Source: a virus
Reading direction: 5' to 3' (one strand)
IMG/VR virus record: IMGVR_UViG_3300045391_003291
Location: 1-63,860 of that record
Length of the DNA: 63,860 nucleotides
Of this stretch, positions 1 to 63,860 are shown piece after piece. The notes under the pieces were generated by a model. It saw nothing but the letters and a program-made list of their open reading frames with translations. It did no database searches and was not told the DNA's origin. The translations under genes were made by a program, and so were the position numbers. Numbering within the stretch: the first letter of the stretch is position 1; the number at the start of each line of letters is the position of its first letter.

Positions 1-51
1 CCATCGCCATCGCCATAGCCATAGCCATTGCCATCGCCATCGCCATTGCCA
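1..51. repeat. Terminal overlap of a circular assembly: nt 1-51 are identical to nt 63810-63860, giving a unit genome of 63,809 bp
   Basis: Hand comparison of both window ends gives 51/51 identical bases, including the same order of 8 hexamer variants (c,c,a,a,t,c,c,t). Confidence 0.85.
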
Positions 52-95
52 TCGCCATTGCCATAGCCATAGCCATTGCCATTGCCATAGCCATA
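1..95 (-). repeat. Hexanucleotide tandem repeat (GCCATN)n, 16 units, coding Gly-Asp/Asn/Tyr dipeptides on the minus strand
   Basis: Strict 6-nt period read directly. Only the third base of ATN varies (c/a/t, giving D/Y/N). Confidence 0.95.
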
Positions 96-110
96 GGCGC
101 TACTGGTCAT
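1..110 (-). CDS. 5' part of a wrap-around gene for a Gly-X dipeptide-repeat protein (117 aa after circular closure; continues 63809 to 63566)
   Basis: ATG at 110-108 overlaps the stop of the upstream ORF (ATGA). It reads MTSSA, then YG YG NG NG YG YG NG DG and so on. The ORF is open to the window edge, and codon phase matches the 3' part once the 51-nt overlap is removed. Confidence 0.6.
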   Translation of the reverse strand, partial: MTSSAYGYGNGNGYGYGNGDGNGDGDGNGYGYGDGD

Positions 111-406
111 GTCTTCGCAGCCGGCTGCTTTTCAAGGATTGCGCGTGCCGCTGCGCTGCACGGAAGCAATTCGATAACTCCCAAGATGTAATGCAGCGGC
201 ACCTCGCATGCGACCTTTCCGCTTTTGATGCCGATCTGGCTAACTTCAGATAGAGAAAAAGCACCGCTCCAACTCCACAGGCGTCTGGATGCAGACAACG
301 TAATTCCACCGGTGTTGTCGACGTGTTCAACGGTACCGTAGTGAACGCCGGCATTGATAGTTCGGATGACACAGTATTGACCTACTGCAGGGTGTTTGTT
401 GCTCAT
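107..406 (-). CDS. hypothetical protein (99 aa)
   Basis: ORF track. Its stop overlaps the next start, and it lies in the leftward operon. Confidence 0.6.
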   Translation of the reverse strand: MSNKHPAVGQYCVIRTINAGVHYGTVEHVDNTGGITLSASRRLWSWSGAFSLSEVSQIGIKSGKVACEVPLHYILGVIELLPCSAAARAILEKQPAAKT

Positions 407-423
407 AAAATTAGTCCTTTGGG

Positions 424-564
424 CTACTCGAAGCCGGCAAACGACAGCAGGTTAATCAGAGCGCCTGCGCACCCCGATATCACCAGCCATCCGTTAAGAG
501 ACAAGGCGCCACCGATAGCGCAGGCGGCGCAGAAAACAGCTAGGGAGAGGCTGTATCGGCGCAT
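424..564 (-). CDS. small hydrophobic protein (46 aa)
   Basis: Internal ATG of ORF 424..690 with AAGGA 6 nt upstream. Sequence MRRYSLSLAVFCAACAIGGALSLNGWLVISGCAGALINLLSFAGFE has two hydrophobic segments. Confidence 0.35.
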   Translation of the reverse strand: MRRYSLSLAVFCAACAIGGALSLNGWLVISGCAGALINLLSFAGFE

Positions 565-749
565 GGTTTGTCCTTGACAGTTGATTCCGGTATGCAATAC
601 GGGCATACGACGATGACCCGTTGAAGGAAAGGTGAAAAAGGGAAGCCATATCTGTCCCAGAAATGTATCCCGCAGGTGCGGCACTCCCACATTCCACCAG
701 CAAGTATTTTGTCTGTGGTGATATGCAATTCACCTTTAACGGTGCTCAC
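540..749 (-). CDS. zinc-ribbon-like protein (69 aa)
   Basis: ORF track with GTG start and AGGA upstream. Paired CRTC ... CPYC motifs. Confidence 0.5.
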   Translation of the reverse strand: MSTVKGELHITTDKILAGGMWECRTCGIHFWDRYGFPFSPFLQRVIVVCPYCIPESTVKDKPCADTASP

Positions 750-766
750 GACTCACGTCCTTTGGG

Positions 767-1123
767 TTACAAGCGATTCATGAGGTCGAGAAACTCGGGA
801 TGCAGGTTGCCGTTATCGGCGAATACCTGAACCGGTTCGCATGGCCAGCCGTCGATGGCCTCAACGAACAGAGGCCACGGGTCGCGGCTGTTCATGATTC
901 TTTTGAGCTCAAGACGATGGCCGCGCGCCTCTACGTGCACGTTCGAAATAGTCAGCGCGCCGCTGTTCTGATCCTGCTGAATGTCGAAAGCTTCGCCTTC
1001 GCCCAATGTGTCGAACACGCGCAAGCCCGGTGTCGTCTCGCTCAGGATGTACAGGCGGCCGTAGCACTTCAGAAGATTGGATTCGTTGAACAGGTCGCGT
1101 GGTATGACTCGGTTGTAGCTCAT
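767..1123 (-). CDS. hypothetical protein (118 aa)
   Basis: Internal ATG (MSYNRVIPRDLFNE...) forms an ATGA overlap with the stop of 1120..1587. Confidence 0.65.
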   Translation of the reverse strand: MSYNRVIPRDLFNESNLLKCYGRLYILSETTPGLRVFDTLGEGEAFDIQQDQNSGALTISNVHVEARGHRLELKRIMNSRDPWPLFVEAIDGWPCEPVQVFADNGNLHPEFLDLMNRL

Positions 1124-1587
1124 TGGCCGTGTCCTTTTGGGGTAGAGCTCGAGGCGCTCCAATCGCGTGCGAGGTTTGTGGCGATTGCTGCGTCTATTTT
1201 CGCGATCAATTCGCGGTCATCCGTGTTCAGGCGGAACGCGAAAGAGTGGGTTAAAAAATTGCCCGTGTAGGTGACGGCTGTCGGGTGATCCGGGTAACAC
1301 GGGGGGCCGTCCAGGTAAAGCGTATGCCCTAGTTTTGCGCTGAACACTTGGCCGCCAGAGCTGAGGGATGGACAGCGGAACGGCTTGCGGTCTGGGTGCG
1401 GCTCAAACTTCGGGCTTTCTGAATGATCCCACAGCCTTTCTAGCGGCCAACGGGACAGCGCATCAAGTAGCCCGGCAATAGTCCCGTGTTCCGGCCAGCC
1501 TTCCCAGCCCGCCGTATGCGGCGAACCAATGTGTTCGATGTCGACCAGGGTTCCGGATTCTGGTCCTTTGGGTGCCTCGGTGTTCAT
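1120..1587 (-). CDS. hypothetical protein (155 aa)
   Basis: ORF track, coupled to the downstream gene. Confidence 0.65.
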   Translation of the reverse strand: MNTEAPKGPESGTLVDIEHIGSPHTAGWEGWPEHGTIAGLLDALSRWPLERLWDHSESPKFEPHPDRKPFRCPSLSSGGQVFSAKLGHTLYLDGPPCYPDHPTAVTYTGNFLTHSFAFRLNTDDRELIAKIDAAIATNLARDWSASSSTPKGHGQ

Positions 1588-1664
1588 GGTGTTCCCTTTG
1601 CGGTTCGGATGGCGCAGGGCGCGCCCAGAAGGGGCCGGCAGGCATTCCCGCCAGCCCCTTGCAG

Positions 1665-2858
1665 TCAGGCCCTGCTAATCGGGATAGTTCGCCCTGTGGG
1701 CGCTACCTGATCCGTGGTGCATACCCAAAGCGTCGGAATGTCCACAACAGCCGGACCAGGGCCGTACAGGTCGGTCAGGTAGATAACGCCGGCGATACTC
1801 TGTGCGTCGTCCTCGCGTAGCTTTTTGGCCAGATCGAACACCGGACGGAAGTCCGTGCCGCCACCTCCCTTTGCCGTTGTGGGAAGCGTGCCGCCCGGCT
1901 CAATGGGATACGTCGCACATATAGCCGCGTCGCAGTCCACGACCAACAGGCTGGACGCTGGATGCTCGGCGCTGCAGTTCGAAATTGCTTCGTTAAACAT
2001 GGAAAGCGTTTGATCGTCGATCGAGCCCGAGGTATCCCGGCAGATCAAGATCAGTCCGGGAGACTCTGACGGACGGCGCCGGGGGTAGATTACACCCTGC
2101 CATGCATGGCGAGAGGGTGACCGCGTCCAATCCGACCGGCTGGGCCCTACCTGATTGATGAATTCGGCGAGCTCCTGACGCCAGTCGATAGGCTGATGCT
2201 TGATGCGCTCCAGCTGCCTTGCAAGGTCCGCCGGGATCGCGCCGCGGCCAAGTGCCTGCGCGGCCTGTGCCGCTTGGATAACGGCCTGCTCCCAATCCTG
2301 ACGGAGCTCCTGAGCGTCTTGTGCGGCCTTGTCGGGCGTCTGACCGGTGTCCGGCTTGGTGAAGGAGCCGCACGGGTTGTTGCCGCTGCCTGAGCCACTG
2401 CCGTCGCCGCCGTCGCCATCATCCTTGGGCAGTGAGTTGTAAATCTCCTCGCAGGACATCCCTTTGTATTGCAGATCGCAGCAGGCGCCTTTCGGCATTG
2501 TGATACCAGGAATGGGCGAGGACGTCTGTCCGGACAGTGTGAGGTTAATTTCATGATCACCTGCGATATTGCCAGCCCCATCCGCTGGCAGGCGCCACAG
2601 ATGGCCGTGTGCGCAATGCAGGGCCTCATGGAGCAGCACAAAACGTAGCTCCTCGTTACTCAGGGACTCGACGAAAGCGCCGTTGTAGATGATGCTGCGG
2701 CCGTCCGTGCACATCGTGCCGCCATGGCCTTTGAACTTGTCGTCGCGGATCGGATTTAGGCGAGACAGCAGCGCCCCATAAAAAGGCTGTTCTGACAGTG
2801 CCCACCAGCGCGCCCGGTCAATCTTCAGGCTGATTGCTTCGTCTTGCTTCGTGCTCAT
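1665..2858 (-). CDS. VWA-domain protein with an N-terminal zincin-like metallopeptidase domain (DUF2201-type architecture)
   Basis: HExxH in LLHEALHCAHGH. MIDAS-like DxSGS in ICRDTSGSID. Partnered with the AAA+ ATPase at 4124. Confidence 0.8.
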   Translation of the reverse strand: MSTKQDEAISLKIDRARWWALSEQPFYGALLSRLNPIRDDKFKGHGGTMCTDGRSIIYNGAFVESLSNEELRFVLLHEALHCAHGHLWRLPADGAGNIAGDHEINLTLSGQTSSPIPGITMPKGACCDLQYKGMSCEEIYNSLPKDDGDGGDGSGSGSGNNPCGSFTKPDTGQTPDKAAQDAQELRQDWEQAVIQAAQAAQALGRGAIPADLARQLERIKHQPIDWRQELAEFINQVGPSRSDWTRSPSRHAWQGVIYPRRRPSESPGLILICRDTSGSIDDQTLSMFNEAISNCSAEHPASSLLVVDCDAAICATYPIEPGGTLPTTAKGGGGTDFRPVFDLAKKLREDDAQSIAGVIYLTDLYGPGPAVVDIPTLWVCTTDQVAPTGRTIPISRA

Positions 2859-2859
2859 C

Positions 2860-3084
2860 TCAAATAGTCCTCGTATTCCACTGTTGAATTGCTCTGGACT
2901 TCACGCTGGCGCTTGATTCATTGCACCAGCCGTTACCGTCCTTTGTTGTCTTGACTTCAAGGCGGATACCGCAAGTACACGACACGATCGCCTCAAAGTT
3001 ATATCCGCAGCGCTCATCTGATCCGCTCGTTGTATGGATGCGCACGGGTTTTCCGCAAAGCGGGCAAGGCTTCATATCGTCCAT
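2860..3084 (-). CDS. Lar-family-like restriction alleviation protein (74 aa)
   Basis: MDDMKPCPLCG ... SCTCG ... AIQQWNTR matches the remembered Lar pattern (KPCPxCG, second Cys pair, C-terminal WNxR). The start was chosen just after the upstream stop. Confidence 0.55.
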   Translation of the reverse strand: MDDMKPCPLCGKPVRIHTTSGSDERCGYNFEAIVSCTCGIRLEVKTTKDGNGWCNESSASVKSRAIQQWNTRTI

Positions 3085-3088
3085 TACC

Positions 3089-3880
3089 TCACACCCCCAG
3101 CATGGAAAGAATGGACGCCGCCTTCGCGGCCGTTTGGTTGCGGGCTTGGTCATCTTCGCGCAGGGCTTCCGCGCTCAGGATGGTCAGCGGTGCCGCCGCA
3201 TCGGCAACCGCTTGCAGTTCCGGGATGCCGACAATGTCAAGATCAGGGACCAGGGCGACCACGTCGCGCAGCTGCTCGAATACGGATGCGTATAGCTTGC
3301 CGTCACTGGCGCAGCGGTCGCGCACGCGCTCCAGAGCTTCGGTAAGCCGCTCGCGCAGTTCATCTGATGCAGCCCGGGCCGACTCCGACAGCCACTCCGA
3401 CCACGCGCCATCAGTCGGGCAGGACAGGTAACGGACATTGAGTCCGAACTTTTCCGCGATAGCGGCCTGCGTCGGCCACATCGACGCATCGTACAAACCA
3501 TTGAGCCGGGCCGGAGCGGCTGCCGCCTCGCTGGCGTAGTCGGACAGGAAGCGGGACACGATGGCGTCATGCTCAGAGCGATAGCGGCGCATCATGTCGG
3601 AGTGCTCCAGATGCCGCGCCGCAGGGATCATGCGCATGCCGTCCTGCACAGACGGAAGGGAAAGGCGCCGATGGTCCGCATAGACGCTCTGGTGAAGGCT
3701 GGCGAGCTCCTGCAGGGCCGGATGGTTGCAGATGGTCACCAGGACGCGCGGGGCGTCGCTGTGGTGCTTCTGGCGGGCCGCGGCGGTTTCTTTCTTATGC
3801 AACTTGGTCGCGCGCCACATGCTGCAGCTGATCGTCGTCAGCATCGTACGGGCGGCAATGCCGGATACGTCGAAAGTCAT
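3089..3880 (-). CDS. hypothetical protein, possibly the DUF3150-like partner of AAA/VWA modules (263 aa)
   Basis: Internal ATG (MTFDVSGIAART...) with GAGGGG RBS. It sits between the AAA+ and VWA genes. The family assignment is from memory only. Confidence 0.45.
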   Translation of the reverse strand: MTFDVSGIAARTMLTTISCSMWRATKLHKKETAAARQKHHSDAPRVLVTICNHPALQELASLHQSVYADHRRLSLPSVQDGMRMIPAARHLEHSDMMRRYRSEHDAIVSRFLSDYASEAAAAPARLNGLYDASMWPTQAAIAEKFGLNVRYLSCPTDGAWSEWLSESARAASDELRERLTEALERVRDRCASDGKLYASVFEQLRDVVALVPDLDIVGIPELQAVADAAAPLTILSAEALREDDQARNQTAAKAASILSMLGV

Positions 3881-3956
3881 TTGAATCCCCTCTAAGGTTC
3901 GGATGATGCGGAGCGCATCTAGCTGCACCCAGTTGCCCAGGTGCAGCCCGCTGCGT

Positions 3957-4115
3957 TCACTCAATGTCGATTTGCCGACGCTCCGCCTCGTCTTTAGCAA
4001 GCTCTGCATAGTCAGAGCGGCCTGCCTCTGTTTCCTTGAGATAGACGCCACACACCTGATTAGCCGTGCATGCTCTCAAGTAGTCTTTGAATTCCTGACG
4101 GTCTTTAGAGGACAT
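3957..4115 (-). CDS. small hypothetical protein (52 aa)
   Basis: Internal ATG (MSSKDRQEFKDY...) of ORF 3957..4166, downstream of the AAA stop. Confidence 0.4.
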   Translation of the reverse strand: MSSKDRQEFKDYLRACTANQVCGVYLKETEAGRSDYAELAKDEAERRQIDIE

Positions 4116-4123
4116 GGCAGTGA

Positions 4124-5149
4124 TTAGATGAAAATGGCTTGATTTGCCGTGAACCACTGCACCCAATCCGGTTCCCCGCCCAGCTTGGCACCCAGCCTGC
4201 GAAACACGTCACGCGCCAACAGAGCACCGTAGACGCGCGGCATGCGTGCCAGATACTGAACGACGGCCCGGGTGTGCTCCGGCTTTGCTGCCATGCCTAC
4301 CATTGCGCAGACGAGGTAAAGCGCCTGCGGATCGGTCGGGATAATGGCGCCCTTGGGGTCCATGAATACGGCGTCGGGCGTAGGCACTTGCTCGGCCAGC
4401 TTGGCAAAGGCAAGAAACTCGGCGGCAGCCGGCTTGCCGATGGCTGCCGCTATGTCGGCCAGCTGCTGTAGACCATCCTTCCAGAGCTTTACGACTACTT
4501 CCCAGCTGCGGAAGTCCGGCATGCGGATAGACGGATCGGCGCAGGGCTTCCATGCGTGCAAGGTGCGGCCAGAGGTCGAGCGGTGCCACGCAATGACTTC
4601 GGGCGCCGCTTCCTGCTCAATCGCCCAATTCACCCAGTTGGAAACCTCGTCCTCCCACGTTCCCAGCATTACCCCGCCGGCCGGGTCATCGGTAGCACCA
4701 GGGGTCGGCAGCTGGAAGGCGAGGTCGAAGCGGGACCGGAGCGGCTCGCACAAGGCAGTAACGCCGGCCTTGTCGCCGGGCCGATTGGTGGCGCCGCAGA
4801 TCAACACGGATTCGGAGAGCTCGCCGGCATCAAACAAGCGCATCAATGCGGCCTGTACGTCCATCGGAGCTTGTCCAAGGTCGTCCAACAGTAGCAGGGT
4901 CGGCTCGTTTGTCGTCTTGAGATCGTTCAGCAGTTCCAGCGGTAGGGAACGCGTGACGCCGGCCCCGTGATCCGGGACAAGGCATCCGCCGAAGTCCACA
5001 CGCTCCGACAGACTGGCGCGCATGACGATCAAGCGGCGGCCTTCCTTGGCGGCAGCGGCCCGAAGGCGCGCAGTCTTGCCAGTCCCGGGAGGACCGACCA
5101 GAAGCACGCGGCGATCCGCCCCGATGTAGCGTTCGATAGTTGTTTGCAT
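4124..5149 (-). CDS. MoxR/CobS-like AAA+ ATPase (341 aa)
   Basis: Walker A in VGPPGTGKTA and Walker B in LLLLDDLG. GAGGGG RBS before MQTTIERY. Confidence 0.85.
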   Translation of the reverse strand: MQTTIERYIGADRRVLLVGPPGTGKTARLRAAAAKEGRRLIVMRASLSERVDFGGCLVPDHGAGVTRSLPLELLNDLKTTNEPTLLLLDDLGQAPMDVQAALMRLFDAGELSESVLICGATNRPGDKAGVTALCEPLRSRFDLAFQLPTPGATDDPAGGVMLGTWEDEVSNWVNWAIEQEAAPEVIAWHRSTSGRTLHAWKPCADPSIRMPDFRSWEVVVKLWKDGLQQLADIAAAIGKPAAAEFLAFAKLAEQVPTPDAVFMDPKGAIIPTDPQALYLVCAMVGMAAKPEHTRAVVQYLARMPRVYGALLARDVFRRLGAKLGGEPDWVQWFTANQAIFI

Positions 5150-5225
5150 CGTAGACCCCTCAAAAGGTTTGGATGGTGCGGAATGCACCCCGTAGAACCC
5201 GCAGCGCAGGCCCTACAGGCTGGAT

Positions 5226-5603
5226 TCAGGCAACAGGCTTGCGGGTGGCTGCGAGGGTGTTGCGAATGATCGTGAGCACGTCATCATTCGGCGGGATATC
5301 GCGGTGACGCATATTCTCCAAAGTCTGCAGACGGCCTTCAGCGATTTGCAGCGCAGCTACTAGCGCGTCGTAGTTGCTAGCCTTCGCTTGCAGCGCTTCC
5401 TGCAATTCGTCGCCTTCAAGCTCGTATTCTTCGAGCCCGCGGAGCTCGCCGCAGTCGTTGCACCAGCAGTCATCGTAGGTATTGCCGAGTACCCAGGCCT
5501 GTGCAATGGGGTTCCAAACGCTGTTCGCATCGTTGCCGCAATTGGTACTGCCGCACTGCGGGCAGCGGTAGCCGATCAGCTTGGGGGATGTGGTTGCGGT
5601 CAC
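5226..5603 (-). CDS. zinc-ribbon plus coiled-coil protein (125 aa)
   Basis: CPQCG ... CNDCG, followed by a helical C-terminal half. Confidence 0.6.
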   Translation of the reverse strand: MTATTSPKLIGYRCPQCGSTNCGNDANSVWNPIAQAWVLGNTYDDCWCNDCGELRGLEEYELEGDELQEALQAKASNYDALVAALQIAEGRLQTLENMRHRDIPPNDDVLTIIRNTLAATRKPVA

Positions 5604-5605
5604 GG

Positions 5606-5818
5606 CTACTTACTCCGGTTGAACAGCCACGTCAGCCAGGACCGGCGCACCGGCCGCACGGGCTCATCGATACGGGTAGGCGACAGGGTTACCAGCCCAT
5701 TCCGCCGCTCCTGCTCGCGCTGGTTCAGGGTGTCCCGCATTTGCCAGTTGGCGATGGCTTCTGATGTGCGCTCAAGGTCGCAGAGCAACTTAGTTTCGCT
5801 GTGGTGCTGTGTAGCCAT
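5606..5818 (-). CDS. hypothetical protein (70 aa)
   Basis: ORF track, with GAGG 8 nt upstream of the ATG at 5818. Confidence 0.55.
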   Translation of the reverse strand: MATQHHSETKLLCDLERTSEAIANWQMRDTLNQREQERRNGLVTLSPTRIDEPVRPVRRSWLTWLFNRSK

Positions 5819-5827
5819 GGGATTACC

Positions 5828-6007
5828 TCAGGTGAGCGGGAACATGCGCGCACAATAGCTGCGCAGGGCTTTGTATGCGATGCGGCGCCCGATCTTGCGA
5901 GCGATTGCCCGGAAGGTCGGCAGCCGCTGCCGTTGGAACTGTGCACGCTGCCAGCGCTCGCGCTCGATAGCGTCGGCCCAAGCTGTAACGGATGGCGGGT
6001 TGCTCAT
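5828..6007 (-). CDS. hypothetical protein (59 aa), first gene of the leftward operon
   Basis: Hand translation: MSNPPSVTAWADAIERERWQRAQFQRQRLPTFRAIARKIGRRIAYKALRSYCARMFPLT. It is below the ORF-track length cut-off. Confidence 0.5.
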   Translation of the reverse strand: MSNPPSVTAWADAIERERWQRAQFQRQRLPTFRAIARKIGRRIAYKALRSYCARMFPLT

Positions 6008-6073
6008 AACAGGCCCTCGAAGGTTCGGCGCGTGTCGGATGTCACGCGAGACACGAATATATGCGCGTCAACG

Positions 6074-6091
6074 AAACGTGTCAACACGTTT
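6074..6091. promoter_or_regulatory. Perfect palindrome AAACGTGT-CA-ACACGTTT (candidate operator) in a divergent control region
   Basis: Read directly. It lies between the divergent gene starts at 6007 and 6156. Confidence 0.5.
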
Positions 6092-6102
6092 AGCACAAAC
6101 CC

Positions 6103-6131
6103 TTGAATGGCAATGCGCGCTGTCCTATCGT
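6103..6131 (+). promoter_or_regulatory. Candidate sigma70 promoter TTGAAT-N17-TATCGT for the paralog island
   Basis: Hexamers and 17-nt spacer counted by hand. It sits 25 nt upstream of the ATG at 6156. Confidence 0.4.
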
Positions 6132-6155
6132 CGAAGCCAAAGGGGGATGGTGGTC

Positions 6156-6512
6156 ATGTACGAAAGAATCGACCGAGTGCCCGGAAATAGCATTGGCGAG
6201 CAACAAAAAAGATTGTTTGCCAGCATCAAGGCTGGCGGCTGCAGTGCTGTTCGTAAGCTCATGTGTGGCCAGCACATCGACAATATGTCGAACACCGAAA
6301 AACTAGGTTTGTTGCAGATAATGGGTGTGCAACTTCGTACCCAGCTCCCGGAGTGTGACATCCACACGAAAACTTACACCATGGTCATTTATGTAAGTAG
6401 CGGGGTCGATATGACACAGGAAATTGACCGTCTGACCGTGACGGAAATGGGCGGTCTTGTTACAAGGACGCTATCTCTAAGCAAGCTCCAGGAGCTCGCG
6501 GCCCATCTATGA
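6156..6512 (+). CDS. paralog family member a (118 aa)
   Basis: Internal ATG after the GGGGG RBS. Motifs HIDNMSNTEKLGLLQIMGV and QEIDRLTVTE. Confidence 0.65.
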   Translation: MYERIDRVPGNSIGEQQKRLFASIKAGGCSAVRKLMCGQHIDNMSNTEKLGLLQIMGVQLRTQLPECDIHTKTYTMVIYVSSGVDMTQEIDRLTVTEMGGLVTRTLSLSKLQELAAHL

Positions 6513-7051
6513 AACGCCATCTCTACCAATCAGCCATGGAGCAACGTTTCGACGCGCTGAAGGCCTCCAGGGAGGCCGGCAGACAGGGCATTCAGAAGCT
6601 ACTGAAGGGCTACCATATCGATAGCCTGACCAAGGTCCAACAGACAGGGATATGCGTCTTACTTGGCTTGGATACGGTCGTTAAAGGGACCTTTGTCCGT
6701 CTAGTCGACCCGCCGAGCTTCGAACATGAAATCGGCGCACTGACAATCAGGTTTGCATGGCATGTGGAGGTATTAAAAACAGATCGCCTTCAAGCCATGC
6801 TTGCGCCTGATTTTGAGCCAAAGCCGCTTAAGAACGTTTGGACTATGGATGTAGGCCGCTCTATGGTTTGGTTTAGGGTGGTTACAGCAGACGGACGCGT
6901 GATGTCAATGCAAAGCCCTCACGTGTACCCCAAGCAATATCCGCACACTAGTATCGAAATAAAGGCTCGACAGTTGGGTAAGAGTAAGGCTCTAGAGCAA
7001 TTAACGATCGGTATGATTGATCGAATCAGATCGGATATCGACCGTGAGTAA
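6509..7051 (+). CDS. paralog family member b (180 aa)
   Basis: ATGA overlap. Motifs HIDSLTKVQQTGICVLLGL and HEIGALTIRF. Confidence 0.7.
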   Translation: MKRHLYQSAMEQRFDALKASREAGRQGIQKLLKGYHIDSLTKVQQTGICVLLGLDTVVKGTFVRLVDPPSFEHEIGALTIRFAWHVEVLKTDRLQAMLAPDFEPKPLKNVWTMDVGRSMVWFRVVTADGRVMSMQSPHVYPKQYPHTSIEIKARQLGKSKALEQLTIGMIDRIRSDIDRE

Positions 7052-7385
7052 TTGGGATGTCGTATTTGTTATGGATGCTGCAGAGTTGATCGGGCGAATA
7101 ACTAAGAAATCGGCAAGTGCACGAAAGCGTGAAATTAATAAACTCGCTACGGAATGCATCATTGCGATACTGCGCGGCAAAGAAGTAAAACAAATCGATC
7201 CGCGAAGCGTTTCTGCTCTTATCAAATCCACAATGCTTGTAAACGCAAACACTATAAAAATATCGATTGATCAGCTTGAATTTATCTTCATGAGCAAACC
7301 CGTCGCTCGCCTGTCCCTATGGGATTGCCAGATCGAGTTACAAAGATACAAACACAGGCCTATATTTAAGGAAATCTCGCAATGA
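7044..7385 (+). CDS. divergent paralog c (113 aa; an alternative ATG at 7017 gives 122 aa)
   Basis: GTG in frame with ORF 7017..7385. Weak motif IDQLEFIF. Confidence 0.5.
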   Translation: MSNWDVVFVMDAAELIGRITKKSASARKREINKLATECIIAILRGKEVKQIDPRSVSALIKSTMLVNANTIKISIDQLEFIFMSKPVARLSLWDCQIELQRYKHRPIFKEISQ

Positions 7386-7747
7386 TCCCCCTGTTTCCGA
7401 TCCGCGACGGCTTCCCCATTCACGAACTTCGCAACCGTGGGGCGCTGGTGATCGATGACATCGTTAAGAGTGGCGCTCATATAAGCAGAATGAGCAATTC
7501 CGAACTGGTAGCCCTCTATGTCGCCATTGGGGGCCCGTACGGTGTAGAACGAGGGTATTTGATGCCTCTAACGAAAGTAGATCTAGATCAAGAACTGGGG
7601 TGTCTTGTTGTAGTAGAAAACGGCCGAGCTCGCCGCTTCACTTACGCGCAAATGAAGGAGTGCGCAGATAAAGCTAGAAGAGAGAGGGAAGTAAAAAACA
7701 GTAGGAACCTTTTCCGTATAGGCAATGATCGCCCATGGATGTACTGA
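7382..7747 (+). CDS. paralog family member d (121 aa)
   Basis: ATGA overlap. Motifs HISRMSNSELVALYVAIGG, QELGCLVVVE and FTYAQM. Confidence 0.7.
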   Translation: MIPLFPIRDGFPIHELRNRGALVIDDIVKSGAHISRMSNSELVALYVAIGGPYGVERGYLMPLTKVDLDQELGCLVVVENGRARRFTYAQMKECADKARREREVKNSRNLFRIGNDRPWMY

Positions 7748-7796
7748 CGTTGCAACTGTATAGGGTCAAGTCTATTCTGAGCCTAGAGACGCAAAA

Positions 7797-7816
7797 CCCG
7801 CCATAAGGCGGGTTCT
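7797..7816 (+). terminator. Hairpin CCCGCC-ATAA-GGCGGG followed by TTCT
   Basis: Read directly, 50 nt after the stop at 7747. The U tract is weak. Confidence 0.5.
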
Positions 7817-7926
7817 ACGCTCCAGATGATGAGCATCTGAATTCTGACGTGTGACGGCACGGCAGCGGCGCGCGGCGAAATTCTCGCCCACGCTTCAAGC
7901 CTCGTCAACAGTAGCGAGGTTTGAGA

Positions 7927-8160
7927 ATGCCAAAACGATCACCCATCCCGACCGCTGACGAGATCAGAGGACCGAGCACGCCCGTTCACCATTACAGCCG
8001 ATTGACGGTGCTGGCGAACGAAGCCGGACGCTTCTTCGTGGGCAAGGTCGCTTTTATGCTGATGACGGACGGCGGCAATACCTCGGTGCAGATCAGTAGC
8101 AGGACGTGGGACACGCGCCAAGCCGCGCAGGATGCACTTGATGGCGAGTTCTTCGTGTGA
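7927..8160 (+). CDS. hypothetical protein (77 aa; a TTG at 7921 is also possible), weakly paralog-like
   Basis: ORF track. The segment HHYSRLTVLANEA resembles family motif 2. Confidence 0.5.
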   Translation: MPKRSPIPTADEIRGPSTPVHHYSRLTVLANEAGRFFVGKVAFMLMTDGGNTSVQISSRTWDTRQAAQDALDGEFFV

Positions 8161-8603
8161 GAACCCAGTTTTACGAAATCTGTTTGGTCGTTGATCTATC
8201 GGCTGATATCAACCTTGCGGTTATGCGCCGGCTAAAGGATCTATATTTTGACGGCCGCCGCGCACTTAAGAAGCTGTGCGAATGGACGCCGATAGAGAGT
8301 TTGTGTGAGCAGGATCAGTTAGCTATTGCGGCCGTCTGTGGCGTTCCACTGGTTTGGACGGCGGTCCCGCAAAGATTGGTCTACATATCTCCGGATAGTG
8401 ATTACCGATTTGAACATGAGTTCGACAGGCTGACTGTGTTTTTTTCAAAGGAATACAGAACATTCAGTCACGCACAAATGCTCGCAATGCATGAGCGTAC
8501 CGCCATCGTGGCGCCGCGCCAGCTTGATTGCCTGATTTACAGCAGCCTACGTCACCGTCTGCTCGTTAAAACCTCACCTCAACGAAACGCGTTATCGCCC
8601 TAG
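8157..8603 (+). CDS. paralog family member f (148 aa)
   Basis: GTGA overlap. Motifs IESLCEQDQLAIAAVCGV, HEFDRLTVFF and FSHAQM. Confidence 0.65.
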   Translation: MRTQFYEICLVVDLSADINLAVMRRLKDLYFDGRRALKKLCEWTPIESLCEQDQLAIAAVCGVPLVWTAVPQRLVYISPDSDYRFEHEFDRLTVFFSKEYRTFSHAQMLAMHERTAIVAPRQLDCLIYSSLRHRLLVKTSPQRNALSP

Positions 8604-8844
8604 ACCCGCAGGTCTGGTGCGAACCACAGAGCACCACGGAAACCGGCACCGTATCCAGCCCAGCCGCGCCCTACCCCCAGGCGCCCTAAACTCGCAAGCG
8701 GCGAGCAAGGACAAACGGTCGAACACGGGAAACGAAGCCCGCGCACCGCCACACAAAGGCGGCCAGACCGCAATACGGCACCGCTTCCGCGCAAAAACCC
8801 CTACGCGCCTCGGGGTTTGCCTCAGATTTGTCCAGATCAAAGAC

Positions 8845-8883
8845 TTATCCACAGACAAACCGCAGTTATCCACACAATCCACA
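8845..8883 (+). promoter_or_regulatory. Cluster of DnaA-box-like 9-mers: TTATCCACA (8845-8853), TTATCCACA (8866-8874), CAATCCACA (8875-8883)
   Basis: Two exact matches to the TTATCCACA consensus, 21 nt apart and in the same orientation, plus one 7/9 copy. Confidence 0.6.
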
Positions 8884-8946
8884 GCTACCAGGGAAGCAGC
8901 CAAGCGCTCTACACTGACGACACATCGTCACACCAGAGCGCCGACA

Positions 8947-9537
8947 ATGGATCAACTCCCGCAGACACAAGGCAAGCCGTCAACCGTCACAAAGCGGCCC
9001 GATGATCTGCCGTATCGCTACCAACCGCCCAAGTTAAAGCGCATCCCGCGCAACGTCCCACTTGGTAGCAAGCCAGACCACGAAGCCCAGATTCTGCAAG
9101 CCATCGAATGCGGTCAGACCATGCATGAGATAGCCGAACAGATCGGACGCGATGTCTCCATACTCTCAAGATGGCTCGCCGATCCACAAAGAGCAGCAAA
9201 GGCGAAAGAGTCGCGCCGGCTTCAGGCCGTGTACTGGGATGAGCTCGCGGAAAGGACGATTAAAGAGTTGCCCTCAAACGCGACACCAGCGGCAATGCTC
9301 CGCGCACGTGAACTTGCATCGCATTACCGCTGGCGCGCCAAGTCCATTGCCCCGCATGACTACGGCGACAGGCCGCTGATAGATGCCGAGCAGGAGGCAC
9401 AGCGTCAGGCTCAGGCACTGAACGGAGACACGGCCCGCCTCGTCCTTGGTGGCATCCTTGCCGCCATCGGACTGCAGGTCTCAGAGCTCCCCAAGGACAG
9501 AGCAGGCAGAGTAATCGATCACGATTCAACAACTTAG
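8947..9537 (+). CDS. HTH protein, candidate small terminase subunit (196 aa)
   Basis: Internal ATG (MDQLPQTQGK...). HTH-like segment QTMHEIAEQIGRDVSILSRW. The C-terminal ARELASHYRWRAKSIAPHDYGD resembles the TerS motif (...KWxxxKxxPKxYGD). Confidence 0.5.
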   Translation: MDQLPQTQGKPSTVTKRPDDLPYRYQPPKLKRIPRNVPLGSKPDHEAQILQAIECGQTMHEIAEQIGRDVSILSRWLADPQRAAKAKESRRLQAVYWDELAERTIKELPSNATPAAMLRARELASHYRWRAKSIAPHDYGDRPLIDAEQEAQRQAQALNGDTARLVLGGILAAIGLQVSELPKDRAGRVIDHDSTT

Positions 9538-9584
9538 CCTTGTGACAGCCGGATATTGAGGTTCCCTCTACGATTGTTGACATA

Positions 9585-9613
9585 GCTAGCCGGCCCATCT
9601 GACGCCGGCTAGC
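9585..9613 (+). terminator. Perfect 10-bp hairpin GCTAGCCGGC-N9-GCCGGCTAGC
   Basis: Read directly, 48 nt after the stop at 9537. There is no U tract. Confidence 0.4.
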
Positions 9614-9771
9614 CGTTCCCTTGCTGTTCGGCTGGTGCTGCTGTGCCCATCCATTCCAAAAGGTACCGGGCGCCCAAAAGGAGGCTCCAAGCGCGACCCG
9701 GGGGGTGTGCGAATTCACGAGCGGCCCGAAATCTAAATCACCACCCACTCTTCGTACTTTCATTAAACTGT

Positions 9772-9800
9772 TTCATCAAGTGACGTTCATCTGTCACACT
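9772..9800 (+). promoter_or_regulatory. Promoter/operator module copy A (TTCATC-N2-GTGAC-N8-GTCAC; -10-like CACACT)
   Basis: Same architecture and spacing as the copies at 10286 and 10807. It ends 12 nt before the ATG at 9812. Confidence 0.4.
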
Positions 9801-9811
9801 GGAGAGGCCTG

Positions 9812-10258
9812 ATGTCTGGTATCTACCTGCCGAAGGAAATGGTTGCTTCGAGCCAGCGAAGTGTTGGGATACGGACTCCGGTGGTTCTTGGTCCTTACGA
9901 CACGAAGCTTTCTCCTGACGACGAGAAGAATTTTCTGGCGTGGTCGGCGAAGTACCCTGATCGAACTGGGTCGACGGATTACGACATGCGTGGGTGGTGG
10001 AAGGAGCATGGAAGTGTTGATCCAGGAGGCGGTCATTTCTCGGATAAGTACAAGAAGCCAAACCACCCGACGTTTTCTGACGAGAGCATTTACAGCGGGG
10101 TTGATGAGAACGTCGGTGGTAAGTGGGTAAAGGGGGATGGTGGTAAGTGGTCTTTTTCAGCGTCACAAACAAACCTGCAGCATCATTCAGAAGACGAGCT
10201 TCGAAAATATTTCGAACGCGTTGAGTCTGGTAATACGCTTGTTCTCCCAAAGCGGTAG
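9812..10258 (+). CDS. hypothetical protein (148 aa)
   Basis: ORF track, with GGAGAGG RBS. Confidence 0.7.
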   Translation: MSGIYLPKEMVASSQRSVGIRTPVVLGPYDTKLSPDDEKNFLAWSAKYPDRTGSTDYDMRGWWKEHGSVDPGGGHFSDKYKKPNHPTFSDESIYSGVDENVGGKWVKGDGGKWSFSASQTNLQHHSEDELRKYFERVESGNTLVLPKR

Positions 10259-10285
10259 ACGCTCTTCGTCCTTTCTCGTTTTTGC

Positions 10286-10314
10286 TTGAACGTGTGACGC
10301 TTCCGCGTTACAGT
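10286..10314 (+). promoter_or_regulatory. Promoter P1: TTGAAC-N17-TACAGT with embedded GTGAC-N8-GTTAC
   Basis: Hexamers and spacer counted by hand. It is near-identical to P2 (shared GTGTGACG......CGTTACAGTGC). Confidence 0.6.
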
Positions 10315-10319
10315 GCATT

Positions 10320-10416
10320 GGGGGGACATGGCATGGCCGCTGGTACCCAGCCTTGGGGGATCTCGAGGAGCGCACTGGGCTATCGAAGTGAGGTTCGATT
10401 CCTCCGCCTTCCACCA
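10320..10416 (+). ncRNA. tRNA-like structured RNA/leader (RNA1): T-arm mimic plus acceptor-like helix with G3:U70, A73 and an encoded CCA
   Basis: It starts 6 nt after the P1 -10. The 3' end reads TGAGG-TTCGATT-CCTCC-GCCTTCC-A-CCA, and the 5' GGGGGGA pairs with GCCTTCC. The interior does not fold as a cloverleaf. Confidence 0.4.
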
Positions 10417-10436
10417 ATTACGAACTGGAGATTTCT

Positions 10437-10751
10437 GTGGATATGAATCAGCGGAGCGGGTTGATCGGTGCGGGTCGGTCTCAGGTGAATACGGCTTGTG
10501 TGGAGGTACGTCGGTCGCAGGTCGAGGAGCAGCTGTCGAGGCAGCTGCAGACGATTTCGAGTCTGAGCGAGACGGCGCAGGCTTTGATTGCCCGGTTGAC
10601 TCCGGTGTTGCGGGAGGCTGACAAGGTCGGTCCCAACAGCGTGCCGCAGGAATACCTGGTGCCTGTGGCGGCGTCGGTCCGTTCCAATACGGACGGTATC
10701 AATAACGTCATGCTCATGCTGTCGGATGTGTTGGAGCGTCTCGAGGTCTGA
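10437..10751 (+). CDS. hypothetical coiled-coil protein (104 aa)
   Basis: ORF track with GTG start 7 nt after GGAG, followed by a strong terminator. Confidence 0.65.
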   Translation: MDMNQRSGLIGAGRSQVNTACVEVRRSQVEEQLSRQLQTISSLSETAQALIARLTPVLREADKVGPNSVPQEYLVPVAASVRSNTDGINNVMLMLSDVLERLEV

Positions 10752-10767
10752 CCGAATCGATCCAACG

Positions 10768-10792
10768 GCCCCGGCAAGTCCGGGGCTTTTTT
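10768..10792 (+). terminator. Intrinsic terminator GCCCCGG-CAAGT-CCGGGGC followed by T6
   Basis: Read directly. Confidence 0.85.
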
Positions 10793-10806
10793 ATGACCAG
10801 CGGTAG

Positions 10807-10835
10807 TTGCGTGTGTGACGGCACATCGTTACAGT
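10807..10835 (+). promoter_or_regulatory. Promoter P2: TTGCGT-N17-TACAGT with embedded GTGAC-N8-GTTAC
   Basis: Counted by hand; a paralog of P1. Confidence 0.6.
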
Positions 10836-10841
10836 GCGTGT

Positions 10842-10952
10842 GCTGGTGCTGGCCCTTACGGACAGCTCTGCGACCGGATGGCAAGGGTGGTGGTTCGAAT
10901 CCACGAGCGGGGGATCCCGTGACGGCGTGACGGCAAGGACCCTGCCACCAGC
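10842..10952 (+). ncRNA. Structured leader RNA2, closed by a 7-bp helix (GCTGGTG/CACCAGC) and containing a T-arm mimic (GGTGG-TTCGAAT-CCACG)
   Basis: It starts 6-7 nt after the P2 -10. Helices drawn by hand. It contains a tandem GTGACGGC GTGACGGC. Confidence 0.35.
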
Positions 10953-10966
10953 TTTACGAGGAGCGC

Positions 10967-11104
10967 ATGAAAAAGGTTGAACCCGAACGTGTTGAGTATC
11001 CACCGAAGGTATGTCCTGAGTGCGGTCGGGCTATTCGCAAGCCAGCCAAGAGCGGGGCGCAGCGGACTCGGGAGTACCGGGATCGGAAGCGGCAGGCGTC
11101 GTGA
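10967..11104 (+). CDS. small basic protein (45 aa) with one CxxC
   Basis: Hand translation MKKVEPERVEYPPKVCPECGRAIRKPAKSGAQRTREYRDRKRQAS, with GAGGAG RBS. Below the ORF-track cut-off. Confidence 0.5.
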   Translation: MKKVEPERVEYPPKVCPECGRAIRKPAKSGAQRTREYRDRKRQAS

Positions 11105-11289
11105 CATACGAACAGGCGATCAATCTCAAGTCGTTCCAGCACCACTGCCAATGCGGAGGATATGCCTGGAATTTCAACGGTCGAGATGAGGAGCAGCCGC
11201 ATATGTCGTGGTGTCCTCAGTTCGATGAATACGCGGAGTGGCGTGCCGCGTTGAAGCAGGGTCAATCTGGAGGTGTGTCGTGCGGGTGA
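11101..11289 (+). CDS. hypothetical Cys-containing protein (62 aa)
   Basis: GTGA overlap with the previous stop; in frame with ORF 11020..11289. Confidence 0.5.
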   Translation: MTYEQAINLKSFQHHCQCGGYAWNFNGRDEEQPHMSWCPQFDEYAEWRAALKQGQSGGVSCG

Positions 11290-11576
11290 ATGTTTACGCG
11301 GAAGAGATGACGGACCGGGTCGAGATCGTCGAGAAGGAGACGGCGGACGGGACGTTCACGGGCCTTCGTATCTATCTCGAGCTGCCAGTCACGGTGCCTG
11401 GTCCGGCCGGCGGCAACACGGTCTACAGAGGACCGTTCATGCACAAGCCTGGGGACGACGACTCGAGCGCGGTCACGTTCTGGGGCAAGCAGGATCTGCG
11501 CGCGGTGTTGCGCAAGGCTCTGGAGGCACTGGATGAGCACTACGACAAACGAGATTCCGGCGGTACCACCGTCTGA
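11280..11576 (+). CDS. hypothetical protein (98 aa)
   Basis: GTG after GGAGGTG; in frame with ORF 11238..11576. Confidence 0.55.
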   Translation: MRVNVYAEEMTDRVEIVEKETADGTFTGLRIYLELPVTVPGPAGGNTVYRGPFMHKPGDDDSSAVTFWGKQDLRAVLRKALEALDEHYDKRDSGGTTV

Positions 11577-11670
11577 TTTCAACGGCTGGTCTGGGTCACT
11601 CGACGAGATACTCTGACCGGATACTCCCCTCCGGAGTCCAGCCGCCATTTCAACGACAAGGAGTTCAACG

Positions 11671-12033
11671 ATGTCTGTTTTCACTCTCACCGGTAGTTTC
11701 CCCACGGCTTCGGCCACCAAGCTCGTCGCGAGCGGCGTCCAGGCCGCATCGTGGGTCGTCAAGGTTTTCGATTCCAACAACAACCAGCTGAGCCAGGCGA
11801 GCGTTCCGTATACGGATACACCGCCGGATGAAGGCGTGCCGTTCACGGCTGAAGGCATCTCGGCCGAGCTCGGCGACGTTCTCCGTGTGACGGTCCAGAC
11901 GCTGGACAATCTCGGCGTCGGCCTCGATTCCGGTCAGGCCGCCGACATCACGGTTCAGCTGACGCCGGTCGAACTGACGTTCCAGTCGACCTCCGGGGCG
12001 CCTGGCAACGCGGTGTTCACGCAGACCGCGTAA
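11671..12033 (+). CDS. hypothetical beta-rich protein (120 aa)
   Basis: ORF track, with AAGGAG RBS. Confidence 0.7.
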   Translation: MSVFTLTGSFPTASATKLVASGVQAASWVVKVFDSNNNQLSQASVPYTDTPPDEGVPFTAEGISAELGDVLRVTVQTLDNLGVGLDSGQAADITVQLTPVELTFQSTSGAPGNAVFTQTA

Positions 12034-12165
12034 TGGTCTGCGTACCATGCCAACGGTTCTGGGCGTGGCTATGCGCCCAGTTCCCGTGGCTGTTCAAGCA
12101 GTGCCCGCTGACGTTTCAAAGCGTCAGCGGTCCTGCCAGGGGGGAGTTCAAATCGGAGGGGTCTG

Positions 12166-12495
12166 ATGGATGATTTTGAGCAGCAGATGCGCAAAGACTT
12201 GACCGCACTACTTGGCTGGATCGAGAAGTCCGAGAGTGCCGCCGAGTGCATTACCAACATTTGCGTATGGCAGTTGCAGCTGATGGTGATGTGGGACAAG
12301 GCTAAAGAGTCTTCGAACACCTTCGAAATCGGATGCGTTCGGACTTCTTTCGGCGCCTCCACTATGATGCTCAAGGCGATTGCGGAAGGACTTGCCGCCG
12401 GCGAGACATGGTCATTCCAGCGCCGGGTTGCCTGCGATGCCTTTCACCGTGATGGTCAGCATGCGCTACAGCTTCGCATGAAGGCAGAAGGATGA
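12166..12495 (+). CDS. hypothetical protein (109 aa)
   Basis: ORF track, with GGAGGG RBS. Confidence 0.6.
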   Translation: MDDFEQQMRKDLTALLGWIEKSESAAECITNICVWQLQLMVMWDKAKESSNTFEIGCVRTSFGASTMMLKAIAEGLAAGETWSFQRRVACDAFHRDGQHALQLRMKAEG

Positions 12496-12701
12496 AGGTC
12501 TTCGTTAACAGGAGATGTGAAGGACACTATCCAGTCGGATTTGCGGCAATTGTTATCGCAACCGATGAGAGAGAGGCGACTGATCAGTTGAACAGAGCCC
12601 TGTCTATTGCTGGTCTACCAGAGACCGCACATCACTCTCAGTTCGAGGAAGTCCCTACCGAAGTTCGCTGTGCGATGATCTTGGTTGACGGTAACTATTA
12701 A
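12492..12701 (+). CDS. hypothetical protein (69 aa)
   Basis: ATGA overlap with the upstream gene. Confidence 0.6.
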   Translation: MKVFVNRRCEGHYPVGFAAIVIATDEREATDQLNRALSIAGLPETAHHSQFEEVPTEVRCAMILVDGNY

Positions 12702-12777
12702 GCAGCCGTAGCTCAGTTGGTAGAGCGGCAGCCTTCCAAGCTGTCTGTCGCGGGTTCGAGCCAAGCCGGCTGCTCCA
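12702..12777 (+). tRNA. tRNA-Gly(UCC)-like, 76 nt with encoded CCA and a T stem with only 3 of 5 pairs
   Basis: Hand-drawn cloverleaf: acceptor GCAGCCG/CGGCTGC, D arm GCTC-AGTTGGTA-GAGC, anticodon arm GCAGC-CTTCCAA-GCTGT, T arm GCGGG-TTCGAGC-CAAGC, discriminator T. Confidence 0.6.
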
Positions 12778-12791
12778 GTCAGGAGAGTGTT

Positions 12792-13067
12792 GTGGAAGAC
12801 AAAATCGTGTTTGGATTCATCCCCGACAACAGCGGCAAGGCCGCCGACGTCGTCGTTCTCGGTATTCCGACTGCCGCCTGGGAATACATGAAGGACGGTC
12901 ACACCCACACTCTGGACCTCACCAAGATCGGCATCCCGATGAAGCTGATCCTGTTCGGTTCCGCCACACACCAGGCGGCTCTGGACGTCATCAAGCAGCA
13001 CAACGAAGGCAAGCCGATGGAAGACCGCCGGCACGAAGACTTCTCGGTCAAGCCCGATGGCAGCTGA
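12792..13067 (+). CDS. hypothetical protein (91 aa)
   Basis: GTG 4 nt after AGGAGAG. The longer track ORF would overlap the tRNA. Confidence 0.55.
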   Translation: MEDKIVFGFIPDNSGKAADVVVLGIPTAAWEYMKDGHTHTLDLTKIGIPMKLILFGSATHQAALDVIKQHNEGKPMEDRRHEDFSVKPDGS

Positions 13068-13425
13068 TAAGCCAGGGCAGTACGCGGCTACCATTGGATA
13101 CAGTGAGGAACTGTTCCAGCAGTATGTGAAGACGAAGAAATTCAAGTCGTCGTTTTTCGATCCTGAGGCTAGAACTGGGCGGACGACTCAACAGATATTC
13201 TTTGCCCCGCGTAACGCCGTATTTGTATGGTGTACCCACATTCTCGATTACCCGAAGAAGATCGCGAGCGAGTTCCACCGGGAAGACCTGATGATTGTCG
13301 GTCCAGACTGGATTGCTGAGAGGAAGTTTTACGGCTGTCAGTACAGCCACATCGTGCTCGATCATGCTTACGTTACGATAGAACCCGATCGTCTTGAAGA
13401 AGCGATTGTCAGGTGCCGCTCATGA
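13057..13425 (+). CDS. hypothetical protein (122 aa), paralog of the next gene
   Basis: Shares IVGPDWIAERKFYGCQYSHIVLD with KIVTPSWLMERQFEKCEYSTIILD in the next gene. Confidence 0.6.
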   Translation: MAADKPGQYAATIGYSEELFQQYVKTKKFKSSFFDPEARTGRTTQQIFFAPRNAVFVWCTHILDYPKKIASEFHREDLMIVGPDWIAERKFYGCQYSHIVLDHAYVTIEPDRLEEAIVRCRS

Positions 13426-13721
13426 GGTTCGTTGACTTCCTCAGCTTCATGCCGACAAACGGCGTCTACGTCACCTGGGACCAGGACCGCGCCATGGACA
13501 TGGCCGTGTGCGCGATGGTCAACAAAAGACCCGACATCAAGATCGTGACACCGAGCTGGTTGATGGAACGCCAGTTCGAGAAATGCGAGTACTCGACCAT
13601 CATCCTGGATGAGAGAATCGTATTCGGAGATCCTCGAGAACACCTCGACAACAATATGCGAAATCTGCTGATTGAGGCGATGGATCGCATCAAGACATTC
13701 CACGCGAGCGAGGGCCAGTAA
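13413..13721 (+). CDS. hypothetical protein (102 aa), paralog of the previous gene
   Basis: ORF track, with the shared motif listed for 13057. Confidence 0.6.
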   Translation: MPLMRFVDFLSFMPTNGVYVTWDQDRAMDMAVCAMVNKRPDIKIVTPSWLMERQFEKCEYSTIILDERIVFGDPREHLDNNMRNLLIEAMDRIKTFHASEGQ

Positions 13722-13774
13722 GGACTGCATGCGGTCCCCAATCTCTTACTGAGAGCTGGCCAAAGTAGGATCCG

Positions 13775-13812
13775 CCAGTTCGACCTACCAAAGTGTGGTA
13801 GTTCGAAACCGG
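13775..13812. other. Imperfect 6+5-bp hairpin/inverted repeat (CCAGTTCGACCTACCA-AAGTG-TGGTAGTTCGAAACCGG) upstream of the recombinase gene
   Basis: Pairing worked out by hand. A second hairpin, GCATCC-N8-GGATGC, lies at 13828-13847. Confidence 0.45.
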
Positions 13813-13873
13813 AAAGCGACGACACGGGCATCCACTGGCGGGGATGCTCTGAAGTTGAAATAGACTACGTTGT

Positions 13874-13891
13874 GTGACACCATGCCGTCAC
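13874..13891 (+). promoter_or_regulatory. Operator module copy D (GTGAC-N8-GTCAC) at the 5' end of the recombinase gene
   Basis: Read directly; part of the 7-bp palindrome GTGTGAC-N8-GTCACAC. Confidence 0.45.
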
Positions 13892-13909
13892 ACCATCGCG
13901 GAAACTCCA

Positions 13910-14623
13910 GTGAAGCAAGCCATCAGCTATCTCCGTGTCAGTACCGACAAGCAAGGCATCTCAGGGCTCGGGATTGAAGCCCAGCGCCACGCGGTCGAGC
14001 AGATGTGCGCACAGCGCGGGTACCGACTCATCGAAGAGTTCGTAGAGGCTGATAGCGGCCGCAGGAACGATCGACCTCAGCTGCAGCGTGCACGGGCTAT
14101 GGCGCGCGCCGCCGGCGCCGTACTGGTCGTTGCAAAGCTGGATCGCCTGGCCCGTGACGTCGACATGATCCGTTCGATCATGGCCAGCAAAGAGCAGGTT
14201 GTGTTCTGCGACTTCCCTCAGATTCCGGACGGACCCATGGGTGAGATGATGATCACCCTGATGGCAGCCTTTGCCGAGTTCGAGTCGAACTGCATCAGCA
14301 AGCGCACCAAAGACGCCATGCAGGCGGCCAAGAAGCGCGGCCAGAAGTTCGGCAACCCGGAGGCCCTGGCCAGGTGGAGGAGGGGGCGTAAGATCGACGT
14401 CTCTCGCGCCAACGAGGCCAGGCAGGCTATCGCACAGCAGAAGATCAACGACGTGGAGCCTGTGATCCAGGACCTTCGTATGAAAGGAATCACGACGCTC
14501 CGTGGCATTGCTTCAATGCTTAACTTCAAAGGAATCAAGTCACCAAGCGGAAGAGATTGGAAAGCCGAAAGTGTGCGGCGTGTGCTGCGCGCCATCCCTG
14601 ATGTTACAACCACCATGCAGTAG
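13910..14623 (+). CDS. small serine recombinase (resolvase/invertase-size, 237 aa; 249 aa if the GTG at 13874 is used)
   Basis: N-terminal VKQAISYLRVSTDKQ (catalytic Ser motif), VVAKLDRLARD, and a C-terminal HTH-like ITTLRGIASMLN. Confidence 0.85.
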   Translation: MKQAISYLRVSTDKQGISGLGIEAQRHAVEQMCAQRGYRLIEEFVEADSGRRNDRPQLQRARAMARAAGAVLVVAKLDRLARDVDMIRSIMASKEQVVFCDFPQIPDGPMGEMMITLMAAFAEFESNCISKRTKDAMQAAKKRGQKFGNPEALARWRRGRKIDVSRANEARQAIAQQKINDVEPVIQDLRMKGITTLRGIASMLNFKGIKSPSGRDWKAESVRRVLRAIPDVTTTMQ

Positions 14624-14631
14624 AGGACACC

Positions 14632-15003
14632 ATGACTGAGCAGATCGAAACCCCGCCGGCGGCGGAAGTTGAAACCAAAAACTACGAGGACGGAAGCTCA
14701 GCCACCGGCGTGGCGCCGCTTCCTGACGTCAGCCCAGAAGGCGCACCTGCAGTAACGGAACCGGATTTCCAGAACCCGCAGGTCAATATTCGAGAGGCAA
14801 CACCCGCTGAAATCGAGCGTCATCATCGAGAGCAGTTCGCATCAGAACACGATCCGGCAAGCCACGATGAGGTGGCCAACCTGGCATCTCGAGTCCACGG
14901 TGAACTGACCCAGCTGGCCGGCGGTACCAGCCACGAACTCGGCGTCGTCAAGGCGCTTCTCGAGCACTCGCTCGACTGGATCAACTTCCACAAATCCAAG
15001 TAA
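14632..15003 (+). CDS. acidic hypothetical protein (123 aa)
   Basis: ORF track, with GAGGA RBS. Confidence 0.65.
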   Translation: MTEQIETPPAAEVETKNYEDGSSATGVAPLPDVSPEGAPAVTEPDFQNPQVNIREATPAEIERHHREQFASEHDPASHDEVANLASRVHGELTQLAGGTSHELGVVKALLEHSLDWINFHKSK

Positions 15004-15023
15004 TTCCTAGGTGGCAAATTGAG

Positions 15024-15048
15024 CCCGGCCTTGTGCCGGGTTTTTTTT
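15024..15048 (+). terminator. Intrinsic terminator CCCGGC-CTTGT-GCCGGG followed by T8
   Basis: Read directly. Confidence 0.85.
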
Positions 15049-15065
15049 GGGCGTTACCATGGGGC

Positions 15066-15272
15066 ATGACGAAAGCCATCACATCCGGTAGTAGCTGGGT
15101 CGCTGGGTACGAATACGACCCGCACACGAAAGTCCTAACCGTACGTCGAAAAGACGGCGGGGTAACCCGATATAAGGGAGTCCAGGCAAGCGTTTTCCAG
15201 CAGCTGGAGAAGGCGGACAGCAAGGGATCATTCATCTCCTCGAACATCCGCGGGTATTACTCGGAGGTCTGA
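15066..15272 (+). CDS. KTSC-domain-like protein (68 aa)
   Basis: Internal ATG. SSWVAGYEYDPHTKVLTVRRKDGGVTRYKGVQASVFQQLEKADSKGSFISSNIRGYY fits the remembered KTSC pattern. Confidence 0.6.
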   Translation: MTKAITSGSSWVAGYEYDPHTKVLTVRRKDGGVTRYKGVQASVFQQLEKADSKGSFISSNIRGYYSEV

Positions 15273-15273
15273 C

Positions 15274-16800
15274 GTGGACCAGATGGCTCAAATCCTGGCC
15301 ACACTTCCACAGGAAGTGGTCAGACAGATCCCGGCGGACTGGCTCAAGCTTTCTCCAACTGAGCTCGTCACCAAGCTGACCGCTCACATCCAGACGCAGG
15401 AAAAGAAAAACAGGCTGATCAATTTCAAGCCGTTCCCGAAGCAGATGGAGTTCTACCGGCACGGGCTTACCCATCGGGAAAGGCTATTCCGCGCCATCAA
15501 CCAGGTCGGCAAGACCATGGGCGCAGCGGTCGAGACGGTCTACCACCTGACTGGGAATTATCCGAACTGGTGGCCAGGTATCCGGTTTGTGAACGCTACC
15601 CGCGGCTGGGTGATGTCGGAGTCGATGCAGTTCTCTCGAGACGCAGCGCAGAAGCTGTTGCTCGGGGAAAGCCCTGAGGAATGGGGCACTGGCCTTCTGC
15701 CAGCGGCATCGATCAAGAAGATCGTGCGCGCCAGCCACTCGGTTCAGGACGCCGTGGACACCCTGCGCGTGAAGCACATCAGCGGAGGTGTCAGCACCCT
15801 GGTGTTCAAGTCGGCTGAAGTCGAGCAGAACAAGCTCGGCGGCGACACGCTGCATTTCGCCTGGATGGACGAGGAGCCTCCGTACGGTCACTACGAGGAG
15901 GTCTATACAAGAACCAACGTCCACAAAGGACCCGTATACACAACCTTCACCCCGTTGAAGGGCGCTACACAGCTGGTCGTAGAGCTCATCGATAAGGCCA
16001 AGCTGGCCGGCTCGAGCGTCGCTGACATCCGCTGGACCATCGACGACGAGTCGATCTACAGCGATGCCGACAAGGAGGCGATGAAGCTTAAGTACGCCAA
16101 CTCATCCGACAAGGACGCCCGTCTCTACGCTGAGCCGACGCGTGGTTCAGGTTCTGTTTTCCAGTCGATCAACGAGGATTCGATCAAGTACCGCCACATC
16201 GATATCCCGGATCACTGGTACCGCATCTGCGGAATGGACTTCGGCATCAAGGACCCTACCTGCCTTGTCTACATCGCTCACGATCGTGACAACGATGTGT
16301 ACTACCTGTACGACGCCTACGGACAGACGGACAAGCCAGCGGCGGTGCACTACGAGGCCTGGAAGTCGAGGGGCGAGCATATCCCCGTGGCATGGCCGGC
16401 AGACGGCCTGCAGCGCGGAAAGGCAGACGGCATTCAGCTCAAGCGCGTGTACGAAGGCTTGGGGATGTACATGCTGTCGGATCCAGCGATGCTCCCGGAG
16501 ACGAACGCCAGGGGAGAGAACAATCGCAGTAGGACCTCGGTTGAAGCGAGTCTCGGCGACCTGATCGAATTGATGCAACAAGGCCGCTTCAAGGTTGCTG
16601 CCCACCTGGAACCGTGGTGGAGAGAATTCAAAGCCTACTTCCGCAAGAAGGACGGCAAACTCAATGATGCCGACAACCATTTCATCGACGCCACGCGCTA
16701 TGCCTTAATGATGGAAATGCAGGGTGCAGGCGTACAGGGTGGACGATATGAGAAACTGCGTTACACCAGAAACAGCAGTTTCCGTTCGCGTTATGCATAG
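15274..16800 (+). CDS. terL: terminase large subunit
   Basis: Walker A-like NQVGKT, Walker B-like FAWMDEEP, and nuclease-region motifs GMDFG and HFIDATRYAL. GGAGG RBS. Followed by the portal gene. Confidence 0.9.
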   Translation: MDQMAQILATLPQEVVRQIPADWLKLSPTELVTKLTAHIQTQEKKNRLINFKPFPKQMEFYRHGLTHRERLFRAINQVGKTMGAAVETVYHLTGNYPNWWPGIRFVNATRGWVMSESMQFSRDAAQKLLLGESPEEWGTGLLPAASIKKIVRASHSVQDAVDTLRVKHISGGVSTLVFKSAEVEQNKLGGDTLHFAWMDEEPPYGHYEEVYTRTNVHKGPVYTTFTPLKGATQLVVELIDKAKLAGSSVADIRWTIDDESIYSDADKEAMKLKYANSSDKDARLYAEPTRGSGSVFQSINEDSIKYRHIDIPDHWYRICGMDFGIKDPTCLVYIAHDRDNDVYYLYDAYGQTDKPAAVHYEAWKSRGEHIPVAWPADGLQRGKADGIQLKRVYEGLGMYMLSDPAMLPETNARGENNRSRTSVEASLGDLIELMQQGRFKVAAHLEPWWREFKAYFRKKDGKLNDADNHFIDATRYALMMEMQGAGVQGGRYEKLRYTRNSSFRSRYA

Positions 16801-16808
16801 GGTGTCCC

Positions 16809-18956
16809 ATGACTGACGAAGATCGCGGTATCAATTACGTCGATGACGATCACGAGGAGATGTCTCTCCAGGATCTGACCGACATTCGTTCGTCAGACCA
16901 GAACTACACGCAGTGGCGATACGACTGCGCGACTGCAGAGGAGTACTCGGCCGGCAACCAGTTCACCTTCGACGACATCGAGGCCGCCTCAGCAAATGGC
17001 ATCACGCTGACCATCGCCAACTACGTCAAGCCGATCTTGGACGACATCAACGGAATCCAGGAATCCGTGATGACGAGCTGGAAGGTTCGAGGGGAGAACC
17101 CTGAGAACGACGATCTGTACAACGCACTCAGCCACAAGCTGTTCGAAGCCGCCAAGGTCACCAACGTGCACCGCGCGCGCTTGCGGGCCTATGCCTCCCA
17201 AGTGAATGTCGGCATCGGCTGGATGGAAGTCGGCCGTCAGGCAAACCCATTGCTCGGCGAATACCTGGCAGAAGATGTTCCGTGGCGCGAGATGTTCTTC
17301 GATATGCGTGCACGCCGGGCTGATCTTGAAGATGCCGGCTACATCCACCGCGTCCGTACCTTCCACAAGGACCGCATCAAGAAACAGTTCAGCCATGTCG
17401 AAGGGATCGATTGGGCAGTGGATACGGCGCCTACGCCGGCGCGCATGCAGTGGATGAATATCGAGCCTCCGCAGAACTACCGAGCGCTGCCGTGGCGCCG
17501 CGGTCGGGACTATCCGATCACCTACCAGAACACCCCCAAGGATGCCGACCTGCGCACCCTGGAAGAGGTTTGGAGACCGGTGTACCTGGAAGGTTTGTTC
17601 GCCAAGCTTCCGAACGGCAAGGTCGTTCTTTACGACGAAAAGAATTCGATGCTGTCGATGATGGTCAAGTACGGCATCGCCAAGCTTGTCGAAGCACCTT
17701 ATACCCGCTGGCGCTGCGCGCTGTGGGCTGGAGACTTCAAGATCAACGACTGCTGGAGCCCATACCCGTGGCGTGGACATCCCTACATTGCGTTCTGGGG
17801 ATACCGCGAGGGCATGACCATGGTTCCGTATGGGGTGACCCGCGGCCTGGTTTCACTGCAGGACGAGATCAATAGCGCGGCCGCCAAGTTCCACTTCGGC
17901 ATGGATGCTGTTCGAATCTACATCGAAGAAGGCGCTCTGTCGGAATCGATGAGTCTTGACGAGGTGATCGCACAGGCTGCGAACAAGCGCGGCGTGTTCA
18001 TCCTAAAGCAGGGGAAGATCGACAAGATCAAGATCGATCACCACTTCCAGCTCAACGAGCAGAACTTCAAGCGCGCCCAGGATGCCAAGGCCGACATGCG
18101 AGCCGTGTCGATGGCATCCGCACTGAATCCTGCCAACATCAACGGCGCGCCGGCCGATCCGCAGATGCTCAGCGCCATGACCCTGCGCGCGCTTGCGAAC
18201 CTGGGCGAGATCCCTGGGAATTACCGGGAAGGCAGTGAGTTGGTCGGAGATCGAATGATCGAGTTGATCAACGAAGACATCGCAGAACAAGGAAATGTCG
18301 AGATCACTTACAACCACCCGACCCGTGGCATTCGCAAGGTTCAGTTCCAAACAGAGATCGGTTTTACTGCCGAGCACGGCCGAATCATCAACAACGACGT
18401 CACCCTACTGCGGTGCGATGTAGGCCTGGACGAGGTCCCGCACACCGCGACGTACCGCGCGCAACAGCTGTCGGACAACATGAAGATGGCGCAGTCATGC
18501 CCGCCGGAAGCAGTCGAGGCGCGCACCATGCTGATGGCCAACGTAGTCAAGCTGAGCGATGTGCCGCACGGCAATGAGGTCGGTCAGCACATGCTCGAGC
18601 AGGCCGGCCTGGTGCCTCCGTCAACGCCTGAGGCCGCCAAGGAGCTTCAGCAGAAGCAGCAAGAGGCTCAGCAGCAGAGGGAGATCGGGATCGAGGACGC
18701 CTTGGCCCAGATCGGGCACCGCAAGGCCCAGACGACGAAGCTGCTGTCGGATGCCCAGCTCAAGCAGGCGATGGCTCAGAGTGCAGCGATGGACCTGAAG
18801 GATCCTCAGTACGAGGCGGTCAATCGGAATTTGCTGCTGGAGAGAACGGCGGTCCAGAACCGCAGGACCGCCGCACAAGCTGACAAGATCGAGAAGGAAC
18901 TCAATGCACTTCCGCCGATGGTTCCTGCCCCATTGCCGATTCCGGAGCATTGGTAA
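16809..18956 (+). CDS. portal protein (715 aa)
   Basis: Size and position directly after terL. Coiled-coil, Gln-rich C-terminus. Confidence 0.8.
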   Translation: MTDEDRGINYVDDDHEEMSLQDLTDIRSSDQNYTQWRYDCATAEEYSAGNQFTFDDIEAASANGITLTIANYVKPILDDINGIQESVMTSWKVRGENPENDDLYNALSHKLFEAAKVTNVHRARLRAYASQVNVGIGWMEVGRQANPLLGEYLAEDVPWREMFFDMRARRADLEDAGYIHRVRTFHKDRIKKQFSHVEGIDWAVDTAPTPARMQWMNIEPPQNYRALPWRRGRDYPITYQNTPKDADLRTLEEVWRPVYLEGLFAKLPNGKVVLYDEKNSMLSMMVKYGIAKLVEAPYTRWRCALWAGDFKINDCWSPYPWRGHPYIAFWGYREGMTMVPYGVTRGLVSLQDEINSAAAKFHFGMDAVRIYIEEGALSESMSLDEVIAQAANKRGVFILKQGKIDKIKIDHHFQLNEQNFKRAQDAKADMRAVSMASALNPANINGAPADPQMLSAMTLRALANLGEIPGNYREGSELVGDRMIELINEDIAEQGNVEITYNHPTRGIRKVQFQTEIGFTAEHGRIINNDVTLLRCDVGLDEVPHTATYRAQQLSDNMKMAQSCPPEAVEARTMLMANVVKLSDVPHGNEVGQHMLEQAGLVPPSTPEAAKELQQKQQEAQQQREIGIEDALAQIGHRKAQTTKLLSDAQLKQAMAQSAAMDLKDPQYEAVNRNLLLERTAVQNRRTAAQADKIEKELNALPPMVPAPLPIPEHW

Positions 18957-19305
18957 CCATCGGCTGATTCAGGCGCTGGTGATTGACCGTGGCCTGAGCC
19001 AGGACTCCATAGACCTCGTGGATCAGATCGACCACGAGGTGCCACGCCGGCACGCGGTACAGATTCGGAAGTCCCGAGAAAGTCTCTTCATCCGATAGGC
19101 AATCAACCAGCCTGTCGGGGTCCTGTCCGCGGTTCGACACGAGCATGCGCGCCGCCGGTTCGTAGAACTCCAGCATGTCCTTCTGATCGTCGGTGTACTC
19201 CTTCTCCTTGAAAACCTGCTCGGCCTTGAACTGGCCACGCCCAAGAGCGTCGACCAGCTTGACCATGTTGGAAATGCGGATTGGTTTCGGTTCCTGATTC
19301 TTCAT
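18901..19305 (-). CDS. hypothetical protein (134 aa) in an antisense insert
   Basis: ORF track. ATGA-coupled to the AlpA-like gene. Its 3' end overlaps the portal 3' end by 56 nt. Confidence 0.55.
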   Translation of the reverse strand: MKNQEPKPIRISNMVKLVDALGRGQFKAEQVFKEKEYTDDQKDMLEFYEPAARMLVSNRGQDPDRLVDCLSDEETFSGLPNLYRVPAWHLVVDLIHEVYGVLAQATVNHQRLNQPMVTNAPESAMGQEPSAEVH

Positions 19306-19466
19306 GCTGTTTTCCTCGTTTCAATCCAGTGCTGGATGGTTGATAGGCGCCAAGCGATTCGGTGATTCCCGAGCTTTATTGGATGAGGGAAGTCCCCGCG
19401 TTTCACCATGTCATCGATGGTGCGCCTACCGAGGGTTGTTATCTCCATCACCTTTTTTTTCGACAT
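19302..19466 (-). CDS. AlpA/excisionase-family-like HTH protein (54 aa)
   Basis: MSKKKVMEITTLGRRTIDDMVKRGDFPHPIKLGNHRIAWRLSTIQHWIE matches the remembered AlpA pattern (FP.P.K.G......W....I..W). Confidence 0.6.
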   Translation of the reverse strand: MSKKKVMEITTLGRRTIDDMVKRGDFPHPIKLGNHRIAWRLSTIQHWIETRKTA

Positions 19467-19515
19467 AAGCGGATCGATGCGCACATTTTGGTGCGTCGAT
19501 CCAATAATCCCGGGC

Positions 19516-19562
19516 TGTGCGCTCATGCGCGCACAATACCGCGCAAGAGTTGTTGTTTTCAA
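19516..19562 (-). promoter_or_regulatory. Candidate leftward promoter TTGAAA-N18-TATTGT with an overlapping perfect palindrome TGTGCGC-N6-GCGCACA (19516-19535)
   Basis: Counted by hand on the minus strand, upstream of the AlpA-like gene. Confidence 0.45.
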
Positions 19563-19617
19563 CGTGCTTCAGTCTTAAAACCCCGTCGTCAGGAACATTT
19601 TGCGACCGGGTACAACA

Positions 19618-20613
19618 ATGCCTCTCGAAGACTTGGTGAATGCAGGCGTGGACATCGGCAATGCGTCCGCCGTGAATGCTGCGATCAACAGCGAACAGTC
19701 CGTCACCGCCGCGCAAGACACCAACGTTCGAGTCGAGCCGGAACCGTTCATCGAGGAAGAAGAGGAAGCCGGTGTCGAGGCGGAAGCCGCTTCCACCACC
19801 GAGGAACCAGCCGTTGATCCCGATATGCCGCCGGTACCGACCGGCAGCGAAGCAGAGGAACCGCCTGCCGCCGCCGCGGAAGCCGCTCCGGCCGCTGTAG
19901 CGCCGAATGCTGAAAAGGTGGCGAGTGACGAGCGTGTTGCCGAACTCCAGAAGCAGCTGGCCGATGAAAAGGCCCGCAATGCCAAGCTGAGCGAAACCGC
20001 CGGCGCTGCTGCGCGCAGCGAAGAAGGTAAGGCCCGCGATGCGGAGCTGAAGGAACTCATCGAGGACCTTGGTGAGAATCACCCGATCGTTAAGGTCACG
20101 AAGCGCCAGTTCGCCGAGATGGACCGCAATGAAGCAGAGCGTGCGGCGAATAAGGAAGCCGATGTCAAGGCGCAAGAGAACAAAATCGCAGCCGACAACC
20201 AGGCCGCTCACGACAAGCACGTACAGGCTGTGCCGTTTCTGGGCAGCTTCTACAAGGACAATGATGAGCCGATGATCGCAATGGCTGCGGCCATCAGCCT
20301 GCAAGTGCAGGACGATCCGAAGCTCCATGGAACCGAGGCATCGAAGCCGTTCACGGCAGGACACTACCGTGAAATCGAAGCGCGGCTCCTGAAGCGATTC
20401 CCCGAAGCGATTGCCAAGTTCTATCCGAAGGCAGTCAGGACAACCAACAAGCCCGGAAACAAGGTCGTGAGCATCAGCCAGGTGCGCGGTGGTCATACCC
20501 CGCCGGCGAGCCAGACCAAGAAAGTCACCCGGGAAGACGTCTACAACGCCGCTGCTTCGAATCCGAGCATCGACCTCGATCAGCTGATGGACAACCTCTC
20601 ACGCGCCGGTTAA
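19618..20613 (+). CDS. scaffolding protein candidate (331 aa)
   Basis: Acidic, Ala/Glu/Lys-rich helical protein located between the portal and capsid genes. Confidence 0.6.
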   Translation: MPLEDLVNAGVDIGNASAVNAAINSEQSVTAAQDTNVRVEPEPFIEEEEEAGVEAEAASTTEEPAVDPDMPPVPTGSEAEEPPAAAAEAAPAAVAPNAEKVASDERVAELQKQLADEKARNAKLSETAGAAARSEEGKARDAELKELIEDLGENHPIVKVTKRQFAEMDRNEAERAANKEADVKAQENKIAADNQAAHDKHVQAVPFLGSFYKDNDEPMIAMAAAISLQVQDDPKLHGTEASKPFTAGHYREIEARLLKRFPEAIAKFYPKAVRTTNKPGNKVVSISQVRGGHTPPASQTKKVTREDVYNAAASNPSIDLDQLMDNLSRAG

Positions 20614-20643
20614 GCCGGGATCTGACGAAACCAAGGAACAACC

Positions 20644-22017
20644 ATGTCCCAGACGAATACCCCTCCCAGCGTATCGCAGTCCGGCAATTACGCGGCCAGC
20701 ATTACCTACGCTGACCGGTTCTTCCTGGAAAACGTCCGGCAGATGAATTTCCGCCGAGCGCTGACGCAGCCGTTCCATCAGGACATGAAGGCCGTCCTGG
20801 GCAACGAGGGGCGTACGCAGAGCTCGAACACGTGGCCGTTCATTCTTTGCACCGACCTTTCGAAGGGCAAGGGCGACCAGATCACGATCGACAAGCTGGG
20901 CCGCAAGAACGGCGTGCCGATCAAGGGCGACGTCCTGGTTACCGATGCCGCGCAGCAGATGGACTGGCAGCGCGACGCGGTGAAGATCGGCCTGTACAAC
21001 ATGCCGCCGATCAACGCCGGCGGTCTGATGAGCGAACAGCGCTCCGCTCACAACCAGGAAACGGCGCAGATGATCGTCGCTTCCTCGTACATGAGCGACA
21101 TCGAAGACAACCAGGCCACCATGGCCATCTGCGGAGCCCGCGGCTACGACACGTCGAGCGGTTGGCAATTCCCGGTCGAAAACGATCCGACACTGGCAGG
21201 TCTTCTGGACAACCCGATCCTGCCGCCGACGCTGAACCGCTACTACGTCTGCAACAGCACCGGCACGCCGTACGGCCAATCCGGCGTTACCACGTTCCAG
21301 GCGATCAGCTCGTCCAACACCATCAGCCTGCAGTGGTTCGACTATTTGTCGACTGCACTGCAGAACAGCTATTACCCCCTGAAGGGGGTGAAGATGTCCG
21401 ACGAGAAGGCTGGCTACAGCATCGGCTCTGGACAGACACCGATCTACATCGTCGGCGTGACCCTCGAGCAGTACAACACGCTGAAGACGCAGGCCGTCAA
21501 CACGGGCGACTGGAACACCTTCGTGGCGCTGACCGGCGTCCGTGAAGACTTCATGAAGCACCCGCTGTTCAACGACATGCAGATCGGCCGGTGGCGCAAC
21601 TGCATTTTCTTCGTGTACGGCCGCCCGGTGACTTTCCCGTCCGGCAGCACGACCACGATGTATACCGACTTGTCGGCTACGACGACCGGCACCGCAACTG
21701 TGGCAACCAACGTACGCATCCAGCGCGGATTCGTTCTGGGTGCCGAGGCCGCGGCCATCGCGTTCGGACAGGCCCCGCTGCGTGCCAGCGGACGTATCGC
21801 CAAGCGCGGCGGCGACACCACGACCCAGCGCATGCCGTACGCCTGGCATACCGAGGTCAAGGAAGGATCGATTCTGTTCTGCTACGCCAAAATGATGATG
21901 GGTATCAAGAAGCTCCGCTTCCCGTACCTGATCAACGGCGTGCAGATCCCATTCGACGCCGGCGTGGCCGTGTTCGACAGCTACCAGGCTGCGAACGGCG
22001 ACTTCAGCCCGGTGTAA
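20644..22017 (+). CDS. major capsid protein (457 aa)
   Basis: Position after the scaffold gene, size, and the segment CTDLSKGKGDQITIDKLG typical of podophage HK97-fold capsid proteins as I recall them. Confidence 0.8.
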   Translation: MSQTNTPPSVSQSGNYAASITYADRFFLENVRQMNFRRALTQPFHQDMKAVLGNEGRTQSSNTWPFILCTDLSKGKGDQITIDKLGRKNGVPIKGDVLVTDAAQQMDWQRDAVKIGLYNMPPINAGGLMSEQRSAHNQETAQMIVASSYMSDIEDNQATMAICGARGYDTSSGWQFPVENDPTLAGLLDNPILPPTLNRYYVCNSTGTPYGQSGVTTFQAISSSNTISLQWFDYLSTALQNSYYPLKGVKMSDEKAGYSIGSGQTPIYIVGVTLEQYNTLKTQAVNTGDWNTFVALTGVREDFMKHPLFNDMQIGRWRNCIFFVYGRPVTFPSGSTTTMYTDLSATTTGTATVATNVRIQRGFVLGAEAAAIAFGQAPLRASGRIAKRGGDTTTQRMPYAWHTEVKEGSILFCYAKMMMGIKKLRFPYLINGVQIPFDAGVAVFDSYQAANGDFSPV

Positions 22018-22067
22018 CCAAAACCCTGTAGGCAGAGCCAATCCGGCACGAAAAAGGAAACTGAAAC

Positions 22068-23021
22068 ATGGCCATTCTCCAAGGTACGTCGCTGCTCAAG
22101 CCTGCCTACAACCAGCCCGAAGCTGGCAAGAAGGGATTCCTGCTCAACACCTACACCGGCGGCTTGAACAAGTCGCAGGGCCTGGTCACCAGCGGCACGT
22201 TCACCATTGCGGCCGTCAACAGCAACCAGACGGTCACGCTATCGGCGGCGTTCTTCAACAACATCCTGGCGGTCGGAAACCTGGTCGACATCCTCGACGG
22301 TTCCAGCCACGAGATCATCGGTCAGGTCGTTTCGACCTCCGGTGTGACCGCGGTGATCAAGACCATCTCGATCGTCCAGGGATCGGCCGGCAACACCATG
22401 GCGACGGCCGCGGTTGTCACCCAGGTGGCCAGCGCCGCTTTCACGGCCGCCGCGGTTGGATCAAACAACACGATCGTGATGGCGACGGCTACGCAGGCCT
22501 CTCTGTTCGCCCCCGGCGACAGCGCTACTATCACGGACGGCACCACGACCATTGTCGGCACTGTTGCATCGGTTGCCGGAACCACTCTGAACCTGACCAC
22601 GGTCAGCTTCTCGGCGGGTTCCGCAGGATCGACGGTGGCGCAGTACGCGAAGTTCTCCGCCAGCCCTGGCGACCGCGTCGTCTTCAATCAGGACCCGAGC
22701 AACTTCATGCCGGCCGGCGCCGTGCCTCTGAATTCGCAGGTCATCGTTCCGGGGTCAACCGGTTCGCTCGCTTTCTCTGTCGGTTATATGTCGACCGATC
22801 AGGACGTCACCACGACCAACGCCACCAACCTGACGTACTTCAACAGTGCGACGGCGATGGCGACCGCGGGTCGGTACAACGAAGCGTCCACGACGGTTCC
22901 ATACCAGCTTCCCAAGAACGCGTATCCGACGCTGCAAGCCAGCGGCGCCAACGCTCCGAGCGCACAGTACTTCGTGCGCATGGAGTTCGAATATCCGGGG
23001 CCGCCGGCCAGCCAGCTGTAA
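22068..23021 (+). CDS. capsid-associated/decoration-like protein with an internal duplication (317 aa)
   Basis: Two roughly 65-aa repeats (FTIAAVNSNQTVTL... and FTAAAVGSNNTIVM...), directly after the capsid gene. Confidence 0.5.
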   Translation: MAILQGTSLLKPAYNQPEAGKKGFLLNTYTGGLNKSQGLVTSGTFTIAAVNSNQTVTLSAAFFNNILAVGNLVDILDGSSHEIIGQVVSTSGVTAVIKTISIVQGSAGNTMATAAVVTQVASAAFTAAAVGSNNTIVMATATQASLFAPGDSATITDGTTTIVGTVASVAGTTLNLTTVSFSAGSAGSTVAQYAKFSASPGDRVVFNQDPSNFMPAGAVPLNSQVIVPGSTGSLAFSVGYMSTDQDVTTTNATNLTYFNSATAMATAGRYNEASTTVPYQLPKNAYPTLQASGANAPSAQYFVRMEFEYPGPPASQL

Positions 23022-23031
23022 TGACAGATCG

Positions 23032-23056
23032 CCCGGGGCGCGCCATGCGCTCCGGG
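23032..23056 (+). terminator. 10-bp GC-rich hairpin after the capsid module
   Basis: CCCGGGGCGC-GCCAT-GCGCTCCGGG paired by hand. Weak U tract. Confidence 0.5.
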
Positions 23057-23119
23057 TCTCTGCGGCAAAGACCGCGCACTCGGACTAGAATCGGATCTCC
23101 ACTGACTTGAGGTTCCACC

Positions 23120-23674
23120 ATGTCCGAAGCGTACGTTGCGGTGCAGTACATCGGTTGCCTGCCCACCAAGGTCGACAACATCGTCCACGGATCGGGTCTG
23201 ATCTGGAAGGGGCAATTCTCCAGTCAGCGCATCCGCGAATCGGAGGCGTACAAGTACCTTCGTCACTCTGACGAATTCCGTCTTCTGCACCCACTGTTCC
23301 TGGAATCGGATTACGCCGCCTCCCTTTCCAAGGACGATCAACTCAACGCGCTGCAGACCATCTGTTCGAACCTCGAGCTTCATGCTGCAGAAGAGCTCAT
23401 GCCAGTGCTGCAGGAGCGCATCCGTGACCTCAGAGAGATGTCCGTGCGCGCTCCGCAGTCGACCAGCCCAGACGATCGTCAGCGCTTCCTCGATCGTCGC
23501 CTGAAAGTCGCAGATGCGATTGCCAAGCTCGACATCGACGATCCGAACGACTACACCGACACCAAGAAGCCGCGCGTTTCCCGTGTCAAGGAAATCTCAG
23601 GTCTGAACGATGTGTCGGCGGCCGAGATCCGCCAAGTGCAGTCCATGAAGGAGGCGGCCGCGCCGGCCGGGTAA
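23120..23674 (+). CDS. virion morphogenesis protein (184 aa)
   Basis: ORF track, in the head-to-tail region. Confidence 0.65.
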   Translation: MSEAYVAVQYIGCLPTKVDNIVHGSGLIWKGQFSSQRIRESEAYKYLRHSDEFRLLHPLFLESDYAASLSKDDQLNALQTICSNLELHAAEELMPVLQERIRDLREMSVRAPQSTSPDDRQRFLDRRLKVADAIAKLDIDDPNDYTDTKKPRVSRVKEISGLNDVSAAEIRQVQSMKEAAAPAG

Positions 23675-23677
23675 TCG

Positions 23678-24301
23678 ATGCTGGTTTCGGATGTCCTCAA
23701 CACGGTTCGCAGCATCCTGAACGACCCAGCGAAAGCGTCCTGGACTGACGCCGACCTGGTCAACTTCCTCAATTCGTTCATGCTGGACCTGTCGGGCATC
23801 CGTCGCGACATCTACACGGTAAGAGCAGTCGTCAATCTCGTGGCCGGCAGCTATCAAACGCTGCCGTCAGGGGGCATCCAGTTCCTCGCCCCTTACGTTT
23901 CTGCCAACGGGCAGCAGGTGCTGCTGGTCAACATGGCAGACCTCCAGAACGCCAGGTTCAAGGCGTCCATGACCGCGGCGGCGTCGGCAAACCCTCAGTT
24001 CGCCATCTACGACCCACGGAACCGTAAGGGGTACCGCGTATATCCAGCCTCGACCGGATCCGCCAGCACGCTGGATATCCTCTACGGAGCAACACCGCCG
24101 CCGGTGAGCGCCTTTGGCGACACGTATCCTCTCGACCCCGATACGGTATCGGCAGCTCAGTGGTTCGTTCTCGGGATGGCCTACGACAAGAGCACAGAGC
24201 GCCGTAGCGCGCCGGTCTCAGAGGCCTACATCAGGCGTTACTCCGCCTGGGCCAATGCCAACCTGCAGTCAGAGGTTGGTAACCTTCAGGAAGCGCCGTG
24301 A
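23678..24301 (+). CDS. virion structural protein (207 aa)
   Basis: ORF track, tightly packed. Confidence 0.65.
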   Translation: MLVSDVLNTVRSILNDPAKASWTDADLVNFLNSFMLDLSGIRRDIYTVRAVVNLVAGSYQTLPSGGIQFLAPYVSANGQQVLLVNMADLQNARFKASMTAAASANPQFAIYDPRNRKGYRVYPASTGSASTLDILYGATPPPVSAFGDTYPLDPDTVSAAQWFVLGMAYDKSTERRSAPVSEAYIRRYSAWANANLQSEVGNLQEAP

Positions 24302-25254
24302 TGCAGCTCTATTTCCCAGTTTCCAACGTTCTGGAATCAATCCAGAAGACGTTGCGCGATGTCTGGGGTGTTCAGTTCGACCCTTCGACAGAGCTCCTGC
24401 CGCACCTGAACGACGCCTGCTCGATGATCGTCAACAAGGACGATCAGGCGCTGGTCAAGAACATTGCGTTCCGCCTGGAGCCGTTCACGATCGACCGCGA
24501 CACCGGCATCGTCACCGCAGGCACTCTTTACGCTCAGGGCAACACGATCACTCTGGCCGGCGGCACCTTCACCCAGGCTGCCATCCTGCAGGTCTCTGGT
24601 GTCAACGAGACGACTGGCGCCGTCAACATGGTGGCCATCCAGAACTACGGCTCCTACACAGCCTATCCGAGCAACCCGGTTTCACAGGGTTCGACGTCTG
24701 GATCTGGGACTGGGGCAACGTTCAGTCTGACGAAGCTGGGTCCAAAGCAAGAGCTTCCTCCGGACGCCGCCTCCCTCATCGACATCGCCGGGAACCTCGG
24801 CGTCGACGGTCAGACCCAGGGCGGGATCATCACCAAGGTCCCGAAGGACATCATGGATGCAGTAAGGCCTGGATGGCGTCAGGACATCTGCGGCGTCAGT
24901 GGACAGCCGACACAGCCGATTCATTACGTGTTCGACGAGCGCGACGCCAAGCGCTTCTACCTGTGGCCGTACGTCAACGTCATGTCGAGCCCGTGGTATG
25001 TCGAGATGAAGTATCGGGCGGTACCGAACAACGTTGGTATCGATGACGCATTCCCTCTGCCAGCACTCTACGAGCCGGTGGCCAAGTTCTACACCATCGC
25101 CCACGCCATGATGCGCCTTGACGAGGACGACAAGCGCTGGGCGAAGTGTCAGACACTCATTCCCATGTTCATGAAGGAGTTCAATGACGCGCTAGTTTCT
25201 ACGAACCTGTCGATTAAGATGACGGTACCAGATGATCGGCCGAACTCGAGATAA
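24298..25254 (+). CDS. virion structural protein (318 aa)
   Basis: ATGA overlap. Confidence 0.65.
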   Translation: MMQLYFPVSNVLESIQKTLRDVWGVQFDPSTELLPHLNDACSMIVNKDDQALVKNIAFRLEPFTIDRDTGIVTAGTLYAQGNTITLAGGTFTQAAILQVSGVNETTGAVNMVAIQNYGSYTAYPSNPVSQGSTSGSGTGATFSLTKLGPKQELPPDAASLIDIAGNLGVDGQTQGGIITKVPKDIMDAVRPGWRQDICGVSGQPTQPIHYVFDERDAKRFYLWPYVNVMSSPWYVEMKYRAVPNNVGIDDAFPLPALYEPVAKFYTIAHAMMRLDEDDKRWAKCQTLIPMFMKEFNDALVSTNLSIKMTVPDDRPNSR

Positions 25255-25256
25255 GT

Positions 25257-25889
25257 ATGAGCACTGTTCCATTCAGCAACCTGTACAGCTACATCCGCAA
25301 GGAGTGCATGAAGGCGCCACAGCCGCTGATGGATGTCTGCATACTGGATGCTGCCCGTGAGTTCTGTCGACGCAGCTGGTACCGGCAGCAGTCGATTCCT
25401 GCCAATGTCGCCATCGGCAAAGCCTGGAACCTGATCACCCCTCCGAACACGGATGAAGAAGTAATCCGGTTCACCAACCTGCAGTACAACGGGCAGACAT
25501 TTCCTCTGCCACTGTGCCCAGTTGTTCAGTCAGATGTCGACGGCGTATCGAACCCATGCCAGCCTGGGTGGTACTACGAGCCGCCGAATTGGCTTGTGGT
25601 GCTTCCAGCGCCGACCTCCTCACTTCCGGCCGGATACTATGTCCGCGCAGTCCTGCAGCCAACGTCAACAGCAACCACGCTCGATTACACCCTGGTTCAG
25701 CAGTACGACCGCGCCATCGCACACGGGGCGCTCAAGCTGATCTTCAGTACCAACGATTGTGAGTGGACCGACCCGAAGAAAGCCGAGAGGTCGAAGTTCG
25801 AGTTCGAAGAGGGCATCCAACAGGCGGCCGCGGCGCGCCAGACCAACTTCCTGCCACGCAATCTGCTCACTGCTGTTCCGAGGTTCTGA
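25257..25889 (+). CDS. virion structural protein (210 aa)
   Basis: ORF track. Confidence 0.65.
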   Translation: MSTVPFSNLYSYIRKECMKAPQPLMDVCILDAAREFCRRSWYRQQSIPANVAIGKAWNLITPPNTDEEVIRFTNLQYNGQTFPLPLCPVVQSDVDGVSNPCQPGWYYEPPNWLVVLPAPTSSLPAGYYVRAVLQPTSTATTLDYTLVQQYDRAIAHGALKLIFSTNDCEWTDPKKAERSKFEFEEGIQQAAAARQTNFLPRNLLTAVPRF

Positions 25890-27316
25890 TGGCCGACCTA
25901 CAGCCGCCCCCAGTACCCACTGGATACGTACATCTGCCGCCGGCGGATCCACCGGTTGCCACCGTCGATAGTGTCGACTGCAACAAGGTCAATCTGACGT
26001 GGACACCGATTCAGTTGGCCACCGGGTACGGCGTTTACATGGGGACTGCAGCAGGACAGGAATCACTGACCCCGGTAGCTACACCTACCACAAACGAGGC
26101 CTCGATCACTGGCCTGACCAATGGAGCGACGTACTACTTCACCATCGCGGCAAACATTCCGAGTTCCGGTTACGGACAGATGTCGAATGAGGTCTCGGCG
26201 GTCCCTGACTGCCCATCACCACCACCTCCGCCGCCTCCTCCACCTCCGCCTCCGCCGCCTCCGCCATTGCTTTCTGGATTGAGCTGGCAGCTGCCATGCC
26301 TGTCGCCGCCGGTCGGCAATGTGTGTCCGTGTCCGGATGAGGTCACGAATACCGCTTTCATGACAGGCGATCCGGGTGGCTACCAGATCACCTTCCGTTT
26401 CCGCGGAATCGTCGAGACCAACACCTACACCGGTGGTGTCAACGAAGGAACTTATTGGCAGATCGAAGGGACGCCTGGTTCGGAAAATGTCAACTACTAC
26501 AGGTTCTCAATCTCGGATCCACCGCAGGATTACTTCATCAATCGCGCCGACAGCGTTGAGCCCACTCAGGTCATCGACTACGAAAAGGTTTTGACCGTCA
26601 ACCATGGCGCCACGCTGACGTTGTATGCGAACTCTCTTGATGGACAGGAAACCGGAAACGACACCAATCTCACTGTGTCGGATGATCAGCCTGGATATCC
26701 GATCGTTGTCGGCCAACCTTTCAGCGGTCAATTCGCTCAGGTCGATGCCATCAGTATCATCCCGTTGCCGGCGCCAACTACGAACTTCAATCCATCGAAT
26801 CATGCATCCGAGTGGGCGCTCACCAACGGAAATGCGACAGCAACATTGTCGTCATCGCCTGGCGGATACCGAAGCGCTTTCGGTCTTGGCGCAAAGAGCA
26901 CTGGCAAGTGGCAGGTGCAGTTCTACGTCGCCTCGGTAGGAACCAGTGGTGGCATCGGCATCGGACTTCCGAGTATCTCAACCAGTGATGCGTTCGCGCT
27001 CTCTCCAGGAGGTTTCGCCAATGCTTGGAACGGCTTCCTCGTCAAGGAAGGCACCGTAGTATCCGGTGGACTTGGCTACGTCACCGGTAAATACGTGAAT
27101 CTGTATTTCGATGCAGATGCCGGGAATTTGTGGATAGAGGTCAACGGCATCATGGCCGGCGGCGGCAATCCATTCCTCGGAACATCTCCAACGATCTCCG
27201 GCATTCCGCCAGGCGCTTATGTGCCAGCAGTTTATGGACAGACGTCTGGTGACTCTTATGTGATTCAGCAGCCGAACTATTTGCTCAGCAGCTTCTCTCA
27301 GTGGACAAGCGTATGA
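25889..27316 (+). CDS. FN3 / poly-proline(16) / SPRY-like virion protein (475 aa)
   Basis: TGATG junction fixes the start (TGA 25887-25889 and ATG 25889-25891 share one base). FN3-like VNLTWTP...GYGVYMG...TGLTNGATYYFTIAA. SPRY-like C-terminus (GKWQVQFYV...IGIGL...NLYFDADAGNLWIEVNG). Confidence 0.7.
   Translation: MADLQPPPVPTGYVHLPPADPPVATVDSVDCNKVNLTWTPIQLATGYGVYMGTAAGQESLTPVATPTTNEASITGLTNGATYYFTIAANIPSSGYGQMSNEVSAVPDCPSPPPPPPPPPPPPPPPPLLSGLSWQLPCLSPPVGNVCPCPDEVTNTAFMTGDPGGYQITFRFRGIVETNTYTGGVNEGTYWQIEGTPGSENVNYYRFSISDPPQDYFINRADSVEPTQVIDYEKVLTVNHGATLTLYANSLDGQETGNDTNLTVSDDQPGYPIVVGQPFSGQFAQVDAISIIPLPAPTTNFNPSNHASEWALTNGNATATLSSSPGGYRSAFGLGAKSTGKWQVQFYVASVGTSGGIGIGLPSISTSDAFALSPGGFANAWNGFLVKEGTVVSGGLGYVTGKYVNLYFDADAGNLWIEVNGIMAGGGNPFLGTSPTISGIPPGAYVPAVYGQTSGDSYVIQQPNYLLSSFSQWTSV
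26219..26266 (+). repeat. 16 consecutive proline codons (CCN)16
   Basis: Counted codon by codon in frame. Confidence 0.95.
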
Positions 27317-30300
27317 AGTACAGCATCTCCAACTTCAAAGGGATGCTGCCGATCATCGGCAACACCAAGCTACCGTTCGAATATGCCACCACTGCCATCA
27401 ACACCAAGTTGGTATCAGGCGATATCGAAGGGTACCTGGACATCGGTAACCCATTCACTCTTGCCAAGACGGCACCGATCATCTCACTCGGCAAGGCGGC
27501 AAACGGAAGCTGGCTGCAATTCAATCAGTCCGAGCTGGCGAGCTTCGCTGCTACTATCAACGTCATCCCAGGGACCATCCCTGGCGATATCACCGGTCGA
27601 CGCTATATCACCGGGTACAACGCTCACAACAGCGTTCCTCAGTGGACCAACACCTTCTACGCCACAGACCCATCTCAACGCGGATCAGCAGCGGTAGGTG
27701 CATTTCCCTATGTGACGTTTCCACTCGGAATTGCCGATCCGACTGTTGATCCAGCAGCAACAGCGCCTGCTGCGAGCGGGACTGCAACAACCTTCAACTT
27801 CTCTCAGGAGACCAGCGTCAACAACGCAGTGATCGGAGCAGCCGGCACTGCGTATAGGGTTGGAGACAAGCCGTACCTGGTTGGCGGAACCTATGCTCCT
27901 GGGTTCTCTCAAGGTCAGGCCGCAGCTCAAATTCAAGTGACGTCGATCGATTCAAACGGTGGCATCACTGGGATGATCTTGCTCAACCCAGGCAACTACC
28001 AGATCAATGCTGGACCAGGCAGTACGACGATCAATCAGGTTGGCCTGACCCTGCCGGCCGCCAGCATCACCGTAACGTCAGCAGCATCCGCGCCGACATC
28101 AGGATCTTTCACGGTGATGTCGAGTGCAGGGGAGCAGACGGTCAATTACACGGGGAAGTCCAGCAACACCTTCACCGGGTGCACGGGCGGTACTGGAAGC
28201 GTCACCAACGGCGCTGCGGTTCAACCCAACAATGCAACTGCTTCTCTGACCGGAGGTTCAGGCAGCGGTGCAACGGTGACCGTTCTTTGCCAGTTGAACA
28301 ACTTCAACGGCTTCGGCACTTACACGGTCAACAACGGTGCCGGCTACCAGATTCAGTGGGGAATCGTAAACAACCAGTGGTGGTCAGAGGCGAGCCAGGG
28401 AGACCTGACAGTCGCCTATTCGAACAGTGCATTCGGATTCAAGACTTGCCAGACCTTTACCATCCAAGCAGACATGACGGATTCGACCGCCCTCTCAGGC
28501 GGCGATCGGTCCGACCTCGTGCTGTACCTGCCCGGAACTTACGGTGGCCAGAATTCGATCGCTGGCCCTGCCGTCATCATCAGTGACGTCGATGGTACAT
28601 TCACCCTGCAAAGCACCATCATTGGCACCAATGGCGGCGCTGTGGCAGGCACTATCGTCAACCAACGAACTGGGCTGACACTGACTCCAAACAGCCAGTA
28701 TCGAGTGTTGGTTACCGCGACGTCACAGAATGCGGCGACGGTCCCTGGATTCAGCGTCATCGCAACTCTGGCTCTGGCATCTTCTCCGAGCTCAATCATC
28801 GCTACGGTGTCGGGATTCGTTCCGTACTCAGGTGAGATATTCGGTGTCGGCCTGAATGTTCGTGATGCTCATAACAACGGCCACGACGCCCTGTTTGAAA
28901 ACATCTTCGTGCAGGTAAGCCAGCCGGCCAACGAGCTGACGGTTGAATCCACGAACTACGTTTACACCTACGTCCAGAACATCCCGTTCGATCCTCTGAT
29001 CCAGGAATCAGGACCGAGCGACCCAAGCGCCACGATAGACATCGACATCGATTCTTCGACAAACCCTCCGACGCGCTCGCCGGCGACGATCGTCATTCAG
29101 CCGTGCCCAGCCAACGAGTACATCGCCTACTACTACCTGTACCGTCTGGTTGCTGACCTGGCAGGAAATGAAACCTACACTCGAGTGACGACACTCGCGG
29201 CATTCGGTATGACCAGTGTCACGGGTTCATTCTCGATAGGGGAAAAGGTAACCGGCGGCACCACAGGGGCAACCGCGACTGTATTGGGATACAGCTCCAG
29301 CATCCTGACGCTTTCCGATGTGAGCGGTATTTTCCTGCAGGGCGAAACCATCACCGGTGGTACCAGCGCGGCGCACGGCACCTATTCATCGTCTCAGCTG
29401 TCGGCGGTGACCATGACCTACGTCGACACCAAGCAAGACAGCCAGATCGGTCCGGCGGTGTTGATCTCCCAGAACTGGGCGCCCCCGCCGGCGAACATGC
29501 AGGGAATCATCGCCGGTCCTAACGGTGTGATGTACGGATACGCTGGGAACATCTTGTGCGCATCAGAGCCGAATTACCCTCACGCGTGGCCGGTTGGAAA
29601 TCAGTACGCCACCGATACGGCAATCACATCAACGACGCCGATCGATACCAGCAACCTGGTCACTACGCAGTCCTACCCCTACACGGTATGGGGTACTGAT
29701 CCATCGGCCTTGTCGATGTCCAAGGAGGTCAGTATCCAAGGCTGTGTGGCGACCCGCGGCACGATCACGCACAAGCTTCTCGGCGTCGTCTACCCGTCTG
29801 GAAATGGATGGTCATTCTACAAAGGTCCTAGCAAGCTCGATCTGGTTCGAATCACTGAACTCGACAGGCCGCCGTTCAGCTACGAACAGTGGCAGACGCT
29901 CACACCGTCATCGATCATCGCCGTGTTGCACGACGACTACCTGTTTTGGTTCTACAACAACGGGACCACGAAGAGCGGGTTCGTCCTGGATCTCACTCCG
30001 AATGGGTTCGGGATGATCCAGCTGGACTTCCACTGCACATGCATGTACGTCGACCCATCGACCGACACCCTGTATCTGGTCCCTGACTTCTCGGTTTACC
30101 CAATCAACGGCAGCGTGGTTTCCACCGCCCTCAATGTCGTGAGCCAATGGGAAGGAGCGGCCACCTACCGCCCGCGCAGCTGGGAGAGAGACGACATCCT
30201 GTACAAGCGCCCCGTCGCGTTCCAGCGGGGACGCGTACAGAGCAAAGGGTCAGGGACCATCAACCTCAACGCCTTCAGCGGGCAGGGCACCGCCTACAAC

Positions 30301-30438
30301 GCTGCTGTATCGCAGCAGACTGCATTTGCTGTGGCGCCGCAGACTGATTTCAGGTGGAATGCAGGCCTATCAATGACAGGGGCTGTTGCGATCAACACGC
30401 TGGACCTCACCGAGACGATTGAGGAGATGGTCGAATAG
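27313..30438 (+). CDS. large tail/virion protein (1041 aa)
   Basis: ATGA overlap fixes the start. Ser/Thr/Gly-rich beta protein with the module FSIGEKVTGGTTGATATVLGY...LQGETITGGTS. Confidence 0.7.
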   Translation: MKYSISNFKGMLPIIGNTKLPFEYATTAINTKLVSGDIEGYLDIGNPFTLAKTAPIISLGKAANGSWLQFNQSELASFAATINVIPGTIPGDITGRRYITGYNAHNSVPQWTNTFYATDPSQRGSAAVGAFPYVTFPLGIADPTVDPAATAPAASGTATTFNFSQETSVNNAVIGAAGTAYRVGDKPYLVGGTYAPGFSQGQAAAQIQVTSIDSNGGITGMILLNPGNYQINAGPGSTTINQVGLTLPAASITVTSAASAPTSGSFTVMSSAGEQTVNYTGKSSNTFTGCTGGTGSVTNGAAVQPNNATASLTGGSGSGATVTVLCQLNNFNGFGTYTVNNGAGYQIQWGIVNNQWWSEASQGDLTVAYSNSAFGFKTCQTFTIQADMTDSTALSGGDRSDLVLYLPGTYGGQNSIAGPAVIISDVDGTFTLQSTIIGTNGGAVAGTIVNQRTGLTLTPNSQYRVLVTATSQNAATVPGFSVIATLALASSPSSIIATVSGFVPYSGEIFGVGLNVRDAHNNGHDALFENIFVQVSQPANELTVESTNYVYTYVQNIPFDPLIQESGPSDPSATIDIDIDSSTNPPTRSPATIVIQPCPANEYIAYYYLYRLVADLAGNETYTRVTTLAAFGMTSVTGSFSIGEKVTGGTTGATATVLGYSSSILTLSDVSGIFLQGETITGGTSAAHGTYSSSQLSAVTMTYVDTKQDSQIGPAVLISQNWAPPPANMQGIIAGPNGVMYGYAGNILCASEPNYPHAWPVGNQYATDTAITSTTPIDTSNLVTTQSYPYTVWGTDPSALSMSKEVSIQGCVATRGTITHKLLGVVYPSGNGWSFYKGPSKLDLVRITELDRPPFSYEQWQTLTPSSIIAVLHDDYLFWFYNNGTTKSGFVLDLTPNGFGMIQLDFHCTCMYVDPSTDTLYLVPDFSVYPINGSVVSTALNVVSQWEGAATYRPRSWERDDILYKRPVAFQRGRVQSKGSGTINLNAFSGQGTAYNAAVSQQTAFAVAPQTDFRWNAGLSMTGAVAINTLDLTETIEEMVE

Positions 30439-30475
30439 CCGGTGGTATGATGCAAACCGATTTCGGAGAAAGACC

Positions 30476-30805
30476 ATGTCGACAGGGTTTGTTCAAACGG
30501 GGCCCACCCAGCAGATCACCACTCTGGGGGTGAACACGTGGCCTGCTGCCAGGCAGTTCAGCACCTACTGCGGGGCTGTACGCGTCTACAACAGTGGGTC
30601 CAACGAGGCGGCTGTTGTGGTCTCCAGCAACCTTCCTGACGCCACGTCTCCGGCCTCCCTGAGCGATACGGTGCCGTCCAATGTCATCAGCCTGGCGGCC
30701 AACACCGAAAGGGTTCTTGGACCATTCTCTGGTCCGGTGTATTTCAACGCCGCAGGAACCGCAGGTAACAAGGTCCAGTTCACCCCTGGATCAGGTGGCC
30801 TCTAA
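30476..30805 (+). CDS. virion-module protein (109 aa)
   Basis: Internal ATG after GGAGAA. Confidence 0.6.
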   Translation: MSTGFVQTGPTQQITTLGVNTWPAARQFSTYCGAVRVYNSGSNEAAVVVSSNLPDATSPASLSDTVPSNVISLAANTERVLGPFSGPVYFNAAGTAGNKVQFTPGSGGL

Positions 30806-31200
30806 TGTTCACGGTGGTCGACATCGATTCCGTATGGCATCTAGTCGAGCCGACCGCGGGCAAGCTTCTCAAGAGACCACGGGTTATTCGGAACGCCTGC
30901 AGGAAAGGCGAAGCTGTCTGTCTGCAGTGTGAGGACGGAGTGGTGGTGATTACCGTCGATATCGAGCCTGTGAACCACACACGTGAATTGCGGGTGTGGT
31001 GGGCTGGTGTTACCCGCCAAGCGTCAGGGTGCTTCGAAAAGTACCTCCCTCACGTTTTGAAGATCGCATCCGACCTCAAGTGCAGCGCCATTGCTTTTGG
31101 AAGTAACCGCCGCGGCTGGACCCGGAAGGCTATGAGGTTTGGATTCATCATCCGCAGTGACAATGGCGCGATAGTCGAATTTGCTAGGTCTATTCCATGA
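30805..31200 (+). CDS. virion-module protein (131 aa)
   Basis: ORF track, coupled. Confidence 0.6.
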   Translation: MFTVVDIDSVWHLVEPTAGKLLKRPRVIRNACRKGEAVCLQCEDGVVVITVDIEPVNHTRELRVWWAGVTRQASGCFEKYLPHVLKIASDLKCSAIAFGSNRRGWTRKAMRFGFIIRSDNGAIVEFARSIP

Positions 31201-31721
31201 CCCCAGGATCACCCACATCTCCGGCCGATGTCATGCAGCGCGACTTCGCGCGTCAGGAGCTGATGAACTATTCCAAGACTCAATTGCCAGCGCTTGGATA
31301 CGAGATCAGAAGTCTCGAGAAGCAGCCTGGCATTGAGGAAATGGCTGCAGGAGCGGGTGCGCAATCAGGTAGAAATGCTATTGCGCAGTCGATCGAGAAG
31401 TCTTCACAAGACCTCAACGCTCGAGGCGTAATGCCTGGATCTGGGTCTTCAGTGATGAGCCGTGCAGGCATCCTAACCAAGGGACTTGGTATGGCTGGCG
31501 CAAACGCTGCTGCCGCTCGCACGGATGCACAGCAAGGTGGCTATGCGAAAGAGGCTGGCATTGTTCAGCAGGGGACCCAGATGCTGGACAAGATTCACAA
31601 GGGTCTTACAACTGCTGGGGCTACCGCTTCAGACATCGACAAGGCCAACCGAGAGTCCAATGACGCCATGCATCAGCAAACCATGGCGCTCACTACAGCG
31701 GCATTGATGGCGTTGCTGTGA
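31197..31721 (+). CDS. putative internal virion protein (174 aa)
   Basis: Ala/Gly/Gln-rich; ATGA overlap. Confidence 0.6.
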   Translation: MTPGSPTSPADVMQRDFARQELMNYSKTQLPALGYEIRSLEKQPGIEEMAAGAGAQSGRNAIAQSIEKSSQDLNARGVMPGSGSSVMSRAGILTKGLGMAGANAAAARTDAQQGGYAKEAGIVQQGTQMLDKIHKGLTTAGATASDIDKANRESNDAMHQQTMALTTAALMALL

Positions 31722-31729
31722 GGTGATCC

Positions 31730-32188
31730 ATGTCCTACTTCCCAATGTTCCCAACCTTTCTGGAGAGTGGAGACGCAAGCCGGGCTCCATTCTGGGCAGA
31801 CCCTGCAGGCTATCTTCTGAGGCACCAAAGCGCGCCGGCGATGATGGACCCGATCGGTGGCATCTCTGAAGCTGACTTCGGCTACCTTCAGCAGAACGTA
31901 TTCCCGATCCAGGAAAAGCTTCTTCGTCAGGCTCTCGACCCGAACACGGTGAAAACCGCGGTCAAGCAGGCCGAAACGGATGTCGCCGATCAGTACGCCA
32001 AGGCGCCGGCCGAGTTTCAAACATCGCTTGCCTCACAGGGCGTGGTCGCTAGCGACTCTCAGAAACAGGCTTTCAACAAGCAGATGGCACTCAACCAAGG
32101 AATCGCTACCGCGGCGGCGGCCAATCGCACACGGCAGGCTGTCACAGCTCAGCAAGCAGGTATCCTCAAGGGATACAGTCAGCCTTAG
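31730..32188 (+). CDS. putative internal virion protein (152 aa)
   Basis: ORF track. Confidence 0.6.
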   Translation: MSYFPMFPTFLESGDASRAPFWADPAGYLLRHQSAPAMMDPIGGISEADFGYLQQNVFPIQEKLLRQALDPNTVKTAVKQAETDVADQYAKAPAEFQTSLASQGVVASDSQKQAFNKQMALNQGIATAAAANRTRQAVTAQQAGILKGYSQP

Positions 32189-32196
32189 GAGTCACC

Positions 32197-32682
32197 ATGG
32201 CGCGCGTACCTGGAATCATGCAGCTGTCATCTGAGCAGGGGGACCTGTCTCAGAATTTCTACGACATCCTGGCTCAACAAAGGGCTGAGAAAGAAGTCGG
32301 AGACATCCAGTCAAAGGAAAAGAGCCGGAGCGCGCTGATGGAAGTCGGCGGTCGCGCTGTCTCTGCGGGAATCAAGACTGGCAAGGACTACCATGCTTAC
32401 AGACAGGCCAAGGATACTGGCAAGGACGTCTCTAACCTTCCTGGAGTGAATGAACAGGGCGAATTCAGCATCCCCAAGGATTTCGCCTACAACATGTTCA
32501 AGCCATGGGAGAGGTACCCCAATATCCGCCGTGCACTGCACGGTGATCCAGCCATGTCGGGATCCCCACAAGTTCAACAGGGTATGGTGAGCGGAATCGA
32601 CCATTACACTGCGCCGGTCGCTGGATCGATGATCAACGGCATGTTGCGAGGACAGTCCGTTTACGCAGAAGGTGTTGAGTAA
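32197..32682 (+). CDS. putative internal virion protein (161 aa)
   Basis: ORF track. Confidence 0.6.
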   Translation: MARVPGIMQLSSEQGDLSQNFYDILAQQRAEKEVGDIQSKEKSRSALMEVGGRAVSAGIKTGKDYHAYRQAKDTGKDVSNLPGVNEQGEFSIPKDFAYNMFKPWERYPNIRRALHGDPAMSGSPQVQQGMVSGIDHYTAPVAGSMINGMLRGQSVYAEGVE

Positions 32683-34331
32683 TGGCAAGTCTTATCGAGG
32701 CAGGACTGCGAGGGTTTGAGGCTGGACAGGCCAGCGAGGCGCAGGCTGCCCAGATGGCGATGGATCAGCGTCGCATCGACCTTGCTCAGAAGCGCGAAGA
32801 GGCTGAGCTCACGCGGCAGAGCAACCTCGATAAGCTGTCCGTGTTGAATGAACGCGCGACGTCTTTGGCAGCACAGGCACGCCCGCATCTGGCCTACATG
32901 AACACCCCGCCTGTCGATCCTCAGAAGGACCCCGAGGGTTACCAGAAGTGGCTGGACAGCGATGAATTCAAGATGCACCACAAGTCAGCTGAAGACATTG
33001 ACTCACAGGTCGGTGACTTGTATCAGCAGAAGACCAAGGTGCAGGACAGCATCATCGGAGCGCACACACAGAGTGTGCACGACCAGGCCAAGCTGGATAT
33101 GGCAGAGGTCATGAGCGGATCGAAGTCCATCACTGACCTTCCTCCGGAACGTGTTGCCGACATTTTCGCGGTCAAGTCGAAAATGGATCCATCGATGTTC
33201 GTCGCCAACGATAAGACAGGGGCGATGCCGATCGATCACGTCAACAATCTAATCCAGGAAGGCATCCAGACCGGAAACTGGCAGGGCAAGAATGATGCTG
33301 TGGCCGCTCTCGTCCCAGAGCTGCATATGGCGATCAATCACCCAATGGCCGGAGGAACTGTCACCGGTGTTTCTGTGTACGACGTGCACATGAATCCGAA
33401 CGACAAGAATCTGCACTTCCAGCCGGTGTATCAGGTCCACATGCCTGATGGCTCCACCAAGATGGTCAAGGGCAAGGACCGCGACGAAAGTATGCCGGTC
33501 TCCCTCGAGCAAATCGGCAAGCGGGCAACCCTCCTTCAACAGGTCGCCAACCTGGCCAAGCATCCCGACCTTCAGTCGAAGATCAAGCAGTCGTTCGACG
33601 AGCAGACGACCGCGTTTCACCGTCTCAACAACGACCTTCTGGCAGCCGGCGTGCCGCAGCACGAATTGCTGCCGGCTCCGTACACCCCGAAAGAAATACC
33701 GCGTGGAGGAAAGCTGGCATTCCTGGATGCCGCCAACCGCCCGGTGATGGGAGCGGACGGCAAGCCTCTCACAATCGAAGGAAACCCTGTTACGTCGACT
33801 GCCGAGCAGCGCGAGGTAATCGCCGACGAACTGCAGAAACAGGATCCCAACCTGTCGCGCGAGGAGGCCATACAGCGCGCCTCGTTGGCCGTTCGGCCGA
33901 TCCAGTACCACGGCGGCCTGGTGACTTCAGACTCGACCATGCAGGCGCCAGCAGGCCGCGGAGCAGGGGCGCAGAAGTACACGGCGGCCGACAAGACCGA
34001 GTACGAGAACAACCTCAAGCAGGCTGTCGCCGATCGCTTCGGTGCTGATCTGTCCGACCTTGACCCCAAGGAAGATCCGATCAACCGGCTTCCGAAGGAG
34101 CAGCAGGCCGAGGCGCGGCACATGTTTAACGGCGCGCGGATCAAGATGCGCAACGATATGCGCAACGGCAAGGAAGTCGACCCGGAAGGTTACCTGCCGA
34201 AGAAGGAAGAGAAGAAGACAGCACCGTCTATGCAGGGGCCAGTTAAGCCAAAAGGTACCGTTTGGACCAGTGGAGATGGTAAAACCAAGCGCATTTCCTT
34301 GGGTAACGGCCAATGGCAGACACAGCAGTAA
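32682..34331 (+). CDS. putative internal virion/ejection protein (549 aa)
   Basis: ORF track; precedes the giant protein. Confidence 0.65.
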   Translation: MASLIEAGLRGFEAGQASEAQAAQMAMDQRRIDLAQKREEAELTRQSNLDKLSVLNERATSLAAQARPHLAYMNTPPVDPQKDPEGYQKWLDSDEFKMHHKSAEDIDSQVGDLYQQKTKVQDSIIGAHTQSVHDQAKLDMAEVMSGSKSITDLPPERVADIFAVKSKMDPSMFVANDKTGAMPIDHVNNLIQEGIQTGNWQGKNDAVAALVPELHMAINHPMAGGTVTGVSVYDVHMNPNDKNLHFQPVYQVHMPDGSTKMVKGKDRDESMPVSLEQIGKRATLLQQVANLAKHPDLQSKIKQSFDEQTTAFHRLNNDLLAAGVPQHELLPAPYTPKEIPRGGKLAFLDAANRPVMGADGKPLTIEGNPVTSTAEQREVIADELQKQDPNLSREEAIQRASLAVRPIQYHGGLVTSDSTMQAPAGRGAGAQKYTAADKTEYENNLKQAVADRFGADLSDLDPKEDPINRLPKEQQAEARHMFNGARIKMRNDMRNGKEVDPEGYLPKKEEKKTAPSMQGPVKPKGTVWTSGDGKTKRISLGNGQWQTQQ

Positions 34332-37300
34332 ACTGGGACGAAGGCTCTTTTCACGACCCCTCACAGTGGGAAGGCGGGTCTTTCTCCGACGAGAACAAGG
34401 CGCCTGGTGCCGGAGAGGCTGCACGCGAAGCCGTACAGACGATGAAGCACGCCGCCAAGTCGGTCGTCGACACCGACATCGAGCTTGGCAAGGCAGCGCT
34501 TCGAGGTGAGCTCCCAGGGGTTGCGGCGCGCGCAGCTGGATCATTCGTCGAGAACATCGCAAGTCTTGCCGCAGCTGTTCCTCTGGCGGCGGCTGAGACG
34601 GCTGCTACCGGCGGTGACTTCGCACAGAACGTTCGCGAAGCCCCAGGCGAGATCATGTCTCACCTTCCGGACCTCACAGAGAAGAGTCCGGTAGCTGAAA
34701 AGGTAGTTGAAACCGCCGGAGAAGTCGGGAACCTTCCTGGACAACTGGTTGGTGACATTGCCTATGACTTGACTGGGAAGCCGATTGCCGGAGCCGCTGG
34801 TCAGGTGGTTGGCAACCTGATCGCCCCTGGCGGTGGAAAGGCCAAGGCTCAAGCGGCCGCTAAGGCTACGGAGCGCGCCGTTGCAGATGCCGCGGCCGCC
34901 AAGATGAAGACGGTCACCGACACGGTAGGCGCCGTAAGCAGGGCTGCCAATGCCAACGATCAGCTCGGTGCTGCTCTGCAAAATCATGCGGTTGCACATG
35001 CCACTGAGAAAGGCATACAGCCGAATATCACCGACCACATCGATGCCGCTGTTGACGCCATTTCAGATGCCGATCACCAGAATCTCAGTGCGCGTTACAA
35101 GGCGCTTCGACAGACCGGTCTATCCGAGGGAGAGGTCAAAGCCGCACTGAAGCAGCATCTGCGCGATACCGCCTCTCGGGTTGCCCCTGAAGCCAAACCG
35201 GTGGATCAGGCTGCATCCTCTGTTCGTGAAGCGTTCGGAACCTCTGAGCCACCGAAGGAAGAAGCGCCGTCAACGGCTCAGTTCGGCGACGATCTAGCCA
35301 AGCAGCGGTCCGGTCTGATGCCGGGCCCCACAGAGGCCCAAGCAGCGCGCATGGCTGATCTGGATCAACAGATCGCTGCCGAGCAGAACAAGTACGTCAA
35401 AGGCGTCCTCACTCGTGAGCGCAAGACCATCCAGGACGTCGTGGACCGCCGGGATGCATCGCTGCGCCTGCATCAGATGGCGATCGACGCTCTGAAGGGC
35501 GGAGATCGGGAACTCCACGATCGAATGATGGCGGAGTCTCAGAAGCTGTCCGGAGAGGATGGCAAGACCTCCACACCTGAGGTTGGAGAGTCTGAACATA
35601 TCGACGTTGAAAGCCCGGACGTCAAAGACGTCGCGAGCAAGCCTGAACCTGTGTCACCGTCCATTGCAGCAGCGCGCAAGGAAGTTCAGGACCTGCGCCA
35701 GGCGCCGAGCACCGAAGGTCTCCAAGTCGGGGAGGCCGAAGACATCACGCTCGAGACGCCGAAGCCGATGGAGGCCCTGCCGGCTCCGGCAAAGCCAGTG
35801 ACTTCCGGAGCACAAGCCGCAGGCAGCTCAACCGAGCTCGACGCTGCTATGCGAGACGCCACGCCAAATGAGCGTGCACGCATGCTTGGGTATCCTGGAG
35901 ATCACCCGGAAGAAGCACCGCCCAATACCGTTGTCGATCGCGCTGTCGGCCTGGCAGGCGGTAAATCAAAGGATGGTTCTACCACCTACATCTCCAGGAA
36001 GATTCCTCAGTATCTAGAGGTTACCAACCGCGCCGGCGAACCTGTCGTAGTCCCTGTGTGGAAGGAAATCGCCGCGCACGAGGGAAAGGAATTCCCGAAG
36101 ATCGAGCAGCTCGGTTACGACTCCGCTCACGACAATCATGGCAACGCGGCAACCTCCAGCTTTCTGGAAAAGTACGACGTCGACCCGCGCGCGTATCAAA
36201 ACGCTCTACGCCCCTATATTCACGATGCCGAGCTCGATGCCATCCGCCATCCGGATGCCGTCCCGCAGGATCTCGACCACAGACCCTATGCCAAGGGTTT
36301 CGCCTATAGCCCGGCAGAGCATCTGTTGGGCGAGAAACACCCATGGAACCGGATGCACGCAGGCAATCGCCGCGTTGCCGATCGCCAAGCGGCTCGCGAT
36401 GCGCGCCTGAAAGAATTGGAGGCTGAACATGCAAACCGAGACTCCGCCAAGCCAGCCGCAGACTCAGTATCGAGCGGGGATCAAGTACGCTCCGAAGAAG
36501 CGAAAGCCGGGGATCAAGAAAAAGTAGGAGCCTCCAATGCCAGCCCAGTACGAAGCGATCAGGGACAAGTTCATCAAGGAAGGGATTCCGGAGGCCGAGG
36601 CGAAGACGCGCGCGGCAAAGATATTCAACGCACACCGAAAGCCCGGAGTGGCACCGGTGACAGGACCGGAGAAGCGTCCCGGGATACACGTACCCAAGAG
36701 GTGATCAGCGATGAAAAACGAACCAACCAAGAAGGCGCCAAAGGTGCCGATGGTGGACAAGAAGGGCAGCGGAGTTCAGCAGCCAAAGCCACAGAAGCCG
36801 CAGCTGGTGAACGGCGGCCGTCCGGGGATACTGGTCCCGGTGAAGCGGTAAGCCATGCCGACAAGAACGCGGGCGAACGCCAAGGCGTCGGAGATCAGGG
36901 CAGCCAGGCAGAAGAAGCAGCAGCCGGCGAGCGTGCTTCTGGAGCAGGCGAAGCAGCGGACGAAGGAAGCGCTGGAGCGGGGGAAGCAGGAGACTCAGTA
37001 GAGTTCAACCGTGGTGATCATGTTCGCCGCGGCATGCTTCCAAAGACTGTTCAGCAGATCGCAGAACACGTTACGCGCAACTGGCACAACGCGCCAAAGA
37101 TCAACATCATCGGATCGATGGATGAGGCGCACCCGTCTGTGCTGAAGGAATATCGCCGGCAGCAAGCTGGCGGAGCGCGCGGTGCTCCTGTTGCATGGCA
37201 TCACAACGGCACCATTACGCTCAACGCATCTGCCCTGCGCGATACCCGCCATGTCCTGGAAAACATATTCCACGAAACCGTAGGTCACTACGGCGTGCAA

Positions 37301-40129
37301 GGAGCATTCGGCGATCGTCTTGGACCGATGCTCGATCATGTTGTGAAGAACAACGAAGCGGACGTTCGCGCAAAGGCAGCGTCTTACGGACTGGATTGGA
37401 ACAAGCTATCGGACCGCAGGAAAGCGGCCGAGGAGGTTCTCGCACGCCTGGCGGAGCAGAACCCCAAGCTTCCTGTTGTCCGCCGTGCGCTGGCCGCAAT
37501 CAGGAGCTGGCTGCGCGATCACATCCCGCAGCTCAAGGGGATGTCGTTCACTGACGACGAGTTGGTTCATCATTTCCTGGCACCGGCGAAGCGCTTTGTC
37601 GAGCGCGGTCTCGATATGGCGCATGACGGCGAGACCGCCGGCGCTCCGAATGCAGCTCTGGATCCGGCGGCGAACTCACCAGCGTTCGCCCGTGGCGGCC
37701 TGGTAGCGCCACCTCCAGAGGCACGAGACATCACCTGGAACATGTTTCGCGAGCGTCTGGCCAAAGTGGCCCGCTACACCGAGACGGCTGATGCCAAGCT
37801 TGAGCCTGCGCGTAAGTTGATCGACACCATGATCGGTAAGGATTACCAGAAGGTGAAGGATGCCTATCACGAGTATGAGACCACGGGACGAACCACCACG
37901 CTTCCGGAACTCAACCCGGTATTCCAAGAGATCAAGCGCACCGGTGATGCAATTCACGCGGCGATCGTGGCCACCGGCAAACCGCTCGGGTACATCCAAA
38001 ACCACCTAGTCCACGCCTACAAGGACCCGAAAAAGGCAGAGCAGTGGTTCTCAGACTACTTCCGCAAGAACCCTCTCACCAAGGCTGGCTTCACAAAGGA
38101 GCGCTACTACGACACCTTGCGCGACGCTGAGGCCGCCGGCCTCGAGCCGTTGAGCAAGAACATCATCGACACCCAGATGATGCGCTGGGCGCAGATGAAG
38201 CAGTACGAGCAGATGCATGCTCACCGAGCCGACCTGGAAGCGCGCGGCTGGCTGCAGTCGAACCCGTCAGGAGCCTTCGGAACGCCGACTGGGTGGGCAA
38301 AGGTCAACGACCCACTGTTCCAGGACTACCTGGTTCCGGAAGGCGTTGCCAGGGATCTGAACAACTACCTCAATCCAGGCATCGATCGCGAAACGTGGTG
38401 GAAGACCTACCGCGGCATCCAAGGCGGCGTGACGTCAGTCAACCTCGGGCTTTCCGCCTTCCATCCTCTGGCGACAACCTTCGACCTCGTCAGCTCTCGC
38501 CTGCAATCGACTTTCGAACGCCTGGCGCGCGGACAATTCGATCTTGCCGCCAAGGAAGTCGTCCATCTCCCTGGTGATCTGGTGAGCGCCTTCACGGCCG
38601 CCGCCGGCAAAGGCCGTGGTCACGAATTGCAGTCTGTGTGGCGCGGACTGGTGCAGGGAGACCCTGTGACACAGCTCATTGCCAACATGGCTGAGAAGGG
38701 CGGCGCGCGCGGCCAGATGATGCCAACGAGTGACGGGATTGCCTGGACCCAGATGCAGCGCAAGTGGCGCCAGAGAGACTTGCTTGCGGCCGGCGGCCAA
38801 GGCCTGAAGGCGTTGATGGAAAACACAGGCCCTGTCATTCACCACCAGATCGTTCCGGCGCAGAAATGGATCGCCAAGGACATCCTGATCCGCCTTGAGC
38901 TCGACAAGCGCGCCAAGGCTCTTGGCGTGAAGCCTGGTGATTACCAGGCCATCGGCAGCCTGATGAGTGACGACGCCACCAGACAGATCATGGCTCGAGC
39001 TGTGGACGCTGTGGACGACCGCTTGGGCCAGTACACGTACGTGAATCGCCGCATCAACAAAATGGTGCTGACAGGCCTGCAGGCTGGCCTACGGTCGCCA
39101 GGCTGGTTCATGGGTGGTGTGAATACGATGCTGGGTCCGGTCATGGACCTGCGGAGACTGGCCGACCCTGAGAAGCTGGTAGCGCCTCTGGATAAGGCCG
39201 GCAACATCACGAACGCCAATATGGGACGCCTGACAAGCCGTGTCGGTTACCTGGCCACCATGATGTCCGCGTACGCCATGCTCAACGGCGGCATCAACTA
39301 CGAGCTCGGGCAGAGTCATCCGGAGCACGGCGGTATCAAGGACTGGCGCGACTACTTCTCTATCAGATTCCCGGATGGGCACCGGTTCATCCCGGCCAGC
39401 TACGCAAAGGAATTCTTCGAACTGACGCGTGCACCGCTGCACCGTGTCGAGTCCGCGGCTTCACCGGTGATCCACATCGCATCTCAGGGACTCGGTGCCA
39501 TCATGGCCGCCATGGGTACCGACACGCCGCTGAATCGTGACTACTTCGGGAACATGAACATCGACCCCGATGCCGACCACGAAAAGCAGTTCGAACAGCT
39601 GGTGAAGTGGGCTGGCAAGCAGGTGACCCCGTTCGCTCTCTCTGGAAGCGGTCAGATCGTTGACGGCACGCCGACAGAGAAGCTGCTCCCCTATCTAGGG
39701 TTCCCGACCGCTCCCAAGGCGCTGACGAACACCGCCTTTCAGGAGTTCGTCGAGAATCGGTACTACGCGCACAAGTCGGCCGGCAATCTTCCGCCAGAGC
39801 AGGCCGAGCGCAAGCACGCCATCAGCGACGCCATCAAGATGTACAAGGTCAACCCGGACACGGACCTGTCCAGCTTTACCGCCAAGGAGCGCGAGCAGAT
39901 CAAGCGCTACGCCAAAGGAGATGTCGAGTCCTACCGGTTCAGTCAATTGACGCTCAGGCAGCAGCTGCAGGCCTGGGACAAGGCATCAGACGAGGAGAAG
40001 GAAAAGCTCCAGCTGCGCAAGTTGATCCAACACAAGTACCTGTCCAAGGCCGGGCAGGAAGAGATCAGGTCAATGGATGCCGATAACGCACGGAAGGTGC
40101 GAGAGCAGATACGAGCGACACGCCAATGA
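34313..40129 (+). CDS. giant virion 'polyvalent' protein (1938 aa) with a zincin-like metallopeptidase motif
   Basis: Largest ORF in the window. ENIFHETVGHYGVQGAF at about aa 985. A long disordered Gly/Glu/Ala/Asp/Lys-rich segment at about aa 690-890. Located in the tail/internal-protein module. Confidence 0.8.
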   Translation: MADTAVNWDEGSFHDPSQWEGGSFSDENKAPGAGEAAREAVQTMKHAAKSVVDTDIELGKAALRGELPGVAARAAGSFVENIASLAAAVPLAAAETAATGGDFAQNVREAPGEIMSHLPDLTEKSPVAEKVVETAGEVGNLPGQLVGDIAYDLTGKPIAGAAGQVVGNLIAPGGGKAKAQAAAKATERAVADAAAAKMKTVTDTVGAVSRAANANDQLGAALQNHAVAHATEKGIQPNITDHIDAAVDAISDADHQNLSARYKALRQTGLSEGEVKAALKQHLRDTASRVAPEAKPVDQAASSVREAFGTSEPPKEEAPSTAQFGDDLAKQRSGLMPGPTEAQAARMADLDQQIAAEQNKYVKGVLTRERKTIQDVVDRRDASLRLHQMAIDALKGGDRELHDRMMAESQKLSGEDGKTSTPEVGESEHIDVESPDVKDVASKPEPVSPSIAAARKEVQDLRQAPSTEGLQVGEAEDITLETPKPMEALPAPAKPVTSGAQAAGSSTELDAAMRDATPNERARMLGYPGDHPEEAPPNTVVDRAVGLAGGKSKDGSTTYISRKIPQYLEVTNRAGEPVVVPVWKEIAAHEGKEFPKIEQLGYDSAHDNHGNAATSSFLEKYDVDPRAYQNALRPYIHDAELDAIRHPDAVPQDLDHRPYAKGFAYSPAEHLLGEKHPWNRMHAGNRRVADRQAARDARLKELEAEHANRDSAKPAADSVSSGDQVRSEEAKAGDQEKVGASNASPVRSDQGQVHQGRDSGGRGEDARGKDIQRTPKARSGTGDRTGEASRDTRTQEVISDEKRTNQEGAKGADGGQEGQRSSAAKATEAAAGERRPSGDTGPGEAVSHADKNAGERQGVGDQGSQAEEAAAGERASGAGEAADEGSAGAGEAGDSVEFNRGDHVRRGMLPKTVQQIAEHVTRNWHNAPKINIIGSMDEAHPSVLKEYRRQQAGGARGAPVAWHHNGTITLNASALRDTRHVLENIFHETVGHYGVQGAFGDRLGPMLDHVVKNNEADVRAKAASYGLDWNKLSDRRKAAEEVLARLAEQNPKLPVVRRALAAIRSWLRDHIPQLKGMSFTDDELVHHFLAPAKRFVERGLDMAHDGETAGAPNAALDPAANSPAFARGGLVAPPPEARDITWNMFRERLAKVARYTETADAKLEPARKLIDTMIGKDYQKVKDAYHEYETTGRTTTLPELNPVFQEIKRTGDAIHAAIVATGKPLGYIQNHLVHAYKDPKKAEQWFSDYFRKNPLTKAGFTKERYYDTLRDAEAAGLEPLSKNIIDTQMMRWAQMKQYEQMHAHRADLEARGWLQSNPSGAFGTPTGWAKVNDPLFQDYLVPEGVARDLNNYLNPGIDRETWWKTYRGIQGGVTSVNLGLSAFHPLATTFDLVSSRLQSTFERLARGQFDLAAKEVVHLPGDLVSAFTAAAGKGRGHELQSVWRGLVQGDPVTQLIANMAEKGGARGQMMPTSDGIAWTQMQRKWRQRDLLAAGGQGLKALMENTGPVIHHQIVPAQKWIAKDILIRLELDKRAKALGVKPGDYQAIGSLMSDDATRQIMARAVDAVDDRLGQYTYVNRRINKMVLTGLQAGLRSPGWFMGGVNTMLGPVMDLRRLADPEKLVAPLDKAGNITNANMGRLTSRVGYLATMMSAYAMLNGGINYELGQSHPEHGGIKDWRDYFSIRFPDGHRFIPASYAKEFFELTRAPLHRVESAASPVIHIASQGLGAIMAAMGTDTPLNRDYFGNMNIDPDADHEKQFEQLVKWAGKQVTPFALSGSGQIVDGTPTEKLLPYLGFPTAPKALTNTAFQEFVENRYYAHKSAGNLPPEQAERKHAISDAIKMYKVNPDTDLSSFTAKEREQIKRYAKGDVESYRFSQLTLRQQLQAWDKASDEEKEKLQLRKLIQHKYLSKAGQEEIRSMDADNARKVREQIRATRQ

Positions 40130-40383
40130 GCAATTCGAATCCGTACGCCGATCTCCAGATTCAGGACAACCCTGCTGCAGCGCATACGAACCTGAAAAAC
40201 ATCGTCACCCGCTGGAATCTCCTGATGAGGCATCTGGGTACGAATGTGGCCACCAAGCAGCAGATATCCACTGCCAGCACGGATGTGTCTGGTCTTGCCG
40301 CCCGTGTGGCAGTTCTTGAAACTGAGGTGTCGGCATTGGAAGCTACGTCAACTCAACGAACCTTCGCCTTCTTCTCAGGATGA
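40126..40383 (+). CDS. small coiled-coil protein (85 aa)
   Basis: ATGA overlap. Confidence 0.6.
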   Translation: MSNSNPYADLQIQDNPAAAHTNLKNIVTRWNLLMRHLGTNVATKQQISTASTDVSGLAARVAVLETEVSALEATSTQRTFAFFSG

Positions 40384-41300
40384 TTACTCTCGGTCCATCT
40401 CAGCTTCTTGCTGCATCCGCGTCGGTCGGATCATCCGTTACGTGCACGGTATTCGGAGACCAACTTCAGACAGCCTCCGATAACTTCAAGGCGATCTACC
40501 AGGGCCAGCTGATCACTTCAGCGACGCAGCTGTTCTCCAACAACAGCTCTCAGCAGGCCCTCATCAAAGCCATTCATCTGGCCAACACCAGCGCTTCGAA
40601 TGTCACTGTGAAGTTCTACACGGGCGGCACCGCGGTTTCGAATCAGATCGTCTCCATGCTGATTCCTGCCGGCGGCAGCGCCACGTACGAAAGTGGCCAA
40701 GGCTGGTCTGTTTATGACGCCAATGGCGTCGTCCAGGTCGGCCAGGCCACGGTTACCTACAACTTAGTCCTGTCCCAGGCGAGTGCCTCATCCCTGACGC
40801 CGAATGTCGATCAGTACTCGATGTATGCGTTCACTGCTCTGGCGGCTGGCCTGACGATCAATGCCCCCACTGGAACGCTCACTGATGGTCGACAGCTGGA
40901 GTTCAGGATTTACGACAACGGCACCACCCGTGCCTTGACATGGAATGCAATCTTCAAGGCTGGGGTTTACGCGTTGCCGGCCGCCACAGTCGTCGGTCAG
41001 ATCCTGTATGTGCAAGTGCAATACGATTCCAATCGTGCCGTATGGGATGTGATCAACGTCACCAGCGGTGATGTGCTTGCACCCAAGATCATCGCCTCAG
41101 GCAGTGCCATTCTGGTGGCTGGTACGAAGGCTGTTGCCTTTGCTTCAATACTTGGTACCGACCAGGTTCAGATTACGGTGGCAACACCCGGCGGCGCACA
41201 AGGTTTCTTGTCGGCTCCGGTTACAGCTGGCGTCGGATTCACCATCAACAGCACCTCAGCTACCGAGACCTCAACGGTGTTCTGGTCGATTATCCGTTAA
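40380..41300 (+). CDS. tail fibre/host-recognition module protein (306 aa)
   Basis: ATGA overlap; beta-rich, Ser/Thr/Ala-rich. Confidence 0.6.
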   Translation: MITLGPSQLLAASASVGSSVTCTVFGDQLQTASDNFKAIYQGQLITSATQLFSNNSSQQALIKAIHLANTSASNVTVKFYTGGTAVSNQIVSMLIPAGGSATYESGQGWSVYDANGVVQVGQATVTYNLVLSQASASSLTPNVDQYSMYAFTALAAGLTINAPTGTLTDGRQLEFRIYDNGTTRALTWNAIFKAGVYALPAATVVGQILYVQVQYDSNRAVWDVINVTSGDVLAPKIIASGSAILVAGTKAVAFASILGTDQVQITVATPGGAQGFLSAPVTAGVGFTINSTSATETSTVFWSIIR

Positions 41301-41344
41301 CGTGCGTACAATGAGATGCGCACAAAGTGATTTGGAGAACAAGT

Positions 41345-43186
41345 ATGCGTAAGTTCGTGATGCTGATGGCAGCTCTTGTGAGTGGCATTGCGCTTGCGCA
41401 ATCACCAACCCAAATGCCGCTGCGACAGGGTATTCCTCAGCTGGTACAGCAACCTCAGTCCGATACCCAGATCCTCTTTCTGGACAGCACGGACGGCCTG
41501 CTGAAGCTCAAGAGCTATACAGGCGCTCTTACCACCATCGGCTCCGGAGCTGCTGGCGGCAGCAATGGTCAGCCGCAGTACAACCTCAATGGCGCATTTG
41601 CTGGCTTCACATTCGGAGGGGACTGCACTTTCGCGGTTCCGAACCTTACCTGCACGAAGACCGGCGGCGTCTCATTTGCAACGTCGGCAACCGTTGATAC
41701 AACCAATGCGAACAACATCACGGCAGGCACTCTCGCTGCTGCCCGCGGTGGCGCCGGCACTGTCAATGGATTGATGAAGGCCAATGGCTCTGGCGTGGTG
41801 GCAGCGGTCACCATCGGCTCTGGCCTGAGTTATGACGGAACGACTCTGTCATCGACAGGCAGTGGCGGTACAGTTACTACAGTCTCGTCAGGTAATCTGA
41901 GTGGCCTATTCACGGTTGGTGTGGACACACCAACCTCTACTCCGGCCTTTACTTTCACGCCGGCTTCTGTCACTGCAAATTTCATTCTGGCTGGCCCATG
42001 CGGTGGTGGCCCTGCCGCATGGACTCTGCGCGCCGTCTGCGCTTCAGATATTCCTGTGTTGCCGGATACCCAGATATCGTCCAGCTCAGTACCTGGTCAG
42101 AGCTACGTCAGCGGCGCACTGACCGACCTGCAGACCTACGCAGCCCGCATCAACGTCGCCAACACCTGGACAGCGTCGCAGCAGATCAATGCCGCGCTGG
42201 GTCTTGGTGTCGCCCCTGCCACTGGCGCCGCTCTTGAGATCGGCGGCAGTCGCTCATCGGCTGCATGGACGACCAATGGCCTGTTGATTCGCCAGGATGC
42301 CGCGACTCTCACCGACACCTCGTCTAGCGGCACCGTCGCGTCGATGTACACCAACGTCTTCGGTAACCAAACCCTGGTTGCCAGCAGCTCGACGACGTAT
42401 ACCACCCATGCCGCCAACTATTTCAAGAACGACACTGCCAGCACAAACGTGTCGATCGGCAGCAACTTCGCTGCGATCTTCGACGGCGCCACGAACTTCA
42501 CCAACGGTTCTGTTTCAATCACTGGCGCGCGCCTGACGTTCCAGACCTCAGCTTCAGCGACGCAATGGGGTAATGTCGGTCGCCAGATCAATGGCACGGC
42601 CGCCACCTATACCGATAGCTCTACGGCCGGTTCAGGCACGGCTGCACTAGAGGCGATCAACAGCTTTGTAGCCTCGACGCTGGCCTCTACGAACAGCTCT
42701 GTGACAACGACTGACGCGGCTGAGGTATACATCAGTGGCGCCGTGATCAAGGGCAGCAATAACACGGCAACAGCGAGTTATGGATTACTGATCGACACCA
42801 CGAACGTCGGTGCACAAACCGCCTCTTATGGTCTTCGCGTCAAAGCGCAAACTGGTGCGACAACGAACTGGTCAGCGTGGCTTGATGGCGCGGTGAAGCT
42901 CGGCGGTCATGTAGTGACTAGTGGCACTGCTCCGAGCTTGTCATCCTGCGGATCGAGCCCATCGATATCAGGTACGGATATGGCCGGCACTGTAACCGCT
43001 GGTGGAACTGCTACCGCGTGTACTGTCACCTTTGCCTCAGCGTGGTCTGCCGCTCCGCACTGCAATGTCACTCCGCAGACTGGCAGCGTTACCAACACCT
43101 TCAGCTATTCCATTTCGACCACTGCCATCACGGTTACGGAAACTGGCCTTGGCGGTGGTTTGTTCGACTACAACTGCACTCAATAG
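41345..43186 (+). CDS. tail-fibre-like protein with a signal-peptide-like N-terminus (613 aa)
   Basis: ATG after GGAGAA. MRKFVMLMAALVSGIALA-QS. Fibre-like motif NITAGTLAAARGGAGT. Thr/Ser/Gly/Ala-rich. Confidence 0.65.
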   Translation: MRKFVMLMAALVSGIALAQSPTQMPLRQGIPQLVQQPQSDTQILFLDSTDGLLKLKSYTGALTTIGSGAAGGSNGQPQYNLNGAFAGFTFGGDCTFAVPNLTCTKTGGVSFATSATVDTTNANNITAGTLAAARGGAGTVNGLMKANGSGVVAAVTIGSGLSYDGTTLSSTGSGGTVTTVSSGNLSGLFTVGVDTPTSTPAFTFTPASVTANFILAGPCGGGPAAWTLRAVCASDIPVLPDTQISSSSVPGQSYVSGALTDLQTYAARINVANTWTASQQINAALGLGVAPATGAALEIGGSRSSAAWTTNGLLIRQDAATLTDTSSSGTVASMYTNVFGNQTLVASSSTTYTTHAANYFKNDTASTNVSIGSNFAAIFDGATNFTNGSVSITGARLTFQTSASATQWGNVGRQINGTAATYTDSSTAGSGTAALEAINSFVASTLASTNSSVTTTDAAEVYISGAVIKGSNNTATASYGLLIDTTNVGAQTASYGLRVKAQTGATTNWSAWLDGAVKLGGHVVTSGTAPSLSSCGSSPSISGTDMAGTVTAGGTATACTVTFASAWSAAPHCNVTPQTGSVTNTFSYSISTTAITVTETGLGGGLFDYNCTQ

Positions 43187-43195
43187 GAGATTGTC

Positions 43196-43420
43196 GTGAT
43201 CAGATTCATGATCGGTCTTGCCTGCCTTTCCGTCGCACTGGTTGCCGGCGCCGATGACAAGCCCAAGGATTACTCCATTCACCTGACAGATCAGGACTTG
43301 GCGGTTATATGGACCGGCCTACAAGAGCTGCCAGGCAAGGTAGCTGATGAGACAAAAGCGAAGATCCAGGCTCAGTATCTTCAGCAGAAGAAGCCCGAGG
43401 CGCCTGCGCCCAGCAAATAG
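43196..43420 (+). CDS. small secreted-type protein (74 aa)
   Basis: GTG 7 nt after GGAG. MIRFMIGLACLSVALVAGA-DD. Confidence 0.55.
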   Translation: MIRFMIGLACLSVALVAGADDKPKDYSIHLTDQDLAVIWTGLQELPGKVADETKAKIQAQYLQQKKPEAPAPSK

Positions 43421-43430
43421 GTGACAGCCA

Positions 43431-44975
43431 ATGTTTAAGTCATCGCGCACTACTATCCTGGCAGCTGTACTTGTTGCAGTTGCTGGACTGACGACCATGC
43501 AGTACTCGGCTCCTGCTGAAGCTGCGTGGCCATGGACGTACTGCGTCGATGCTGACCATGGCAATGATGCCAACGATGGCATTTCTACCTACGACGGGAC
43601 GGCCTGTCTGTCCGGCGGTGGTCACGGCCCTTGGGCCACCATGGGTCGTCACAACGGCACTGCTCAGCTGAACCCAATCAGCGGTCTGAACGCGGTTGGA
43701 CCTGGCGATACTGAGCTTGTCGTCGCCAGCTCTGCCGCATACGACAACGGTTTCTTCAGTGGTATCCCAGGCACCGCAGCCAATCCTGTGCTGTTCACCG
43801 GGGTTGTCGGTGTCAGGGGAGCCTGCCCGCTGGTGAAGCCAGCCACGACGCGCGCAGGGGCTATCCAGGTCTCCGCCAGTGTCACCTACGCTACGTTCCA
43901 GTGCTTCGATGTGACCTCTGACCTGGCCATGTTCACGGCCTCGATCAGCGGCACCACGATGACCGTGACGGCAATGCTGAACTCAGGAACGATCGCGGCC
44001 GGTCAGACTGTCGTCGGCGACGGCGTCACCGCTGGAACGACGGTGGTGAGCGGGCCTGCGGCCGGACACGACGGCACCTACACACTGAGCACATCGTCTA
44101 CGGTCTCGTCTGAGACGATCGGATCGTCGATCAATCCGAACATGGGCGGAATCTTGCTCGGATCGAGTGGGTCACCCAACACTGTTGCCTACGTCACCAT
44201 CCAGAACACGCGTGTCTATTGGACCGGAGCTTTCGGTATCGGGTCGACGTACGGAGAGCACTTCACCATCCAGAACAACATCATCCACGACAACGGGTTC
44301 ACACTCACGAATGCCTCTGACTCCGGCGTCTCGATCTACTCCCCGTGCAACTACGACTCGGTCGCTGGATATCACAACTACGTCCTGAACAACATCATCT
44401 ACAACCAGTGGGCTGGCCACAGCACGAGCCCAGGGAAGACCGATGGTCAGGACATCATCATGGATGACTTTTTCAACGACCAGCAGACCTACTGCGGCGC
44501 TGGCCATCCGCCGTATACCGGCGCGACTCTCATCGCCGGCAATGTTGGGTTTGGTGCTGAGGGCGGCGGTTTGAAGGTCTACAACAACGGCACACAGGCT
44601 CTTGTCGACGTGTTCAACAACACGTTCTGGAACAATTGTCAGGGTGCTGTGAACTTCCCCTGCGGCATCCACGACGGCGATGTCCAGGTGCTCGGCTTCG
44701 GTGGCATCTTCGCCTCGAACGTCAACATCCAGGGGAACACGATCGTCGGCCGGTACTACGGCATCAGCGCCAAGGGCCTCACCGGTTCCGGCAACCCTGT
44801 TGCTGCGACGCTCAACAACAACGACGGCACGTCAGGACAGACCTTCTGGGACAACTCCGGAACCTTCACATCCACCTGCAGCATCGGCACCGATCCACTC
44901 CTGCAGAACCCTCAGTTGAACCCGGCCGGCGCCGACTTCCGCCCAACTACGAGCACCCCAGTGCCGGCGTGCTGA
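43431..44975 (+). CDS. right-handed beta-helix (pectate-lyase-like) protein with a Sec-type signal peptide; candidate depolymerase (514 aa)
   Basis: MFKSSRTTILAAVLVAVAGLTTMQYSAPAEA-AW. Repeated NNIIHDNG, NNIIYNQ, IAGNVGFG, NNTFWNN and IQGNTIVG turns. Confidence 0.65.
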   Translation: MFKSSRTTILAAVLVAVAGLTTMQYSAPAEAAWPWTYCVDADHGNDANDGISTYDGTACLSGGGHGPWATMGRHNGTAQLNPISGLNAVGPGDTELVVASSAAYDNGFFSGIPGTAANPVLFTGVVGVRGACPLVKPATTRAGAIQVSASVTYATFQCFDVTSDLAMFTASISGTTMTVTAMLNSGTIAAGQTVVGDGVTAGTTVVSGPAAGHDGTYTLSTSSTVSSETIGSSINPNMGGILLGSSGSPNTVAYVTIQNTRVYWTGAFGIGSTYGEHFTIQNNIIHDNGFTLTNASDSGVSIYSPCNYDSVAGYHNYVLNNIIYNQWAGHSTSPGKTDGQDIIMDDFFNDQQTYCGAGHPPYTGATLIAGNVGFGAEGGGLKVYNNGTQALVDVFNNTFWNNCQGAVNFPCGIHDGDVQVLGFGGIFASNVNIQGNTIVGRYYGISAKGLTGSGNPVAATLNNNDGTSGQTFWDNSGTFTSTCSIGTDPLLQNPQLNPAGADFRPTTSTPVPAC

Positions 44976-44976
44976 C

Positions 44977-45522
44977 ATGACTCCGAAATGCCGGGCCTGC
45001 GTTGACGTCATCCTCAAGCACGAGGGTGGCTACAGCGACCGTCCGGCAGATCCAGGCAACTGGACATCAGGCATCCGCGGTGTCGGAGAGCTGAAGGGCA
45101 CGATGCACGGGATCGCGGCCGCCTCCCACCCTGACCTGGCGATCTGGAACCTGACGATCGAGCAGTGCGAAGCCATCTACGAGCAGGAGTACTGGTCGAA
45201 GATGCACGGGGAAGACCTCACGCTGCCGCTGGCACTCGTTACTCTGGATGCGATGGTCATGTCAGGTCTTGGTGACAAGCGCCACGAACGGGCCGCTGGC
45301 TGGCTCCAGGAGGCGCTTGGAGTCGAGCCTGACGGGAGCATAGGGCCACAGACGATCGCTGCAGCAGCGTCCTGCGACGTGGCTGCGGTGGTGACCAAAG
45401 CCTGCCAGCTGCGACTGGCCTTCCTGCAGAGCCTTCCGAACTGGTCGACATTCGGCAAGGGGTGGCAGAATCGGGTTGAGGACACTGCCCACCGGGCTCT
45501 GCTGATGGCGGTAGGAGGTTGA
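44977..45522 (+). CDS. endolysin, GH108-type lysozyme plus a peptidoglycan-binding domain
   Basis: ILKHEGGYSDRPADPGNWT motif, and position ahead of the holin. Confidence 0.8.
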   Translation: MTPKCRACVDVILKHEGGYSDRPADPGNWTSGIRGVGELKGTMHGIAAASHPDLAIWNLTIEQCEAIYEQEYWSKMHGEDLTLPLALVTLDAMVMSGLGDKRHERAAGWLQEALGVEPDGSIGPQTIAAAASCDVAAVVTKACQLRLAFLQSLPNWSTFGKGWQNRVEDTAHRALLMAVGG

Positions 45523-45523
45523 T

Positions 45524-46006
45524 ATGGGATTTCTCACTGAACTCGCGGACCTGGCCAGTGGTGGACTGGCGAAGCAGGTCTTTGACACGATCAAGACCTA
45601 CTTCCCCCCGTCGATGTCTCCTGAACAACAGGCGGCCGTTCAGCTCGAGCTCGAGAATATCGAGCTGAAGAGGTCCAAGGATGCCAATGACGCTGTGAAT
45701 GAAGCCGAGAAGAACGTCAACGAGCGCATCGCGGCCTATGAAGGTACTGCGTCGGATCTGAAGTCTGTGCCGTTCCTCGGTGCCTTCATGCTGTTTCTGC
45801 GTGGCGCCTTCAGACCTCTGGCCTCGTACGCCACGATGTACTACGACTTCCTGTGGTTCTCTGGTGTGTGGCACATCGAGGACAACATGCAGCGCAATAC
45901 TTTGATGCTGATCAATGCGCTTGTGCTCGGCTTCTTCTTCGGGGAGCGCGCCGTCAAGAACGTTGCTCCTGCCATCGCTCAGTTCATGGCGGCCAAGAAC
46001 TCATGA
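45524..46006 (+). CDS. holin candidate (3-TM, GTA-holin-like; 160 aa)
   Basis: AGGAGG RBS. Soluble N-terminal half followed by hydrophobic segments. Adjacent to the endolysin. Confidence 0.55.
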   Translation: MGFLTELADLASGGLAKQVFDTIKTYFPPSMSPEQQAAVQLELENIELKRSKDANDAVNEAEKNVNERIAAYEGTASDLKSVPFLGAFMLFLRGAFRPLASYATMYYDFLWFSGVWHIEDNMQRNTLMLINALVLGFFFGERAVKNVAPAIAQFMAAKNS

Positions 46007-46185
46007 AACTACCGGTGCCGCCATGGAGGTTGGCACTGGTAATCCCGCTTTGGCTCCTATTCATTAGCATCCGTGTACTGAAAGGGCAGAAGCCGTACGA
46101 CGATTCATCACCGGAGGATCAGCATGAAGACGATGGATGGGGGCGGAACCGGCCCCGTGAGGACATTGGTTATCCGTATTGTTGA
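46003..46185 (+). CDS. small membrane-anchored protein (60 aa)
   Basis: ATGA overlap. MKLPVPPWRLALVIPLWLLFISI, then an acidic tail. Confidence 0.45.
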   Translation: MKLPVPPWRLALVIPLWLLFISIRVLKGQKPYDDSSPEDQHEDDGWGRNRPREDIGYPYC

Positions 46186-46233
46186 GCGCATCAAGCACTG
46201 GTGGCGCTCGACCTTCGGCACCGGCACCTAACA

Positions 46234-46617
46234 ATGTGGTACCTGTTGCTCCCATTCCTGGTGGTAGCCACTGAGTACGGCTACCACCTCGAAGGTCTGC
46301 CGCCGGAGCAATCATGGGCGCTGTACGTCATGCGCGGCATCTTGATGGTCTTCGTGTTCGTTCTTCTGTGGGTGTATCGCCCCCGATGGGCTCTCGGGTG
46401 GATTGGTCGCTCACTGGCGTTCGGATGCGGATTGGGTGTGTTCGAAGAATCTCAGAACGCACTGTGTGGTATCGCCGAATGGAAGAACCCTGAGTACGTG
46501 GGGAACCTCTGCGTTCACAAGTTCGGCTTGCTTCCGTATCAGCTACTGGTGTCAGGCATCCTTGCCTACTACGTGGTGAAGTACATAGCCAGGTTTAAGA
46601 AAGGGAGACAACAATGA
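46234..46617 (+). CDS. polytopic membrane protein (127 aa; 138 aa if the GTG at 46201 is used)
   Basis: ORF track, with about 4 hydrophobic segments. Confidence 0.55.
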   Translation: MWYLLLPFLVVATEYGYHLEGLPPEQSWALYVMRGILMVFVFVLLWVYRPRWALGWIGRSLAFGCGLGVFEESQNALCGIAEWKNPEYVGNLCVHKFGLLPYQLLVSGILAYYVVKYIARFKKGRQQ

Positions 46618-46988
46618 GTGAGCCCAACGCAACCGCTGCAGCGCTCTCAGGAGTGACTGCCGGATCTCTGGCGGTACTATTCCCACAGTACGTGTGGATC
46701 ATCTGGGGCGGCCTGGCAGGCGCCATCTACGCGCTCTGGAGCGCCGAGCAGATGAGCCGCTGGTCGGCTGTGAAGTTCGTTGGAAAGGCGATGTTGCCAG
46801 CCCTGGTGTTCTCCTGCTTCTTTGCTGGACGTGTATCGAGTGCTTTCAATATTGACGTTCAGCAAGCATTCAGCGCGGTTGCCTTCCTTATAGCCGTGTT
46901 TCATCGAGAGGGTGCAAAGATCGCCCTCGAAGCCATCAAGACCGGGCTGAGAGTTTTGCTTCGGCTCAAGCCAGAGGACAAGTCATGA
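46614..46988 (+). CDS. membrane protein (124 aa)
   Basis: ATGA overlap; hydrophobic segments. Confidence 0.6.
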   Translation: MSEPNATAAALSGVTAGSLAVLFPQYVWIIWGGLAGAIYALWSAEQMSRWSAVKFVGKAMLPALVFSCFFAGRVSSAFNIDVQQAFSAVAFLIAVFHREGAKIALEAIKTGLRVLLRLKPEDKS

Positions 46989-47317
46989 TCGCTACTGCCA
47001 CGACAGTTTTGTCGCTGAACTTCATTCTCTTTGCTCTGGCCAACGCGATTGCCAACGGGGCCTTGGTGTGGTCAGTCCTTTGCCGAGCAGCGAAGTCCAA
47101 TGGTGATGCTCACCCTGCTGTGCGTAGAGCCTTCACAGTGTTGGTGATCGGGTGCCTGGTCAGTGCGACGATCCCATTCACGCACCCTCAGTATCTGATT
47201 GCATCACCGATCGCCCTGGCTCTGTCGTTCGCGTACGTCCAGAAGGTCACCGGCAGGTTCTGGCACGCCGGAACGCCGTCGCAGTTCCAACTAAAAAGCC
47301 ACCTCACTCAGAAGTAA
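46985..47317 (+). CDS. membrane protein (110 aa)
   Basis: ATGA overlap; hydrophobic segments. Confidence 0.6.
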   Translation: MIATATTVLSLNFILFALANAIANGALVWSVLCRAAKSNGDAHPAVRRAFTVLVIGCLVSATIPFTHPQYLIASPIALALSFAYVQKVTGRFWHAGTPSQFQLKSHLTQK

Positions 47318-47324
47318 GGTGGCT
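47297..47324. terminator. Bidirectional terminator AGCCACCT-N12-AGGTGGCT between convergent blocks
   Basis: 8-bp stem read directly, with an A run 5' and TTCG 3'. Confidence 0.6.
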
Positions 47325-47353
47325 TCGATACGTACAGCCGTCTTCAAGTAGCT

Positions 47354-47476
47354 TCAGTCACCCTTACAGGTGTGCAGCACCCAGCAAGTGGCGCCGCCCT
47401 TGGCTTCCGCCTTCGTCGTATGCATCATCATCAGAGTGGCCGACACGGCCAGTGCAGCGATCAACAAGTACTTCAT
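47354..47476 (-). CDS. secreted mini-peptide precursor (40 aa)
   Basis: MKYLLIAALAVSATLMMMHTTKAEA-KGGATCWVLHTCKGD. AGGAG RBS. ATGA overlap with the upstream gene. Confidence 0.55.
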   Translation of the reverse strand: MKYLLIAALAVSATLMMMHTTKAEAKGGATCWVLHTCKGD

Positions 47477-47712
47477 GCGCTTCTCCTCTTGGTGGTTACA
47501 ACACTGATACGAACCTTCTTGATGCGGCCTCCGAGTCGTTTGATCTTCTCGATCGGAATGGCGCAATACTTTTCGGCAGCCGTTATGCAGTCTCTCTCTG
47601 AGTATCCGCATACGGTTGTGATGTGAGGCGGCTTTCCTTTCTTGGGTGGACCGAACGGCTTTGTCCAGACCAGGAACCACTCAGGATGGGCGAGCTTCTC
47701 ACCCATTGCCAT
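47473..47712 (-). CDS. hypothetical basic protein (about 79 aa; start uncertain)
   Basis: ORF 47473..47739, with an internal ATG chosen. Confidence 0.45.
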   Translation of the reverse strand: MAMGEKLAHPEWFLVWTKPFGPPKKGKPPHITTVCGYSERDCITAAEKYCAIPIEKIKRLGGRIKKVRISVVTTKRRSA

Positions 47713-47968
47713 CTCCAGTCTGTTTGGTGGAAACGACAATACTTAAATAGTCCGACATGCTTCCGGCAAGCGCTCGCCGTTCTGGTCCCCATCGGCCTGG
47801 AATGAACGTCTCCTTGCCTTGCCGCTCTAGTTTGGTAAACGCTTGTCGAAACATTAGACAAGCTTCGATACCGCAATTGACGAAAATATCTTCGCTTATG
47901 CCTGTGCGCACGTCATGTGGCTTAGCGCCATTCTTGAGCGCATCGAGTCGATCAATTAGACTCTGCAT
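47699..47968 (-). CDS. hypothetical protein (89 aa)
   Basis: C-terminal part of ORF 47699..48280, from MQSLIDRLDAL. The RBS is weak. Confidence 0.4.
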   Translation of the reverse strand: MQSLIDRLDALKNGAKPHDVRTGISEDIFVNCGIEACLMFRQAFTKLERQGKETFIPGRWGPERRALAGSMSDYLSIVVSTKQTGDGNG

Positions 47969-47985
47969 GACAACTAGATTAGGCG

Positions 47986-48369
47986 TCACGTCTTCTCTCC
48001 AGTCTGTTGAGCGGATGCGGAATGGGCGGCTGCGAGCATGGCGATGGCTTCTTGAATAAGAGGGAAATCTTCTCCGCTCGGCCCAAACTGTCTTTCGTAA
48101 GTCACTATAATCCGCTTCAGCGCCTCTACCACCACCTCTGCACGCCGCGCGTCTGTGATGGTTGCAAACACGCTGTCGCACTTTGAAATGTCGTTCTTGC
48201 AGCGCGGGCACTCGGTCAATGCAGGATTGCAAGCCGCCTCCTGCGCCTCTGCCGGAAGTGCGGCGATGAGGCGCTGGCAAAGATTTAAAACGAGCTTGTA
48301 AGCTAAGAAGGCGTTGTCGATAACGCGGATCGTGTCAAGCTCCGACTCCGCTTCCTGTCTGGTGATCAT
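47986..48369 (-). CDS. hypothetical protein (127 aa)
   Basis: ATGA overlap with 48366..48803. Confidence 0.6.
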   Translation of the reverse strand: MITRQEAESELDTIRVIDNAFLAYKLVLNLCQRLIAALPAEAQEAACNPALTECPRCKNDISKCDSVFATITDARRAEVVVEALKRIIVTYERQFGPSGEDFPLIQEAIAMLAAAHSASAQQTGEKT

Positions 48370-48803
48370 GGGATGCCTGCCTCGTTGAGTTTGTTGTATA
48401 GAGTTGTTGCCATTTCGCGGCCACAATCAGAACCCGGTCCGCCTGCGTATTGATCCACGCGCATCACTGCTTTGCACTGCTCGTGCGCTTCTCTGAGCAG
48501 CTCAAGCGCAGCGGCCAGCTGGTCCGCGAGGTCGTGGGCTGATGCTATGAAGTGCATATTGGACTCTGCCTTTTCACGCAATTCAGCATCTTCATGCAAT
48601 CGAGGGCCGCGCTTCACATCGAATGGACATTCTGCTACTGGCGCCCAAAGCTTTATATCGGTCAACGATGCACAAACCTGCAAATCATCACAATCGCGCG
48701 GTCCGTCATGATCGTCATGGACATTTGCTTTCCAAGGCGGAGCCGTGGCTTTTCTTCGTATCTCGAATAGCTCGGCGCAGCGTGATACATCTAGACTGTT
48801 CAT
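48366..48803 (-). CDS. hypothetical protein (145 aa)
   Basis: ORF track. Confidence 0.6.
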   Translation of the reverse strand: MNSLDVSRCAELFEIRRKATAPPWKANVHDDHDGPRDCDDLQVCASLTDIKLWAPVAECPFDVKRGPRLHEDAELREKAESNMHFIASAHDLADQLAAALELLREAHEQCKAVMRVDQYAGGPGSDCGREMATTLYNKLNEAGIP

Positions 48804-49012
48804 TGAATGCTCCCGTTGGCAGTTAAGACGATGACGTGCCCTGGCGGCCAGCGCGGTGGGTTTTCATGATCTGATGGATTGCACAGCTTGCACGGCATGC
48901 CGGCGCCACCGCAGCAGCCATCTCCGTCGTTCCAAGGCACGTTTGGATGGTGCTCGCAGACCCAGCCAGTGTCATTGCATGAGGCGCAACGGGTTGCGGA
49001 TAGGGTGGTCAT
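48800..49012 (-). CDS. Cys-rich small protein (70 aa)
   Basis: ATGA overlap with the methyltransferase stop. CASCNDTGWVCEHH...CCGGAGMPCKLC. Confidence 0.55.
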   Translation of the reverse strand: MTTLSATRCASCNDTGWVCEHHPNVPWNDGDGCCGGAGMPCKLCNPSDHENPPRWPPGHVIVLTANGSIQ

Positions 49013-49710
49013 GGTCTGCATTCCATAAATGCAGCAATCACTTCCGCCGCGACTTGCGGGACGATCGCATTGCCGAAGGCGCGCAGGCAAGCCACATCAT
49101 CGTATAGCCCATGCGCCGGCACCATTCCTCTTTGCTCACCACTAAACCGCGACAGCCTGGATGCTTCTGCATAGATGGGCAGTCTTGATTTGCCGTAGCC
49201 GTTGGTGTAGCTCGTAAAGTAAATCCGTTCTCGTGCATGATCCGCGCCGACAACGAAAGCCGGCAGAACATCGACTTCAACGGCGTATTGAATTGACCCC
49301 ATGTCAAATGTGACACCATCCAGCCAATCCCGCGCTCCTGACACTTGCTCGCCAAAGACGACAGCATGGCGCGACGCCGCGATGAGCTGAAACCATACTG
49401 GCCAGAGGTGACGCTCGCAGGATGTTCGTTTACCACGTCCTCGAGTTGCGCTACTGAATGGCTGGCATGGGCAGCTCCCAGTCCAAAGCTCTCGATCATC
49501 CGGCCACCCTGCGAGCCGTGCTGCATAAGCCCATCCTCCGATGCCTGCGAAAAAGTGACACTGTGTGAATCCTCGTAAGTCGTCCGGCTGAACATCTGTA
49601 ATTGATCTTTCATCGACTTCGCCTTGTGGTATGTGACCAGCAGCCATCAGGTTGCGCAGCCATTGCGCTGGGTATGGTTCCCACTCGTTGTAGTAGGAAC
49701 CTCTACTCAT
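49009..49710 (-). CDS. compact DNA (cytosine-5) methyltransferase-like protein (233 aa)
   Basis: Motif I FFAGIGGW, motif IV SCPCQPFS, motif VI-like FGEQV, motif X FGNAIVPQVA. Confidence 0.7.
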   Translation of the reverse strand: MSRGSYYNEWEPYPAQWLRNLMAAGHIPQGEVDERSITDVQPDDLRGFTQCHFFAGIGGWAYAARLAGWPDDRELWTGSCPCQPFSSATRGRGKRTSCERHLWPVWFQLIAASRHAVVFGEQVSGARDWLDGVTFDMGSIQYAVEVDVLPAFVVGADHARERIYFTSYTNGYGKSRLPIYAEASRLSRFSGEQRGMVPAHGLYDDVACLRAFGNAIVPQVAAEVIAAFMECRP

Positions 49711-49945
49711 GAAATTCGCCTTGCCATCTGTAATGCTGTGCGCAAATCTTTTCTAGCTCCTCTAATTTAGGGTCTTTGCGAAGTGAAGCAAGCTCAGCCT
49801 CCGCCGCCTTCAGCCTTTCATCCATCGCATTGAGGAGGCGCATCACAGCAGGGAAGTCGATTACTGCCGGGGCTAATTCGCCAGATTCAACGCGGCGTAG
49901 ATCATCCAGCCAGCGCTCGATCTCGTCGTTCGTCCTAGTGGTCAT
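49703..49945 (-). CDS. hypothetical coiled-coil protein (80 aa)
   Basis: ORF track; ATGA overlap upstream. Confidence 0.6.
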   Translation of the reverse strand: MTTRTNDEIERWLDDLRRVESGELAPAVIDFPAVMRLLNAMDERLKAAEAELASLRKDPKLEELEKICAQHYRWQGEFHE

Positions 49946-50148
49946 TTGTCGCTCTTCCAGAAGTCGGCTCGAATTGGTTGCCAGTTCGTGTAATCAGGCG
50001 TCCTGTTGACGGCGCCACAGATGCGGCACTGGCTGACGATATAACCATGGACATCGCCTTCCAAGATATCTGCGGAAACATGCTCGCCGGGATGCTTGCA
50101 CTGTTTTTGCAGGAGCCCAAGCAACAGGCGATACAAGTAGGTTTTCAT
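49942..50148 (-). CDS. hypothetical Cys-containing protein (68 aa)
   Basis: ORF track. Confidence 0.55.
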   Translation of the reverse strand: MKTYLYRLLLGLLQKQCKHPGEHVSADILEGDVHGYIVSQCRICGAVNRTPDYTNWQPIRADFWKSDK

Positions 50149-50227
50149 TTTCTCGCTGCCTCAGATTTCTTGATTAGCGACCGTATTCTGTCGGTAAGGC
50201 CGTTTGACCTCCAGCCTCTGTCAACCA

Positions 50228-50725
50228 TCACACACCATCCTTTGGCTGAGAGCGGGCGCGGTCAACAATGCGATCAAGGTCAGGGCCATCAAAGTAAATA
50301 AGCATCTCTATGCCGTGCTTGAATTCTTTTCGACGCACACACAAATGCGTTGGCGGATCATTTCGCAGCCAACGATACCGCTCCGCATCCTGCCTCAGCC
50401 CTTCGCACTCGGCGCGCAGGCATCTAACCTCATTACCAAGCTCAAATGACTTGTTTTCTGCGTCATTAATCTGAGCCTGCATTTCTGATAGGTGATCGGC
50501 AATAACTGCCTCGCCACGTGACAGATCGATGCCGGCCCGTTCGCATGCCTTTCCAGCCATTCTCAACCGCTCAATCTCCGCCTTCATCGCTTCGCATTCG
50601 ACATGCAGGCGTTGGATTTCATTGAACAGTTGACGGTTAACCTGCTGCGATCGATTGTAGTCAACGAGGCGAGCATCTGCGGTTTCGCATGCGTCCTTGT
50701 ACAGCTGTTCGAAATTCTTGCTCAT
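50228..50725 (-). CDS. coiled-coil protein (165 aa)
   Basis: ATGA overlap fixes the start at MSKNFEQLYKD. Confidence 0.6.
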   Translation of the reverse strand: MSKNFEQLYKDACETADARLVDYNRSQQVNRQLFNEIQRLHVECEAMKAEIERLRMAGKACERAGIDLSRGEAVIADHLSEMQAQINDAENKSFELGNEVRCLRAECEGLRQDAERYRWLRNDPPTHLCVRRKEFKHGIEMLIYFDGPDLDRIVDRARSQPKDGV

Positions 50726-50907
50726 GACTTTTTCCCACTGGCCATCTCGCGCAGACGCTTGGCGAGGTTGCCGATCTTGAAGAACTCCTTGCGCTCGGAG
50801 CGAGAGCCGATCCATGCACCGTTGACCGTGTGAGTCTCCGATATGGTGTTGGCCTGCTTCTCCAACACCTTGGCGGACTCGGTGAGTACTTCGACTTCTG
50901 TCTTCAT
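50722..50907 (-). CDS. hypothetical protein (61 aa)
   Basis: Internal ATG (MKTEVEVLTES...). Confidence 0.45.
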   Translation of the reverse strand: MKTEVEVLTESAKVLEKQANTISETHTVNGAWIGSRSERKEFFKIGNLAKRLREMASGKKS

Positions 50908-50911
50908 GGCA

Positions 50912-51112
50912 TTACGACCGCTTCCGGCGTACGGCATCAACCTTGTGCGAATAGTTACGCGCGGCAATCAAAAGAGCGTTGCGATTGCACTGACTCAACC
51001 AACTGCTATCGCCTGAACGGAACGCTTCAGCTTTAGCGATCAACTCCATCGCCGCCTGTTCCATGCGTACGATCGCCGCATCGATCTTTTCCTGCGCTTT
51101 CATCTTGCTCAT
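50912..51112 (-). CDS. hypothetical protein (66 aa)
   Basis: GGAGGA RBS; ATGA overlap upstream. Confidence 0.55.
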   Translation of the reverse strand: MSKMKAQEKIDAAIVRMEQAAMELIAKAEAFRSGDSSWLSQCNRNALLIAARNYSHKVDAVRRKRS

Positions 51113-51306
51113 ACGTCCTCCGGCGCTCTCCATGCTGAACTGAGCCAGCCGATCCCGAGCTGGTTGTAGGTGTAGGTGACGATCGGATAGGAGCGCCCTA
51201 CAGGGCGCCAGCCGTCGTCTGACAGGTACTGCGCACCAATGAGCCCCAGCGGCCTGTTACGCAGGCTGTGGTCTTGCGGCAGCGCCGCCAGGGCTACGTA
51301 GCGCAT
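51109..51306 (-). CDS. hypothetical protein (65 aa)
   Basis: TGATG junction with the upstream gene; starts MRYVALAALPQD. Confidence 0.5.
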   Translation of the reverse strand: MRYVALAALPQDHSLRNRPLGLIGAQYLSDDGWRPVGRSYPIVTYTYNQLGIGWLSSAWRAPEDV

Positions 51307-51530
51307 CAGTCGCCGGCCTTCTCGACTTTGACGCCGGAAGCGACAAGCTCTGCCACCTCGCGCGTTGTCGGAAGATGTGCCTTGACCTTGTCCTTGACGA
51401 CGTGCCGGATTGCCTGTGCTTCGCTGATGGCATCGACAAGGTGGGTTACCCCTTCCGGCCACTCGACGGCATAGAGCCGCCTTGCAGATGGCTTTGTATG
51501 GGTTGGTACTGTGGTGGTTGAAGCTGACAT
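51306..51530 (-). CDS. hypothetical protein (74 aa)
   Basis: GGAGAG RBS 6 nt upstream. Confidence 0.6.
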   Translation of the reverse strand: MSASTTTVPTHTKPSARRLYAVEWPEGVTHLVDAISEAQAIRHVVKDKVKAHLPTTREVAELVASGVKVEKAGD

Positions 51531-51559
51531 CTAGACTCTCCTGTGTATAAAACTGTGGA

Positions 51560-52081
51560 TTACTGCAGGGTGTTGGACTCGCTGGAGTCGGACGGCTGAC
51601 CGACCGGCAGTTCGCCCTGATCGTCGTCTTCGGGCTGCTCGGCCTTGCCGCCGCTCAGCTTCAGCTCGACATCGTGTGTGGTCCACGAACCGAGGATGCC
51701 GTCCTGCTCGGCGTTGGCGTGCACGGCGACCTGGAAGCTGCACTCGAGCATCTTGCCGCTGATGGGAGTGAGTGCGATCTTCTTGAACTTAGCGTCCTTG
51801 AAGACGATGGGCTGCGCGCTGGGGACGTCGCGCTTGATGCTGGCCTTGACCTCGACAAACTCGTCGGGGAGCTTCAGCTCAACAGCCGGGAGCAAGAGCT
51901 CGCCGTTTTCGTCGTACATCGATTCGATCATGGCGGTGTACGACTCACCGACCATTGCAGCGATCTGATCGAGCTTCACGGATCCCTGGAACTTCAAATC
52001 CAGGGTGAGGATCGAGTCTTCGCCGATCTTCTCGAACCTCGTGTTGCGGTGGACAAGCGGAATGATGCGATTCAGTTTCAC
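51560..52081 (-). CDS. hypothetical protein with an acidic C-terminal tail (173 aa)
   Basis: GTG after AGGAG. The tail reads EQPEDDDQGELPVGQPSDSSES. Confidence 0.65.
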   Translation of the reverse strand: MKLNRIIPLVHRNTRFEKIGEDSILTLDLKFQGSVKLDQIAAMVGESYTAMIESMYDENGELLLPAVELKLPDEFVEVKASIKRDVPSAQPIVFKDAKFKKIALTPISGKMLECSFQVAVHANAEQDGILGSWTTHDVELKLSGGKAEQPEDDDQGELPVGQPSDSSESNTLQ

Positions 52082-52095
52082 GGTTTACTCCTGGT

Positions 52096-52626
52096 TTAAT
52101 AGTTCTCGACAAGCGAGGCCATCTGGTCGATCTGCGCTTCACTGCATTCCGGCCAATAGTTGTCCTTGATGTACTTCCTCAAGGCTGTGTAGACGGTCTG
52201 GAAAACCATCTCGTCCATGTGGTCATAGGCAAGGCTTCTAGGTGCGCGCGCTTGCATTGCTGGCACCTCCAGGTGACCACCACAGTGCGGGCACGGTACG
52301 GTCACTCCGGTGATCATGGTGTCGTCGCACTCGACGCCTGCGAGTGTCTGTAGGCGCTTCAGGGCCTGGTGAGCGTTCAAGTGCTCGTAGCCTTCGATGT
52401 TGTCTACAAGAAGCTGTCCAAGTGCATGCGCACGGTTCCAGCTGCGACCGTCGCGCTCCTTCCCAACCCAGGCCCGCACCTTGTCGCCACGGCGGATGTT
52501 CTTGCCCTTGAGCATGTCGGCACTGAACCGATCGGCTGCCACCATCACCAGGCGTTCAACGCCTTCAACGGTGGCTTTCACCAATCTCAGGTAGAGGTTC
52601 TCGCCGGTCTTACGGGTGGCTGCCAT
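52096..52626 (-). CDS. hypothetical protein (176 aa), possibly DUF1367-like
   Basis: ORF track. CPHCGG motif. The family guess is from memory. Confidence 0.55.
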   Translation of the reverse strand: MAATRKTGENLYLRLVKATVEGVERLVMVAADRFSADMLKGKNIRRGDKVRAWVGKERDGRSWNRAHALGQLLVDNIEGYEHLNAHQALKRLQTLAGVECDDTMITGVTVPCPHCGGHLEVPAMQARAPRSLAYDHMDEMVFQTVYTALRKYIKDNYWPECSEAQIDQMASLVENY

Positions 52627-52900
52627 GCTTGTCCTCCAGTGCGTTCAGTGCTTTGCAGTAATTCAGCATCGCCACATACTCCGCAGAGTCTCCCGACTGT
52701 CCTCTCCAATGTAGGATCATGGAACCAAGCTGGTGGCAGATAGAATCGATTTCATCGTTTGTAGCTGGAGTCGTGCACACGCCACATGGAGGGTGCGCAT
52801 TAGGATCTCGGCACCTGCATCCACCGCGTATGTCGCGCAGAAGACCCAAGGCTGTATCGCCTTGGATTTCATAGTCCGCCTCCTCATTCCAGATCGACAT
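52610..52900 (-). CDS. Cys-motif protein (96 aa), paralogous domain to the next gene
   Basis: GAGGTG RBS. LLRDIRGGCRCRDPNAHPPCGVC. Confidence 0.55.
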   Translation of the reverse strand: MSIWNEEADYEIQGDTALGLLRDIRGGCRCRDPNAHPPCGVCTTPATNDEIDSICHQLGSMILHWRGQSGDSAEYVAMLNYCKALNALEDKHGSHP

Positions 52901-53438
52901 TGTCACCTCTAGACTCCAGGTAACGCTCGATACTGAGGTAGTCATCAGGCATCGGTTCATCCGGTTCTGGTGTCCGGCCGCCGCGCTGAATGATGTGAGC
53001 AAGGAAGTAGTCGCGGATCTTTTCGAGCTCAGATACAGAAACCGGTGTTTCACAGCGTGAGCACTGAATTCCACGCGATGAAAAACCAGCTAGATGGCAC
53101 TGACATCCGCCACGTATCTTGAGCAGGTAATCCCACTGCGTCTTATTGATCTCAAATTTGTCAGCATTGATCACCGGCCCTGTTGCGACCATTGACCGTT
53201 TTTTCCTCTTCTTCACACGCGGATGCCATGTGAATAAACGGACCTCCGCATCTTGCGGTATCTCGGCGATCGGCAGCCGCTGGCACTTGAGAACGAAGGC
53301 CGTTTCCTTGGTCTGCTTGGACGAAACGACGAAGTAGGCCGTACGCGCCTTCGATCTGCGGTGACGCAGGTACTGGCCTGCCTCGATCGCTGGCCTTTCC
53401 CACGGATCCATGCGCAGTGTTACAAGGTCAAAGTTCAC
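52884..53438 (-). CDS. Cys-motif protein (184 aa)
   Basis: ORF track. LLKIRGGCQCHLAGFSSRGIQCSRC. Confidence 0.6.
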   Translation of the reverse strand: MNFDLVTLRMDPWERPAIEAGQYLRHRRSKARTAYFVVSSKQTKETAFVLKCQRLPIAEIPQDAEVRLFTWHPRVKKRKKRSMVATGPVINADKFEINKTQWDYLLKIRGGCQCHLAGFSSRGIQCSRCETPVSVSELEKIRDYFLAHIIQRGGRTPEPDEPMPDDYLSIERYLESRGDNVDLE

Positions 53439-53791
53439 TTCTTCACCTTTCCCTTTTGGATGTCCTCTTCGATCAGTGCCATCAGGTCAGGATGGATCTC
53501 ATCGAAACAGTGAACGTCACCAAGAAAGCGAGCGATGACTCCAGATGTAGTTACGTCGTAAGGGACCATGCGCCCTTTCCACTCGACGACGCTCCACGGG
53601 TCGCGTCCGTGCTTCAGTGTGCTTTCAGGCTCTGCTGCATCGAAAATCACAGTTCCATACTGCTGACCGTCGTACGCAAGCTGAACAGATGCTCCACGTT
53701 CTGCGGCGATGGCTACCTCCTCAGATGTTGGTTCGCCGTCCCACCACAGACCAGGGCGGCCGTTCTTGATGAAGCGGTGAGCGATGATCAT
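53435..53791 (-). CDS. hypothetical protein (118 aa)
   Basis: ATGA overlap. Confidence 0.6.
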   Translation of the reverse strand: MIIAHRFIKNGRPGLWWDGEPTSEEVAIAAERGASVQLAYDGQQYGTVIFDAAEPESTLKHGRDPWSVVEWKGRMVPYDVTTSGVIARFLGDVHCFDEIHPDLMALIEEDIQKGKVKK

Positions 53792-54159
53792 TTCGGAATG
53801 CTCAGGTTATATGTTGAGCACAACGGATTGCATGGGCCGATGTAAAAAAGATCGGTGCCATATGACTGCGGCAGATCAATGGTGTGCTGTGGCGCCTGCA
53901 CCTCCTTCACCACTGGCATCATTAGAATCTGAATCCACACAATCCCCGTGTGATCGTTAGAGCACACTTGCTGAGGCGTGGCCTTGGGCTTGGAAAATAC
54001 ATTGACCATCGTCCTGCCGTCGTCGCACTGAATGATTCCCGCAACGAAGCTTGCGCCTGCGCGCTGAGCCTGATGTCTTATCTCGCTAGCATCAGCTTCT
54101 ATGGTTGTTGCACTGCCGGCATTGATGACAATGGCTGCGCTTAAAATGATCGGAATCAT
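53788..54159 (-). CDS. secreted-type protein (123 aa)
   Basis: MIPIILSAAIVINAGSATT N-terminus. Confidence 0.55.
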   Translation of the reverse strand: MIPIILSAAIVINAGSATTIEADASEIRHQAQRAGASFVAGIIQCDDGRTMVNVFSKPKATPQQVCSNDHTGIVWIQILMMPVVKEVQAPQHTIDLPQSYGTDLFYIGPCNPLCSTYNLSIPK

Positions 54160-54190
54160 TATTTAGACCTTATTTTGAGTTCGCTGTTAA

Positions 54191-54277
54191 TCAGCGCTTC
54201 CAGCGGCCTATGGCATAGCTGATAGCGCTCACCGCAAGGATGAGCGCCACCAGCGTGCCGATGGAGAGGATGATCAC
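54191..54277 (-). CDS. single-TM mini-protein (28 aa)
   Basis: GTGA overlap with the lipoprotein stop. Hand translation VIILSIGTLVALILAVSAISYAIGRWKR. Confidence 0.35.
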   Translation of the reverse strand: MIILSIGTLVALILAVSAISYAIGRWKR

Positions 54278-54696
54278 TTCGCGATCTTTGGCAGAGGCTC
54301 TGGCAGCTTGCCGGACTGGCAGCTGTTCTCCTCGCTGGCGTATGCCTTGGTCTTGAAGTCGTCAGCCAGGAGGCAGCCGACGTTCGATGACACGGTCGAG
54401 CACTTGAGCTGTACGCCGCGACCGCCGGCCGGTGGGTACATATCGATCGTCGCCCATCCGTCGCCGACGAGGCATTCGGAGGTCTGCGAACTATCGCCGC
54501 GGGTGACAATGTCCCAGTCGCCTAACAGTGGATTGGTAGCGCGATAGTGCTTGGCATTCCATTCGGCGTTCGCCCGTGCGGTGCCGCGGTACTCTTCCAG
54601 CTGTTCGAATTGGTTTGACGACATCTTCTTCTCGCCACAGGCGACGATAAAGAACGCGAGGAAAGCCCCCAGTGCTACTGCAAACATCTTCTTCAT
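54274..54696 (-). CDS. lipoprotein (140 aa)
   Basis: MKKMFAVALGAFLAFFIVAC with a lipobox-like IVAC. Confidence 0.65.
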   Translation of the reverse strand: MKKMFAVALGAFLAFFIVACGEKKMSSNQFEQLEEYRGTARANAEWNAKHYRATNPLLGDWDIVTRGDSSQTSECLVGDGWATIDMYPPAGGRGVQLKCSTVSSNVGCLLADDFKTKAYASEENSCQSGKLPEPLPKIAK

Positions 54697-54734
54697 GGTA
54701 ATACTCCGTGGTTGGTAGGTACTGCGGTGAAACG

Positions 54735-55010
54735 TTATTCAATGGTGAGGATTGAGTTGCCGTTGTCGATCGGACGTTTGTCCTGCTTTGCGATATTCAT
54801 CCTGGTGAACTGCTCGTAGACGTATTGCGTCATCGGATGGCCAGGCTGATCTGCTTGAACTCCTCTGCCGAGTGAAAGCCACGTCACTCGGCGCTTGGTG
54901 TGGATGTTGGTGAGAACGTACTTGTGACCCGCGTGAGGTTCCGGTTTTGCTCGTCCAAGTGAGCGTGAGAGATAGTCGCCCAGTGACTCGTTTGGATCAG
55001 GCCGGGACAT
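54735..55010 (-). CDS. hypothetical protein (91 aa)
   Basis: ORF track. Confidence 0.55.
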   Translation of the reverse strand: MSRPDPNESLGDYLSRSLGRAKPEPHAGHKYVLTNIHTKRRVTWLSLGRGVQADQPGHPMTQYVYEQFTRMNIAKQDKRPIDNGNSILTIE

Positions 55011-55275
55011 CGGGGCGACCGTCTGGCCAGTTCTCGAATAGGAACTCGCTGCCGCTGTAGGTGAACCCGCAGTTGTAGCTGTCGGCGATATTCACGAAAG
55101 TGGCAGCGATAGAGCAGCAGTCGTACGGATCGATCAGCTGGTATTCACTCCAGCCAATGCCTTCGCCCTCGTACATCTGCAGACCGATCGACCCGATATG
55201 CCGCAGAGCGTCGTTGACATCTCTGCGCAGATCGGACAATCCAGTCCCCACGAAACGGATCTTGATCTTCCTCAT
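54997..55275 (-). CDS. hypothetical protein (92 aa)
   Basis: ORF track. Confidence 0.55.
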   Translation of the reverse strand: MRKIKIRFVGTGLSDLRRDVNDALRHIGSIGLQMYEGEGIGWSEYQLIDPYDCCSIAATFVNIADSYNCGFTYSGSEFLFENWPDGRPDVPA

Positions 55276-55439
55276 GACCGCTTACCCTCGCACCCAGGAT
55301 TCGGTTTCGGCAATGGCTTGCTGGGTGCTTTCGCCCAATGCCTGATGTTGTGCAGGTCCCCGATGTCGTCCGCTTGAACGAATACGTCCTGGCGCTTCGG
55401 GAACAGCGCACGGATGGCTTTCTTGATCCGGCCGATCAC
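55272..55439 (-). CDS. hypothetical protein (55 aa)
   Basis: Hand translation VIGRIKKAIRALFPKRQDVFVQADDIGDLHNIRHWAKAPSKPLPKPNPGCEGKRS. GTGA and ATGA overlaps at both ends. Confidence 0.45.
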   Translation of the reverse strand: MIGRIKKAIRALFPKRQDVFVQADDIGDLHNIRHWAKAPSKPLPKPNPGCEGKRS

Positions 55440-55594
55440 GTCTGACACATCCAGATGACGGCAGCCCAGATCGCAATGGCAAGGATCGCGGAGACGACCC
55501 AGACCGTTGTCTCGTGAAGCTTCGGCGTCGGAATGCTGTAGCGCCGCTTACGGGCCGGAGAGCTTCGCCTAGGGTTGAGGTGGACGAGGATCAT
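55436..55594 (-). CDS. small TM protein (52 aa)
   Basis: ATGA overlap. C-terminal WVVSAILAIAIWAAVIWM. Confidence 0.5.
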   Translation of the reverse strand: MILVHLNPRRSSPARKRRYSIPTPKLHETTVWVVSAILAIAIWAAVIWMCQT

Positions 55595-55902
55595 TGGATA
55601 TCCCCATCGTTCGAACCCGAGGACATCATGGCGTCCAGGTTTCGATTCAGACGGGCGCCGGCCTCCGGGTTGATGATTGATACGCATTCGGCCGCGGCTC
55701 TCGCTGATTTGAAGGAAGTCTCCTTCCATCTGTCACCACGCGATTGCTCGTAATCCAGATTGATCTTGAGGTTTTCGATCCGCTCTTTGTTGGCGTGATC
55801 ATGAATTGAGATCGTGTCGTTCAGCTTCAAGATGTCGAGTTGCTGAACGGCAATGGTGATGACTGCAGAGACACCTACTACAACCACATGCCAATTCTTC
55901 AT
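55591..55902 (-). CDS. N-terminally anchored protein (103 aa)
   Basis: GGGGA RBS. MKNWHVVVVGVSAVITIAV. Confidence 0.55.
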   Translation of the reverse strand: MKNWHVVVVGVSAVITIAVQQLDILKLNDTISIHDHANKERIENLKINLDYEQSRGDRWKETSFKSARAAAECVSIINPEAGARLNRNLDAMMSSGSNDGDIQ

Positions 55903-55903
55903 T

Positions 55904-56104
55904 TCAATCCCCTGTGAACCCATCGTTGCGGCCGCCACGCGCGGCCCGGTGTGCTTGATGCTGTGACTCCAACCGATCGGCTTCAGCGGCCCATGCCAGC
56001 TGCTGAGCCTCTGTGGCGCGACTCAGGTCACTCAGGGCCTGGTAGTACTCCACCGTACCCGGTGTCGCCTCCTGCAAGCGCTGGAGTGCTTCATGCTCTT
56101 TCAT
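55904..56104 (-). CDS. hypothetical protein (66 aa)
   Basis: ORF track. Confidence 0.55.
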   Translation of the reverse strand: MKEHEALQRLQEATPGTVEYYQALSDLSRATEAQQLAWAAEADRLESQHQAHRAARGGRNDGFTGD

Positions 56105-56457
56105 TGCTTGATACCCAAAAAGACTGAGTACACAGCTTCCGTGTGAAGCTTGTCAGTTGCACGAAGGATCGTAATCCGGCTAGGTCTTATAAGAACTCCG
56201 CCGACACGCAGACAGAATGTCGATTTCCAGTTCTTACTGGAGTGCGTTCTTAGCTTCACCTTGCCGAGGTTTGCTGATGCATAACTCTCGAACGATGACG
56301 GGCTTTCATCCTTGATGTCGGTAAACGGAGTGTCTTTCATCATCTGGATGAGAGCCCTGTTCCACTCCTTCGAATATGGGACATCCTGCCGCCACACACT
56401 GGGCGTCAACAGCACTCTGATGACACCAGATATCCACATCAGAATTTCACGCAGCAT
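56101..56457 (-). CDS. hypothetical protein (118 aa)
   Basis: ATGA overlap. Confidence 0.55.
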   Translation of the reverse strand: MLREILMWISGVIRVLLTPSVWRQDVPYSKEWNRALIQMMKDTPFTDIKDESPSSFESYASANLGKVKLRTHSSKNWKSTFCLRVGGVLIRPSRITILRATDKLHTEAVYSVFLGIKQ

Positions 56458-57076
56458 TGAGAACCTGCTCCATCATCTTCTGCAGCTCGTCCTCGAACTT
56501 GCCGAGGTGATCCTGCAGGTCTTGGTGATACACACGGTCAGGCTCGATCTCACGCATGAACAGAGGAAGACCGCGTGAGTAAGAAGCGAAGTAGAGAACC
56601 TCGGCGCCGGTGACTAACAGCTCGCCCTGGATCTGTGCGGTATGACTTGATGGAACACGGCCGTCGAGTAGCAGCTCGACCTGCAAGTCTTTCTTGCGAG
56701 TCTTTAGCTCTACAATCCGGTTTCCAGGAACCGCCACAACGCGATCAGGGCTTGCCCCTACGCCTCCCCTGACCCAGAAACCGGTGGTCAGAAGGGCCAG
56801 CCCTAGGCGCTCCTGCAGGGCATCCGCCGCCTCCGGTTCCATGGCCTTGCCGCGCTCCATGGCGTAGCTGCTGAAATCCTCATCATCGAATTCGCCGCTG
56901 ATCCGCTCACCGACCAGCTTGCGCATGTATTTCATGCGGGTTTTCGATTCAGCGCTGCCCCCTTTGGCCATGACCACGTGGAACTCGGAGGCACTGGGGA
57001 CTCCGTGGCGGGCATACTTCCATTCAGGCGTCCCCTGCTCGACGTTGATCACCTGGACTGGCGCGCCGATGATCAC
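56447..57076 (-). CDS. YqaJ-type (lambda Exo-like) recombination exonuclease
   Basis: GTPEWKYARHGVPSASEFHVVM N-terminal motif. GTGA-coupled to the Erf-like gene. Confidence 0.75.
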   Translation of the reverse strand: MIIGAPVQVINVEQGTPEWKYARHGVPSASEFHVVMAKGGSAESKTRMKYMRKLVGERISGEFDDEDFSSYAMERGKAMEPEAADALQERLGLALLTTGFWVRGGVGASPDRVVAVPGNRIVELKTRKKDLQVELLLDGRVPSSHTAQIQGELLVTGAEVLYFASYSRGLPLFMREIEPDRVYHQDLQDHLGKFEDELQKMMEQVLNAA

Positions 57077-57720
57077 GACTTCTCGCCCTTCGTCTGGTTC
57101 GATTTGTCGATCGCAGCAGTAGCCTTGTTGAACTCTTCCTTTGGAAGGTCCTCGATCGCTTCGATGCCGTAAGCGGCGCAGAACTTGTCCATGCGATCTT
57201 TGTCGTGGCCAAGCTTGCGGATGATGATGTCGGACTGCGTCTTGGTGATCGGACGCTTGCCCTCGACTCGACTCTCTTCGTCCTCACCGGTTTCCAGGAA
57301 GAACATCTTGAGCATCGCCGACTTGGTGGCATAGGTAACCGCCTTGCCAGGAGCCTTGTCGCCGGTGTCGAGTGCGTGTGCTTCGATCGTGACGTCGATG
57401 TAGTCGTTCTTGTCGTCGACGCTCTGGAAGCGGATGGTATAACCGCCCTCGTACATCCGTGGCGACAGCTTCTCGTTGCCGTTGCTGTCGAGAACTTTTA
57501 TCGGCTCGTTGAGCTTCCCTGAAATCTGATTCGGGTAGATCAATATGCCGATCTCGACAACGAGGTCATGCAGCAACGCGACGACGTTGTCGTGACTGAC
57601 AACCTTGTAGCGGTTGTCGACCGTCTTGTCCTTCTTCACGTACTGTACTTGGCGGCGCACCTCGTTGACGCGCTGGCTCAGAGTAAGCTGGACAATTGGT
57701 GTTACGACTTCGTCGGTCAT
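57073..57720 (-). CDS. Erf-family-like single-strand annealing protein (215 aa)
   Basis: VQYVKKDKTVDNRYKVVSHDNVVALLHDLVVEIGI fits the remembered ERF N-terminal pattern, and it is paired with the exonuclease. Confidence 0.65.
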   Translation of the reverse strand: MTDEVVTPIVQLTLSQRVNEVRRQVQYVKKDKTVDNRYKVVSHDNVVALLHDLVVEIGILIYPNQISGKLNEPIKVLDSNGNEKLSPRMYEGGYTIRFQSVDDKNDYIDVTIEAHALDTGDKAPGKAVTYATKSAMLKMFFLETGEDEESRVEGKRPITKTQSDIIIRKLGHDKDRMDKFCAAYGIEAIEDLPKEEFNKATAAIDKSNQTKGEKS

Positions 57721-57721
57721 C

Positions 57722-58030
57722 TCAATAATTCCTTGGTGGCATTTGTTCAGCAATCATTTCCGAGACAATGTTGCGGAAGATGTCTTCGAACGTCGGTTGT
57801 GGAGGCGGCTTGTCTTCCACCTTCAGTTTCTTGTGCAAGTCCTGCATGAAGGCGACACCAGTGAGAGCGCAGCACTGGCGGCACCACGATGTTCTGTGCG
57901 AGGCAGGATTGCCGTAGCTTGAATGCGGGTTCTTGGCATTCGTGATGTTGATATGTATCCACCAAAGCTCGGAGCCATCGTCACAGTCAGCGCCGCACTT
58001 GTCGCAGGTGTATACGGTCTTCACACTCAC
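57722..58030 (-). CDS. zinc-finger protein (102 aa)
   Basis: CDKCGADC ... CRQCC. Confidence 0.55.
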   Translation of the reverse strand: MSVKTVYTCDKCGADCDDGSELWWIHINITNAKNPHSSYGNPASHRTSWCRQCCALTGVAFMQDLHKKLKVEDKPPPQPTFEDIFRNIVSEMIAEQMPPRNY

Positions 58031-58299
58031 CGCTCGTACTCCCCTGGCTTCAGCTTCAGCAAGGCGGCCGACAATTCAGTAGCTCCGAAGTAGTCAGACG
58101 GATCTTTTTCGGAGACATCTGATTCAGCGATGAACCCGTTGTCATTCGCCCACCTCTCCAAATCCGATTTGTCGAATACATCGCTAGGCTTCAGGTTGGC
58201 GCTGATCCAGTCGACGCAGTCTTTCAGGTTCGGTGATGTCGGTTCCGGAGTGCATGCCTTGGCAAAGGACTTCTCCTGTTGGTGGCTGAAGTCTGTCAC
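58027..58299 (-). CDS. hypothetical acidic protein (90 aa)
   Basis: GTGA overlap and GGAGG RBS. The longer track ORF would overlap the upstream gene by 85 nt. Confidence 0.5.
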   Translation of the reverse strand: MTDFSHQQEKSFAKACTPEPTSPNLKDCVDWISANLKPSDVFDKSDLERWANDNGFIAESDVSEKDPSDYFGATELSAALLKLKPGEYER

Positions 58300-58616
58300 C
58301 GGATCCTCCCCAGCTTGGGGATCACCACGACTCCGGAAACGAACAGGTGCAGCATCCAGCGCTCCCAGGCATGTCGCCAAGCGGCTTTCTTCACCTCGCG
58401 CGGCGCGGGTCCGTGGTCAAGCCAGAAATGGCAGTTGCTACAGCCAGGCACGGTGAACAGGTCGTGCGCCTTTATGCGCATGCCCTTGCCGTGCGCAGAC
58501 TCATTGCTGTGGCAAGGAACCACGGTGGTGGAATCGTGGTTGCACACACCATCGACCTCGAGATAGCACTGCTGCCCCTCGCAGAGGTCTCTAAACTCTT
58601 TGCTCTCCCAATTCAT
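58296..58616 (-). CDS. Cys/His-rich protein, possibly YbcO/DUF1364-like nuclease (106 aa)
   Basis: CEGQQCYLEVDGVCNHD...VPCHSNE...GCSNCH. The family guess is from memory. Confidence 0.5.
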   Translation of the reverse strand: MNWESKEFRDLCEGQQCYLEVDGVCNHDSTTVVPCHSNESAHGKGMRIKAHDLFTVPGCSNCHFWLDHGPAPREVKKAAWRHAWERWMLHLFVSGVVVIPKLGRIR

Positions 58617-59350
58617 CTCGGCACCGCCGGGTGAGAGAGAGCATGTTCAACCTGACTCAGCAATATCTTGTGTTGGTTGTGAATGGTCTTTGGAAGCTCC
58701 CAGTCAGGCTTCATTGGCTCGACGCTTAGGCTCTTGTAGTAATTATGCTGGGCCAAACGAAGATGAGGTTGGTATCTGGCAAAGATCGGAAGGAACGCGC
58801 CGATACGAAGATAGAGTCCGCCAACGCCTCCGTGAGAATACCAATGGGGACGCCGTTTGCACGGCTTATTGTAATCCTCAGCAACATTCACGTAAGAAAG
58901 CTCAATGAATCCATCCGGCGAGCATCCGTGCCATGGACCGCGTAGCGTGACGATTTGTCCGTCGTACTCTCCACCATCAATCAACAATGGATAGTGAGCA
59001 CCACCAAAGCCATCTTGCTGCGTCGTTGCCAAACCAGAATAAATTTCAACCCTACCGTTGTCGTCGTAACGACGAAGGCCATTCACCATCGATATACGCC
59101 CGCTGTGGTAGTAAACATCAGCCCTTCCGTCATGGTGCTCAGCAATGTACATATCACCCTGCTTTCGGAACTTTTGCCCATCCCATGAGCGCAATCTTTG
59201 ATTGGTCTTCAACTTCATGTCAGGAGCGTTTGCCCACCTATCCATCCACTCAATATGTAGGCCAAGCGCCCAATCAGGGAGTTTGTGCCGGCCGACCGGA
59301 AGATCGACCAAACTCCACATGAGGTCCTTGTCAGTTGAAAGAGTGATCAC
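58613..59350 (-). CDS. hypothetical protein (245 aa)
   Basis: GTG start; GTGA overlap with the HNH stop. Confidence 0.6.
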   Translation of the reverse strand: MITLSTDKDLMWSLVDLPVGRHKLPDWALGLHIEWMDRWANAPDMKLKTNQRLRSWDGQKFRKQGDMYIAEHHDGRADVYYHSGRISMVNGLRRYDDNGRVEIYSGLATTQQDGFGGAHYPLLIDGGEYDGQIVTLRGPWHGCSPDGFIELSYVNVAEDYNKPCKRRPHWYSHGGVGGLYLRIGAFLPIFARYQPHLRLAQHNYYKSLSVEPMKPDWELPKTIHNQHKILLSQVEHALSHPAVPR

Positions 59351-59952
59351 TTGTTACCCAGGTTTTGAATGCCAAGGTGATCGTGTTGCTCGGTTGAATC
59401 CTCCCCGAACATCTCGACATCGACATCTCGAGTCAGGCGCGTCGCCTCCGCTTGCTCTGTCTCGGTACGGGCAGCGATCAATCGATCGCGCAGCCTGACC
59501 TTGGCAACGACGTTGAGGTGACCGCCGCGCTTGTTGCACTTCGGATGTGCCAGCGCCAGATTGCTGAGGTGACTGGTGCCGCCGTGCGCATGGGGAAACA
59601 GATGCTCGATCGTCATCTGTTCGTCCTGCATGGTCTTATCGCAGTAGAAGCAGCGGTTGCCGTCGCGCTCCAACAGTGTCAGAACGACGTTTCCAAGACT
59701 CCTACGTCGGCGCTTGTGGCCTGCTGTCCATGAGGAGTTGGTACGAAACGCCAGGACCGCGTTGTGAGCGCCTCCGACCGAATGCCAGGCTCTCCCCTTG
59801 TTGTTGCTGTAGATGACCTGTGTGGCGCCATTGGCCTTAAAACGAATGACCTCGTACGGGTTAGTCGGATTGAGGATTTCAGCGCCTCGCTCGGTGAGCC
59901 AATTCCTGAATCGGTTCACTTCGCGTGAGTCCATCGGAGTGATGTGTGTCAT
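59347..59952 (-). CDS. HNH endonuclease (201 aa)
   Basis: CFYCDKTMQDEQMTIEHLFPHAHGGTSHLSNLALAHPKCN. ATGA overlap fixes the start at MTHITPM. Confidence 0.8.
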   Translation of the reverse strand: MTHITPMDSREVNRFRNWLTERGAEILNPTNPYEVIRFKANGATQVIYSNNKGRAWHSVGGAHNAVLAFRTNSSWTAGHKRRRRSLGNVVLTLLERDGNRCFYCDKTMQDEQMTIEHLFPHAHGGTSHLSNLALAHPKCNKRGGHLNVVAKVRLRDRLIAARTETEQAEATRLTRDVDVEMFGEDSTEQHDHLGIQNLGNK

Positions 59953-60335
59953 GGCTTCGGGGTTGTATCGATTTTCTCTTTCCAGAAGGCATCGCGAGAG
60001 ATGTACACGACAAGCTTGTGCGATCCGGCAAACGTCTTTTCCGCATGGAAGTCGGTTCCATGCAAGCTTGGCTTGAAACCAGGCAAGAGTTTTTGTGCGA
60101 GTAGAAACTCGCGATGGCTCTTGACGTTCAACACAAGGGAGTATTGGTGGTAATACGTTGGAATCTCGAATCCCGCTTCGTACATGACCTCCATTGCGTC
60201 GGCCATCTGTCGCAGCCCCATGGCAAGCAAGCATGGATCAGCTGGTGGAATCGGTTTGGAAGGATCAAAGCCTGGATACACCAAAGGCAATTCTTCCATC
60301 ATCAGACCGTTGTATAGAGCGGCCTCATCAGTCAT
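59949..60335 (-). CDS. hypothetical protein (128 aa), first gene of the early leftward operon
   Basis: Internal ATG (MTDEAALYNG...) with GAGG 9 nt upstream. Confidence 0.55.
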   Translation of the reverse strand: MTDEAALYNGLMMEELPLVYPGFDPSKPIPPADPCLLAMGLRQMADAMEVMYEAGFEIPTYYHQYSLVLNVKSHREFLLAQKLLPGFKPSLHGTDFHAEKTFAGSHKLVVYISRDAFWKEKIDTTPKP

Positions 60336-60495
60336 TGCGGTGAAACCTCGCTTAGAGCGGTGGGTGCAACCAGTGACGATGCAGCGTATAGCGTGTACGT
60401 CATCGATCGCAAACACTTTCCGACGAACGGTAGTTTGCGTTTCCGGACCTTTGCTTATGATGTTTGTGGACTGCACTCCACAACAGAGAGACAAC
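60336..60495. promoter_or_regulatory. Divergent early control region: rightward TTGCGT/TTTGCG ... TATGAT, leftward TTTGCG-N17-TATACG, and palindrome TGTGGA-N6-TCCACA (60465-60482)
   Basis: Hexamers and palindrome read by hand between the divergent starts at 60335 and 60496. Confidence 0.45.
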
Positions 60496-60726
60496 ATGCA
60501 AGAGAACACCCCGGACGGTTACGCACTCATCAAGATCCTGGACACGGATGCGAAGACCGTTCGCGATTTCGCCGAGATCGCCGTGCTGCGCGGATATCCA
60601 AAGGATTGGGCTGTCGATGCGTTCAACGCCAGAACGATTTCGAACACTCGCGAATTCCAGCAGCAGGTCGACCAGCGCAACCAGGCCTGGCACAAGCGCT
60701 GGGAAGAGATGAATGCGTTGCAATAA
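60496..60726 (+). CDS. small early protein (76 aa), candidate regulator by position
   Basis: Internal ATG of ORF 60184..60726. First rightward gene. Confidence 0.55.
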   Translation: MQENTPDGYALIKILDTDAKTVRDFAEIAVLRGYPKDWAVDAFNARTISNTREFQQQVDQRNQAWHKRWEEMNALQ

Positions 60727-60758
60727 AAAACCCGGCACTAGAGGGGGCCAGTGCCGGG
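60725..60758 (-). terminator. Intrinsic terminator oriented leftward: 9-bp stem CCCGGCACT/AGTGCCGGG followed by U6 on the minus strand
   Basis: A6 at 60725-60730 immediately 5' of the stem on the plus strand, and only TT on the 3' side. Confidence 0.7.
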
Positions 60759-60826
60759 TTCAGATTGACCTTGACGGCGGGGGGGCCGTTCGGTCTACGA
60801 TGCGGGGGTCTAGTCACACATCGCGA
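60725..60826 (-). ncRNA. Candidate ~100-nt small RNA (C-tract-rich)
   Basis: Minus-strand promoter TTGACA (60860-60855)-N17-GACAAT (60837-60832) and the leftward terminator bracket a stretch with no ORF. Confidence 0.35.
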
Positions 60827-60831
60827 GACAA

Positions 60832-60860
60832 ATTGTCACCGGCCACATCGGCCCTGTCAA
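60832..60860 (-). promoter_or_regulatory. Candidate leftward promoter TTGACA-N17-GACAAT
   Basis: Complemented and counted base by base. Confidence 0.4.
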
Positions 60861-61037
60861 ATACCCTCGCAGGCTTTACCCCACGGACCGGCCTCCGCCC
60901 GTTAGAAGTTGGGGTTCAACTGTGCCCGCACGGAACTCAAAGCAGTAGGCCGTTGAATCGGCCGGGCTGGCTGAAGCGCGAGGCCCGGGGACTATCGAGA
61001 GATAGCATCGCGCTGCCCGAAAGGGCCAGGATCAATC

Positions 61038-61076
61038 CCTCTTCCTACTTTCTCCTTTGGAGGGGGTAGGGGGAGG
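61038..61076 (+). other. Long hairpin made of a pyrimidine tract then a purine tract (CCTCTTCCTAC ... GTAGGGGGAGG; inner CTCC-TTT-GGAG)
   Basis: 11-bp outer stem (2 G-U) plus a 4-bp inner stem paired by hand, 27 nt upstream of the ATG at 61104. Confidence 0.5.
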
Positions 61077-61103
61077 CTTTCACAGGATCAGTAGAGGTTT
61101 CTG

Positions 61104-61622
61104 ATGTGTCTGACGATTGAGGAATTCCAGTCTGAGGGTCGCGTGATGGGCCGCTTCCTGGTCGACGGCACGCCGATCGGAGAGGCTGAGAAGGTGAACG
61201 GCGGGTACTGGCTACTCCCGCGTGCGAAGAACCTACGGGACCAGGACGAGGCCGCCAAGGCCATGCTCGAAGGCTACCTCGTGAAGATCAGGGCGAAGGA
61301 GAGGAAGTGTCTGGAGCTCCTGGAATCGATCGGCGTGCGCAAGCAACAGCCGAAAGCACTGTTCGAATTCTCGTTGCCACCGTTCATCAAAGCCGAATCA
61401 TGGAACGGGTTTGTGGAGATGAGGAAGAGGATCAAGAAGCCACTCACCCCGCGCGCTACGGACATGCTGATCAAGAAGCTCAAGACCTTTCACGACGAGA
61501 GAATCGACGTCAACGACTGCCTCGATCGATCGACGTTCAAGAACTGGACTGACGTGTACAGGCCCGAAGGCGATAAGCCTCAGCATCAGATCGTTGAACT
61601 CGATTCAGGGGATGAGACGTGA
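61104..61622 (+). CDS. replication-associated protein, candidate helicase loader/initiator-like (172 aa)
   Basis: GTGA-coupled to dnaB. C-terminal PPFIKAESWNGFVEMRKRIKKPLTPRATDMLIKKLKTF resembles a motif I recall from phage replication/DnaT-like proteins. Confidence 0.5.
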   Translation: MCLTIEEFQSEGRVMGRFLVDGTPIGEAEKVNGGYWLLPRAKNLRDQDEAAKAMLEGYLVKIRAKERKCLELLESIGVRKQQPKALFEFSLPPFIKAESWNGFVEMRKRIKKPLTPRATDMLIKKLKTFHDERIDVNDCLDRSTFKNWTDVYRPEGDKPQHQIVELDSGDET

Positions 61623-63004
61623 GTCTATCGGCAACACCGAAGCATCCTCCTTACTCAATGGAGGGAGAGCAGTCTGTACTTGGCGGCCTGATGCTGGATA
61701 ACGAGGCGTGGTACGACGTTTCGTCGATCCTCACGAAGGAAGACTTCTATACCCAAGACCACCGGTTAATTTTCTCTCAGATCGAGCAGCTGATTACTTC
61801 AGGTAGTCCTTGCGACTTCCTTACGCTCGCAGAGCACATGCGGAGCAACGGCACTCTCAAGGAAGCTGGAGACATCTCCTACCTTGGGACGCTATCAGCC
61901 GATACGCCTAGTGCCGCCAACGTTCGCGCATACGCTGAAATCGTTCGAGAGAGATCCGTTCTTCGATCGATGATTGCGATCGGAAACCAGATTGCGGACA
62001 TGGGCTATAACCCTGACGGCCGGTCTCCGAAAGAGTTGCTGGCGGAAGCCGAGCTCTCACTCAGTAATGTCCAGGTGCGAAAACGTTCCACTGTTAAATC
62101 GATGTCGGAGATGGTGGAAATAGGTCTCGGATACGTTGAGGAGGCCAAGAAACGAAGAGAGAGCGGGGAGAAGCTCGGTATCGAGTGGGGTATCCCTTGG
62201 TTCGATAACCGAACTGGAGGGATGCAGCCGGCTCAGTTCATCATCATCGCCGCCAGGCCGTCTTTGGGTAAGACTGCTCTGTTGAATCAGATCGCCATTC
62301 ACGCGGCCAAGAACAACAACCCAGGGATCATCTTCAGCTTGGAGATGAACGACGCTCAGCTTGCCATTCGCAGCATGGCTCACGAAGCGCAGGTGAATGT
62401 AACCAGGCTTAAGTTCGGATCAACGGATGAGGTGAACGAGGCGTCTGCTGCTGCGGTCAAGATGATGAACTACCCGCTTTACTTCGATACCGAGAGCTAC
62501 GATTTGCACAGCATCGTTGCCACCCTTGCGAACAAGAAGCGCACAGCGGGTATCAAGTGGGCTGCGATAGATCACATCGGCTTGATCGAGATGCCAGGCA
62601 ACCTCAAGGACGTCGAGCGTCTCACGATCATCTCTCGCCGTCTCAAGAAGCTATCGAAGCAGTTGCAGATCCCGATCATCGCGCTCAGCCAGCTCAACCG
62701 GGGCGTGGAGAAAGAGAAGCGATCACCGAAGCTGTCGGACCTCAGGGACTCTGGAAGCTTGGAGCAGGATGCCGACATCGTCGTTTTCATCCACACTGAT
62801 TCGCCAGATGGGACCATACCTCTACCCATCCAGTTTTACCTATCCAAGAATCGCGACGGGCGCCGCGGCAGCAGCAAGAAGGAATTCGAATTCGTAGGTT
62901 CTACGCAGACATACCGCAATCGTCCTGTTGAAGATCAGCAAGAGGACGACAACCATCCGCCGGTGCCTACACAAGCGCCGCTCAGTTATGGAGAGGACTA
63001 CTGA
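61619..63004 (+). CDS. dnaB: replicative DNA helicase DnaB
   Basis: PPYSMEGEQSVLGGLMLDN N-terminus, Walker A ARPSLGKT, and IIALSQLNRGVEKEKRSPKLSDLRDSGSLEQDADIVVFIH. Confidence 0.92.
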   Translation: MSLSATPKHPPYSMEGEQSVLGGLMLDNEAWYDVSSILTKEDFYTQDHRLIFSQIEQLITSGSPCDFLTLAEHMRSNGTLKEAGDISYLGTLSADTPSAANVRAYAEIVRERSVLRSMIAIGNQIADMGYNPDGRSPKELLAEAELSLSNVQVRKRSTVKSMSEMVEIGLGYVEEAKKRRESGEKLGIEWGIPWFDNRTGGMQPAQFIIIAARPSLGKTALLNQIAIHAAKNNNPGIIFSLEMNDAQLAIRSMAHEAQVNVTRLKFGSTDEVNEASAAAVKMMNYPLYFDTESYDLHSIVATLANKKRTAGIKWAAIDHIGLIEMPGNLKDVERLTIISRRLKKLSKQLQIPIIALSQLNRGVEKEKRSPKLSDLRDSGSLEQDADIVVFIHTDSPDGTIPLPIQFYLSKNRDGRRGSSKKEFEFVGSTQTYRNRPVEDQQEDDNHPPVPTQAPLSYGEDY

Positions 63005-63357
63005 TGAGTGAAGAAAAGACGTGTGAAAGGAAAAAGTCGAAACCAAAGAGCCCAACAGCCCGTAGCCTGGAATATCTTCGAAAGCAGGGATACACCGTTG
63101 CGGTAGTAGAGAAATTCAATTCGTTCACGAAGACTAGAAACGATTTGTTCGGATTCATAGATGTATTGGCAATACGACGCAATGAGACACTAGCAGTTCA
63201 GGCGACTAGTCGAGACCATGTCGCCCATCGCATCGCTAAGATTTCTGAGTGCGAGCACTTGGGAGCAGTTAGAGAGGCCGGCTGGAAGATAGTTGTTCAT
63301 GGGTGGTCAAAGATGGCCAGCGGGAAATGGGAGTTAAGGGAAGTTGATGTTAGCTAG
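63004..63357 (+). CDS. Hjc-like PD-(D/E)xK-fold nuclease candidate (117 aa)
   Basis: SLEYLRKQGYTVAVVEK...DLFGFIDVLAIRRNETLAVQATS parallels the remembered archaeal Hjc layout. The E-x-K position reads Q-A-T. Confidence 0.4.
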   Translation: MSEEKTCERKKSKPKSPTARSLEYLRKQGYTVAVVEKFNSFTKTRNDLFGFIDVLAIRRNETLAVQATSRDHVAHRIAKISECEHLGAVREAGWKIVVHGWSKMASGKWELREVDVS

Positions 63358-63362
63358 ATTTC

Positions 63363-63569
63363 TTACGGAGATTTGACCCCGCAGTTTCTCAAGAAACGTA
63401 TTTTATCAAACTGCTGTCCCTGAATATCAGCCTCCTTTTTGAAGGTGATAGCCAGGTTCTGGCAATCGACTGAGTGCTGAATGCGCGCTTCCTGTGGCGC
63501 GTCATGTGCGGGCTTAGCTCGCTTCAGTGTGTCAGCAACAAGTTTCCAATCACGTCGTGTGAAGCTCAT
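63363..63569 (-). CDS. hypothetical protein (68 aa), last gene of the wrap-around leftward operon
   Basis: ORF track. ATGA overlap with the Gly-X protein stop. Confidence 0.55.
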   Translation of the reverse strand: MSFTRRDWKLVADTLKRAKPAHDAPQEARIQHSVDCQNLAITFKKEADIQGQQFDKIRFLRNCGVKSP

Positions 63570-63860
63570 AGAATTGTTCTCATCATTGAGTGAGTGTAAA
63601 GCGGTGCATGAACCTGCAAGAAGGTAGTTGCATCGGTTACGCCGTTGGCAACAAGAAGCTCAGCCGCGTCGCGCCATTCACCTATGGTGGTATCAGGTTG
63701 TAGATGGGTGTCGCCATAGCCATTGCCATTGCCATTGCCATCGCCATTGCCATCGCCATCGCCATAGCCATAGCCATAGCCATCGCCATCGCCATTGCCA
63801 TCGCCATTGCCATCGCCATCGCCATAGCCATAGCCATTGCCATCGCCATCGCCATTGCCA
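63566..63860 (-). CDS. 3' part of the wrap-around Gly-X repeat protein gene
   Basis: In-frame reading ...GYGDTHLQPDTTIGEWRDAAELLVANGVTDATTFLQVHAPLYTHSMMRTIL, stop at 63568-63566. Open to the window end. Confidence 0.6.
   Translation of the reverse strand, partial: GNGDGDGNGYGYGDGDGNGDGNGDGDGYGYGYGDGDGNGDGNGNGNGYGDTHLQPDTTIGEWRDAAELLVANGVTDATTFLQVHAPLYTHSMMRTIL
63710..63860 (-). repeat. Hexanucleotide tandem repeat (GCCATN)n: 24 GCCATN units plus the flanking Gly-Asp (GAC) codon pair at 63710-63715. The last 8 units duplicate the window start.
   Basis: Read directly. Together with 1-95 it gives 32 units in the closed circle. Confidence 0.95.

Follow-up and report, generated by a model that had tools for sequence, protein, structure and literature searches.

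Four predicted paralogs of an orphan protein family in an accessory-gene island from a phage lineage not sampled before

Results

Genomic setting and gene content of the island

The window analyzed here (IMG/VR record IMGVR_UViG_3300045391_003291, 63,860 nucleotides) represents a complete 63.9-kb phage genome of a previously unsampled lineage. No near-identical DNA was found in INPHARED, the best matches of the TerL and capsid proteins were 27–40% identical, and scans of IMG/VR and the JGI metagenomes with TerL, the TerS-like protein, and the ATPase returned no useful relatives. Other contigs of the same phage (L001 and L002) were 99.99–100% identical and therefore showed no polymorphism to analyze. 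The phage derives from samples JGI 3300032421, SRR9009769, and SRR9009773, for which a literature search on the accessions gave no result. The genome carries lambdoid-type replication and recombination modules, including an O-like initiator, DnaB, Erf, a RecE-like exonuclease, and NinB. A search of it for an integrase, a CI-like repressor, or partition genes came up empty, and the one recombinase present is a resolvase-type enzyme of small size (237 aa). At positions 6156–8603, between conserved modules and just 5′ of the packaging genes (an Sf6-TerS-like gene, with the structural genes beyond), lies an island of six plus-strand genes, designated here A to F.

Gene A (6156–6512, 118 aa) is preceded by an AGGGGG Shine–Dalgarno sequence and ends in a stop codon that overlaps the start of B (ATGA); the JGI call starts at an alternative ATG at 6147, yielding 121 aa. 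Gene B (6509–7051, 180 aa) bears a C-terminal extension of ~80 aa that is absent from the other family members described below. Gene C (7044–7385, 113 aa), an orphan ORF that is also called as a gene in the JGI and Logan contigs, overlaps both B and D. Gene D (7382–7747, 121 aa), with an AAGGAA Shine–Dalgarno sequence, is followed by a strongly structured spacer of 179 nt (7748–7926) that divides the array into A–D and E–F. Gene E (7927–8160, 77 aa) is a second orphan ORF, whose stop codon overlaps the annotated GTG start of gene F (8157–8603, 148 aa); the start of F is uncertain, and an internal ATG at 8223 would yield 126 aa. Each of the A/B, B/C, C/D, and E/F junctions has overlapping start and stop codons, and A–B–C–D and E–F are probably two translationally coupled blocks of overlapping genes. 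Within the D–E spacer (structure z = −5.6 and −4.7), one hairpin with 13-nt arms (7790–7819) is flanked by a U-tract on neither strand, and a second hairpin masks the Shine–Dalgarno sequence of E. Rfam searches of positions 5500–9600 returned sub-threshold matches only.

All six ORFs are present where a sequence-only reading of the window had placed them (A possibly from the ATG at 6147). The ORFs are long for DNA of 42–50% GC, and two independent pipelines made the same gene calls. Together with the codon overlaps, the Shine–Dalgarno sites, and a protein-level match among the paralogs that is accompanied by almost no DNA similarity, this agreement argues that the island ORFs are coding.

Control region and flanking sites

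The ORF map and sequence place a divergent intergenic control region (6008–6146) between the island and a leftward operon of small genes that includes a MoxR-like AAA and VWA cassette. Here, a near-consensus sigma-70-like promoter (TTGACA-17-TATATT, 11/12; 6056–6084, minus strand) faces away from the island, and its −35 hexamer is overlapped by an inverted repeat (AAACGTGTCAACACGTTT, 6074–6091) that is a candidate operator. This 8+2+8 repeat, with arms AAACGTGT-CA-ACACGTTT, is unique in the genome (0.02 expected by chance) and is the perfect palindrome that had been reported for the control region. A promoter scan of the plus strand of 6008–6146 gave nothing above threshold; by eye, a possible weak rightward promoter (TTGAAT-17-TATCGT, 8/12; 6103–6131, plus strand) may be present 5′ of gene A. 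The earlier proposal that the island has its own promoter was thus not borne out by the scan, as the strong promoter serves the leftward operon only and the rightward candidate is this eye-picked, weak sigma-70-like site. The 59-aa protein encoded next door (5828–6007) appears HTH-like by eye and is without a family match.

At the other side, two perfect DnaA boxes (TTATCCACA; 8845–8874, plus strand) begin at 8845 and 8866, 21 bp start to start. The array had been described as ending at a DnaA-box cluster; the cluster consists of these two boxes, ~240 bp beyond the end of F and within the 343 bp that separate F from the Sf6-TerS-like gene (8947–9537). Five GTGTGAC-N8-GTCAC-type sites were located in spacers at 8.9–13.9 kb, in a downstream ORFan block, and none was found upstream of gene A; the coding part of A contains a partial GTGTGAC-type motif at 6353, and the D–E spacer contains a half-site. 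The confinement of these sites to the downstream block suggests that the island may be regulated apart from it.

Composition and bracketing repeats

The GC content of the island (6156–8603) is 50.5% vs 57.3% for the genome, which places it among the lowest 0.1% of 2448-bp windows (z = −3.2); no other 2.4-kb stretch of the genome is lower in GC. By gene, GC is lowest in C (41.8%), ~50% in A, B, D, and F, and 59.4% in E, and GC3 is 0.52–0.58 in the paralogs and 0.43 in C, compared with 0.65–0.85 in core genes. Gene E, with its native-like composition (GC 59%, GC3 0.72), is the exception within the island. The AT-rich character ascribed to the island therefore holds in a relative sense only: the dip is modest, and values of 38–45% are limited to the region around gene C.

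A repeat search further revealed a 14-nt direct repeat that brackets the island, with its left copy (TCAACGAAACGTGT) at 6068–6081 and its right copy (TCAACGAAACGCGT) at 8579–8592, within the last 25 nt of F (both plus strand). Only these two copies occur in 63.9 kb (0.05 expected); the left one extends over the palindrome's left arm, and a similar half-site lies in the right one. The bracketing repeat fits en-bloc horizontal acquisition. The horizontally acquired family that had been proposed is thus in keeping with both the repeat and the distinct composition, for four members and not for four to six.

Paralogy of A, B, D, and F

All motif strings listed in the sequence-only reading could be located in A, B, D, and F, in collinear order. 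Smith–Waterman comparison against 1000 shuffles gave z = 8.1 for A–B, 7.2 for A–D, 7.5 for A–F, and 12.2 for B–F, with none of the 1000 shuffles reaching the score in any of these four pairs (Gumbel P 1e-7 to 5e-5), and weaker values for B–D (z = 3.4) and D–F (z = 3.2). The four-member profile matched only A, B, D, and F among the 954 six-frame ORFs of the window, and whole-genome BLAST detected B/F as the sole paralog pair. Identity among the four is ~20–32% over the aligned stretches and DNA similarity is almost nil, which argues for old duplications and no recent expansion. Judged from their sequences, A, B, D, and F are true paralogs of ancient divergence that make up a single orphan family.

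Genes C and E had been proposed as weaker members of the same array. In the shuffle tests, C reached z ≤ 0.8 and E reached z ≤ 0.2 against A, B, C, and D, with z = 2.9 for E vs F (17/1000 shuffles reached the score, uncorrected). In hmmsearch, the family profile matched C at E = 20 and left E unmatched, and hhalign against the family gave P = 0.45 for C and 0.40 for E. In these three tests neither gene was detectably related to the family, so that the presumed array of four to six paralogs comprises four paralogs, supported at z 7–12 in four pairs and ~3 in two, and two unrelated orphan ORFs.

In the alignment of A, B, D, and F, only five residues (G, I, G, E, and L) are invariant; conservation falls mainly on hydrophobic residues and glycine, and the remaining sequence is variable. 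No catalytic-looking residue is invariant in this four-member alignment, which points to a non-enzymatic role.

Searches for relatives

The best matches in the Pfam, PHROGs, NCBIfam, and PADLOC HMM libraries (E = 0.04–0.4) fell far short of cut-offs, and the best match in a PDB sequence search was at E = 0.13. The impression that no known family could be recognized was therefore confirmed in every library searched, and assignment to a known family was rejected on the same searches. Pfam and PHROGs returned nothing for the six island proteins or for the adjacent 59-aa protein, and hhalign of the family against the latter and against the neighboring TerS-like protein was negative. Only query proteins or chance-level matches were recovered by a word-indexed profile search of 5.8 billion proteins, by an exhaustive hmmsearch of 1.84 billion representatives, and by a degenerate-pattern scan of IMG/VR, and tblastn searches of 50,697 phage genomes with B, C, E, and F as queries found no relatives. 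In the public data searched, no orthologues of the family were detected, and the only other contigs that carry it are the ~100% identical copies of the same phage.

The AAA ATPase of the leftward operon, by comparison, has >300 homologues at 59–77% identity. Four long contigs that encode such homologues (L007–L010) share with the window only the three-gene AAA cassette, and the short ATPase contigs contain no family member, with the possible exception of L011. In this 3.4-kb metagenome contig (from SRR21686419), the ATPase is 72% identical to that of our phage, and the operon divergent from it contains two ORFs that match the motif-1 region of the family and flank a phrog_1008 DNA-methyltransferase-like gene. 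In an unbiased search among 1088 ORFs, the two reached E = 0.7 and 2.9, which is not significant, and a profile search with the L011 sequences added recovered only queries (including L011 P0125) or chance-level matches. From sequence resemblance and position, L011 may hold two very distant family members at the same place, beside a methyltransferase-like gene.

Predicted structure and physical properties

Structure models were built on the four-sequence alignment. The best AlphaFold model, that of gene F, has two helices followed by a five-strand beta meander and a last helix, with a core pLDDT of 78–92 except at residues 71–80 (61); the model of gene A was poor (pLDDT 58.6) and unusable. The predicted family core spans ~100 residues and comprises a long helix, a short turn containing the H-I-D-S-L-S motif, a second helix, a five-strand beta meander containing the E-I-D-R-L-T-V motif, and a final helix. 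The structure check that had been suggested thus yielded a usable F core, for which Foldseek found no match in the PDB (best E 0.94) or BFVD (best E 0.42), with none below 0.4. The scattered, non-significant matches included Sso7d, LytTR, and the HIV integrase C-terminal domain, at probability ≤0.3.

The proteins are predicted to be soluble and without transmembrane segments, with a pI of 7.7–9.6 and a net charge of +0.7 to +7. DNA-mimic anti-restriction proteins of the Ocr/ArdA type were rejected because the island proteins range from neutral to basic. The HMM libraries matched the family to no HTH or other DNA-binding proteins.

Discussion

Proposed role and alternative explanations

With low confidence, we tentatively favor the explanation that the family consists of non-enzymatic accessory proteins that were acquired en bloc and bind host targets. 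Each member would bind a host (or phage) macromolecule, and divergence would have fitted the four copies to targets, or variants of a target, that differ from one another. The role would most likely be host interaction, as counter-defence or host takeover, with expression driven from the divergent control region (6008–6146). The libraries and Foldseek gave no sequence or fold match backing takeover or anti-defence, and the reading draws on context, to which the guilt by association in L011 adds weak support. Several observations count against this explanation: the strong promoter of the control region faces away from the island, the rightward one being eye-picked and weak; the L011 matches are not significant in the unbiased search; the structure models draw on four sequences, that of A being poor; and the basic pI would fit nucleic-acid binding as well. 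Since the island lies upstream of the small-terminase-like and structural genes, it could also belong to a middle or late unit.

A possible but unlikely alternative is moron-type cargo that is expressed separately, perhaps from a prophage or carrier state, and serves superinfection exclusion or host fitness and not lytic takeover. It would account for a composition unlike that of the neighboring genes (E excepted), for a cassette placed between conserved modules just 5′ of the packaging genes, for the bracketing repeats, for the strong hairpin after the A–D block, and for the lambdoid-type modules, which are typical of temperate phages. However, the hairpin lacks a U-tract on both strands, the search for integrase, CI-like repressor, and partition genes left only the resolvase-type recombinase, and the proteins are without transmembrane segments, although many proteins that confer exclusion reside in the membrane.

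Another credible though unlikely reading is that of nucleic-acid-binding proteins that act as regulators or assist replication or packaging. These basic helix-plus-small-beta-barrel proteins would bind DNA or RNA in the vicinity of the DnaA boxes or of the TerS-like gene, or would bind the palindrome and the 14-nt repeats. The pI range agrees with such a role, as do the position of the island, with an operator-like palindrome on one side and two perfect DnaA boxes plus an Sf6-TerS-like HTH gene on the other, the overlap of the left repeat with a palindrome arm and the similar half-site in the right one, and the small DNA-binding beta domains among the non-significant Foldseek matches. Yet every such fold match had a probability ≤0.3, the HMM libraries detected no DNA-binding family, hhalign was negative against both the TerS-like and 59-aa neighbors, and four divergent copies of one regulator in an operon would be unusual.

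A bolder form of the host-target explanation, which we regard as doubtful, is that A, B, D, and F represent a new fold and family of phage inhibitors. They would form a four-member arsenal acquired en bloc, each neutralizing a different host defence or factor, and at least one distant high-GC phage (L011) would have the family conserved beside the mobile MoxR-AAA/VWA cassette and next to a methyltransferase-like gene.

It is improbable that the paralogs are subunits of one hetero-oligomeric complex, with ratios fixed by translational coupling, and not independent effectors: the start/stop overlaps and the conservation of mostly hydrophobic or glycine positions amid variable ones would suit such an assembly, but the members are unequal in length (118–180 aa) and in their tails. 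Chance motif similarity, or ORFs that are not genes, is very hard to credit, for although homologues are absent elsewhere and only four sequences are at hand, the shuffle statistics of four pairs, the collinearity of three motifs, the length and overlaps of the ORFs, and the agreement of independent pipelines all argue against it.

Comparison with known systems

Anti-defence islands include acr-aca operons and early-gene clusters that were found via shared regulatory sequences (PMC11065993). The island resembles them as a run of small, fast-evolving orphan genes of composition atypical for the genome, which begins at a promoter region with a candidate inverted-repeat operator and has a protein adjacent, the 59-aa one, that is HTH-like by eye. 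In contrast to acr-aca operons, the HTH-like gene is divergent and not downstream, the candidate operator overlaps the −35 of the leftward promoter where an island promoter would be expected, and no island protein matches an Acr, Aca, or other anti-defence protein in Pfam or PHROGs.

The moron concept reportedly goes back to work on lambdoid phages by Hendrix and colleagues. Like morons, the island is a foreign-composition insert between conserved modules, 5′ of the packaging genes and with a possible promoter of its own, in a phage with lambdoid-type replication and recombination genes. Unlike morons, which comprise one or two genes, it contains six genes with internal paralogy; it has no canonical terminator, and its promoter is a weak candidate.

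Host-takeover modules of virulent phages include that of Bacillus phage SPO1, the T5 pre-early genes, and the T7 class I genes. They lie at a defined genome end, their genes are co-transcribed from mapped early promoters, and paralogy is not a defining feature of them. The island shares with these modules many small, tightly packed, lineage-specific genes of unknown function that are apparently non-enzymatic.

Small, non-essential, lineage-restricted orphan genes, as in the mycobacteriophage 'phamilies', make up much of a phage genome (PMC7474061). The island genes are likewise small, lineage-restricted, and of unknown function, but their family has four copies in this genome and none in the 50,697 reference phage genomes searched. 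The island thus presents a new orphan family within a familiar kind of phage accessory-gene island.

Islands of orphan genes are the norm among phages, and current understanding is unchanged by this one. The cassette is a well-delimited, clonable 2.5 kb and, as such, a candidate for functional screens. If the four paralogs indeed act as inhibitors directed at the host, the counter-defence or takeover repertoire would gain a new family, perhaps with a new fold, and the paralogs would provide a natural case of one scaffold retargeted four times in a single genome.

Paralogous genes of the island

The sequence-only reading had described an AT-rich island (6156-8603, plus strand) as a tandem array of four to six paralogous small genes. 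The positions it gave for the six open reading frames, genes A (6156-6512), B (6509-7051), C (7044-7385), D (7382-7747), E (7927-8160) and F (8157-8603), agree with our ORF map, and the JGI and Logan gene callers return the same six except for the start of A, placed at an ATG at 6147. A, B, D and F contain all of the quoted motifs, in the same order. When Smith-Waterman scores were compared with those of 1000 shuffles, none of the shuffles reached the score of B-F (z=12.2), A-B (z=8.1), A-F (z=7.5) or A-D (z=7.2), and 14 and 8 did so for B-D (z=3.4) and D-F (z=3.2), respectively. Against A, B and D, C and E did no better than chance (z<=0.8), and E gave z=2.9 against F. A four-member profile searched against 954 six-frame ORFs of the window found A, B, D and F only, with C at E=20 and E absent, and hhalign to the family gave P values of 0.45 (C) and 0.40 (E). 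C and E were rejected as family members by all three comparisons, and the array as first proposed holds for A, B, D and F but not for these two; the locus thus consists of four paralogs with two unrelated orphan ORFs among them. Whole-genome BLAST detected B/F as the sole paralog pair. The paralogs are ~20-32% identical across aligned stretches and the sole trace of DNA-level similarity is a 26-nt stretch of 73% identity, which argues that the underlying duplications are ancient.

No curated family in Pfam, PHROGs, PADLOC or NCBIfam matched any of the six proteins, and a PDB sequence search gave no match. A family profile run against 5.8 billion clustered proteins and exhaustive hmmsearch of 1.84 billion representatives each returned the four self-matches only, and tblastn with B, C, E and F found nothing in 50,697 phage genomes; the other contigs with island genes come from the same phage in other samples, at 99.99-100% identity. 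With only the four-sequence alignment as AlphaFold2 input, A gave a poor model (pLDDT 58.6) and F a usable one (residues 20-115 at pLDDT 78-92, except 71-80 at 61). In the F model, a long helix (16-41) leads through a short turn to a second helix (51-60); five beta strands in a meander (65-104) come next, and last a helix (105-113). Searches of PDB and BFVD with Foldseek gave nothing below E 0.4; several small SH3-like beta domains were among the low-probability matches, none of them significant. The residues invariant in the family (G, I, G, E and L) look structural rather than catalytic, and the proteins, of pI 7.7-9.6, are soluble and free of transmembrane segments.

Composition, boundaries and gene blocks

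The island has a GC content of 50.5% against 57.3% for the genome, within the lowest 0.1% of all same-size windows (z=-3.2). It is therefore AT-rich relative to the genome, but the dip is modest. It is also uneven (~50% in A, B, D and F, 41.8% in C and 59.4% in E), and the 38-45% counted earlier by hand fits the surroundings of gene C but not the rest of the island. Third-position GC follows as 0.52-0.58 in the paralogs, 0.43 in C and 0.72 in E, compared with 0.65-0.85 in core genes. Since E and the spacer preceding it look native in composition, the cassette is a mosaic. The genome has exactly two copies of a 14-nt repeat, TCAACGAAACG(T/C)GT (6068-6081 and 8579-8592; 0.05 expected by chance), one at each edge of the low-GC stretch. 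Together with composition, this repeat is the strongest indication that the cassette came in, or is able to move, as one piece, and makes the horizontal acquisition proposed earlier plausible.

Start and stop codons overlap at A/B, B/C, C/D and E/F, which points to two coupled gene blocks, A-D and E-F. The 179-nt spacer between them (7748-7926) is predicted to fold much more stably than shuffled sequence (z=-5.6 on the plus and -4.7 on the minus strand), and carries a hairpin with 13-nt arms (7790-7819) and another over the Shine-Dalgarno of E; no canonical U-tract terminator was found on either of its strands. The spacer may encode a small antisense RNA, or act as a regulatory or processing element. 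Its minus strand carries a promoter-like TTGACG-17-GAGAAT (7908..7880) with three hairpins after it; an NrrF-like Rfam match was sub-threshold (E=0.24).

Control region and downstream block

The island start and the leftward operon are separated by 140 bp. A promoter scan identified a near-consensus leftward promoter, TTGACA-17-TATATT (6084..6056), whose -35 hexamer is overlapped by an 8+2+8 inverted repeat unique in the genome (6074-6091). The candidate island promoter, TTGAAT-17-TATCGT (6103-6131), is a weak by-eye match below the scan threshold. The leftward operon opens with a gene (5828-6007, minus strand) for a 59-aa protein that is HTH-like by eye and has no family match; this gene and its promoter with the overlapping inverted repeat suggest a putative autoregulatory switch.

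Downstream of F, a 343-bp spacer carries the genome's only two perfect DnaA boxes, TTATCCACA (8845-8853 and 8866-8874; 21 bp start to start). They precede an Sf6-TerS-like / HTH_23 gene (8947-9537; match below the Pfam cut-off), with the O-like initiator and DnaB elsewhere (61-63 kb). Ten small ORFans follow. Spacers of this ORFan block contain five copies of the inverted repeat GTGTGAC-N8-GT(C/T)ACA(C/G) (8912-8933, 9778-9799, 10292-10313, 10813-10834 and 13872-13893), three of which end 12-16 nt 5' of start codons (8947, 9812 and 13910). The repeat could be an operator or RNA hairpin defining a regulon. Because it precedes several ORFans and no copy lies upstream of A, the island looks like a separate regulatory unit; a partial copy lies within the A coding sequence (6353), and a 12-nt half-site in the D-E spacer (7849-7860).

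Genome context and a possible relative

The window is a JGI metagenome contig with an identical 51-bp sequence at both ends, within a hexanucleotide tandem repeat (units CCATAG / TCGCCA; 1-96 and 63711-63860, 16 and 25 copies). This overlap implies that the assembly was circular and broke within the repeat, so that the window is most likely the complete genome of a phage. By eye, the repeat would putatively code for Gly-X dipeptides. Portal and major capsid protein genes are recognisable, along with TerL (15274-16800), an O-like replication initiator and DnaB-type helicase (61104-63004), and a long leftward operon (47-60 kb) with Erf, RecE-like exonuclease, NinB and DNA methyltransferase. A tRNA-Gly(TCC) gene (12702-12777) and a small resolvase-type serine recombinase (237 aa; 13910-14623) are embedded in the ORFan run that leads from the island to TerL; the proteins scanned included neither an integrase nor a repressor. 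The phage is remote from all reference phages: megablast of the island region (5800-8800) gave no DNA match, and TerL and the capsid protein are 40% and 27% identical to their best matches. Scans of IMG/VR and JGI metagenomes found no close relatives.

On the minus strand, a MoxR-like AAA ATPase, a 320-aa protein and a DUF2201 (VWA / metallopeptidase) protein form a cassette (1665-5188). The ATPase has >300 homologues at 59-77% identity, and this three-gene cassette is the only part that four long contigs (L007-L010) share with the window, so that it behaves as a mobile module. On L011, a 3.4-kb Logan metagenome contig with a 72% identical ATPase and the only contig with possible distant members of the family, two ORFs of an operon divergent from the ATPase align to the most conserved region of the paralog family (G-x-x-h-x-x-L-h-x-G-x-H-x-x-S-L-S, then a helix). 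One of them, a 68-aa fragment, gave a Smith-Waterman z of 6.75 against A, and both ORFs had profile scores above 500 of 500 shuffles and hhalign P values of 0.0066 and 0.015; when 1088 ORFs from 11 loci were searched without bias, however, they reached only E=0.7 and 2.9. These results are suggestive, with roughly even odds that the two ORFs are distant family members, which is not established. Between them (236-946, minus strand), a gene matches phrog_1008 'DNA methyltransferase' (E=2e-24) and no Pfam model.

Interpretation

A foreign-composition, repeat-bracketed cassette of four ancient orphan alpha/beta paralogs and two unrelated orphan genes, in two coupled blocks, is well supported. Phage accessory proteins that bind host targets are typically small, non-enzymatic-looking, lineage-restricted and surface-variable, and encoded in islands of atypical composition. 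Since the family has these features, and its compositionally atypical island adjoins an operator-bearing control region, we tentatively favor a role in binding host targets for counter-defence or takeover, toward which the possible methyltransferase neighbour on L011 also points. Our confidence in this role is limited because the strong promoter points away from the island, and because basic pI and adjacency to the DnaA boxes and TerS-like gene fit nucleic-acid binding equally well. The latter would make the paralogs DNA- or RNA-binding regulators or accessory factors, which we consider unlikely, as we do a cassette of moron-type cargo. That the paralogs are subunits of one hetero-oligomer is improbable, and an artefact of chance similarity or non-genes is extremely so. 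The earlier interpretation of the island is supported in part, with acquisition plausible but diversification, an own promoter and an anti-defence role as hypotheses. The host-target proposal aside, the genes form a new orphan family in a phage accessory island of a well-known type, and the cassette, in itself unsurprising, would reasonably be included in functional screens.

What the first reader, a model, noticed from the sequence alone, without database searches (positions are those of the whole stretch)
9772..13894. Four copies of one promoter/operator module (GTGAC-N8-GTYAC) organise the accessory block between the TerS-like gene and TerL
Seen directly:
- GTGAC-N8-GTCAC occurs at 9780-9797 and 13874-13891.
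- GTGAC-N8-GTTAC occurs at 10294-10311 and 10815-10832.
- The two middle copies lie inside near-identical promoters (TTGAAC or TTGCGT, N17, TACAGT; shared GTGTGACG......CGTTACAGTGC), with the right half-site overlapping the -10.
- A decayed left half (GTGTGACGGCAC, identical over 12 nt to the 10813 copy) sits at 7849-7860.
- A tandem GTGACGGC-GTGACGGC sits at 10919-10934.
- Every copy faces rightward and precedes its own unit: the 148-aa gene, RNA1 plus the 104-aa gene, RNA2 plus a cluster of small genes, and the serine recombinase.

Inference: one dimeric DNA-binding protein co-regulates a set of moron-like cassettes. The copies at 9780 and 13874 would yield almost leaderless mRNAs. The copy on the recombinase gene suggests autoregulation, as resolvases do at res sites.
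Basis: partly seen in the sequence, partly recalled or inferred. Interest (0 to 1): 0.65.

Follow-up and report, generated by a model that had tools for sequence, protein, structure and literature searches.

The report
Repeated dyad operator in phage accessory block
A soil phage carries five copies of one short inverted-repeat DNA site, each at the head of a gene unit in the variable block between its two terminase genes. A distant relative has its own four-copy version, so this is most likely a small phage-specific repressor regulon, but the protein that reads the sites is unknown.

Summary
GTGAC-N8-GTYAC occurs at exactly the four stated places and nowhere else in 63.9 kb (0.24 expected). 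A fifth copy with one mismatch sits 15 nt before the TerS start codon.

Two copies (10294, 10815) lie inside good sigma-70-type promoters, TTGNNN-N17-TACAGT. The same promoter type drives tRNA genes and a small Zn-ribbon ORF in related phages. The other three copies lack credible -35/-10 elements, so the "leaderless mRNA" idea is not supported.

A related phage contig, L010, has four copies of its own dyad, TGTAAC-N7-GTTACA, in the same block (0.15 expected). A third relative has one dyad. Two lineages without the serine recombinase keep the promoter type but have no dyad.

"RNA1" and "RNA2" are decayed tRNA genes, not new RNAs.

Best reading: these are dyad operators of a phage-encoded dimeric DNA-binding protein that controls the accessory (tRNA, moron, anti-defence) block. 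The 237-aa serine recombinase is the leading candidate binder, but this is unproven. One recombinase-bearing relative lacks dyads.

This is a new variant of known multi-operator regulons, of moderate interest.

The parts
8914..8931 (+). s0: fifth copy, CTGAC-N8-GTCAC (one mismatch), 15 nt before the TerS ATG. It directly follows a -10-like TACACT (8910-8915).
   Evidence: (repeat D2). TACACT is conserved before TerS in L257 and L258, but the dyad is not.
9780..9797 (+). s1: GTGAC-N8-GTCAC, 14 nt before the ATG of the 148-aa gene. The SD GGAGAGG lies between the site and the ATG.
   Evidence: An alignment with L257 and L258 shows homology ending at this site.
10286..10314 (+). Promoter TTGAAC-N17-TACAGT containing s2 (GTGAC-N8-GTTAC, 10294-10311). 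The right arm overlaps the -10.
   Evidence: TCCGCGTTACAGT is identical to L010:9855-9870.
10807..10835 (+). Promoter TTGCGT-N17-TACAGT containing s3 (GTGAC-N8-GTTAC, 10815-10832). It lies just after a terminator.
13872..13893 (+). s4: the best dyad, GTGTGAC-N8-GTCACAC (core 13874-13891), 18 nt before the GTG start of the serine recombinase.
   Evidence: ACACCATGCC is shared with the L016 promoter spacer.
9747..9760 (+). Upstream element CTCTTCGTACTTTC, 33 nt before s1. Its twin lies at 10261-10274, 33 nt before s2.
   Evidence: Degenerate counterparts occur in L257 and L258.
7849..7860 (+). Lone left half-site GTGTGACGGCAC, in the intergenic space before the 77-aa gene that starts at 7927.
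10919..10934 (+). Tandem half-sites GTGACGGC-GTGACGGC.
   Evidence: Five of the eight GTGACGGC copies in the window lie between 7851 and 13891.
10321..10417 (+). 'RNA1': a decayed tRNA-Ser gene. The T arm, 3' acceptor strand and CCA are intact. The D and anticodon arms are degenerate.
   Evidence: ARAGORN and Rfam give no call at default settings. There is only a weak tRNA-Ser(CGA) call at 80% threshold. The 3' half aligns with tRNA-Ser of L016 and L010.
10842..10952 (+). 'RNA2': a tRNA-derived remnant with a T-arm-like GTGGTTCGAATCCAC. A further decayed copy of that arm lies at 9700-9724.
   Evidence: (repeat D9). The folding energy is not exceptional (z = +1.2).
10767..10793 (+). Intrinsic terminator after the 104-aa gene. 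With s3 it forms a terminator-promoter composite.
   Evidence: The same terminator-promoter arrangement occurs in L016 and L017.
10967..11104 (+). 45-aa ORF with a CxxC motif and a basic helix. It is the first gene of the s3 unit and a candidate regulator.
   Evidence: Homologues sit directly upstream of the recombinase in L010 and L017, overlapping its start, and are also present in L016.
13910..14623 (+). 237-aa serine recombinase. It has a resolvase catalytic domain plus a helical C-terminal domain resembling the first part of the recombinase domain of large serine recombinases. It is the leading candidate binder.
   Evidence: PF00239 at 2.6e-34, PF07508 and PF20552 weak. See; the top structural match is Bxb1 integrase.
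8947..9537 (+). TerS-like gene (Sf6_terminase with an N-terminal HTH). It forms the left border of the accessory block.
12702..12777 (+). Intact tRNA-Gly(TCC) inside the block.
15274..16800 (+). TerL, the right border of the block.

Best explanation
The five sites are dyad-symmetric operators for one phage-encoded, probably dimeric, DNA-binding protein. The consensus is (T)GTGACG-N6-CGTYACA, which puts the TGACG/CGTCA cores about 11 bp apart, roughly one helical turn.

The sites sit at the 5' edge of each transcription unit in the hypervariable block between TerS and TerL. That block holds tRNA genes and their remnants, ORFan morons and the serine recombinase. At 10294 and 10815 the right arm is fused to the -10 hexamer (GT-TACAGT) of strong sigma-70-type promoters, so a bound protein would exclude RNA polymerase. 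At 8914, 9780 and 13874 the site lies 14-18 nt before a start codon. There it would act on weak promoters or as a roadblock to read-through.

The expected net effect is coordinated shut-off, or a burst followed by repression, of the accessory block. The most likely binder is the 237-aa serine recombinase encoded at the end of the block, which would also repress its own unit as resolvases do at res. The 45-aa CxxC protein or an ORFan of the block are alternatives.

Shown: the sites, their non-randomness, promoter overlap at two sites, and an independent counterpart in a relative. Inferred: that a protein binds, that it represses, and which protein it is.
For: - Statistics: 6 strand matches against 0.24 expected. 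Only spacing 8 is enriched. All copies are intergenic and lie within 5 kb.
- Selection pattern: the arms are invariant while spacers and flanks are near random (information content). s2 and s3 are identical at 19 of 19 flank bases and 1 of 6 spacer bases.
- Promoter overlap: TTGAAC/TTGCGT-N17-TACAGT are the only two such matches in the window. The same promoter type occurs in L010, L013, L015, L016 and L017, where it heads tRNA genes or the Zn-ribbon ORF.
- Independent counterpart: L010 (recombinase 52% and TerL 42% identical) has 4 copies of TGTAAC-N7-GTTACA in the same block and none elsewhere in 20.7 kb (0.15 expected). Each heads a unit: a gene, tRNA-Ser, a gene, and the Zn-ribbon ORF plus recombinase. 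L017 has GTTAC-N7-GTAAC over the -10 of the recombinase operon promoter.
- The different arms and spacing per phage fit a co-evolving phage protein rather than a host factor.
- Lineages without the recombinase (L013/L014 and L015) keep the promoter type but have no repeated dyad.
- GTTAC/GTAAC dyads lie within 60 nt upstream of more distant recombinase homologues in L083 and L090. The count is 3 hits in 12.6 kb against 26 in 745 kb.
- The recombinase has a helical C-terminal DNA-binding domain.
Against: - There is no binding or transcription data. The phage is known only from soil metagenomes.
- L016, and L257 from the same sample, carry the recombinase (55% identical) and a TerS (61% identical) but no dyad at the equivalent places. 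The recombinase is therefore not sufficient.
- Enrichment of dyads upstream of distant homologues is weak and rests on 2 loci. Palindromes in general are not clearly enriched there.
- In L017 and L083 the arm order relative to the dyad axis is reversed (GTTAC...GTAAC). This is awkward for one conserved binding mode.
- 18-22 bp is shorter than any characterised serine-recombinase dimer site.
- Three of the five window sites have no recognisable promoter, so repression there is conjecture.
- The catalytic residues of the recombinase are fully conserved. It is therefore not merely a regulator.
Confidence: 0.5

Rival explanations
1. The dyads are recombination (crossover or att) sites of the adjacent serine recombinase. 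Either s4 is attP, or the set of sites lets the enzyme excise, insert or exchange the units between them, giving a cassette platform.
For: - s4 is the best dyad (7-bp arms) and lies 18 nt from the recombinase gene. In phage JC1 the attP lies 41 bp upstream of its serine recombinase gene (PMC9144972).
- The catalytic residues are conserved across 40 homologues, so the enzyme needs substrates.
- In L010 the 7-nt spacers are nearly identical (GATCCGC) while the flanks are random, as expected for a crossover core.
- Homology between the window, L257 and L258 ends at s1.
- The genes between sites differ in every relative.
Against: - The window spacers and central dinucleotides differ (AC, CA, TC, AC, AT). 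Only s0 and s3 match, and recombining them would delete TerS.
- The L010 spacer is odd (7 nt), which does not fit a symmetric 2-nt staggered cut.
- The sites are 18-22 bp, against 26-50 bp for known serine recombinase sites.
- No deletion or inversion joints were found at the sites in three metagenome runs. These were contigs only at about 10x depth, so the test is weak. Three samples show the same arrangement.
- Homologues of the 148-aa gene in 70 other viral contigs carry no such dyads.
Confidence: 0.13
2. The similarity is only shared descent. One promoter module was duplicated or acquired several times with morons or tRNA genes, as with PeSL-type terminator-promoter cassettes. The dyad has no function of its own.
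For: - s1 and s2 share an upstream element at identical spacing. s2 and s3 share 19 flank bases. s0 and s4 are 73% identical over 26 nt.
- The terminator-promoter composite at s3 recurs in L016 and L017.
- T4-type phages use such composites at the edges of variable genes (PMC2839356, PMC4122927).
Against: - Conservation is confined to the two arms, while the spacer and the rest of the module have diverged.
- Relatives without dyads have the same promoter type with unrelated spacers, so the left arm is not needed for promoter function.
- L010 evolved or keeps a different perfect dyad four times.
- s0 and s4 carry the dyad without the promoter.
Confidence: 0.15
3. The sites act as RNA hairpins on the + strand transcript. 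They would be stability, processing or translational operators placed just 5' of ribosome-binding sites.
For: - GTGAC/GTTAC can pair through G-U on the + strand only.
- Predicted RNA hairpins have 6-10 bp and -5 to -11 kcal/mol.
- s0, s1 and s4 lie 14-18 nt before start codons.
Against: - At s2, s3 and L010:9851 the hairpin overlaps the -10, so it lies upstream of the transcript it would regulate. s3 also follows a terminator.
- The stem sequence is fixed with no compensatory changes.
- The non-Watson-Crick inner pairs split 3 G-T to 2 A-C, so there is no strand preference.
- The T in GTTAC is explained by the -10 hexamer.
Confidence: 0.08
4. The sites are binding sites of the small terminase (a pac-type recognition array) or of a host factor.
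For: - The sites flank the TerS gene. TerS has an N-terminal HTH.
- TerS of the window and of L010 resemble each other (43%) more than those of the dyad-less L013 and L015.
Against: - The sites are spread over 5 kb and tied to gene starts, unlike the compact pac and cos arrays known for SPP1, P22 and lambda (my own knowledge).
- L257 and L258, with TerS 60-61% identical, lack dyads beside TerS.
- A different conserved element, AAGGTACCGG...CCGGGGGG, lies right after TerS in six lineages and is a better pac candidate.
- A host factor would not explain phage-specific arms and spacing.
Confidence: 0.05

Closest known systems
Resolvase autoregulation at res (Tn3 and gamma-delta TnpR)
   Same: A serine recombinase gene is preceded by a dyad site that could be bound by its own product and overlaps promoter elements. 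The recombinase here has the same catalytic domain.
   Different: Known res sites are 25-34 bp and form three adjacent subsites. Here there are single 18-22 bp dyads, five of them spread over 5 kb in front of unrelated genes. The C-terminal domain is not the HTH_7 type but resembles the recombinase domain of large serine recombinases. Binding was not tested.
Stoperators of cluster A mycobacteriophages (L5, Bxb1, TipsytheTRex)
   Same: Many copies of one short repressor site lie in short intergenic spaces at the heads of units. At some places they act as promoter operators and at others as elongation blocks (PMC9283540, PMC6550527).
   Different: Stoperators are asymmetric 13-14 bp sites read by a monomeric repressor. 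They occur 20-30 times across the whole genome in one orientation. Here the sites are dyad-symmetric, number five, and are confined to one block. No immunity repressor has been identified.
PeSL terminator-promoter cassettes of T4-type phages
   Same: Conserved composite regulatory motifs, a terminator plus an early promoter, mark the edges of variable ORFan genes in hyperplastic regions (PMC2839356, PMC4122927). The s3 module and its counterparts in L016 and L017 have that form.
   Different: PeSLs are thought to work through homologous recombination between the motifs and carry no dyad operator. Here the conserved part is a dyad, and a site-specific recombinase gene lies in the block.
KorA/KorB global operators of IncP plasmids, and Arc/Mnt in the immI region of P22 (my own knowledge)
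   Same: Palindromic operators overlap the -10 of several promoters of a mobile element and coordinate accessory or auxiliary operons through small dimeric repressors.
   Different: These are different proteins and sites, and no homologue was detected here. They are plasmid or immI contexts rather than a TerS-TerL block.
The TerS-TerL gap of Bcep22-like podoviruses (Lessievirus)
   Same: TerS lies far from TerL with a dozen small genes between them. The phages carry a serine tRNA gene and a serine recombinase (PMC9144972).
   Different: There is no nucleotide similarity. Their recombinase is large (551 aa) and encoded elsewhere. No repeated dyad has been reported.

Membership tests
Sigma-70-type promoter | A -35 TTGNNN, a 17 +/- 1 bp spacer and a -10 TAnnnT | tested here: met
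   Met for s2 (TTGAAC-N17-TACAGT) and s3 (TTGCGT-N17-TACAGT). The consensus scan missed them at its threshold of 9 of 12. Not met for s0, s1 and s4, whose -10 equivalents are CACACC or CACACT and whose -35 regions are poor.
Sigma-70-type promoter | Transcription start about 7 nt after the -10 | not testable with these tools
   Only DNA metagenome contigs exist for this phage.
Dyad operator of a dimeric repressor | Inverted-repeat half-sites at fixed spacing, more frequent than chance | tested here: met
   L010 counterpart.
Dyad operator of a dimeric repressor | Overlap with core promoter elements or the transcription start | tested here: inconclusive
   Clear for s2, s3, L010:9851 and L017:222. 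s0 directly follows a conserved -10-like TACACT. s1 and s4 have no clear promoter.
Dyad operator of a dimeric repressor | An identified cognate DNA-binding protein | not testable with these tools
   The candidates are the recombinase, the 45-aa CxxC ORF and ORFans with no Pfam, PHROG or NCBIfam match.
Serine recombinase crossover or res site | A dyad site of about 26-34 bp (small recombinases) or 40-50 bp (large ones) with a central 2-bp crossover shared by partner sites | tested here: not met
   The sites are 18-22 bp. The central dinucleotides are AC, CA, TC, AC and AT. The L010 spacer is odd, at 7 nt.
Serine recombinase crossover or res site | Rearranged forms (deletion, inversion, integration) joined at the sites | tested here: inconclusive
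   No joints at the sites in 3 runs, but these were contigs only at low depth. The arrangement is the same in 3 samples.
Small serine recombinase (resolvase/invertase), for the gene at 13910-14623 | An N-terminal catalytic domain with the catalytic Ser in YxRVSTxxQ, plus a C-terminal HTH_7 | tested here: inconclusive
   The catalytic domain is met (PF00239 at 2.6e-34; YLRVSTDKQ invariant). No HTH_7 is present. The C-terminus gives weak PF07508 and PF20552 hits, and the best structural match is Bxb1 integrase. It looks like a large serine recombinase lacking the zinc-ribbon and coiled-coil parts.
Stoperator system | Asymmetric 13-14 bp sites in dozens of copies genome-wide, in one orientation, read by an immunity repressor | tested here: not met
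   The sites are dyad-symmetric, number five, and lie in one 5-kb block.
tRNA gene (for 'RNA1' and 'RNA2') | A cloverleaf recognised by ARAGORN or the Rfam RF00005 model | tested here: not met
   No call at default settings, nor at E <= 10. Only poor calls appear at the 80% threshold. The 3' half of RNA1 matches phage tRNA-Ser genes. Both are therefore pseudogenes or remnants.
PeSL-type regulatory cassette | A terminator stem-loop plus a promoter repeated at the borders of variable genes | tested here: inconclusive
   The form is present at s3 and in L016 and L017. It is absent at s0, s1, s2 and s4. Shuffling was not tested.

The most novel reading that the evidence does not exclude
The dyads are the working sites of the truncated serine recombinase. 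Together they would form a phage-borne cassette platform, functionally integron-like but built on a serine recombinase. Units of tRNA, anti-defence and ORFan genes, each headed by one short dyad, would be captured, excised or swapped between TerS and TerL. The same sites would double as operators.
Probability: 0.07. Interest if true: 0.85.

Novelty: new variant of a known kind. Interest (0 to 1): 0.42.

Why it matters
The gap between the terminase genes in this podovirus lineage is a hyperplastic region. It holds tRNA genes, ORFans and, in relatives, recognised anti-defence genes (Acb3, Tad2-like).

A dedicated multi-site operator system would show that such accessory blocks are regulated as one unit by the phage itself. 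It would also supply a compact site and protein pair for study.

If the binder is the 237-aa recombinase, this would extend resolvase-style autoregulation to a regulon of unrelated genes. It would also define the DNA site of an abundant, uncharacterised clade of about 232-aa serine recombinases, which gave thousands of metagenomic hits.

The result also corrects the annotation of two supposed small RNAs to tRNA remnants.

Tried and rejected
- **Close relatives for site conservation.** There was no nucleotide match in 50,697 phage records. The exact promoter/operator pattern was absent from IMG/VR. TerL-based scans of the viral, metagenome and genome collections gave only distant loci. Identical metagenome contigs add nothing. 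Useful relatives came only through protein searches plus contig look-ups.
- **RNA1 and RNA2 as structured RNAs.** There was no Rfam family. The folding z-scores were +0.3 and +1.2. A tmRNA-like reading (G3-U70, ACCA end) was considered and dropped once the 3' half matched phage tRNA-Ser.
- **A phage RNA polymerase or sigma factor as reader of the sites.** None was found among the large or early proteins.
- **Cassette mobility.** Homologues of the 148-aa gene in 70 viral contigs have no dyads or recombinase nearby. The 104-aa gene has no relatives.
- **GTGTGAC-N8-GTCACAC across IMG/VR.** The 87 hits are not next to any recombinase homologue, so they are at chance level. The L010 19-mer gave no further hits.
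- **Rearrangement joints in metagenome runs.** None was found at the sites.
- **General palindrome enrichment upstream of 80 recombinase homologues.** It was not clearly above chance.
- **TerS relatives in IMG/VR.** None was found.
- **Known host-factor motifs.** CRP, LexA, sigma-54, ECF sigma and MerR-type sites were compared from memory. None fits the half-sites and spacing.

Full report
**1.

GTGAC-N8-GTYAC occurs at 9780, 10294, 10815 and 13874 and nowhere else in the 63,860-base window. Counting both strands of the two perfect palindromes gives six matches, against 0.24 expected from dinucleotide shuffles. None of 100 shuffles reached six. Among all GTGAC...GTYAC spacings from 0 to 30, only spacing 8 is enriched.

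The two middle copies share GTGTGACG-N6-CGTTACAGTGC. Their 19 flank bases are identical while the six spacer bases differ. The lone half-site GTGTGACGGCAC (7849-7860) and the tandem GTGACGGC-GTGACGGC (10919-10934) are also present.

**2. The set is larger and falls into two classes**

Allowing one mismatch adds CTGAC-N8-GTCAC at 8914-8931, 15 nt before the TerS ATG at 8947. One-mismatch hits alone are not significant (14 found, 7.7 expected). Three things make this one credible:
- It is 73% identical over 26 nt to the 13874 copy (GTCACACCA...).
- It shares the spacer (G/A)CACATC with the 10815 copy.
- It lies in the same block as the other copies.

Class A is s2 (10294) and s3 (10815). These sit in TTGAAC/TTGCGT-N17-TACAGT, the only two such matches in the window. 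Their right arm is fused to the -10.

Class B is s0, s1 and s4. These have GTCACAC as the right arm and lie 14-18 nt before start codons. They have no acceptable -35 or -10.

s1 is nevertheless related by descent to s2. Both have CTCTTCGTNCTTTC exactly 33 nt upstream of GTGAC. The canonical SD GGAGAGG (9802-9808) in front of the 148-aa gene argues against a leaderless transcript starting near 9806.

Across the five copies the information content is maximal in the arms and near zero in the spacer and flanks. This points to selection on the arms rather than a recent copy.

**3. Context**

The window is a complete-looking podovirus genome. The same hexamer repeat occurs at both ends. It is known only from soil metagenomes.

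TerL is at most 49% identical to anything in 5.8 billion proteins and about 40% identical to the best cultured phage.

TerS (8947-9537) and TerL (15274-16800) are separated by 5.7 kb. That stretch holds ORFans, an intact tRNA-Gly and a 237-aa serine recombinase. A long TerS-TerL gap is also known in Bcep22-like phages (PMC9144972).

**4. Relatives**

Protein searches followed by contig look-ups gave the following lineages.

| Locus | Relation to the window | Promoter type found | Repeated dyad |
|---|---|---|---|
| L010 | recombinase 52%, TerL 42%, TerS 43% identical | TTGCAC-N17-TACAGT | 4 copies of TGTAAC-N7-GTTACA |
| L017 | recombinase 54% | TTGACT-N17-TACCGT | GTTAC-N7-GTAAC, one copy in 1.8 kb |
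| L016 (with L257, same sample; TerS 61%) | recombinase 55% | TTGCAC-N17-CAGTAT | none |
| L258 | TerS 60% | not found | none in 2.2 kb |
| L013/L014, L015 | TerL 47-49%, no recombinase | TTGCAC/TTGCGC-N17-TACAGT | none |

All of these share the order TerS, variable block, TerL, portal, AlpA-like gene (reverse strand), scaffold, capsid.

The promoter type TTGC(A/G)(C/T)-N17-TACAGT recurs in the block of L010, L013 and L015. Variants occur in L016 and L017. There it precedes tRNA genes (L013 tRNA-Pro) or a small CxxC ORF.

The decisive result is L010. It has four copies of its own perfect dyad, TGTAAC-N7-GTTACA, at 5605, 7450, 8310 and 9851. There are none elsewhere in 20.7 kb, against 0.15 expected even with one mismatch allowed. 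Each copy sits at the head of a unit:
- the first gene after TerS (17 nt before its ATG);
- tRNA-Ser plus a Tad2-like gene;
- a three-gene-plus-tRNA unit;
- the CxxC ORF, recombinase and TerL.

L010:9851 and window s2 are orthologous. TCCGCGTTACAGT is identical and there is a 1-nt indel in the spacer.

L017 has GTTAC-N7-GTAAC with its left arm in the -10 of the promoter that heads the recombinase operon.

The recombinase-less lineages keep the promoter type with unrelated spacers and have no repeated dyad. L016/L257 and L258 also lack dyads at the equivalent places. At the s1 position L257 has a half-decayed form, GTGTT-N9-GTTAC.

In summary, the dyad is an add-on to an ancestral promoter. It differs in arm sequence and spacing between phages. 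In this small sample it is found only in lineages that have the recombinase, but not in all of them.

**5. RNA1 and RNA2**

ARAGORN and Rfam call only tRNA-Gly. At an 80% threshold ARAGORN gives poor tRNA-like calls at 10321-10416 (Ser-CGA) and 10824-10913.

The 3' half of RNA1, GAGGTTCGATTCCTCCGCCTTCCACCA, aligns with tRNA-Ser genes of L016 and L010. The T-arm-like piece of RNA2 recurs in decayed form at 9700-9724.

Folding energies are unremarkable. In relatives the same promoters drive intact tRNAs. These elements are therefore decayed tRNA genes that now serve as 5' leaders of the downstream ORFs.

**6. Who reads the dyads?**

Phage-specific arms and spacing argue for a phage protein. The only proteins shared by the three dyad-bearing lineages in the DNA available are two.

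The first is the recombinase. It has a resolvase-type catalytic domain with all catalytic residues conserved. Its helical C-terminal domain matches the start of the recombinase domain of large serine recombinases. The Pfam hits to PF07508 and PF20552 are weak. The AlphaFold model has mean pLDDT 78, and Bxb1 integrase is its best structural match. That domain binds close to the site centre in large serine recombinases (my own knowledge), which would suit a short 18-22 bp site.

The second is a 38-45-aa protein with a CxxC motif and a basic helix. It is translationally coupled to the recombinase in L010 and L017.

GTTAC/GTAAC dyads also lie 35-55 nt upstream of two more distant recombinase genes, in L083 and L090. 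This is about a sevenfold local enrichment on tiny numbers. In L083 no CxxC ORF intervenes.

Against the recombinase as binder:
- L016 has the enzyme without a dyad.
- The arm order is reversed in L017 and L083.
- Palindromes in general are not clearly enriched upstream of the 80 homologues.

I put the recombinase-as-binder sub-claim at about 0.3.

**7. Rivals**

*Crossover or att sites.* Several points are attractive:
- s4 abuts the recombinase gene.
- The enzyme is catalytically intact.
- The L010 spacers are nearly identical.
- Homology to L257 and L258 ends at s1.

Against this:
- The window's central dinucleotides differ. The one matching pair, s0 and s3, would delete TerS.
- The L010 spacer is odd.
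- The sites are short.
- No joints were seen, although this was a weak test.

*Pure shared descent.* This does not explain arm-only conservation or the independent L010 dyad.

*RNA hairpins.* They are thermodynamically possible. However, at the promoter-borne copies they lie upstream of the transcript, and they show no compensatory change or strand bias.

*TerS or pac binding.* This is unlikely. A separate conserved element right after TerS, AAGGTACCGG...CCGGGGGG, found in six lineages, is the better pac candidate.

**8. Comparison and verdict**

Functionally the system resembles four known arrangements:
- resolvase autoregulation at res;
- mycobacteriophage stoperators (PMC9283540, PMC6550527);
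- the KorA/KorB and Arc/Mnt multi-operator circuits;
- in its terminator-promoter form at s3, the PeSL cassettes of T4-type phages (PMC2839356, PMC4122927).

It fails the defining features of each as a member. The site length and shared crossover core do not fit res. It lacks the asymmetry, copy number and genome-wide spread of stoperators. It has no homologous proteins for the others.

I file it as a new variant of a known kind, a block-specific dyad operator set in a phage hyperplastic region, with moderate interest.

Noticed in passing
window 8845-8853 and 8866-8874: Two exact DnaA boxes (TTATCCACA) lie in the same orientation, 21 nt apart. They are the only exact ones in the window. They sit 35-65 nt upstream of a -10-like TACACT (8910-8915) that is conserved before TerS in L257 and L258. 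This could be a DnaA-dependent TerS promoter or an origin-related element.
   Followed up: partly
window about 9655-9712; also L010:5475-5525, L013:7079-7300, L015:7225-7380, L257:1160-1215, L258:1400-1450: A conserved non-coding element lies just downstream of the TerS stop: AAAAGGTACCGG..AAAAGGAGGCTCC..CCGGGGGG. The GGTACC unit is repeated 2-5 times in some relatives. It is conserved across lineages whose TerL is only 42-49% identical, so it may be a pac site or an RNA element.
   Followed up: partly
window 1-96 and 63711-63860: The contig begins and ends with the same hexamer tandem repeat (CCATAG/CCATCG; TCGCCA). This suggests a circular or complete assembly closed inside a roughly 40-copy repeat. 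It reads as (MA)n on the minus strand.
   Followed up: no
window 10967-11104; L010:9879-10001; L017:940-1056; L016:1455-1592: A conserved 38-45-aa ORF has the form MKK..CxxC..PMTxAQRxxxxRxRKR. It is directly upstream of the recombinase and overlaps its start in L010 and L017. In the window it lies 2.8 kb upstream of the recombinase. Its function is unknown.
   Followed up: partly
L010:6639-7430 and 7592-8107; L013:9783-10004: The TerS-TerL blocks of relatives encode Acb3-like and Tad2-like (anti-CBASS and anti-Thoeris) proteins and clusters of 2-5 tRNA genes. The block is therefore an anti-defence and tRNA hyperplastic region. The window's own block proteins are ORFans.
   Followed up: no
window 10910-10938 versus 13880-13908: The 3' part of RNA2 is 76% complementary over 29 nt to the leader of the recombinase gene (repeat I1). 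This is probably a by-product of shared GTGACGGC half-sites, but antisense pairing is not excluded.
   Followed up: no
window 19302-19562 (minus strand): An AlpA-like HTH gene lies on the opposite strand between the portal and scaffold genes. It is conserved at that place in L010, L013 and L015, including lineages without dyads.
   Followed up: partly
window 9812-10258: The 148-aa protein has no Pfam or PHROG match but has relatives (32-54% identical) on 70 IMG/VR contigs in varied contexts. It is a widespread phage accessory gene of unknown function.
   Followed up: partly
L085:35-900: Fourteen direct repeats with a 65-66-nt period lie at the end of a viral contig that also encodes a recombinase homologue. 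This is a CRISPR-like array.
   Followed up: no
window 6056-6084 (minus strand): The strongest consensus sigma-70 promoter in the window is TTGACA-N17-TATATT. It faces leftward, away from the block.
   Followed up: no
L257:1284-1310: GTTGCGT-CTGG-CGTTACAGGCGTG equals the flanks of window s3 (GTTGCGT...CGTTACAGTGCGTG) but lacks 10 nt, including the left arm. It is unclear whether this is an insertion in the window lineage or a deletion in L257.
   Followed up: no

Follow-up and report, generated by a model that had tools for sequence, protein, structure and literature searches.

Element 1, a 97-nt stretch lying directly behind a promoter-like motif (P1) and upstream of a 104-aa open reading frame (ORF), is best read as the scrambled remains of a tRNA gene, retained as the leader of an mRNA; we give this reading about an even chance. 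It is favoured because of the position of the element, its Ser/Tyr-type 3' acceptor strand, the absent tRNA body, the small duplications and the absence of a thermodynamic signal. In the first-pass annotation of this DNA a tRNA relic had been a fallback only; on the strength of the genomic slot, the Ser/Tyr-type strand and the missing body it emerged as the best-supported reading. A role of element 1 as an amino-acid acceptor is unlikely. The window, i.e. the whole 63,860-nt stretch of DNA analysed, is a 63.9-kb phage-like contig with 57% G+C, in which an ORF scan identified genes for a P22-type portal, the large terminase, a capsid protein and a DnaB helicase as well as ERF/YqaJ recombination genes. 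Element 1 belongs to a block of small genes that is bounded by a small-terminase-like gene at 8617-9537 and by the large terminase gene at 15274-16800. A resolvase-type serine recombinase of 249 aa is encoded at 13874-14623, 3.5 kb from element 1, and no tyrosine integrase was present among the 30 ORFs scanned in the window. Two public contigs are identical copies of the region except for a single SNP at position 6757, outside element 1. The features discussed below are listed in Table 1.

Table 1. Positions of the two elements, their predicted substructures and the neighbouring features in the window.
Feature	Position	Strand	Description
P1 promoter-like motif	10286..10314	+	TTGAAC-N17-TACAGT; inside a 31-nt motif (10286-10316) common to P2
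Element 1	10320..10416	+	97 nt; ends GAGG-TTCGATT-CCTC-C-GCCTTCC-A-CCA
Element 1, acceptor-like helix, 5' strand	10320..10327	+	GGGGGGA from 10320 or GGGGGAC from 10321; G6 run 10320-10325
Element 1, body without significant cloverleaf	10328..10388	+	shuffle test of the inner region; Rfam empty here
Element 1, T arm	10389..10405	+	GAGG/UUCGAUU/CCUC, 4 bp; hairpin 10390-10404; U10389 x C10405 mismatch
Element 1, 3' acceptor strand	10406..10412	+	GCCUUCC; followed by discriminator A10413 and encoded CCA 10414-10416
104-aa ORF	10437..10751	+	downstream of element 1; start of public gene callers is ATG 10443
Intrinsic-terminator-like hairpin	10767..10787	+	8 pairs, then TTTTTT; closes the P1 unit
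P2 promoter-like motif	10807..10835	+	TTGCGT-N17-TACAGT; P1 paralogue; repeat family D7, 80% identity over 25 nt
Element 2	10842..10952	+	leader of a 45-aa ORF (10967-11104); second T arm, 500 nt downstream of element 1
Element 2, outer helix	within 10842..10952	+	GCUGGU(G)/(C)ACCAGC, 6-7 bp; starts at the predicted +1; pair probability 0.9
Element 2, inner 8-bp helix	10880-10888 / 10939-10946	+	GGCA-A-GGGU / ACCCUGCC; probability 0.68; followed by ACCA 10947-10950
Element 2, T hairpin	10890-10904	+	GUGG-UUCGAAU-CCAC; perfect pairing; T stem probability 0.58
Element 2, tandem duplication	10919-10934	+	GTGACGGC; read from the sequence
tRNA-Gly(TCC)	12702..12777	+	ARAGORN and Rfam; sole canonical tRNA of the window, in the same inter-terminase block

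The primary features that had been reported for element 1 were confirmed on direct reading: P1 ends at 10314, a run of six Gs begins at 10320, and the element closes with a T arm of four pairs plus a mismatch, a 7-nt acceptor strand, a discriminator A and CCA. The acceptor pairing that had been proposed also holds (G1-C72, G2-C71, G3.U70, G4.U69, G5-C68, G6-C67), and a second register starting at 10321, which is the one chosen by ARAGORN, retains G3.U70 and G4.U69. The acceptor helix has six of seven pairs, two of them G.U, and the mismatches A7 x G66 and U49 x C65 are located mid-way in a 12-layer stack; an alternative pairing in the T arm joins G10388 to C10405 and leaves U10389 bulged. Element 1 contains a T loop of the GTTCRANYC type together with an adjoining 7-nt 3' acceptor strand, a discriminator and CCA. 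The T-loop 11-mer GGTTCGAWTCC occurs twice in the window, compared with 0.04 occurrences expected, and none of 100 shuffles reached two occurrences; its recurrence is not due to chance. The pairing of the 5' G run is only weakly significant. 7-mers able to pair with GCCTTCC at six or more of the seven positions make up 0.77% of all 7-mers in this genome; at least one such complement has a 42% chance over a 70-nt stretch and a 3.9% chance no more than 2 nt to either side of the predicted start, and the upstream part of element 1 itself holds four 7-mers able to pair with GCCTTCC. The significance of the acceptor helix depends on the predicted start site: unless transcription begins at the G run, as is predicted, it deserves no particular attention. 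The body carries a tandem duplication of CATGG at 10327-10336.

In agreement with the first-pass annotation, ARAGORN, Rfam and a shuffle test all indicate that element 1 has no cloverleaf body. With ARAGORN in default mode and the Rfam gathering threshold, tRNA-Gly (12702-12777) was the only gene called, and element 1 was detected neither as a tRNA nor as a tmRNA. No tRNA score was obtained for element 1 in the Rfam E-value mode (up to 10), where the sole match, even when 131 nt were submitted alone, was the 15-nt T hairpin (6.5-9.9 bits, the top score of 9.9 bits coming from the beta_tmRNA model). Under relaxed settings ARAGORN gave two readings of element 1, tRNA-Ser(CGA) and tRNA-Pro(GGG), the latter with an insert of 18 nt. 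For the shuffle test the acceptor and the T arm were kept fixed and the inner 61 nt were permuted (500 shuffles, three ARAGORN settings that call the real sequence), and a tRNA with the same 3' end was called in 13% (ps95 plus introns), 46% (ps90 plus introns) and 89% (ps80) of the shuffles. Since the relaxed calls persist in shuffled sequences, the body is without a significant cloverleaf signal. Neither a D arm nor an anticodon arm with 5 bp and a 7-nt loop was found in element 1, and a search for tmRNA traits in it revealed no tag reading frame, pseudoknots or match to the tmRNA model; a call of a permuted tmRNA appeared at ARAGORN -ps80 only and is not credible. A likeness by eye of the body to the D arms of tRNA-Tyr/Ser and to a CGA anticodon loop was dismissed, as the alignment scores equalled those of shuffles, and the upstream 69 nt had no similarity to the bodies of Ser/Tyr tRNAs (z -0.1 to 0.7). 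The description of element 1 as a tRNA-derived top half without D and anticodon arms, placed directly behind a promoter-like motif, is supported.

The affiliation of this top half was addressed through its 3' strand. The exact 3' 22-mer GGTTCGATTCCTCCGCCTTCCA had no match in 185,579 species genomes (one genome per species). The relaxed pattern GGTTCGANTCCNNNNCCTTCCA gave at least 120 genome matches; among those listed, 96 of 120 were type-II tRNA-Tyr(GTA) with GGAAGGG as the 5' strand, and a few were tRNA-Ser. In metagenomes, GGTTCGATTCCNNNGCCTTCCACCA gave 16 matches, of which 13 were called tRNA-Ser and one tRNA-Tyr. The tRNA-Ser matches include an 86-nt tRNA-Ser(CGA) of the 8/4 'allo-tRNA' shape, in which the acceptor has 8 bp, the T stem 4 bp and the D stem is long; its genes sit in arrays of 9-28 tRNAs and are missed at the curated threshold of Rfam. 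The last 28 nt of element 1 are one base off the (8/4) tRNA-Ser(CGA) of the metagenomic loci L314-L317, a comparison in which most positions had been pre-fixed by the search pattern; this identity of 27/28, being largely forced, was discounted as a sign of a specific tRNA-Ser(CGA) ancestor. A covariance model built from 30 tRNA-Tyr genes scored element 1 at 15.7 bits (E ~0.004), with an alignment that comprises the acceptor, a stub, the T arm and ACCA only and skips 35 model positions. The 'alanine-type' acceptor of the first-pass annotation was not supported by this comparison: it comes down to one wobble pair only, within a strand (CCTTCC-A-CCA) that is the strand of type-II tRNA-Tyr and tRNA-Ser. 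G3:U70, A73 and G2:C71 of the AlaRS set are present in both registers, whereas in place of G4:C69 in a regular helix there is a G.U pair at 4:69 and with it a tandem wobble. As CCTTCC-A is the Tyr/Ser strand, G3.U70 and G4.U69 would most simply represent two A-to-G transitions (A3 to G and A4 to G) in a Ser/Tyr-type stem of the GGAAGG kind, and not an alanine design.

RNA folding gave no hint that structure is under selection in either element. The z-scores of the minimum free energy (MFE) calculated with RNAfold against shuffles were +0.58 for element 1, +0.34 for element 2 and +1.57 and +1.43 for the full leaders, i.e. predicted folding is no better, if anything worse, than that of shuffled sequence. 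In the ensemble of element 1 the acceptor helix has a pair probability of 0.88 and the T stem one of 0.03, because CCUCC prefers to pair with G10355-10359. Constraining element 1 to contain both the acceptor and the T arm yielded -33.6 kcal/mol compared with an MFE of -35.4 kcal/mol, a cost of 1.8 kcal/mol; in the constrained fold the acceptor and the T arm meet a 3-bp hairpin and an irregular arm of 17 bp in a four-way junction, so that by these predictions a tRNA-like shape is possible, not indicated. Structures predicted in the body are a 3-bp hairpin (10330-10338) and, as alternatives, the hairpin GCUGG-UAC-CCAGC (10339-10351) or, spanning 10341-10385, an irregular arm of 17 bp whose loop is GGAU. 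The three short hairpins noted previously stand only roughly: RNAfold returned two small ones (10330-10338 and 10339-10351), and alternative longer pairings in place of a third. A stable fold of element 1 was not borne out (z-scores of +0.6 to +1.6, T stem probability of 0.03), and the predictions give no sign of a stable or conserved fold. In the predicted folds of the leaders, the Shine-Dalgarno sequence and the start codon are free of pairing with the elements.

Both elements are associated with the same type of promoter; the second unit is absent from the first-pass annotation. The 31-nt promoter motif TTGNNNGTGTGACGNNNNNNCGTTACAGTGC occurs in two copies in the window (0.00 expected), each of which precedes one of the two T arms, the T loops lying 52-73 nt behind the promoters. 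P1 was not listed in a generic sigma-70 scan because only 8 of 12 positions match. In both elements the closing helix begins 6-7 nt past the -10 hexamer, at the predicted start site, and both elements lie directly upstream of ribosome-binding sites, the Shine-Dalgarno sequence of the 104-aa ORF being GGAG at 10425-10428. Protein searches assigned the product of this ORF to no known family and found no homologue; the ORF is carried only by contigs identical to the window. Together with the terminator-like hairpin, P1 and the 104-aa ORF have a moron-type layout between the small and large terminase genes, the promoter and terminator activities being predicted only. As these three form a complete unit, the promoter would be kept whatever the leader does.

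The neighbourhood in related phages suggests what this slot normally holds. The large terminase of the window is at most 49% identical to that of its nearest relatives. In the closest relative (L005/L006), the interval from the small to the large terminase gene holds a TTGCAC-N17-TACAGT promoter, tRNA-Pro(CGG), an 84-nt tRNA and a 99-aa gene, after which comes another TACAGT site ahead of tRNA-Met; three further relatives (L010, L028 and L054) have tRNAs 1-2 kb upstream of the large terminase gene. Given these tRNA genes in the relatives' slot, elements 1 and 2 sit where the lineage keeps promoter-driven tRNA genes. The 84-nt tRNA of L005 has a 15-nt tandem duplication in its anticodon arm and is missed by ARAGORN, with an Rfam score of 46.6 bits, and the T stem of the window's own tRNA-Gly has two mismatches. 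Judged from these sequences, tRNA-gene erosion is visible in this lineage, namely in the L005 duplication, the tRNA-Gly mismatches and the duplications of the elements. The proteins encoded downstream in L005 and L007 were considered as homologues of the 104-aa protein and proved not to be homologous.

Searches for homologues of element 1 itself returned nothing. The DNA of positions 10200-11000 had no match in 50,697 phage records, neither an exact 27-mer of the element 1 3' end nor GGTTCGATTCCTCNGCCTTCCACCA was found in IMG/VR, and a covariance model of element 1 (R2) run across 86 related loci detected no homologue; these loci contain a few orphan T arms. The 112-aa protein encoded at 11238-11576 has 2,549 homologues, which occur in unrelated contexts without such elements.

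Element 2 differs from element 1 in that its T arm abuts the 5' and not the 3' strand of the inner helix. On the plus strand the tRNA-Tyr covariance model recognised only the T arm of element 2 (10.8 bits), and on the minus strand it scored 13.5 bits at 10876-10946, where the inner helix serves as a 7/7 acceptor adjoining the palindromic TTCGAA hairpin; Rfam in permissive mode gave no match for element 2. An orphan element in the related contig L053 has a T arm, a 4-bp hairpin and ACCAGC in common with element 2. A scan of IMG/VR with GGTTCGARTCC-N15-45-CCACCAGC produced 94 matches and no family, nearly all matches being ordinary tRNAs plus a chance CCACCAGC, and only the L053 contig resembled element 2. 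MAFFT alignments of the two elements with each other were unreliable, and a suspected third copy at 9620-9750 was rejected, as that region holds a different conserved motif common to relatives. The tandem duplications of CATGG in element 1 and of GTGACGGC in element 2 resemble the duplication that disrupts the L005 tRNA.

In the remnant reading, the ancestor would have been a phage tRNA gene, probably a long type-II Ser/Tyr-like one and possibly of the 8/4 'allo-tRNA' shape, that was once co-transcribed with the downstream gene from P1. Indels and small tandem duplications would then have scrambled the D, anticodon and variable regions, leaving the T arm, the 3' acceptor strand and CCA as survivors, along with a G-rich 5' end still able to close a 6-pair helix with the 3' strand. 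The present 97 nt would form the 5' leader of a self-contained promoter-gene-terminator unit, and element 2 would be a second unit of the same origin, more scrambled. Any remaining role would most likely be that of a leader, in which the base-paired 5' end could shield the mRNA or, alternatively, the tRNA-like 3' end could be a cutting site for tRNA-processing enzymes of the host. The sequences show the features of element 1, its missing cloverleaf, its Ser/Tyr-type acceptor strand and the real tRNA genes at this position in relatives; where transcription begins, how the RNA folds, whether it is processed and how the element arose are inferred. Several observations run counter to a pure remnant. 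Decay has not been uniform: the 11-nt T-loop consensus is perfect in both elements, and in element 1 CCA and 6/7 acceptor pairs have been retained in surroundings that are otherwise unrecognisable, a pattern that calls for indel scrambling or for selection on the top half, point mutation alone being insufficient. Phage genomes usually delete useless DNA, yet two noncoding leaders of ~100 nt persist in this phage. The start of the helix 6-7 nt past the -10 hexamer in both elements looks designed. Intermediate forms between a tRNA and element 1 were not encountered, there being no close relative in any collection searched.

The uneven preservation of the top half, the coincidence of the helix start and the persistence of noncoding DNA keep alive the possibility, in our view unlikely, that element 1 is a functional 'top-half' tRNA mimic. 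An RNA starting at the G run would fold into a four-way junction in which a mini hairpin and a long closed arm lie between the acceptor helix and the T arm. Its topology would be that of the tmRNA tRNA-like domain if a loop closed helix 2, and trimming to CCA would release it. It could be used by AlaRS (via G3:U70), the CCA-adding enzyme, RNase P or EF-Tu, or serve as a decoy for a toxin directed at tRNA 3' ends. Such a mimic is consistent with the selectively intact top half, with G3.U70, A73 and G2-C71 in both registers, with a helix at the predicted +1 (p ~0.04), with a tRNA-like fold lying only 1.8 kcal/mol above the MFE and with the presence of a second promoter-proximal T-arm element; moreover, natural irregular G3:U70 tRNAs are alanylated in E. 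coli (PMC5389517). However, the T stem is disfavoured in the ensemble (0.03), A7 x G66 and U49 x C65 interrupt the stack at its middle, 4:69 is G.U and not G-C, no terminator or obvious 3' processing signal lies between element 1 and the mRNA, and ARAGORN and Rfam reported no match to tmRNA or other tRNA-like families. Element 2, lacking the canonical adjacency of T arm and acceptor, makes a common top-half function hard to define, and the searches for homologues that could reveal conservation or covariation came back empty. A more specific version, which we regard as quite unlikely, is a phage-made minimal top half that begins at the first transcribed base, with the closed long arm replacing the D and anticodon arms and element 2 being a permuted version; once 3'-trimmed, this RNA would be charged via G3:U70 or would absorb acceptor-end enzymes or defence toxins.

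The sharp boundary between the last 28 nt, which are tRNA-grade, and the upstream 69 nt, which are unlike tRNA bodies, could also have arisen by recombination, i.e. by capture of only the last 28 nt of a tRNA gene, whether from the host or from a foreign source, with the 5' G-run pairing being coincidental. Two related metagenomic phages (L064 and L306) carry classical att-type tRNA 3' halves, and a 6/7 complement within 70 nt has a 42% chance. Nevertheless, we hold such a fragment to be decidedly improbable, and the att copy put forward as an alternative in the first-pass annotation is not supported: the 22-mer GGTTCGATTCCTCCGCCTTCCA is absent from the 185,579 species genomes, which may not include the host, no integrase is adjacent, the only recombinase being of the resolvase type and 3.5 kb away, the second T arm behind a twin promoter stays unexplained, and the one-base difference from tRNA-Ser is inflated by the search pattern. 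The helix at the predicted +1 of both elements and their place directly upstream of ribosome-binding sites would suit a cis-acting leader without any tRNA mimicry, in which a 5'-terminal helix stabilises the mRNA and the T loop is a mere structural module, or in which CCUCC/CCUUCC switches between pairing with G runs and with the Shine-Dalgarno sequence. Competing pairings agree with such a switch: in element 1 the T stem competes with a pairing to G10355-10359, and in element 2 the outer and inner helices compete with each other. Given that the Shine-Dalgarno sequence and the start codon are not sequestered in the predicted folds, that the folding energies are worse than those of shuffles and that the searches provided no homologue and with it no conservation, we judge this explanation very unlikely. 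Finally, element 1 might be a divergent tRNA that still decodes, for example an 8/4-type tRNA-Ser(CGA) or a tRNA whose anticodon arm carries an insertion. The two relaxed ARAGORN readings given above point in this direction, as do the 4-bp T stem, which is that of 8/4 tRNAs, and the same 3' end in real 8/4 tRNA-Ser(CGA) genes, such tRNAs being found in phages (PMC5389517). These relaxed calls, however, are no better than those on shuffled bodies, the acceptor has 6/8 and the anticodon stem 3/5 pairs, and the Rfam tRNA score is nil, which makes a decoding tRNA extremely improbable.

If element 1 is a remnant, it is an ordinary record of phage tRNA genes eroding into mRNA leaders and a warning that G3:U70 can arise through simple transitions in a Ser/Tyr-type stem. 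If its top half is functional, a DNA phage would for the first time be seen to encode a stand-alone acceptor/T-arm mimic, which would bear on how phages handle tRNA-directed host defences and the tRNA-processing machinery. The presence of two promoter-proximal copies in one genome makes the question cheap to test.

Among known systems, the bacterial Y-RNA-like YrlA contains a tRNA-like module in which a T arm is present and the anticodon arm is missing, and element 2 resembles it in having its ends paired around an internal T arm. In contrast to YrlA, elements 1 and 2 are mRNA leaders and not separate genes; neither element had a YrlA match in Rfam, and no TROVE domain (Ro/Rsr) was present in the 30 ORFs scanned. 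With the tRNA-like domain of tmRNA, element 1 shares G3:U70, A73, CCA, a T arm and the absence of an anticodon arm, and in one plausible fold of element 1 a long helix replaces the anticodon stem; it differs in its two central mismatches, in a fold that is not thermodynamically favoured and in having no tag frame or pseudoknots. As in tRNA fragments at att sites, only the 3' part of a tRNA is recognisable, whereas element 1 is not flanked by an integrase, is matched by no tRNA in 185,579 genomes, and is accompanied by a second T arm behind a duplicated promoter. RNA C and RNA D of T4 are small phage RNAs from the tRNA gene region whose roles are unknown (PMC3014915); they are discrete stable species, whereas element 1 is known here from its sequence alone. 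Allo-tRNAs of the (8/4) and (9/3) types occur in part in phages, some of them having G3:U70 and being charged with alanine, and allo-tRNA pseudogenes in which pairs are broken are also known (Mukai et al., 2017; PMC5389517). Element 1 is similar to them in its 4-bp T stem and Ser/Tyr-type acceptor sequence and departs from them in its acceptor, which has 6/8 pairs in either register, and in having no valid anticodon or proper variable arm. Compared with phage tRNA genes and pseudogenes, element 1 measures 97 nt, is without a D or anticodon arm and is invisible to ARAGORN and Rfam, and, since the predicted start is position 1, it has no 5' leader for RNase P. It nevertheless occupies the same inter-terminase slot, stands behind the same TTGNNN-N17-TACAGT promoter type as the L005 tRNAs, and has a T arm, 3' strand, discriminator and CCA of tRNA grade; most likely, element 1 is a further example of the known erosion of tRNA genes in phages.

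Directly 3' of the small-terminase-like gene lies a non-coding motif that is conserved in the window and in three distant relatives (L005, L007 and L008), and that could be a packaging site or a small-terminase binding site. The motif consists of AAGGTACCG, in which nine bases are invariant, followed after ~28 nt by CC(C)GGGGG; three additional copies of AAAGGTACCGG were found in L005, the closest relative of the window. Positions of this motif and of the other features described here are collected in the table.

Positions of the non-coding motif, tRNA-related elements and selected genes
Feature	Sequence	Position	Strand
Small-terminase-adjacent motif	Window	9660-9705	
Small-terminase-adjacent motif	L005	7078-7125; 7255-7300	
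Small-terminase-adjacent motif	L007	7234-7280	
Small-terminase-adjacent motif	L008	6213-6260	
DUF2201 metallopeptidase/VWA-like protein (397 aa) and AAA ATPase (354 aa)	Window	1665-5188	minus
Small protein gene	Window	11238-11576	
Hairpin gap	Window	12034-12165	
tRNA-Gly(TCC)	Window	12702-12777	
84-nt tRNA	L005 (also in L006)	7577-7660	
Allo-tRNA-shaped tRNA-Ser	L314	3147-3232	
Allo-tRNA-shaped tRNA-Ser	L316	8382-8467	
Allo-tRNA-shaped tRNA-Ser	L317	545-630	
Allo-tRNA-shaped tRNA-Ser	L323	218-305	
att-type tRNA 3' half	L064	about 430-470	
att-type tRNA 3' half	L306	near 9059	minus
Element 2	Window	10842-10952	
Orphan T arm element	L053	8205-8250	

Among the protein-coding genes of the window, the pairing of the DUF2201 protein with an AAA ATPase encoded two genes away is unusual in a phage of such size. 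The small protein gene, listed as a 112-aa ORF and called at ~98 aa in public gene sets, has 2,549 homologues (identity up to ~80%) in phage contexts that differ strongly, and its sole functional annotation is phrog_20753. The 132-nt gap upstream of the 109-aa gene contains two strong hairpins when read from the sequence, CTGGGCG-TGGCTATG-CGCCCAG and CGCTGACG-TTTCAAAG-CGTCAGCG.

The sole canonical tRNA of the window, tRNA-Gly(TCC), scored 55.7 bits with the Rfam model and is regular except for two non-standard pairs (C x A and G x A) in the middle of the T stem. L005 and L006 share a tRNA of 84 nt in which the acceptor, D arm and T arm are well formed and the anticodon arm contains a tandem duplication of ~15 nt, CACAGGAC(T)ATCCT; this tRNA scored 46.6 bits with Rfam and was not detected by ARAGORN. 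Four tRNA-Ser genes of 86-88 nt, located on metagenomic contigs in arrays with as many as 28 tRNA genes, combine an 8-bp acceptor with a 4-bp T stem and a D stem of 5-6 bp, i.e. the allo-tRNA shape, and were not reported by the Rfam tRNA model at its curated threshold. Classical att-type tRNA 3' halves were observed in L064 and L306. They read ..GG-TTCGATC-CC..-ACGGCCC-A-CCA with an anticodon-loop-like CTTTTAA or CTTAATC upstream; one lies at a contig end and the other overlaps a tyrosine integrase gene at the gene's 3' end.

The P1 promoter motif has a single further copy, and element 2, the second leader with a T arm, carries this arm in a promoter-proximal position downstream of it. ACCA follows directly 3' of the inner 8-bp helix of element 2, the arrangement of the element looks permuted, and its minus strand gives a 71-nt tRNA-like reading with seven of seven acceptor pairs and 13.5 bits in the tRNA-Tyr covariance model. 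An orphan T arm, CACGG-TTCGAGT-CCGTG, was also observed in the terminase-related phage L053, where it is followed by the hairpin GGUC-AAGGGAA-GACC and then by ACCAGC (folding z-score of the element, -1.87). This orphan element is similar to the 3' portion of element 2, which reads GGCA-AGGACCC-UGCC-ACCAGC.
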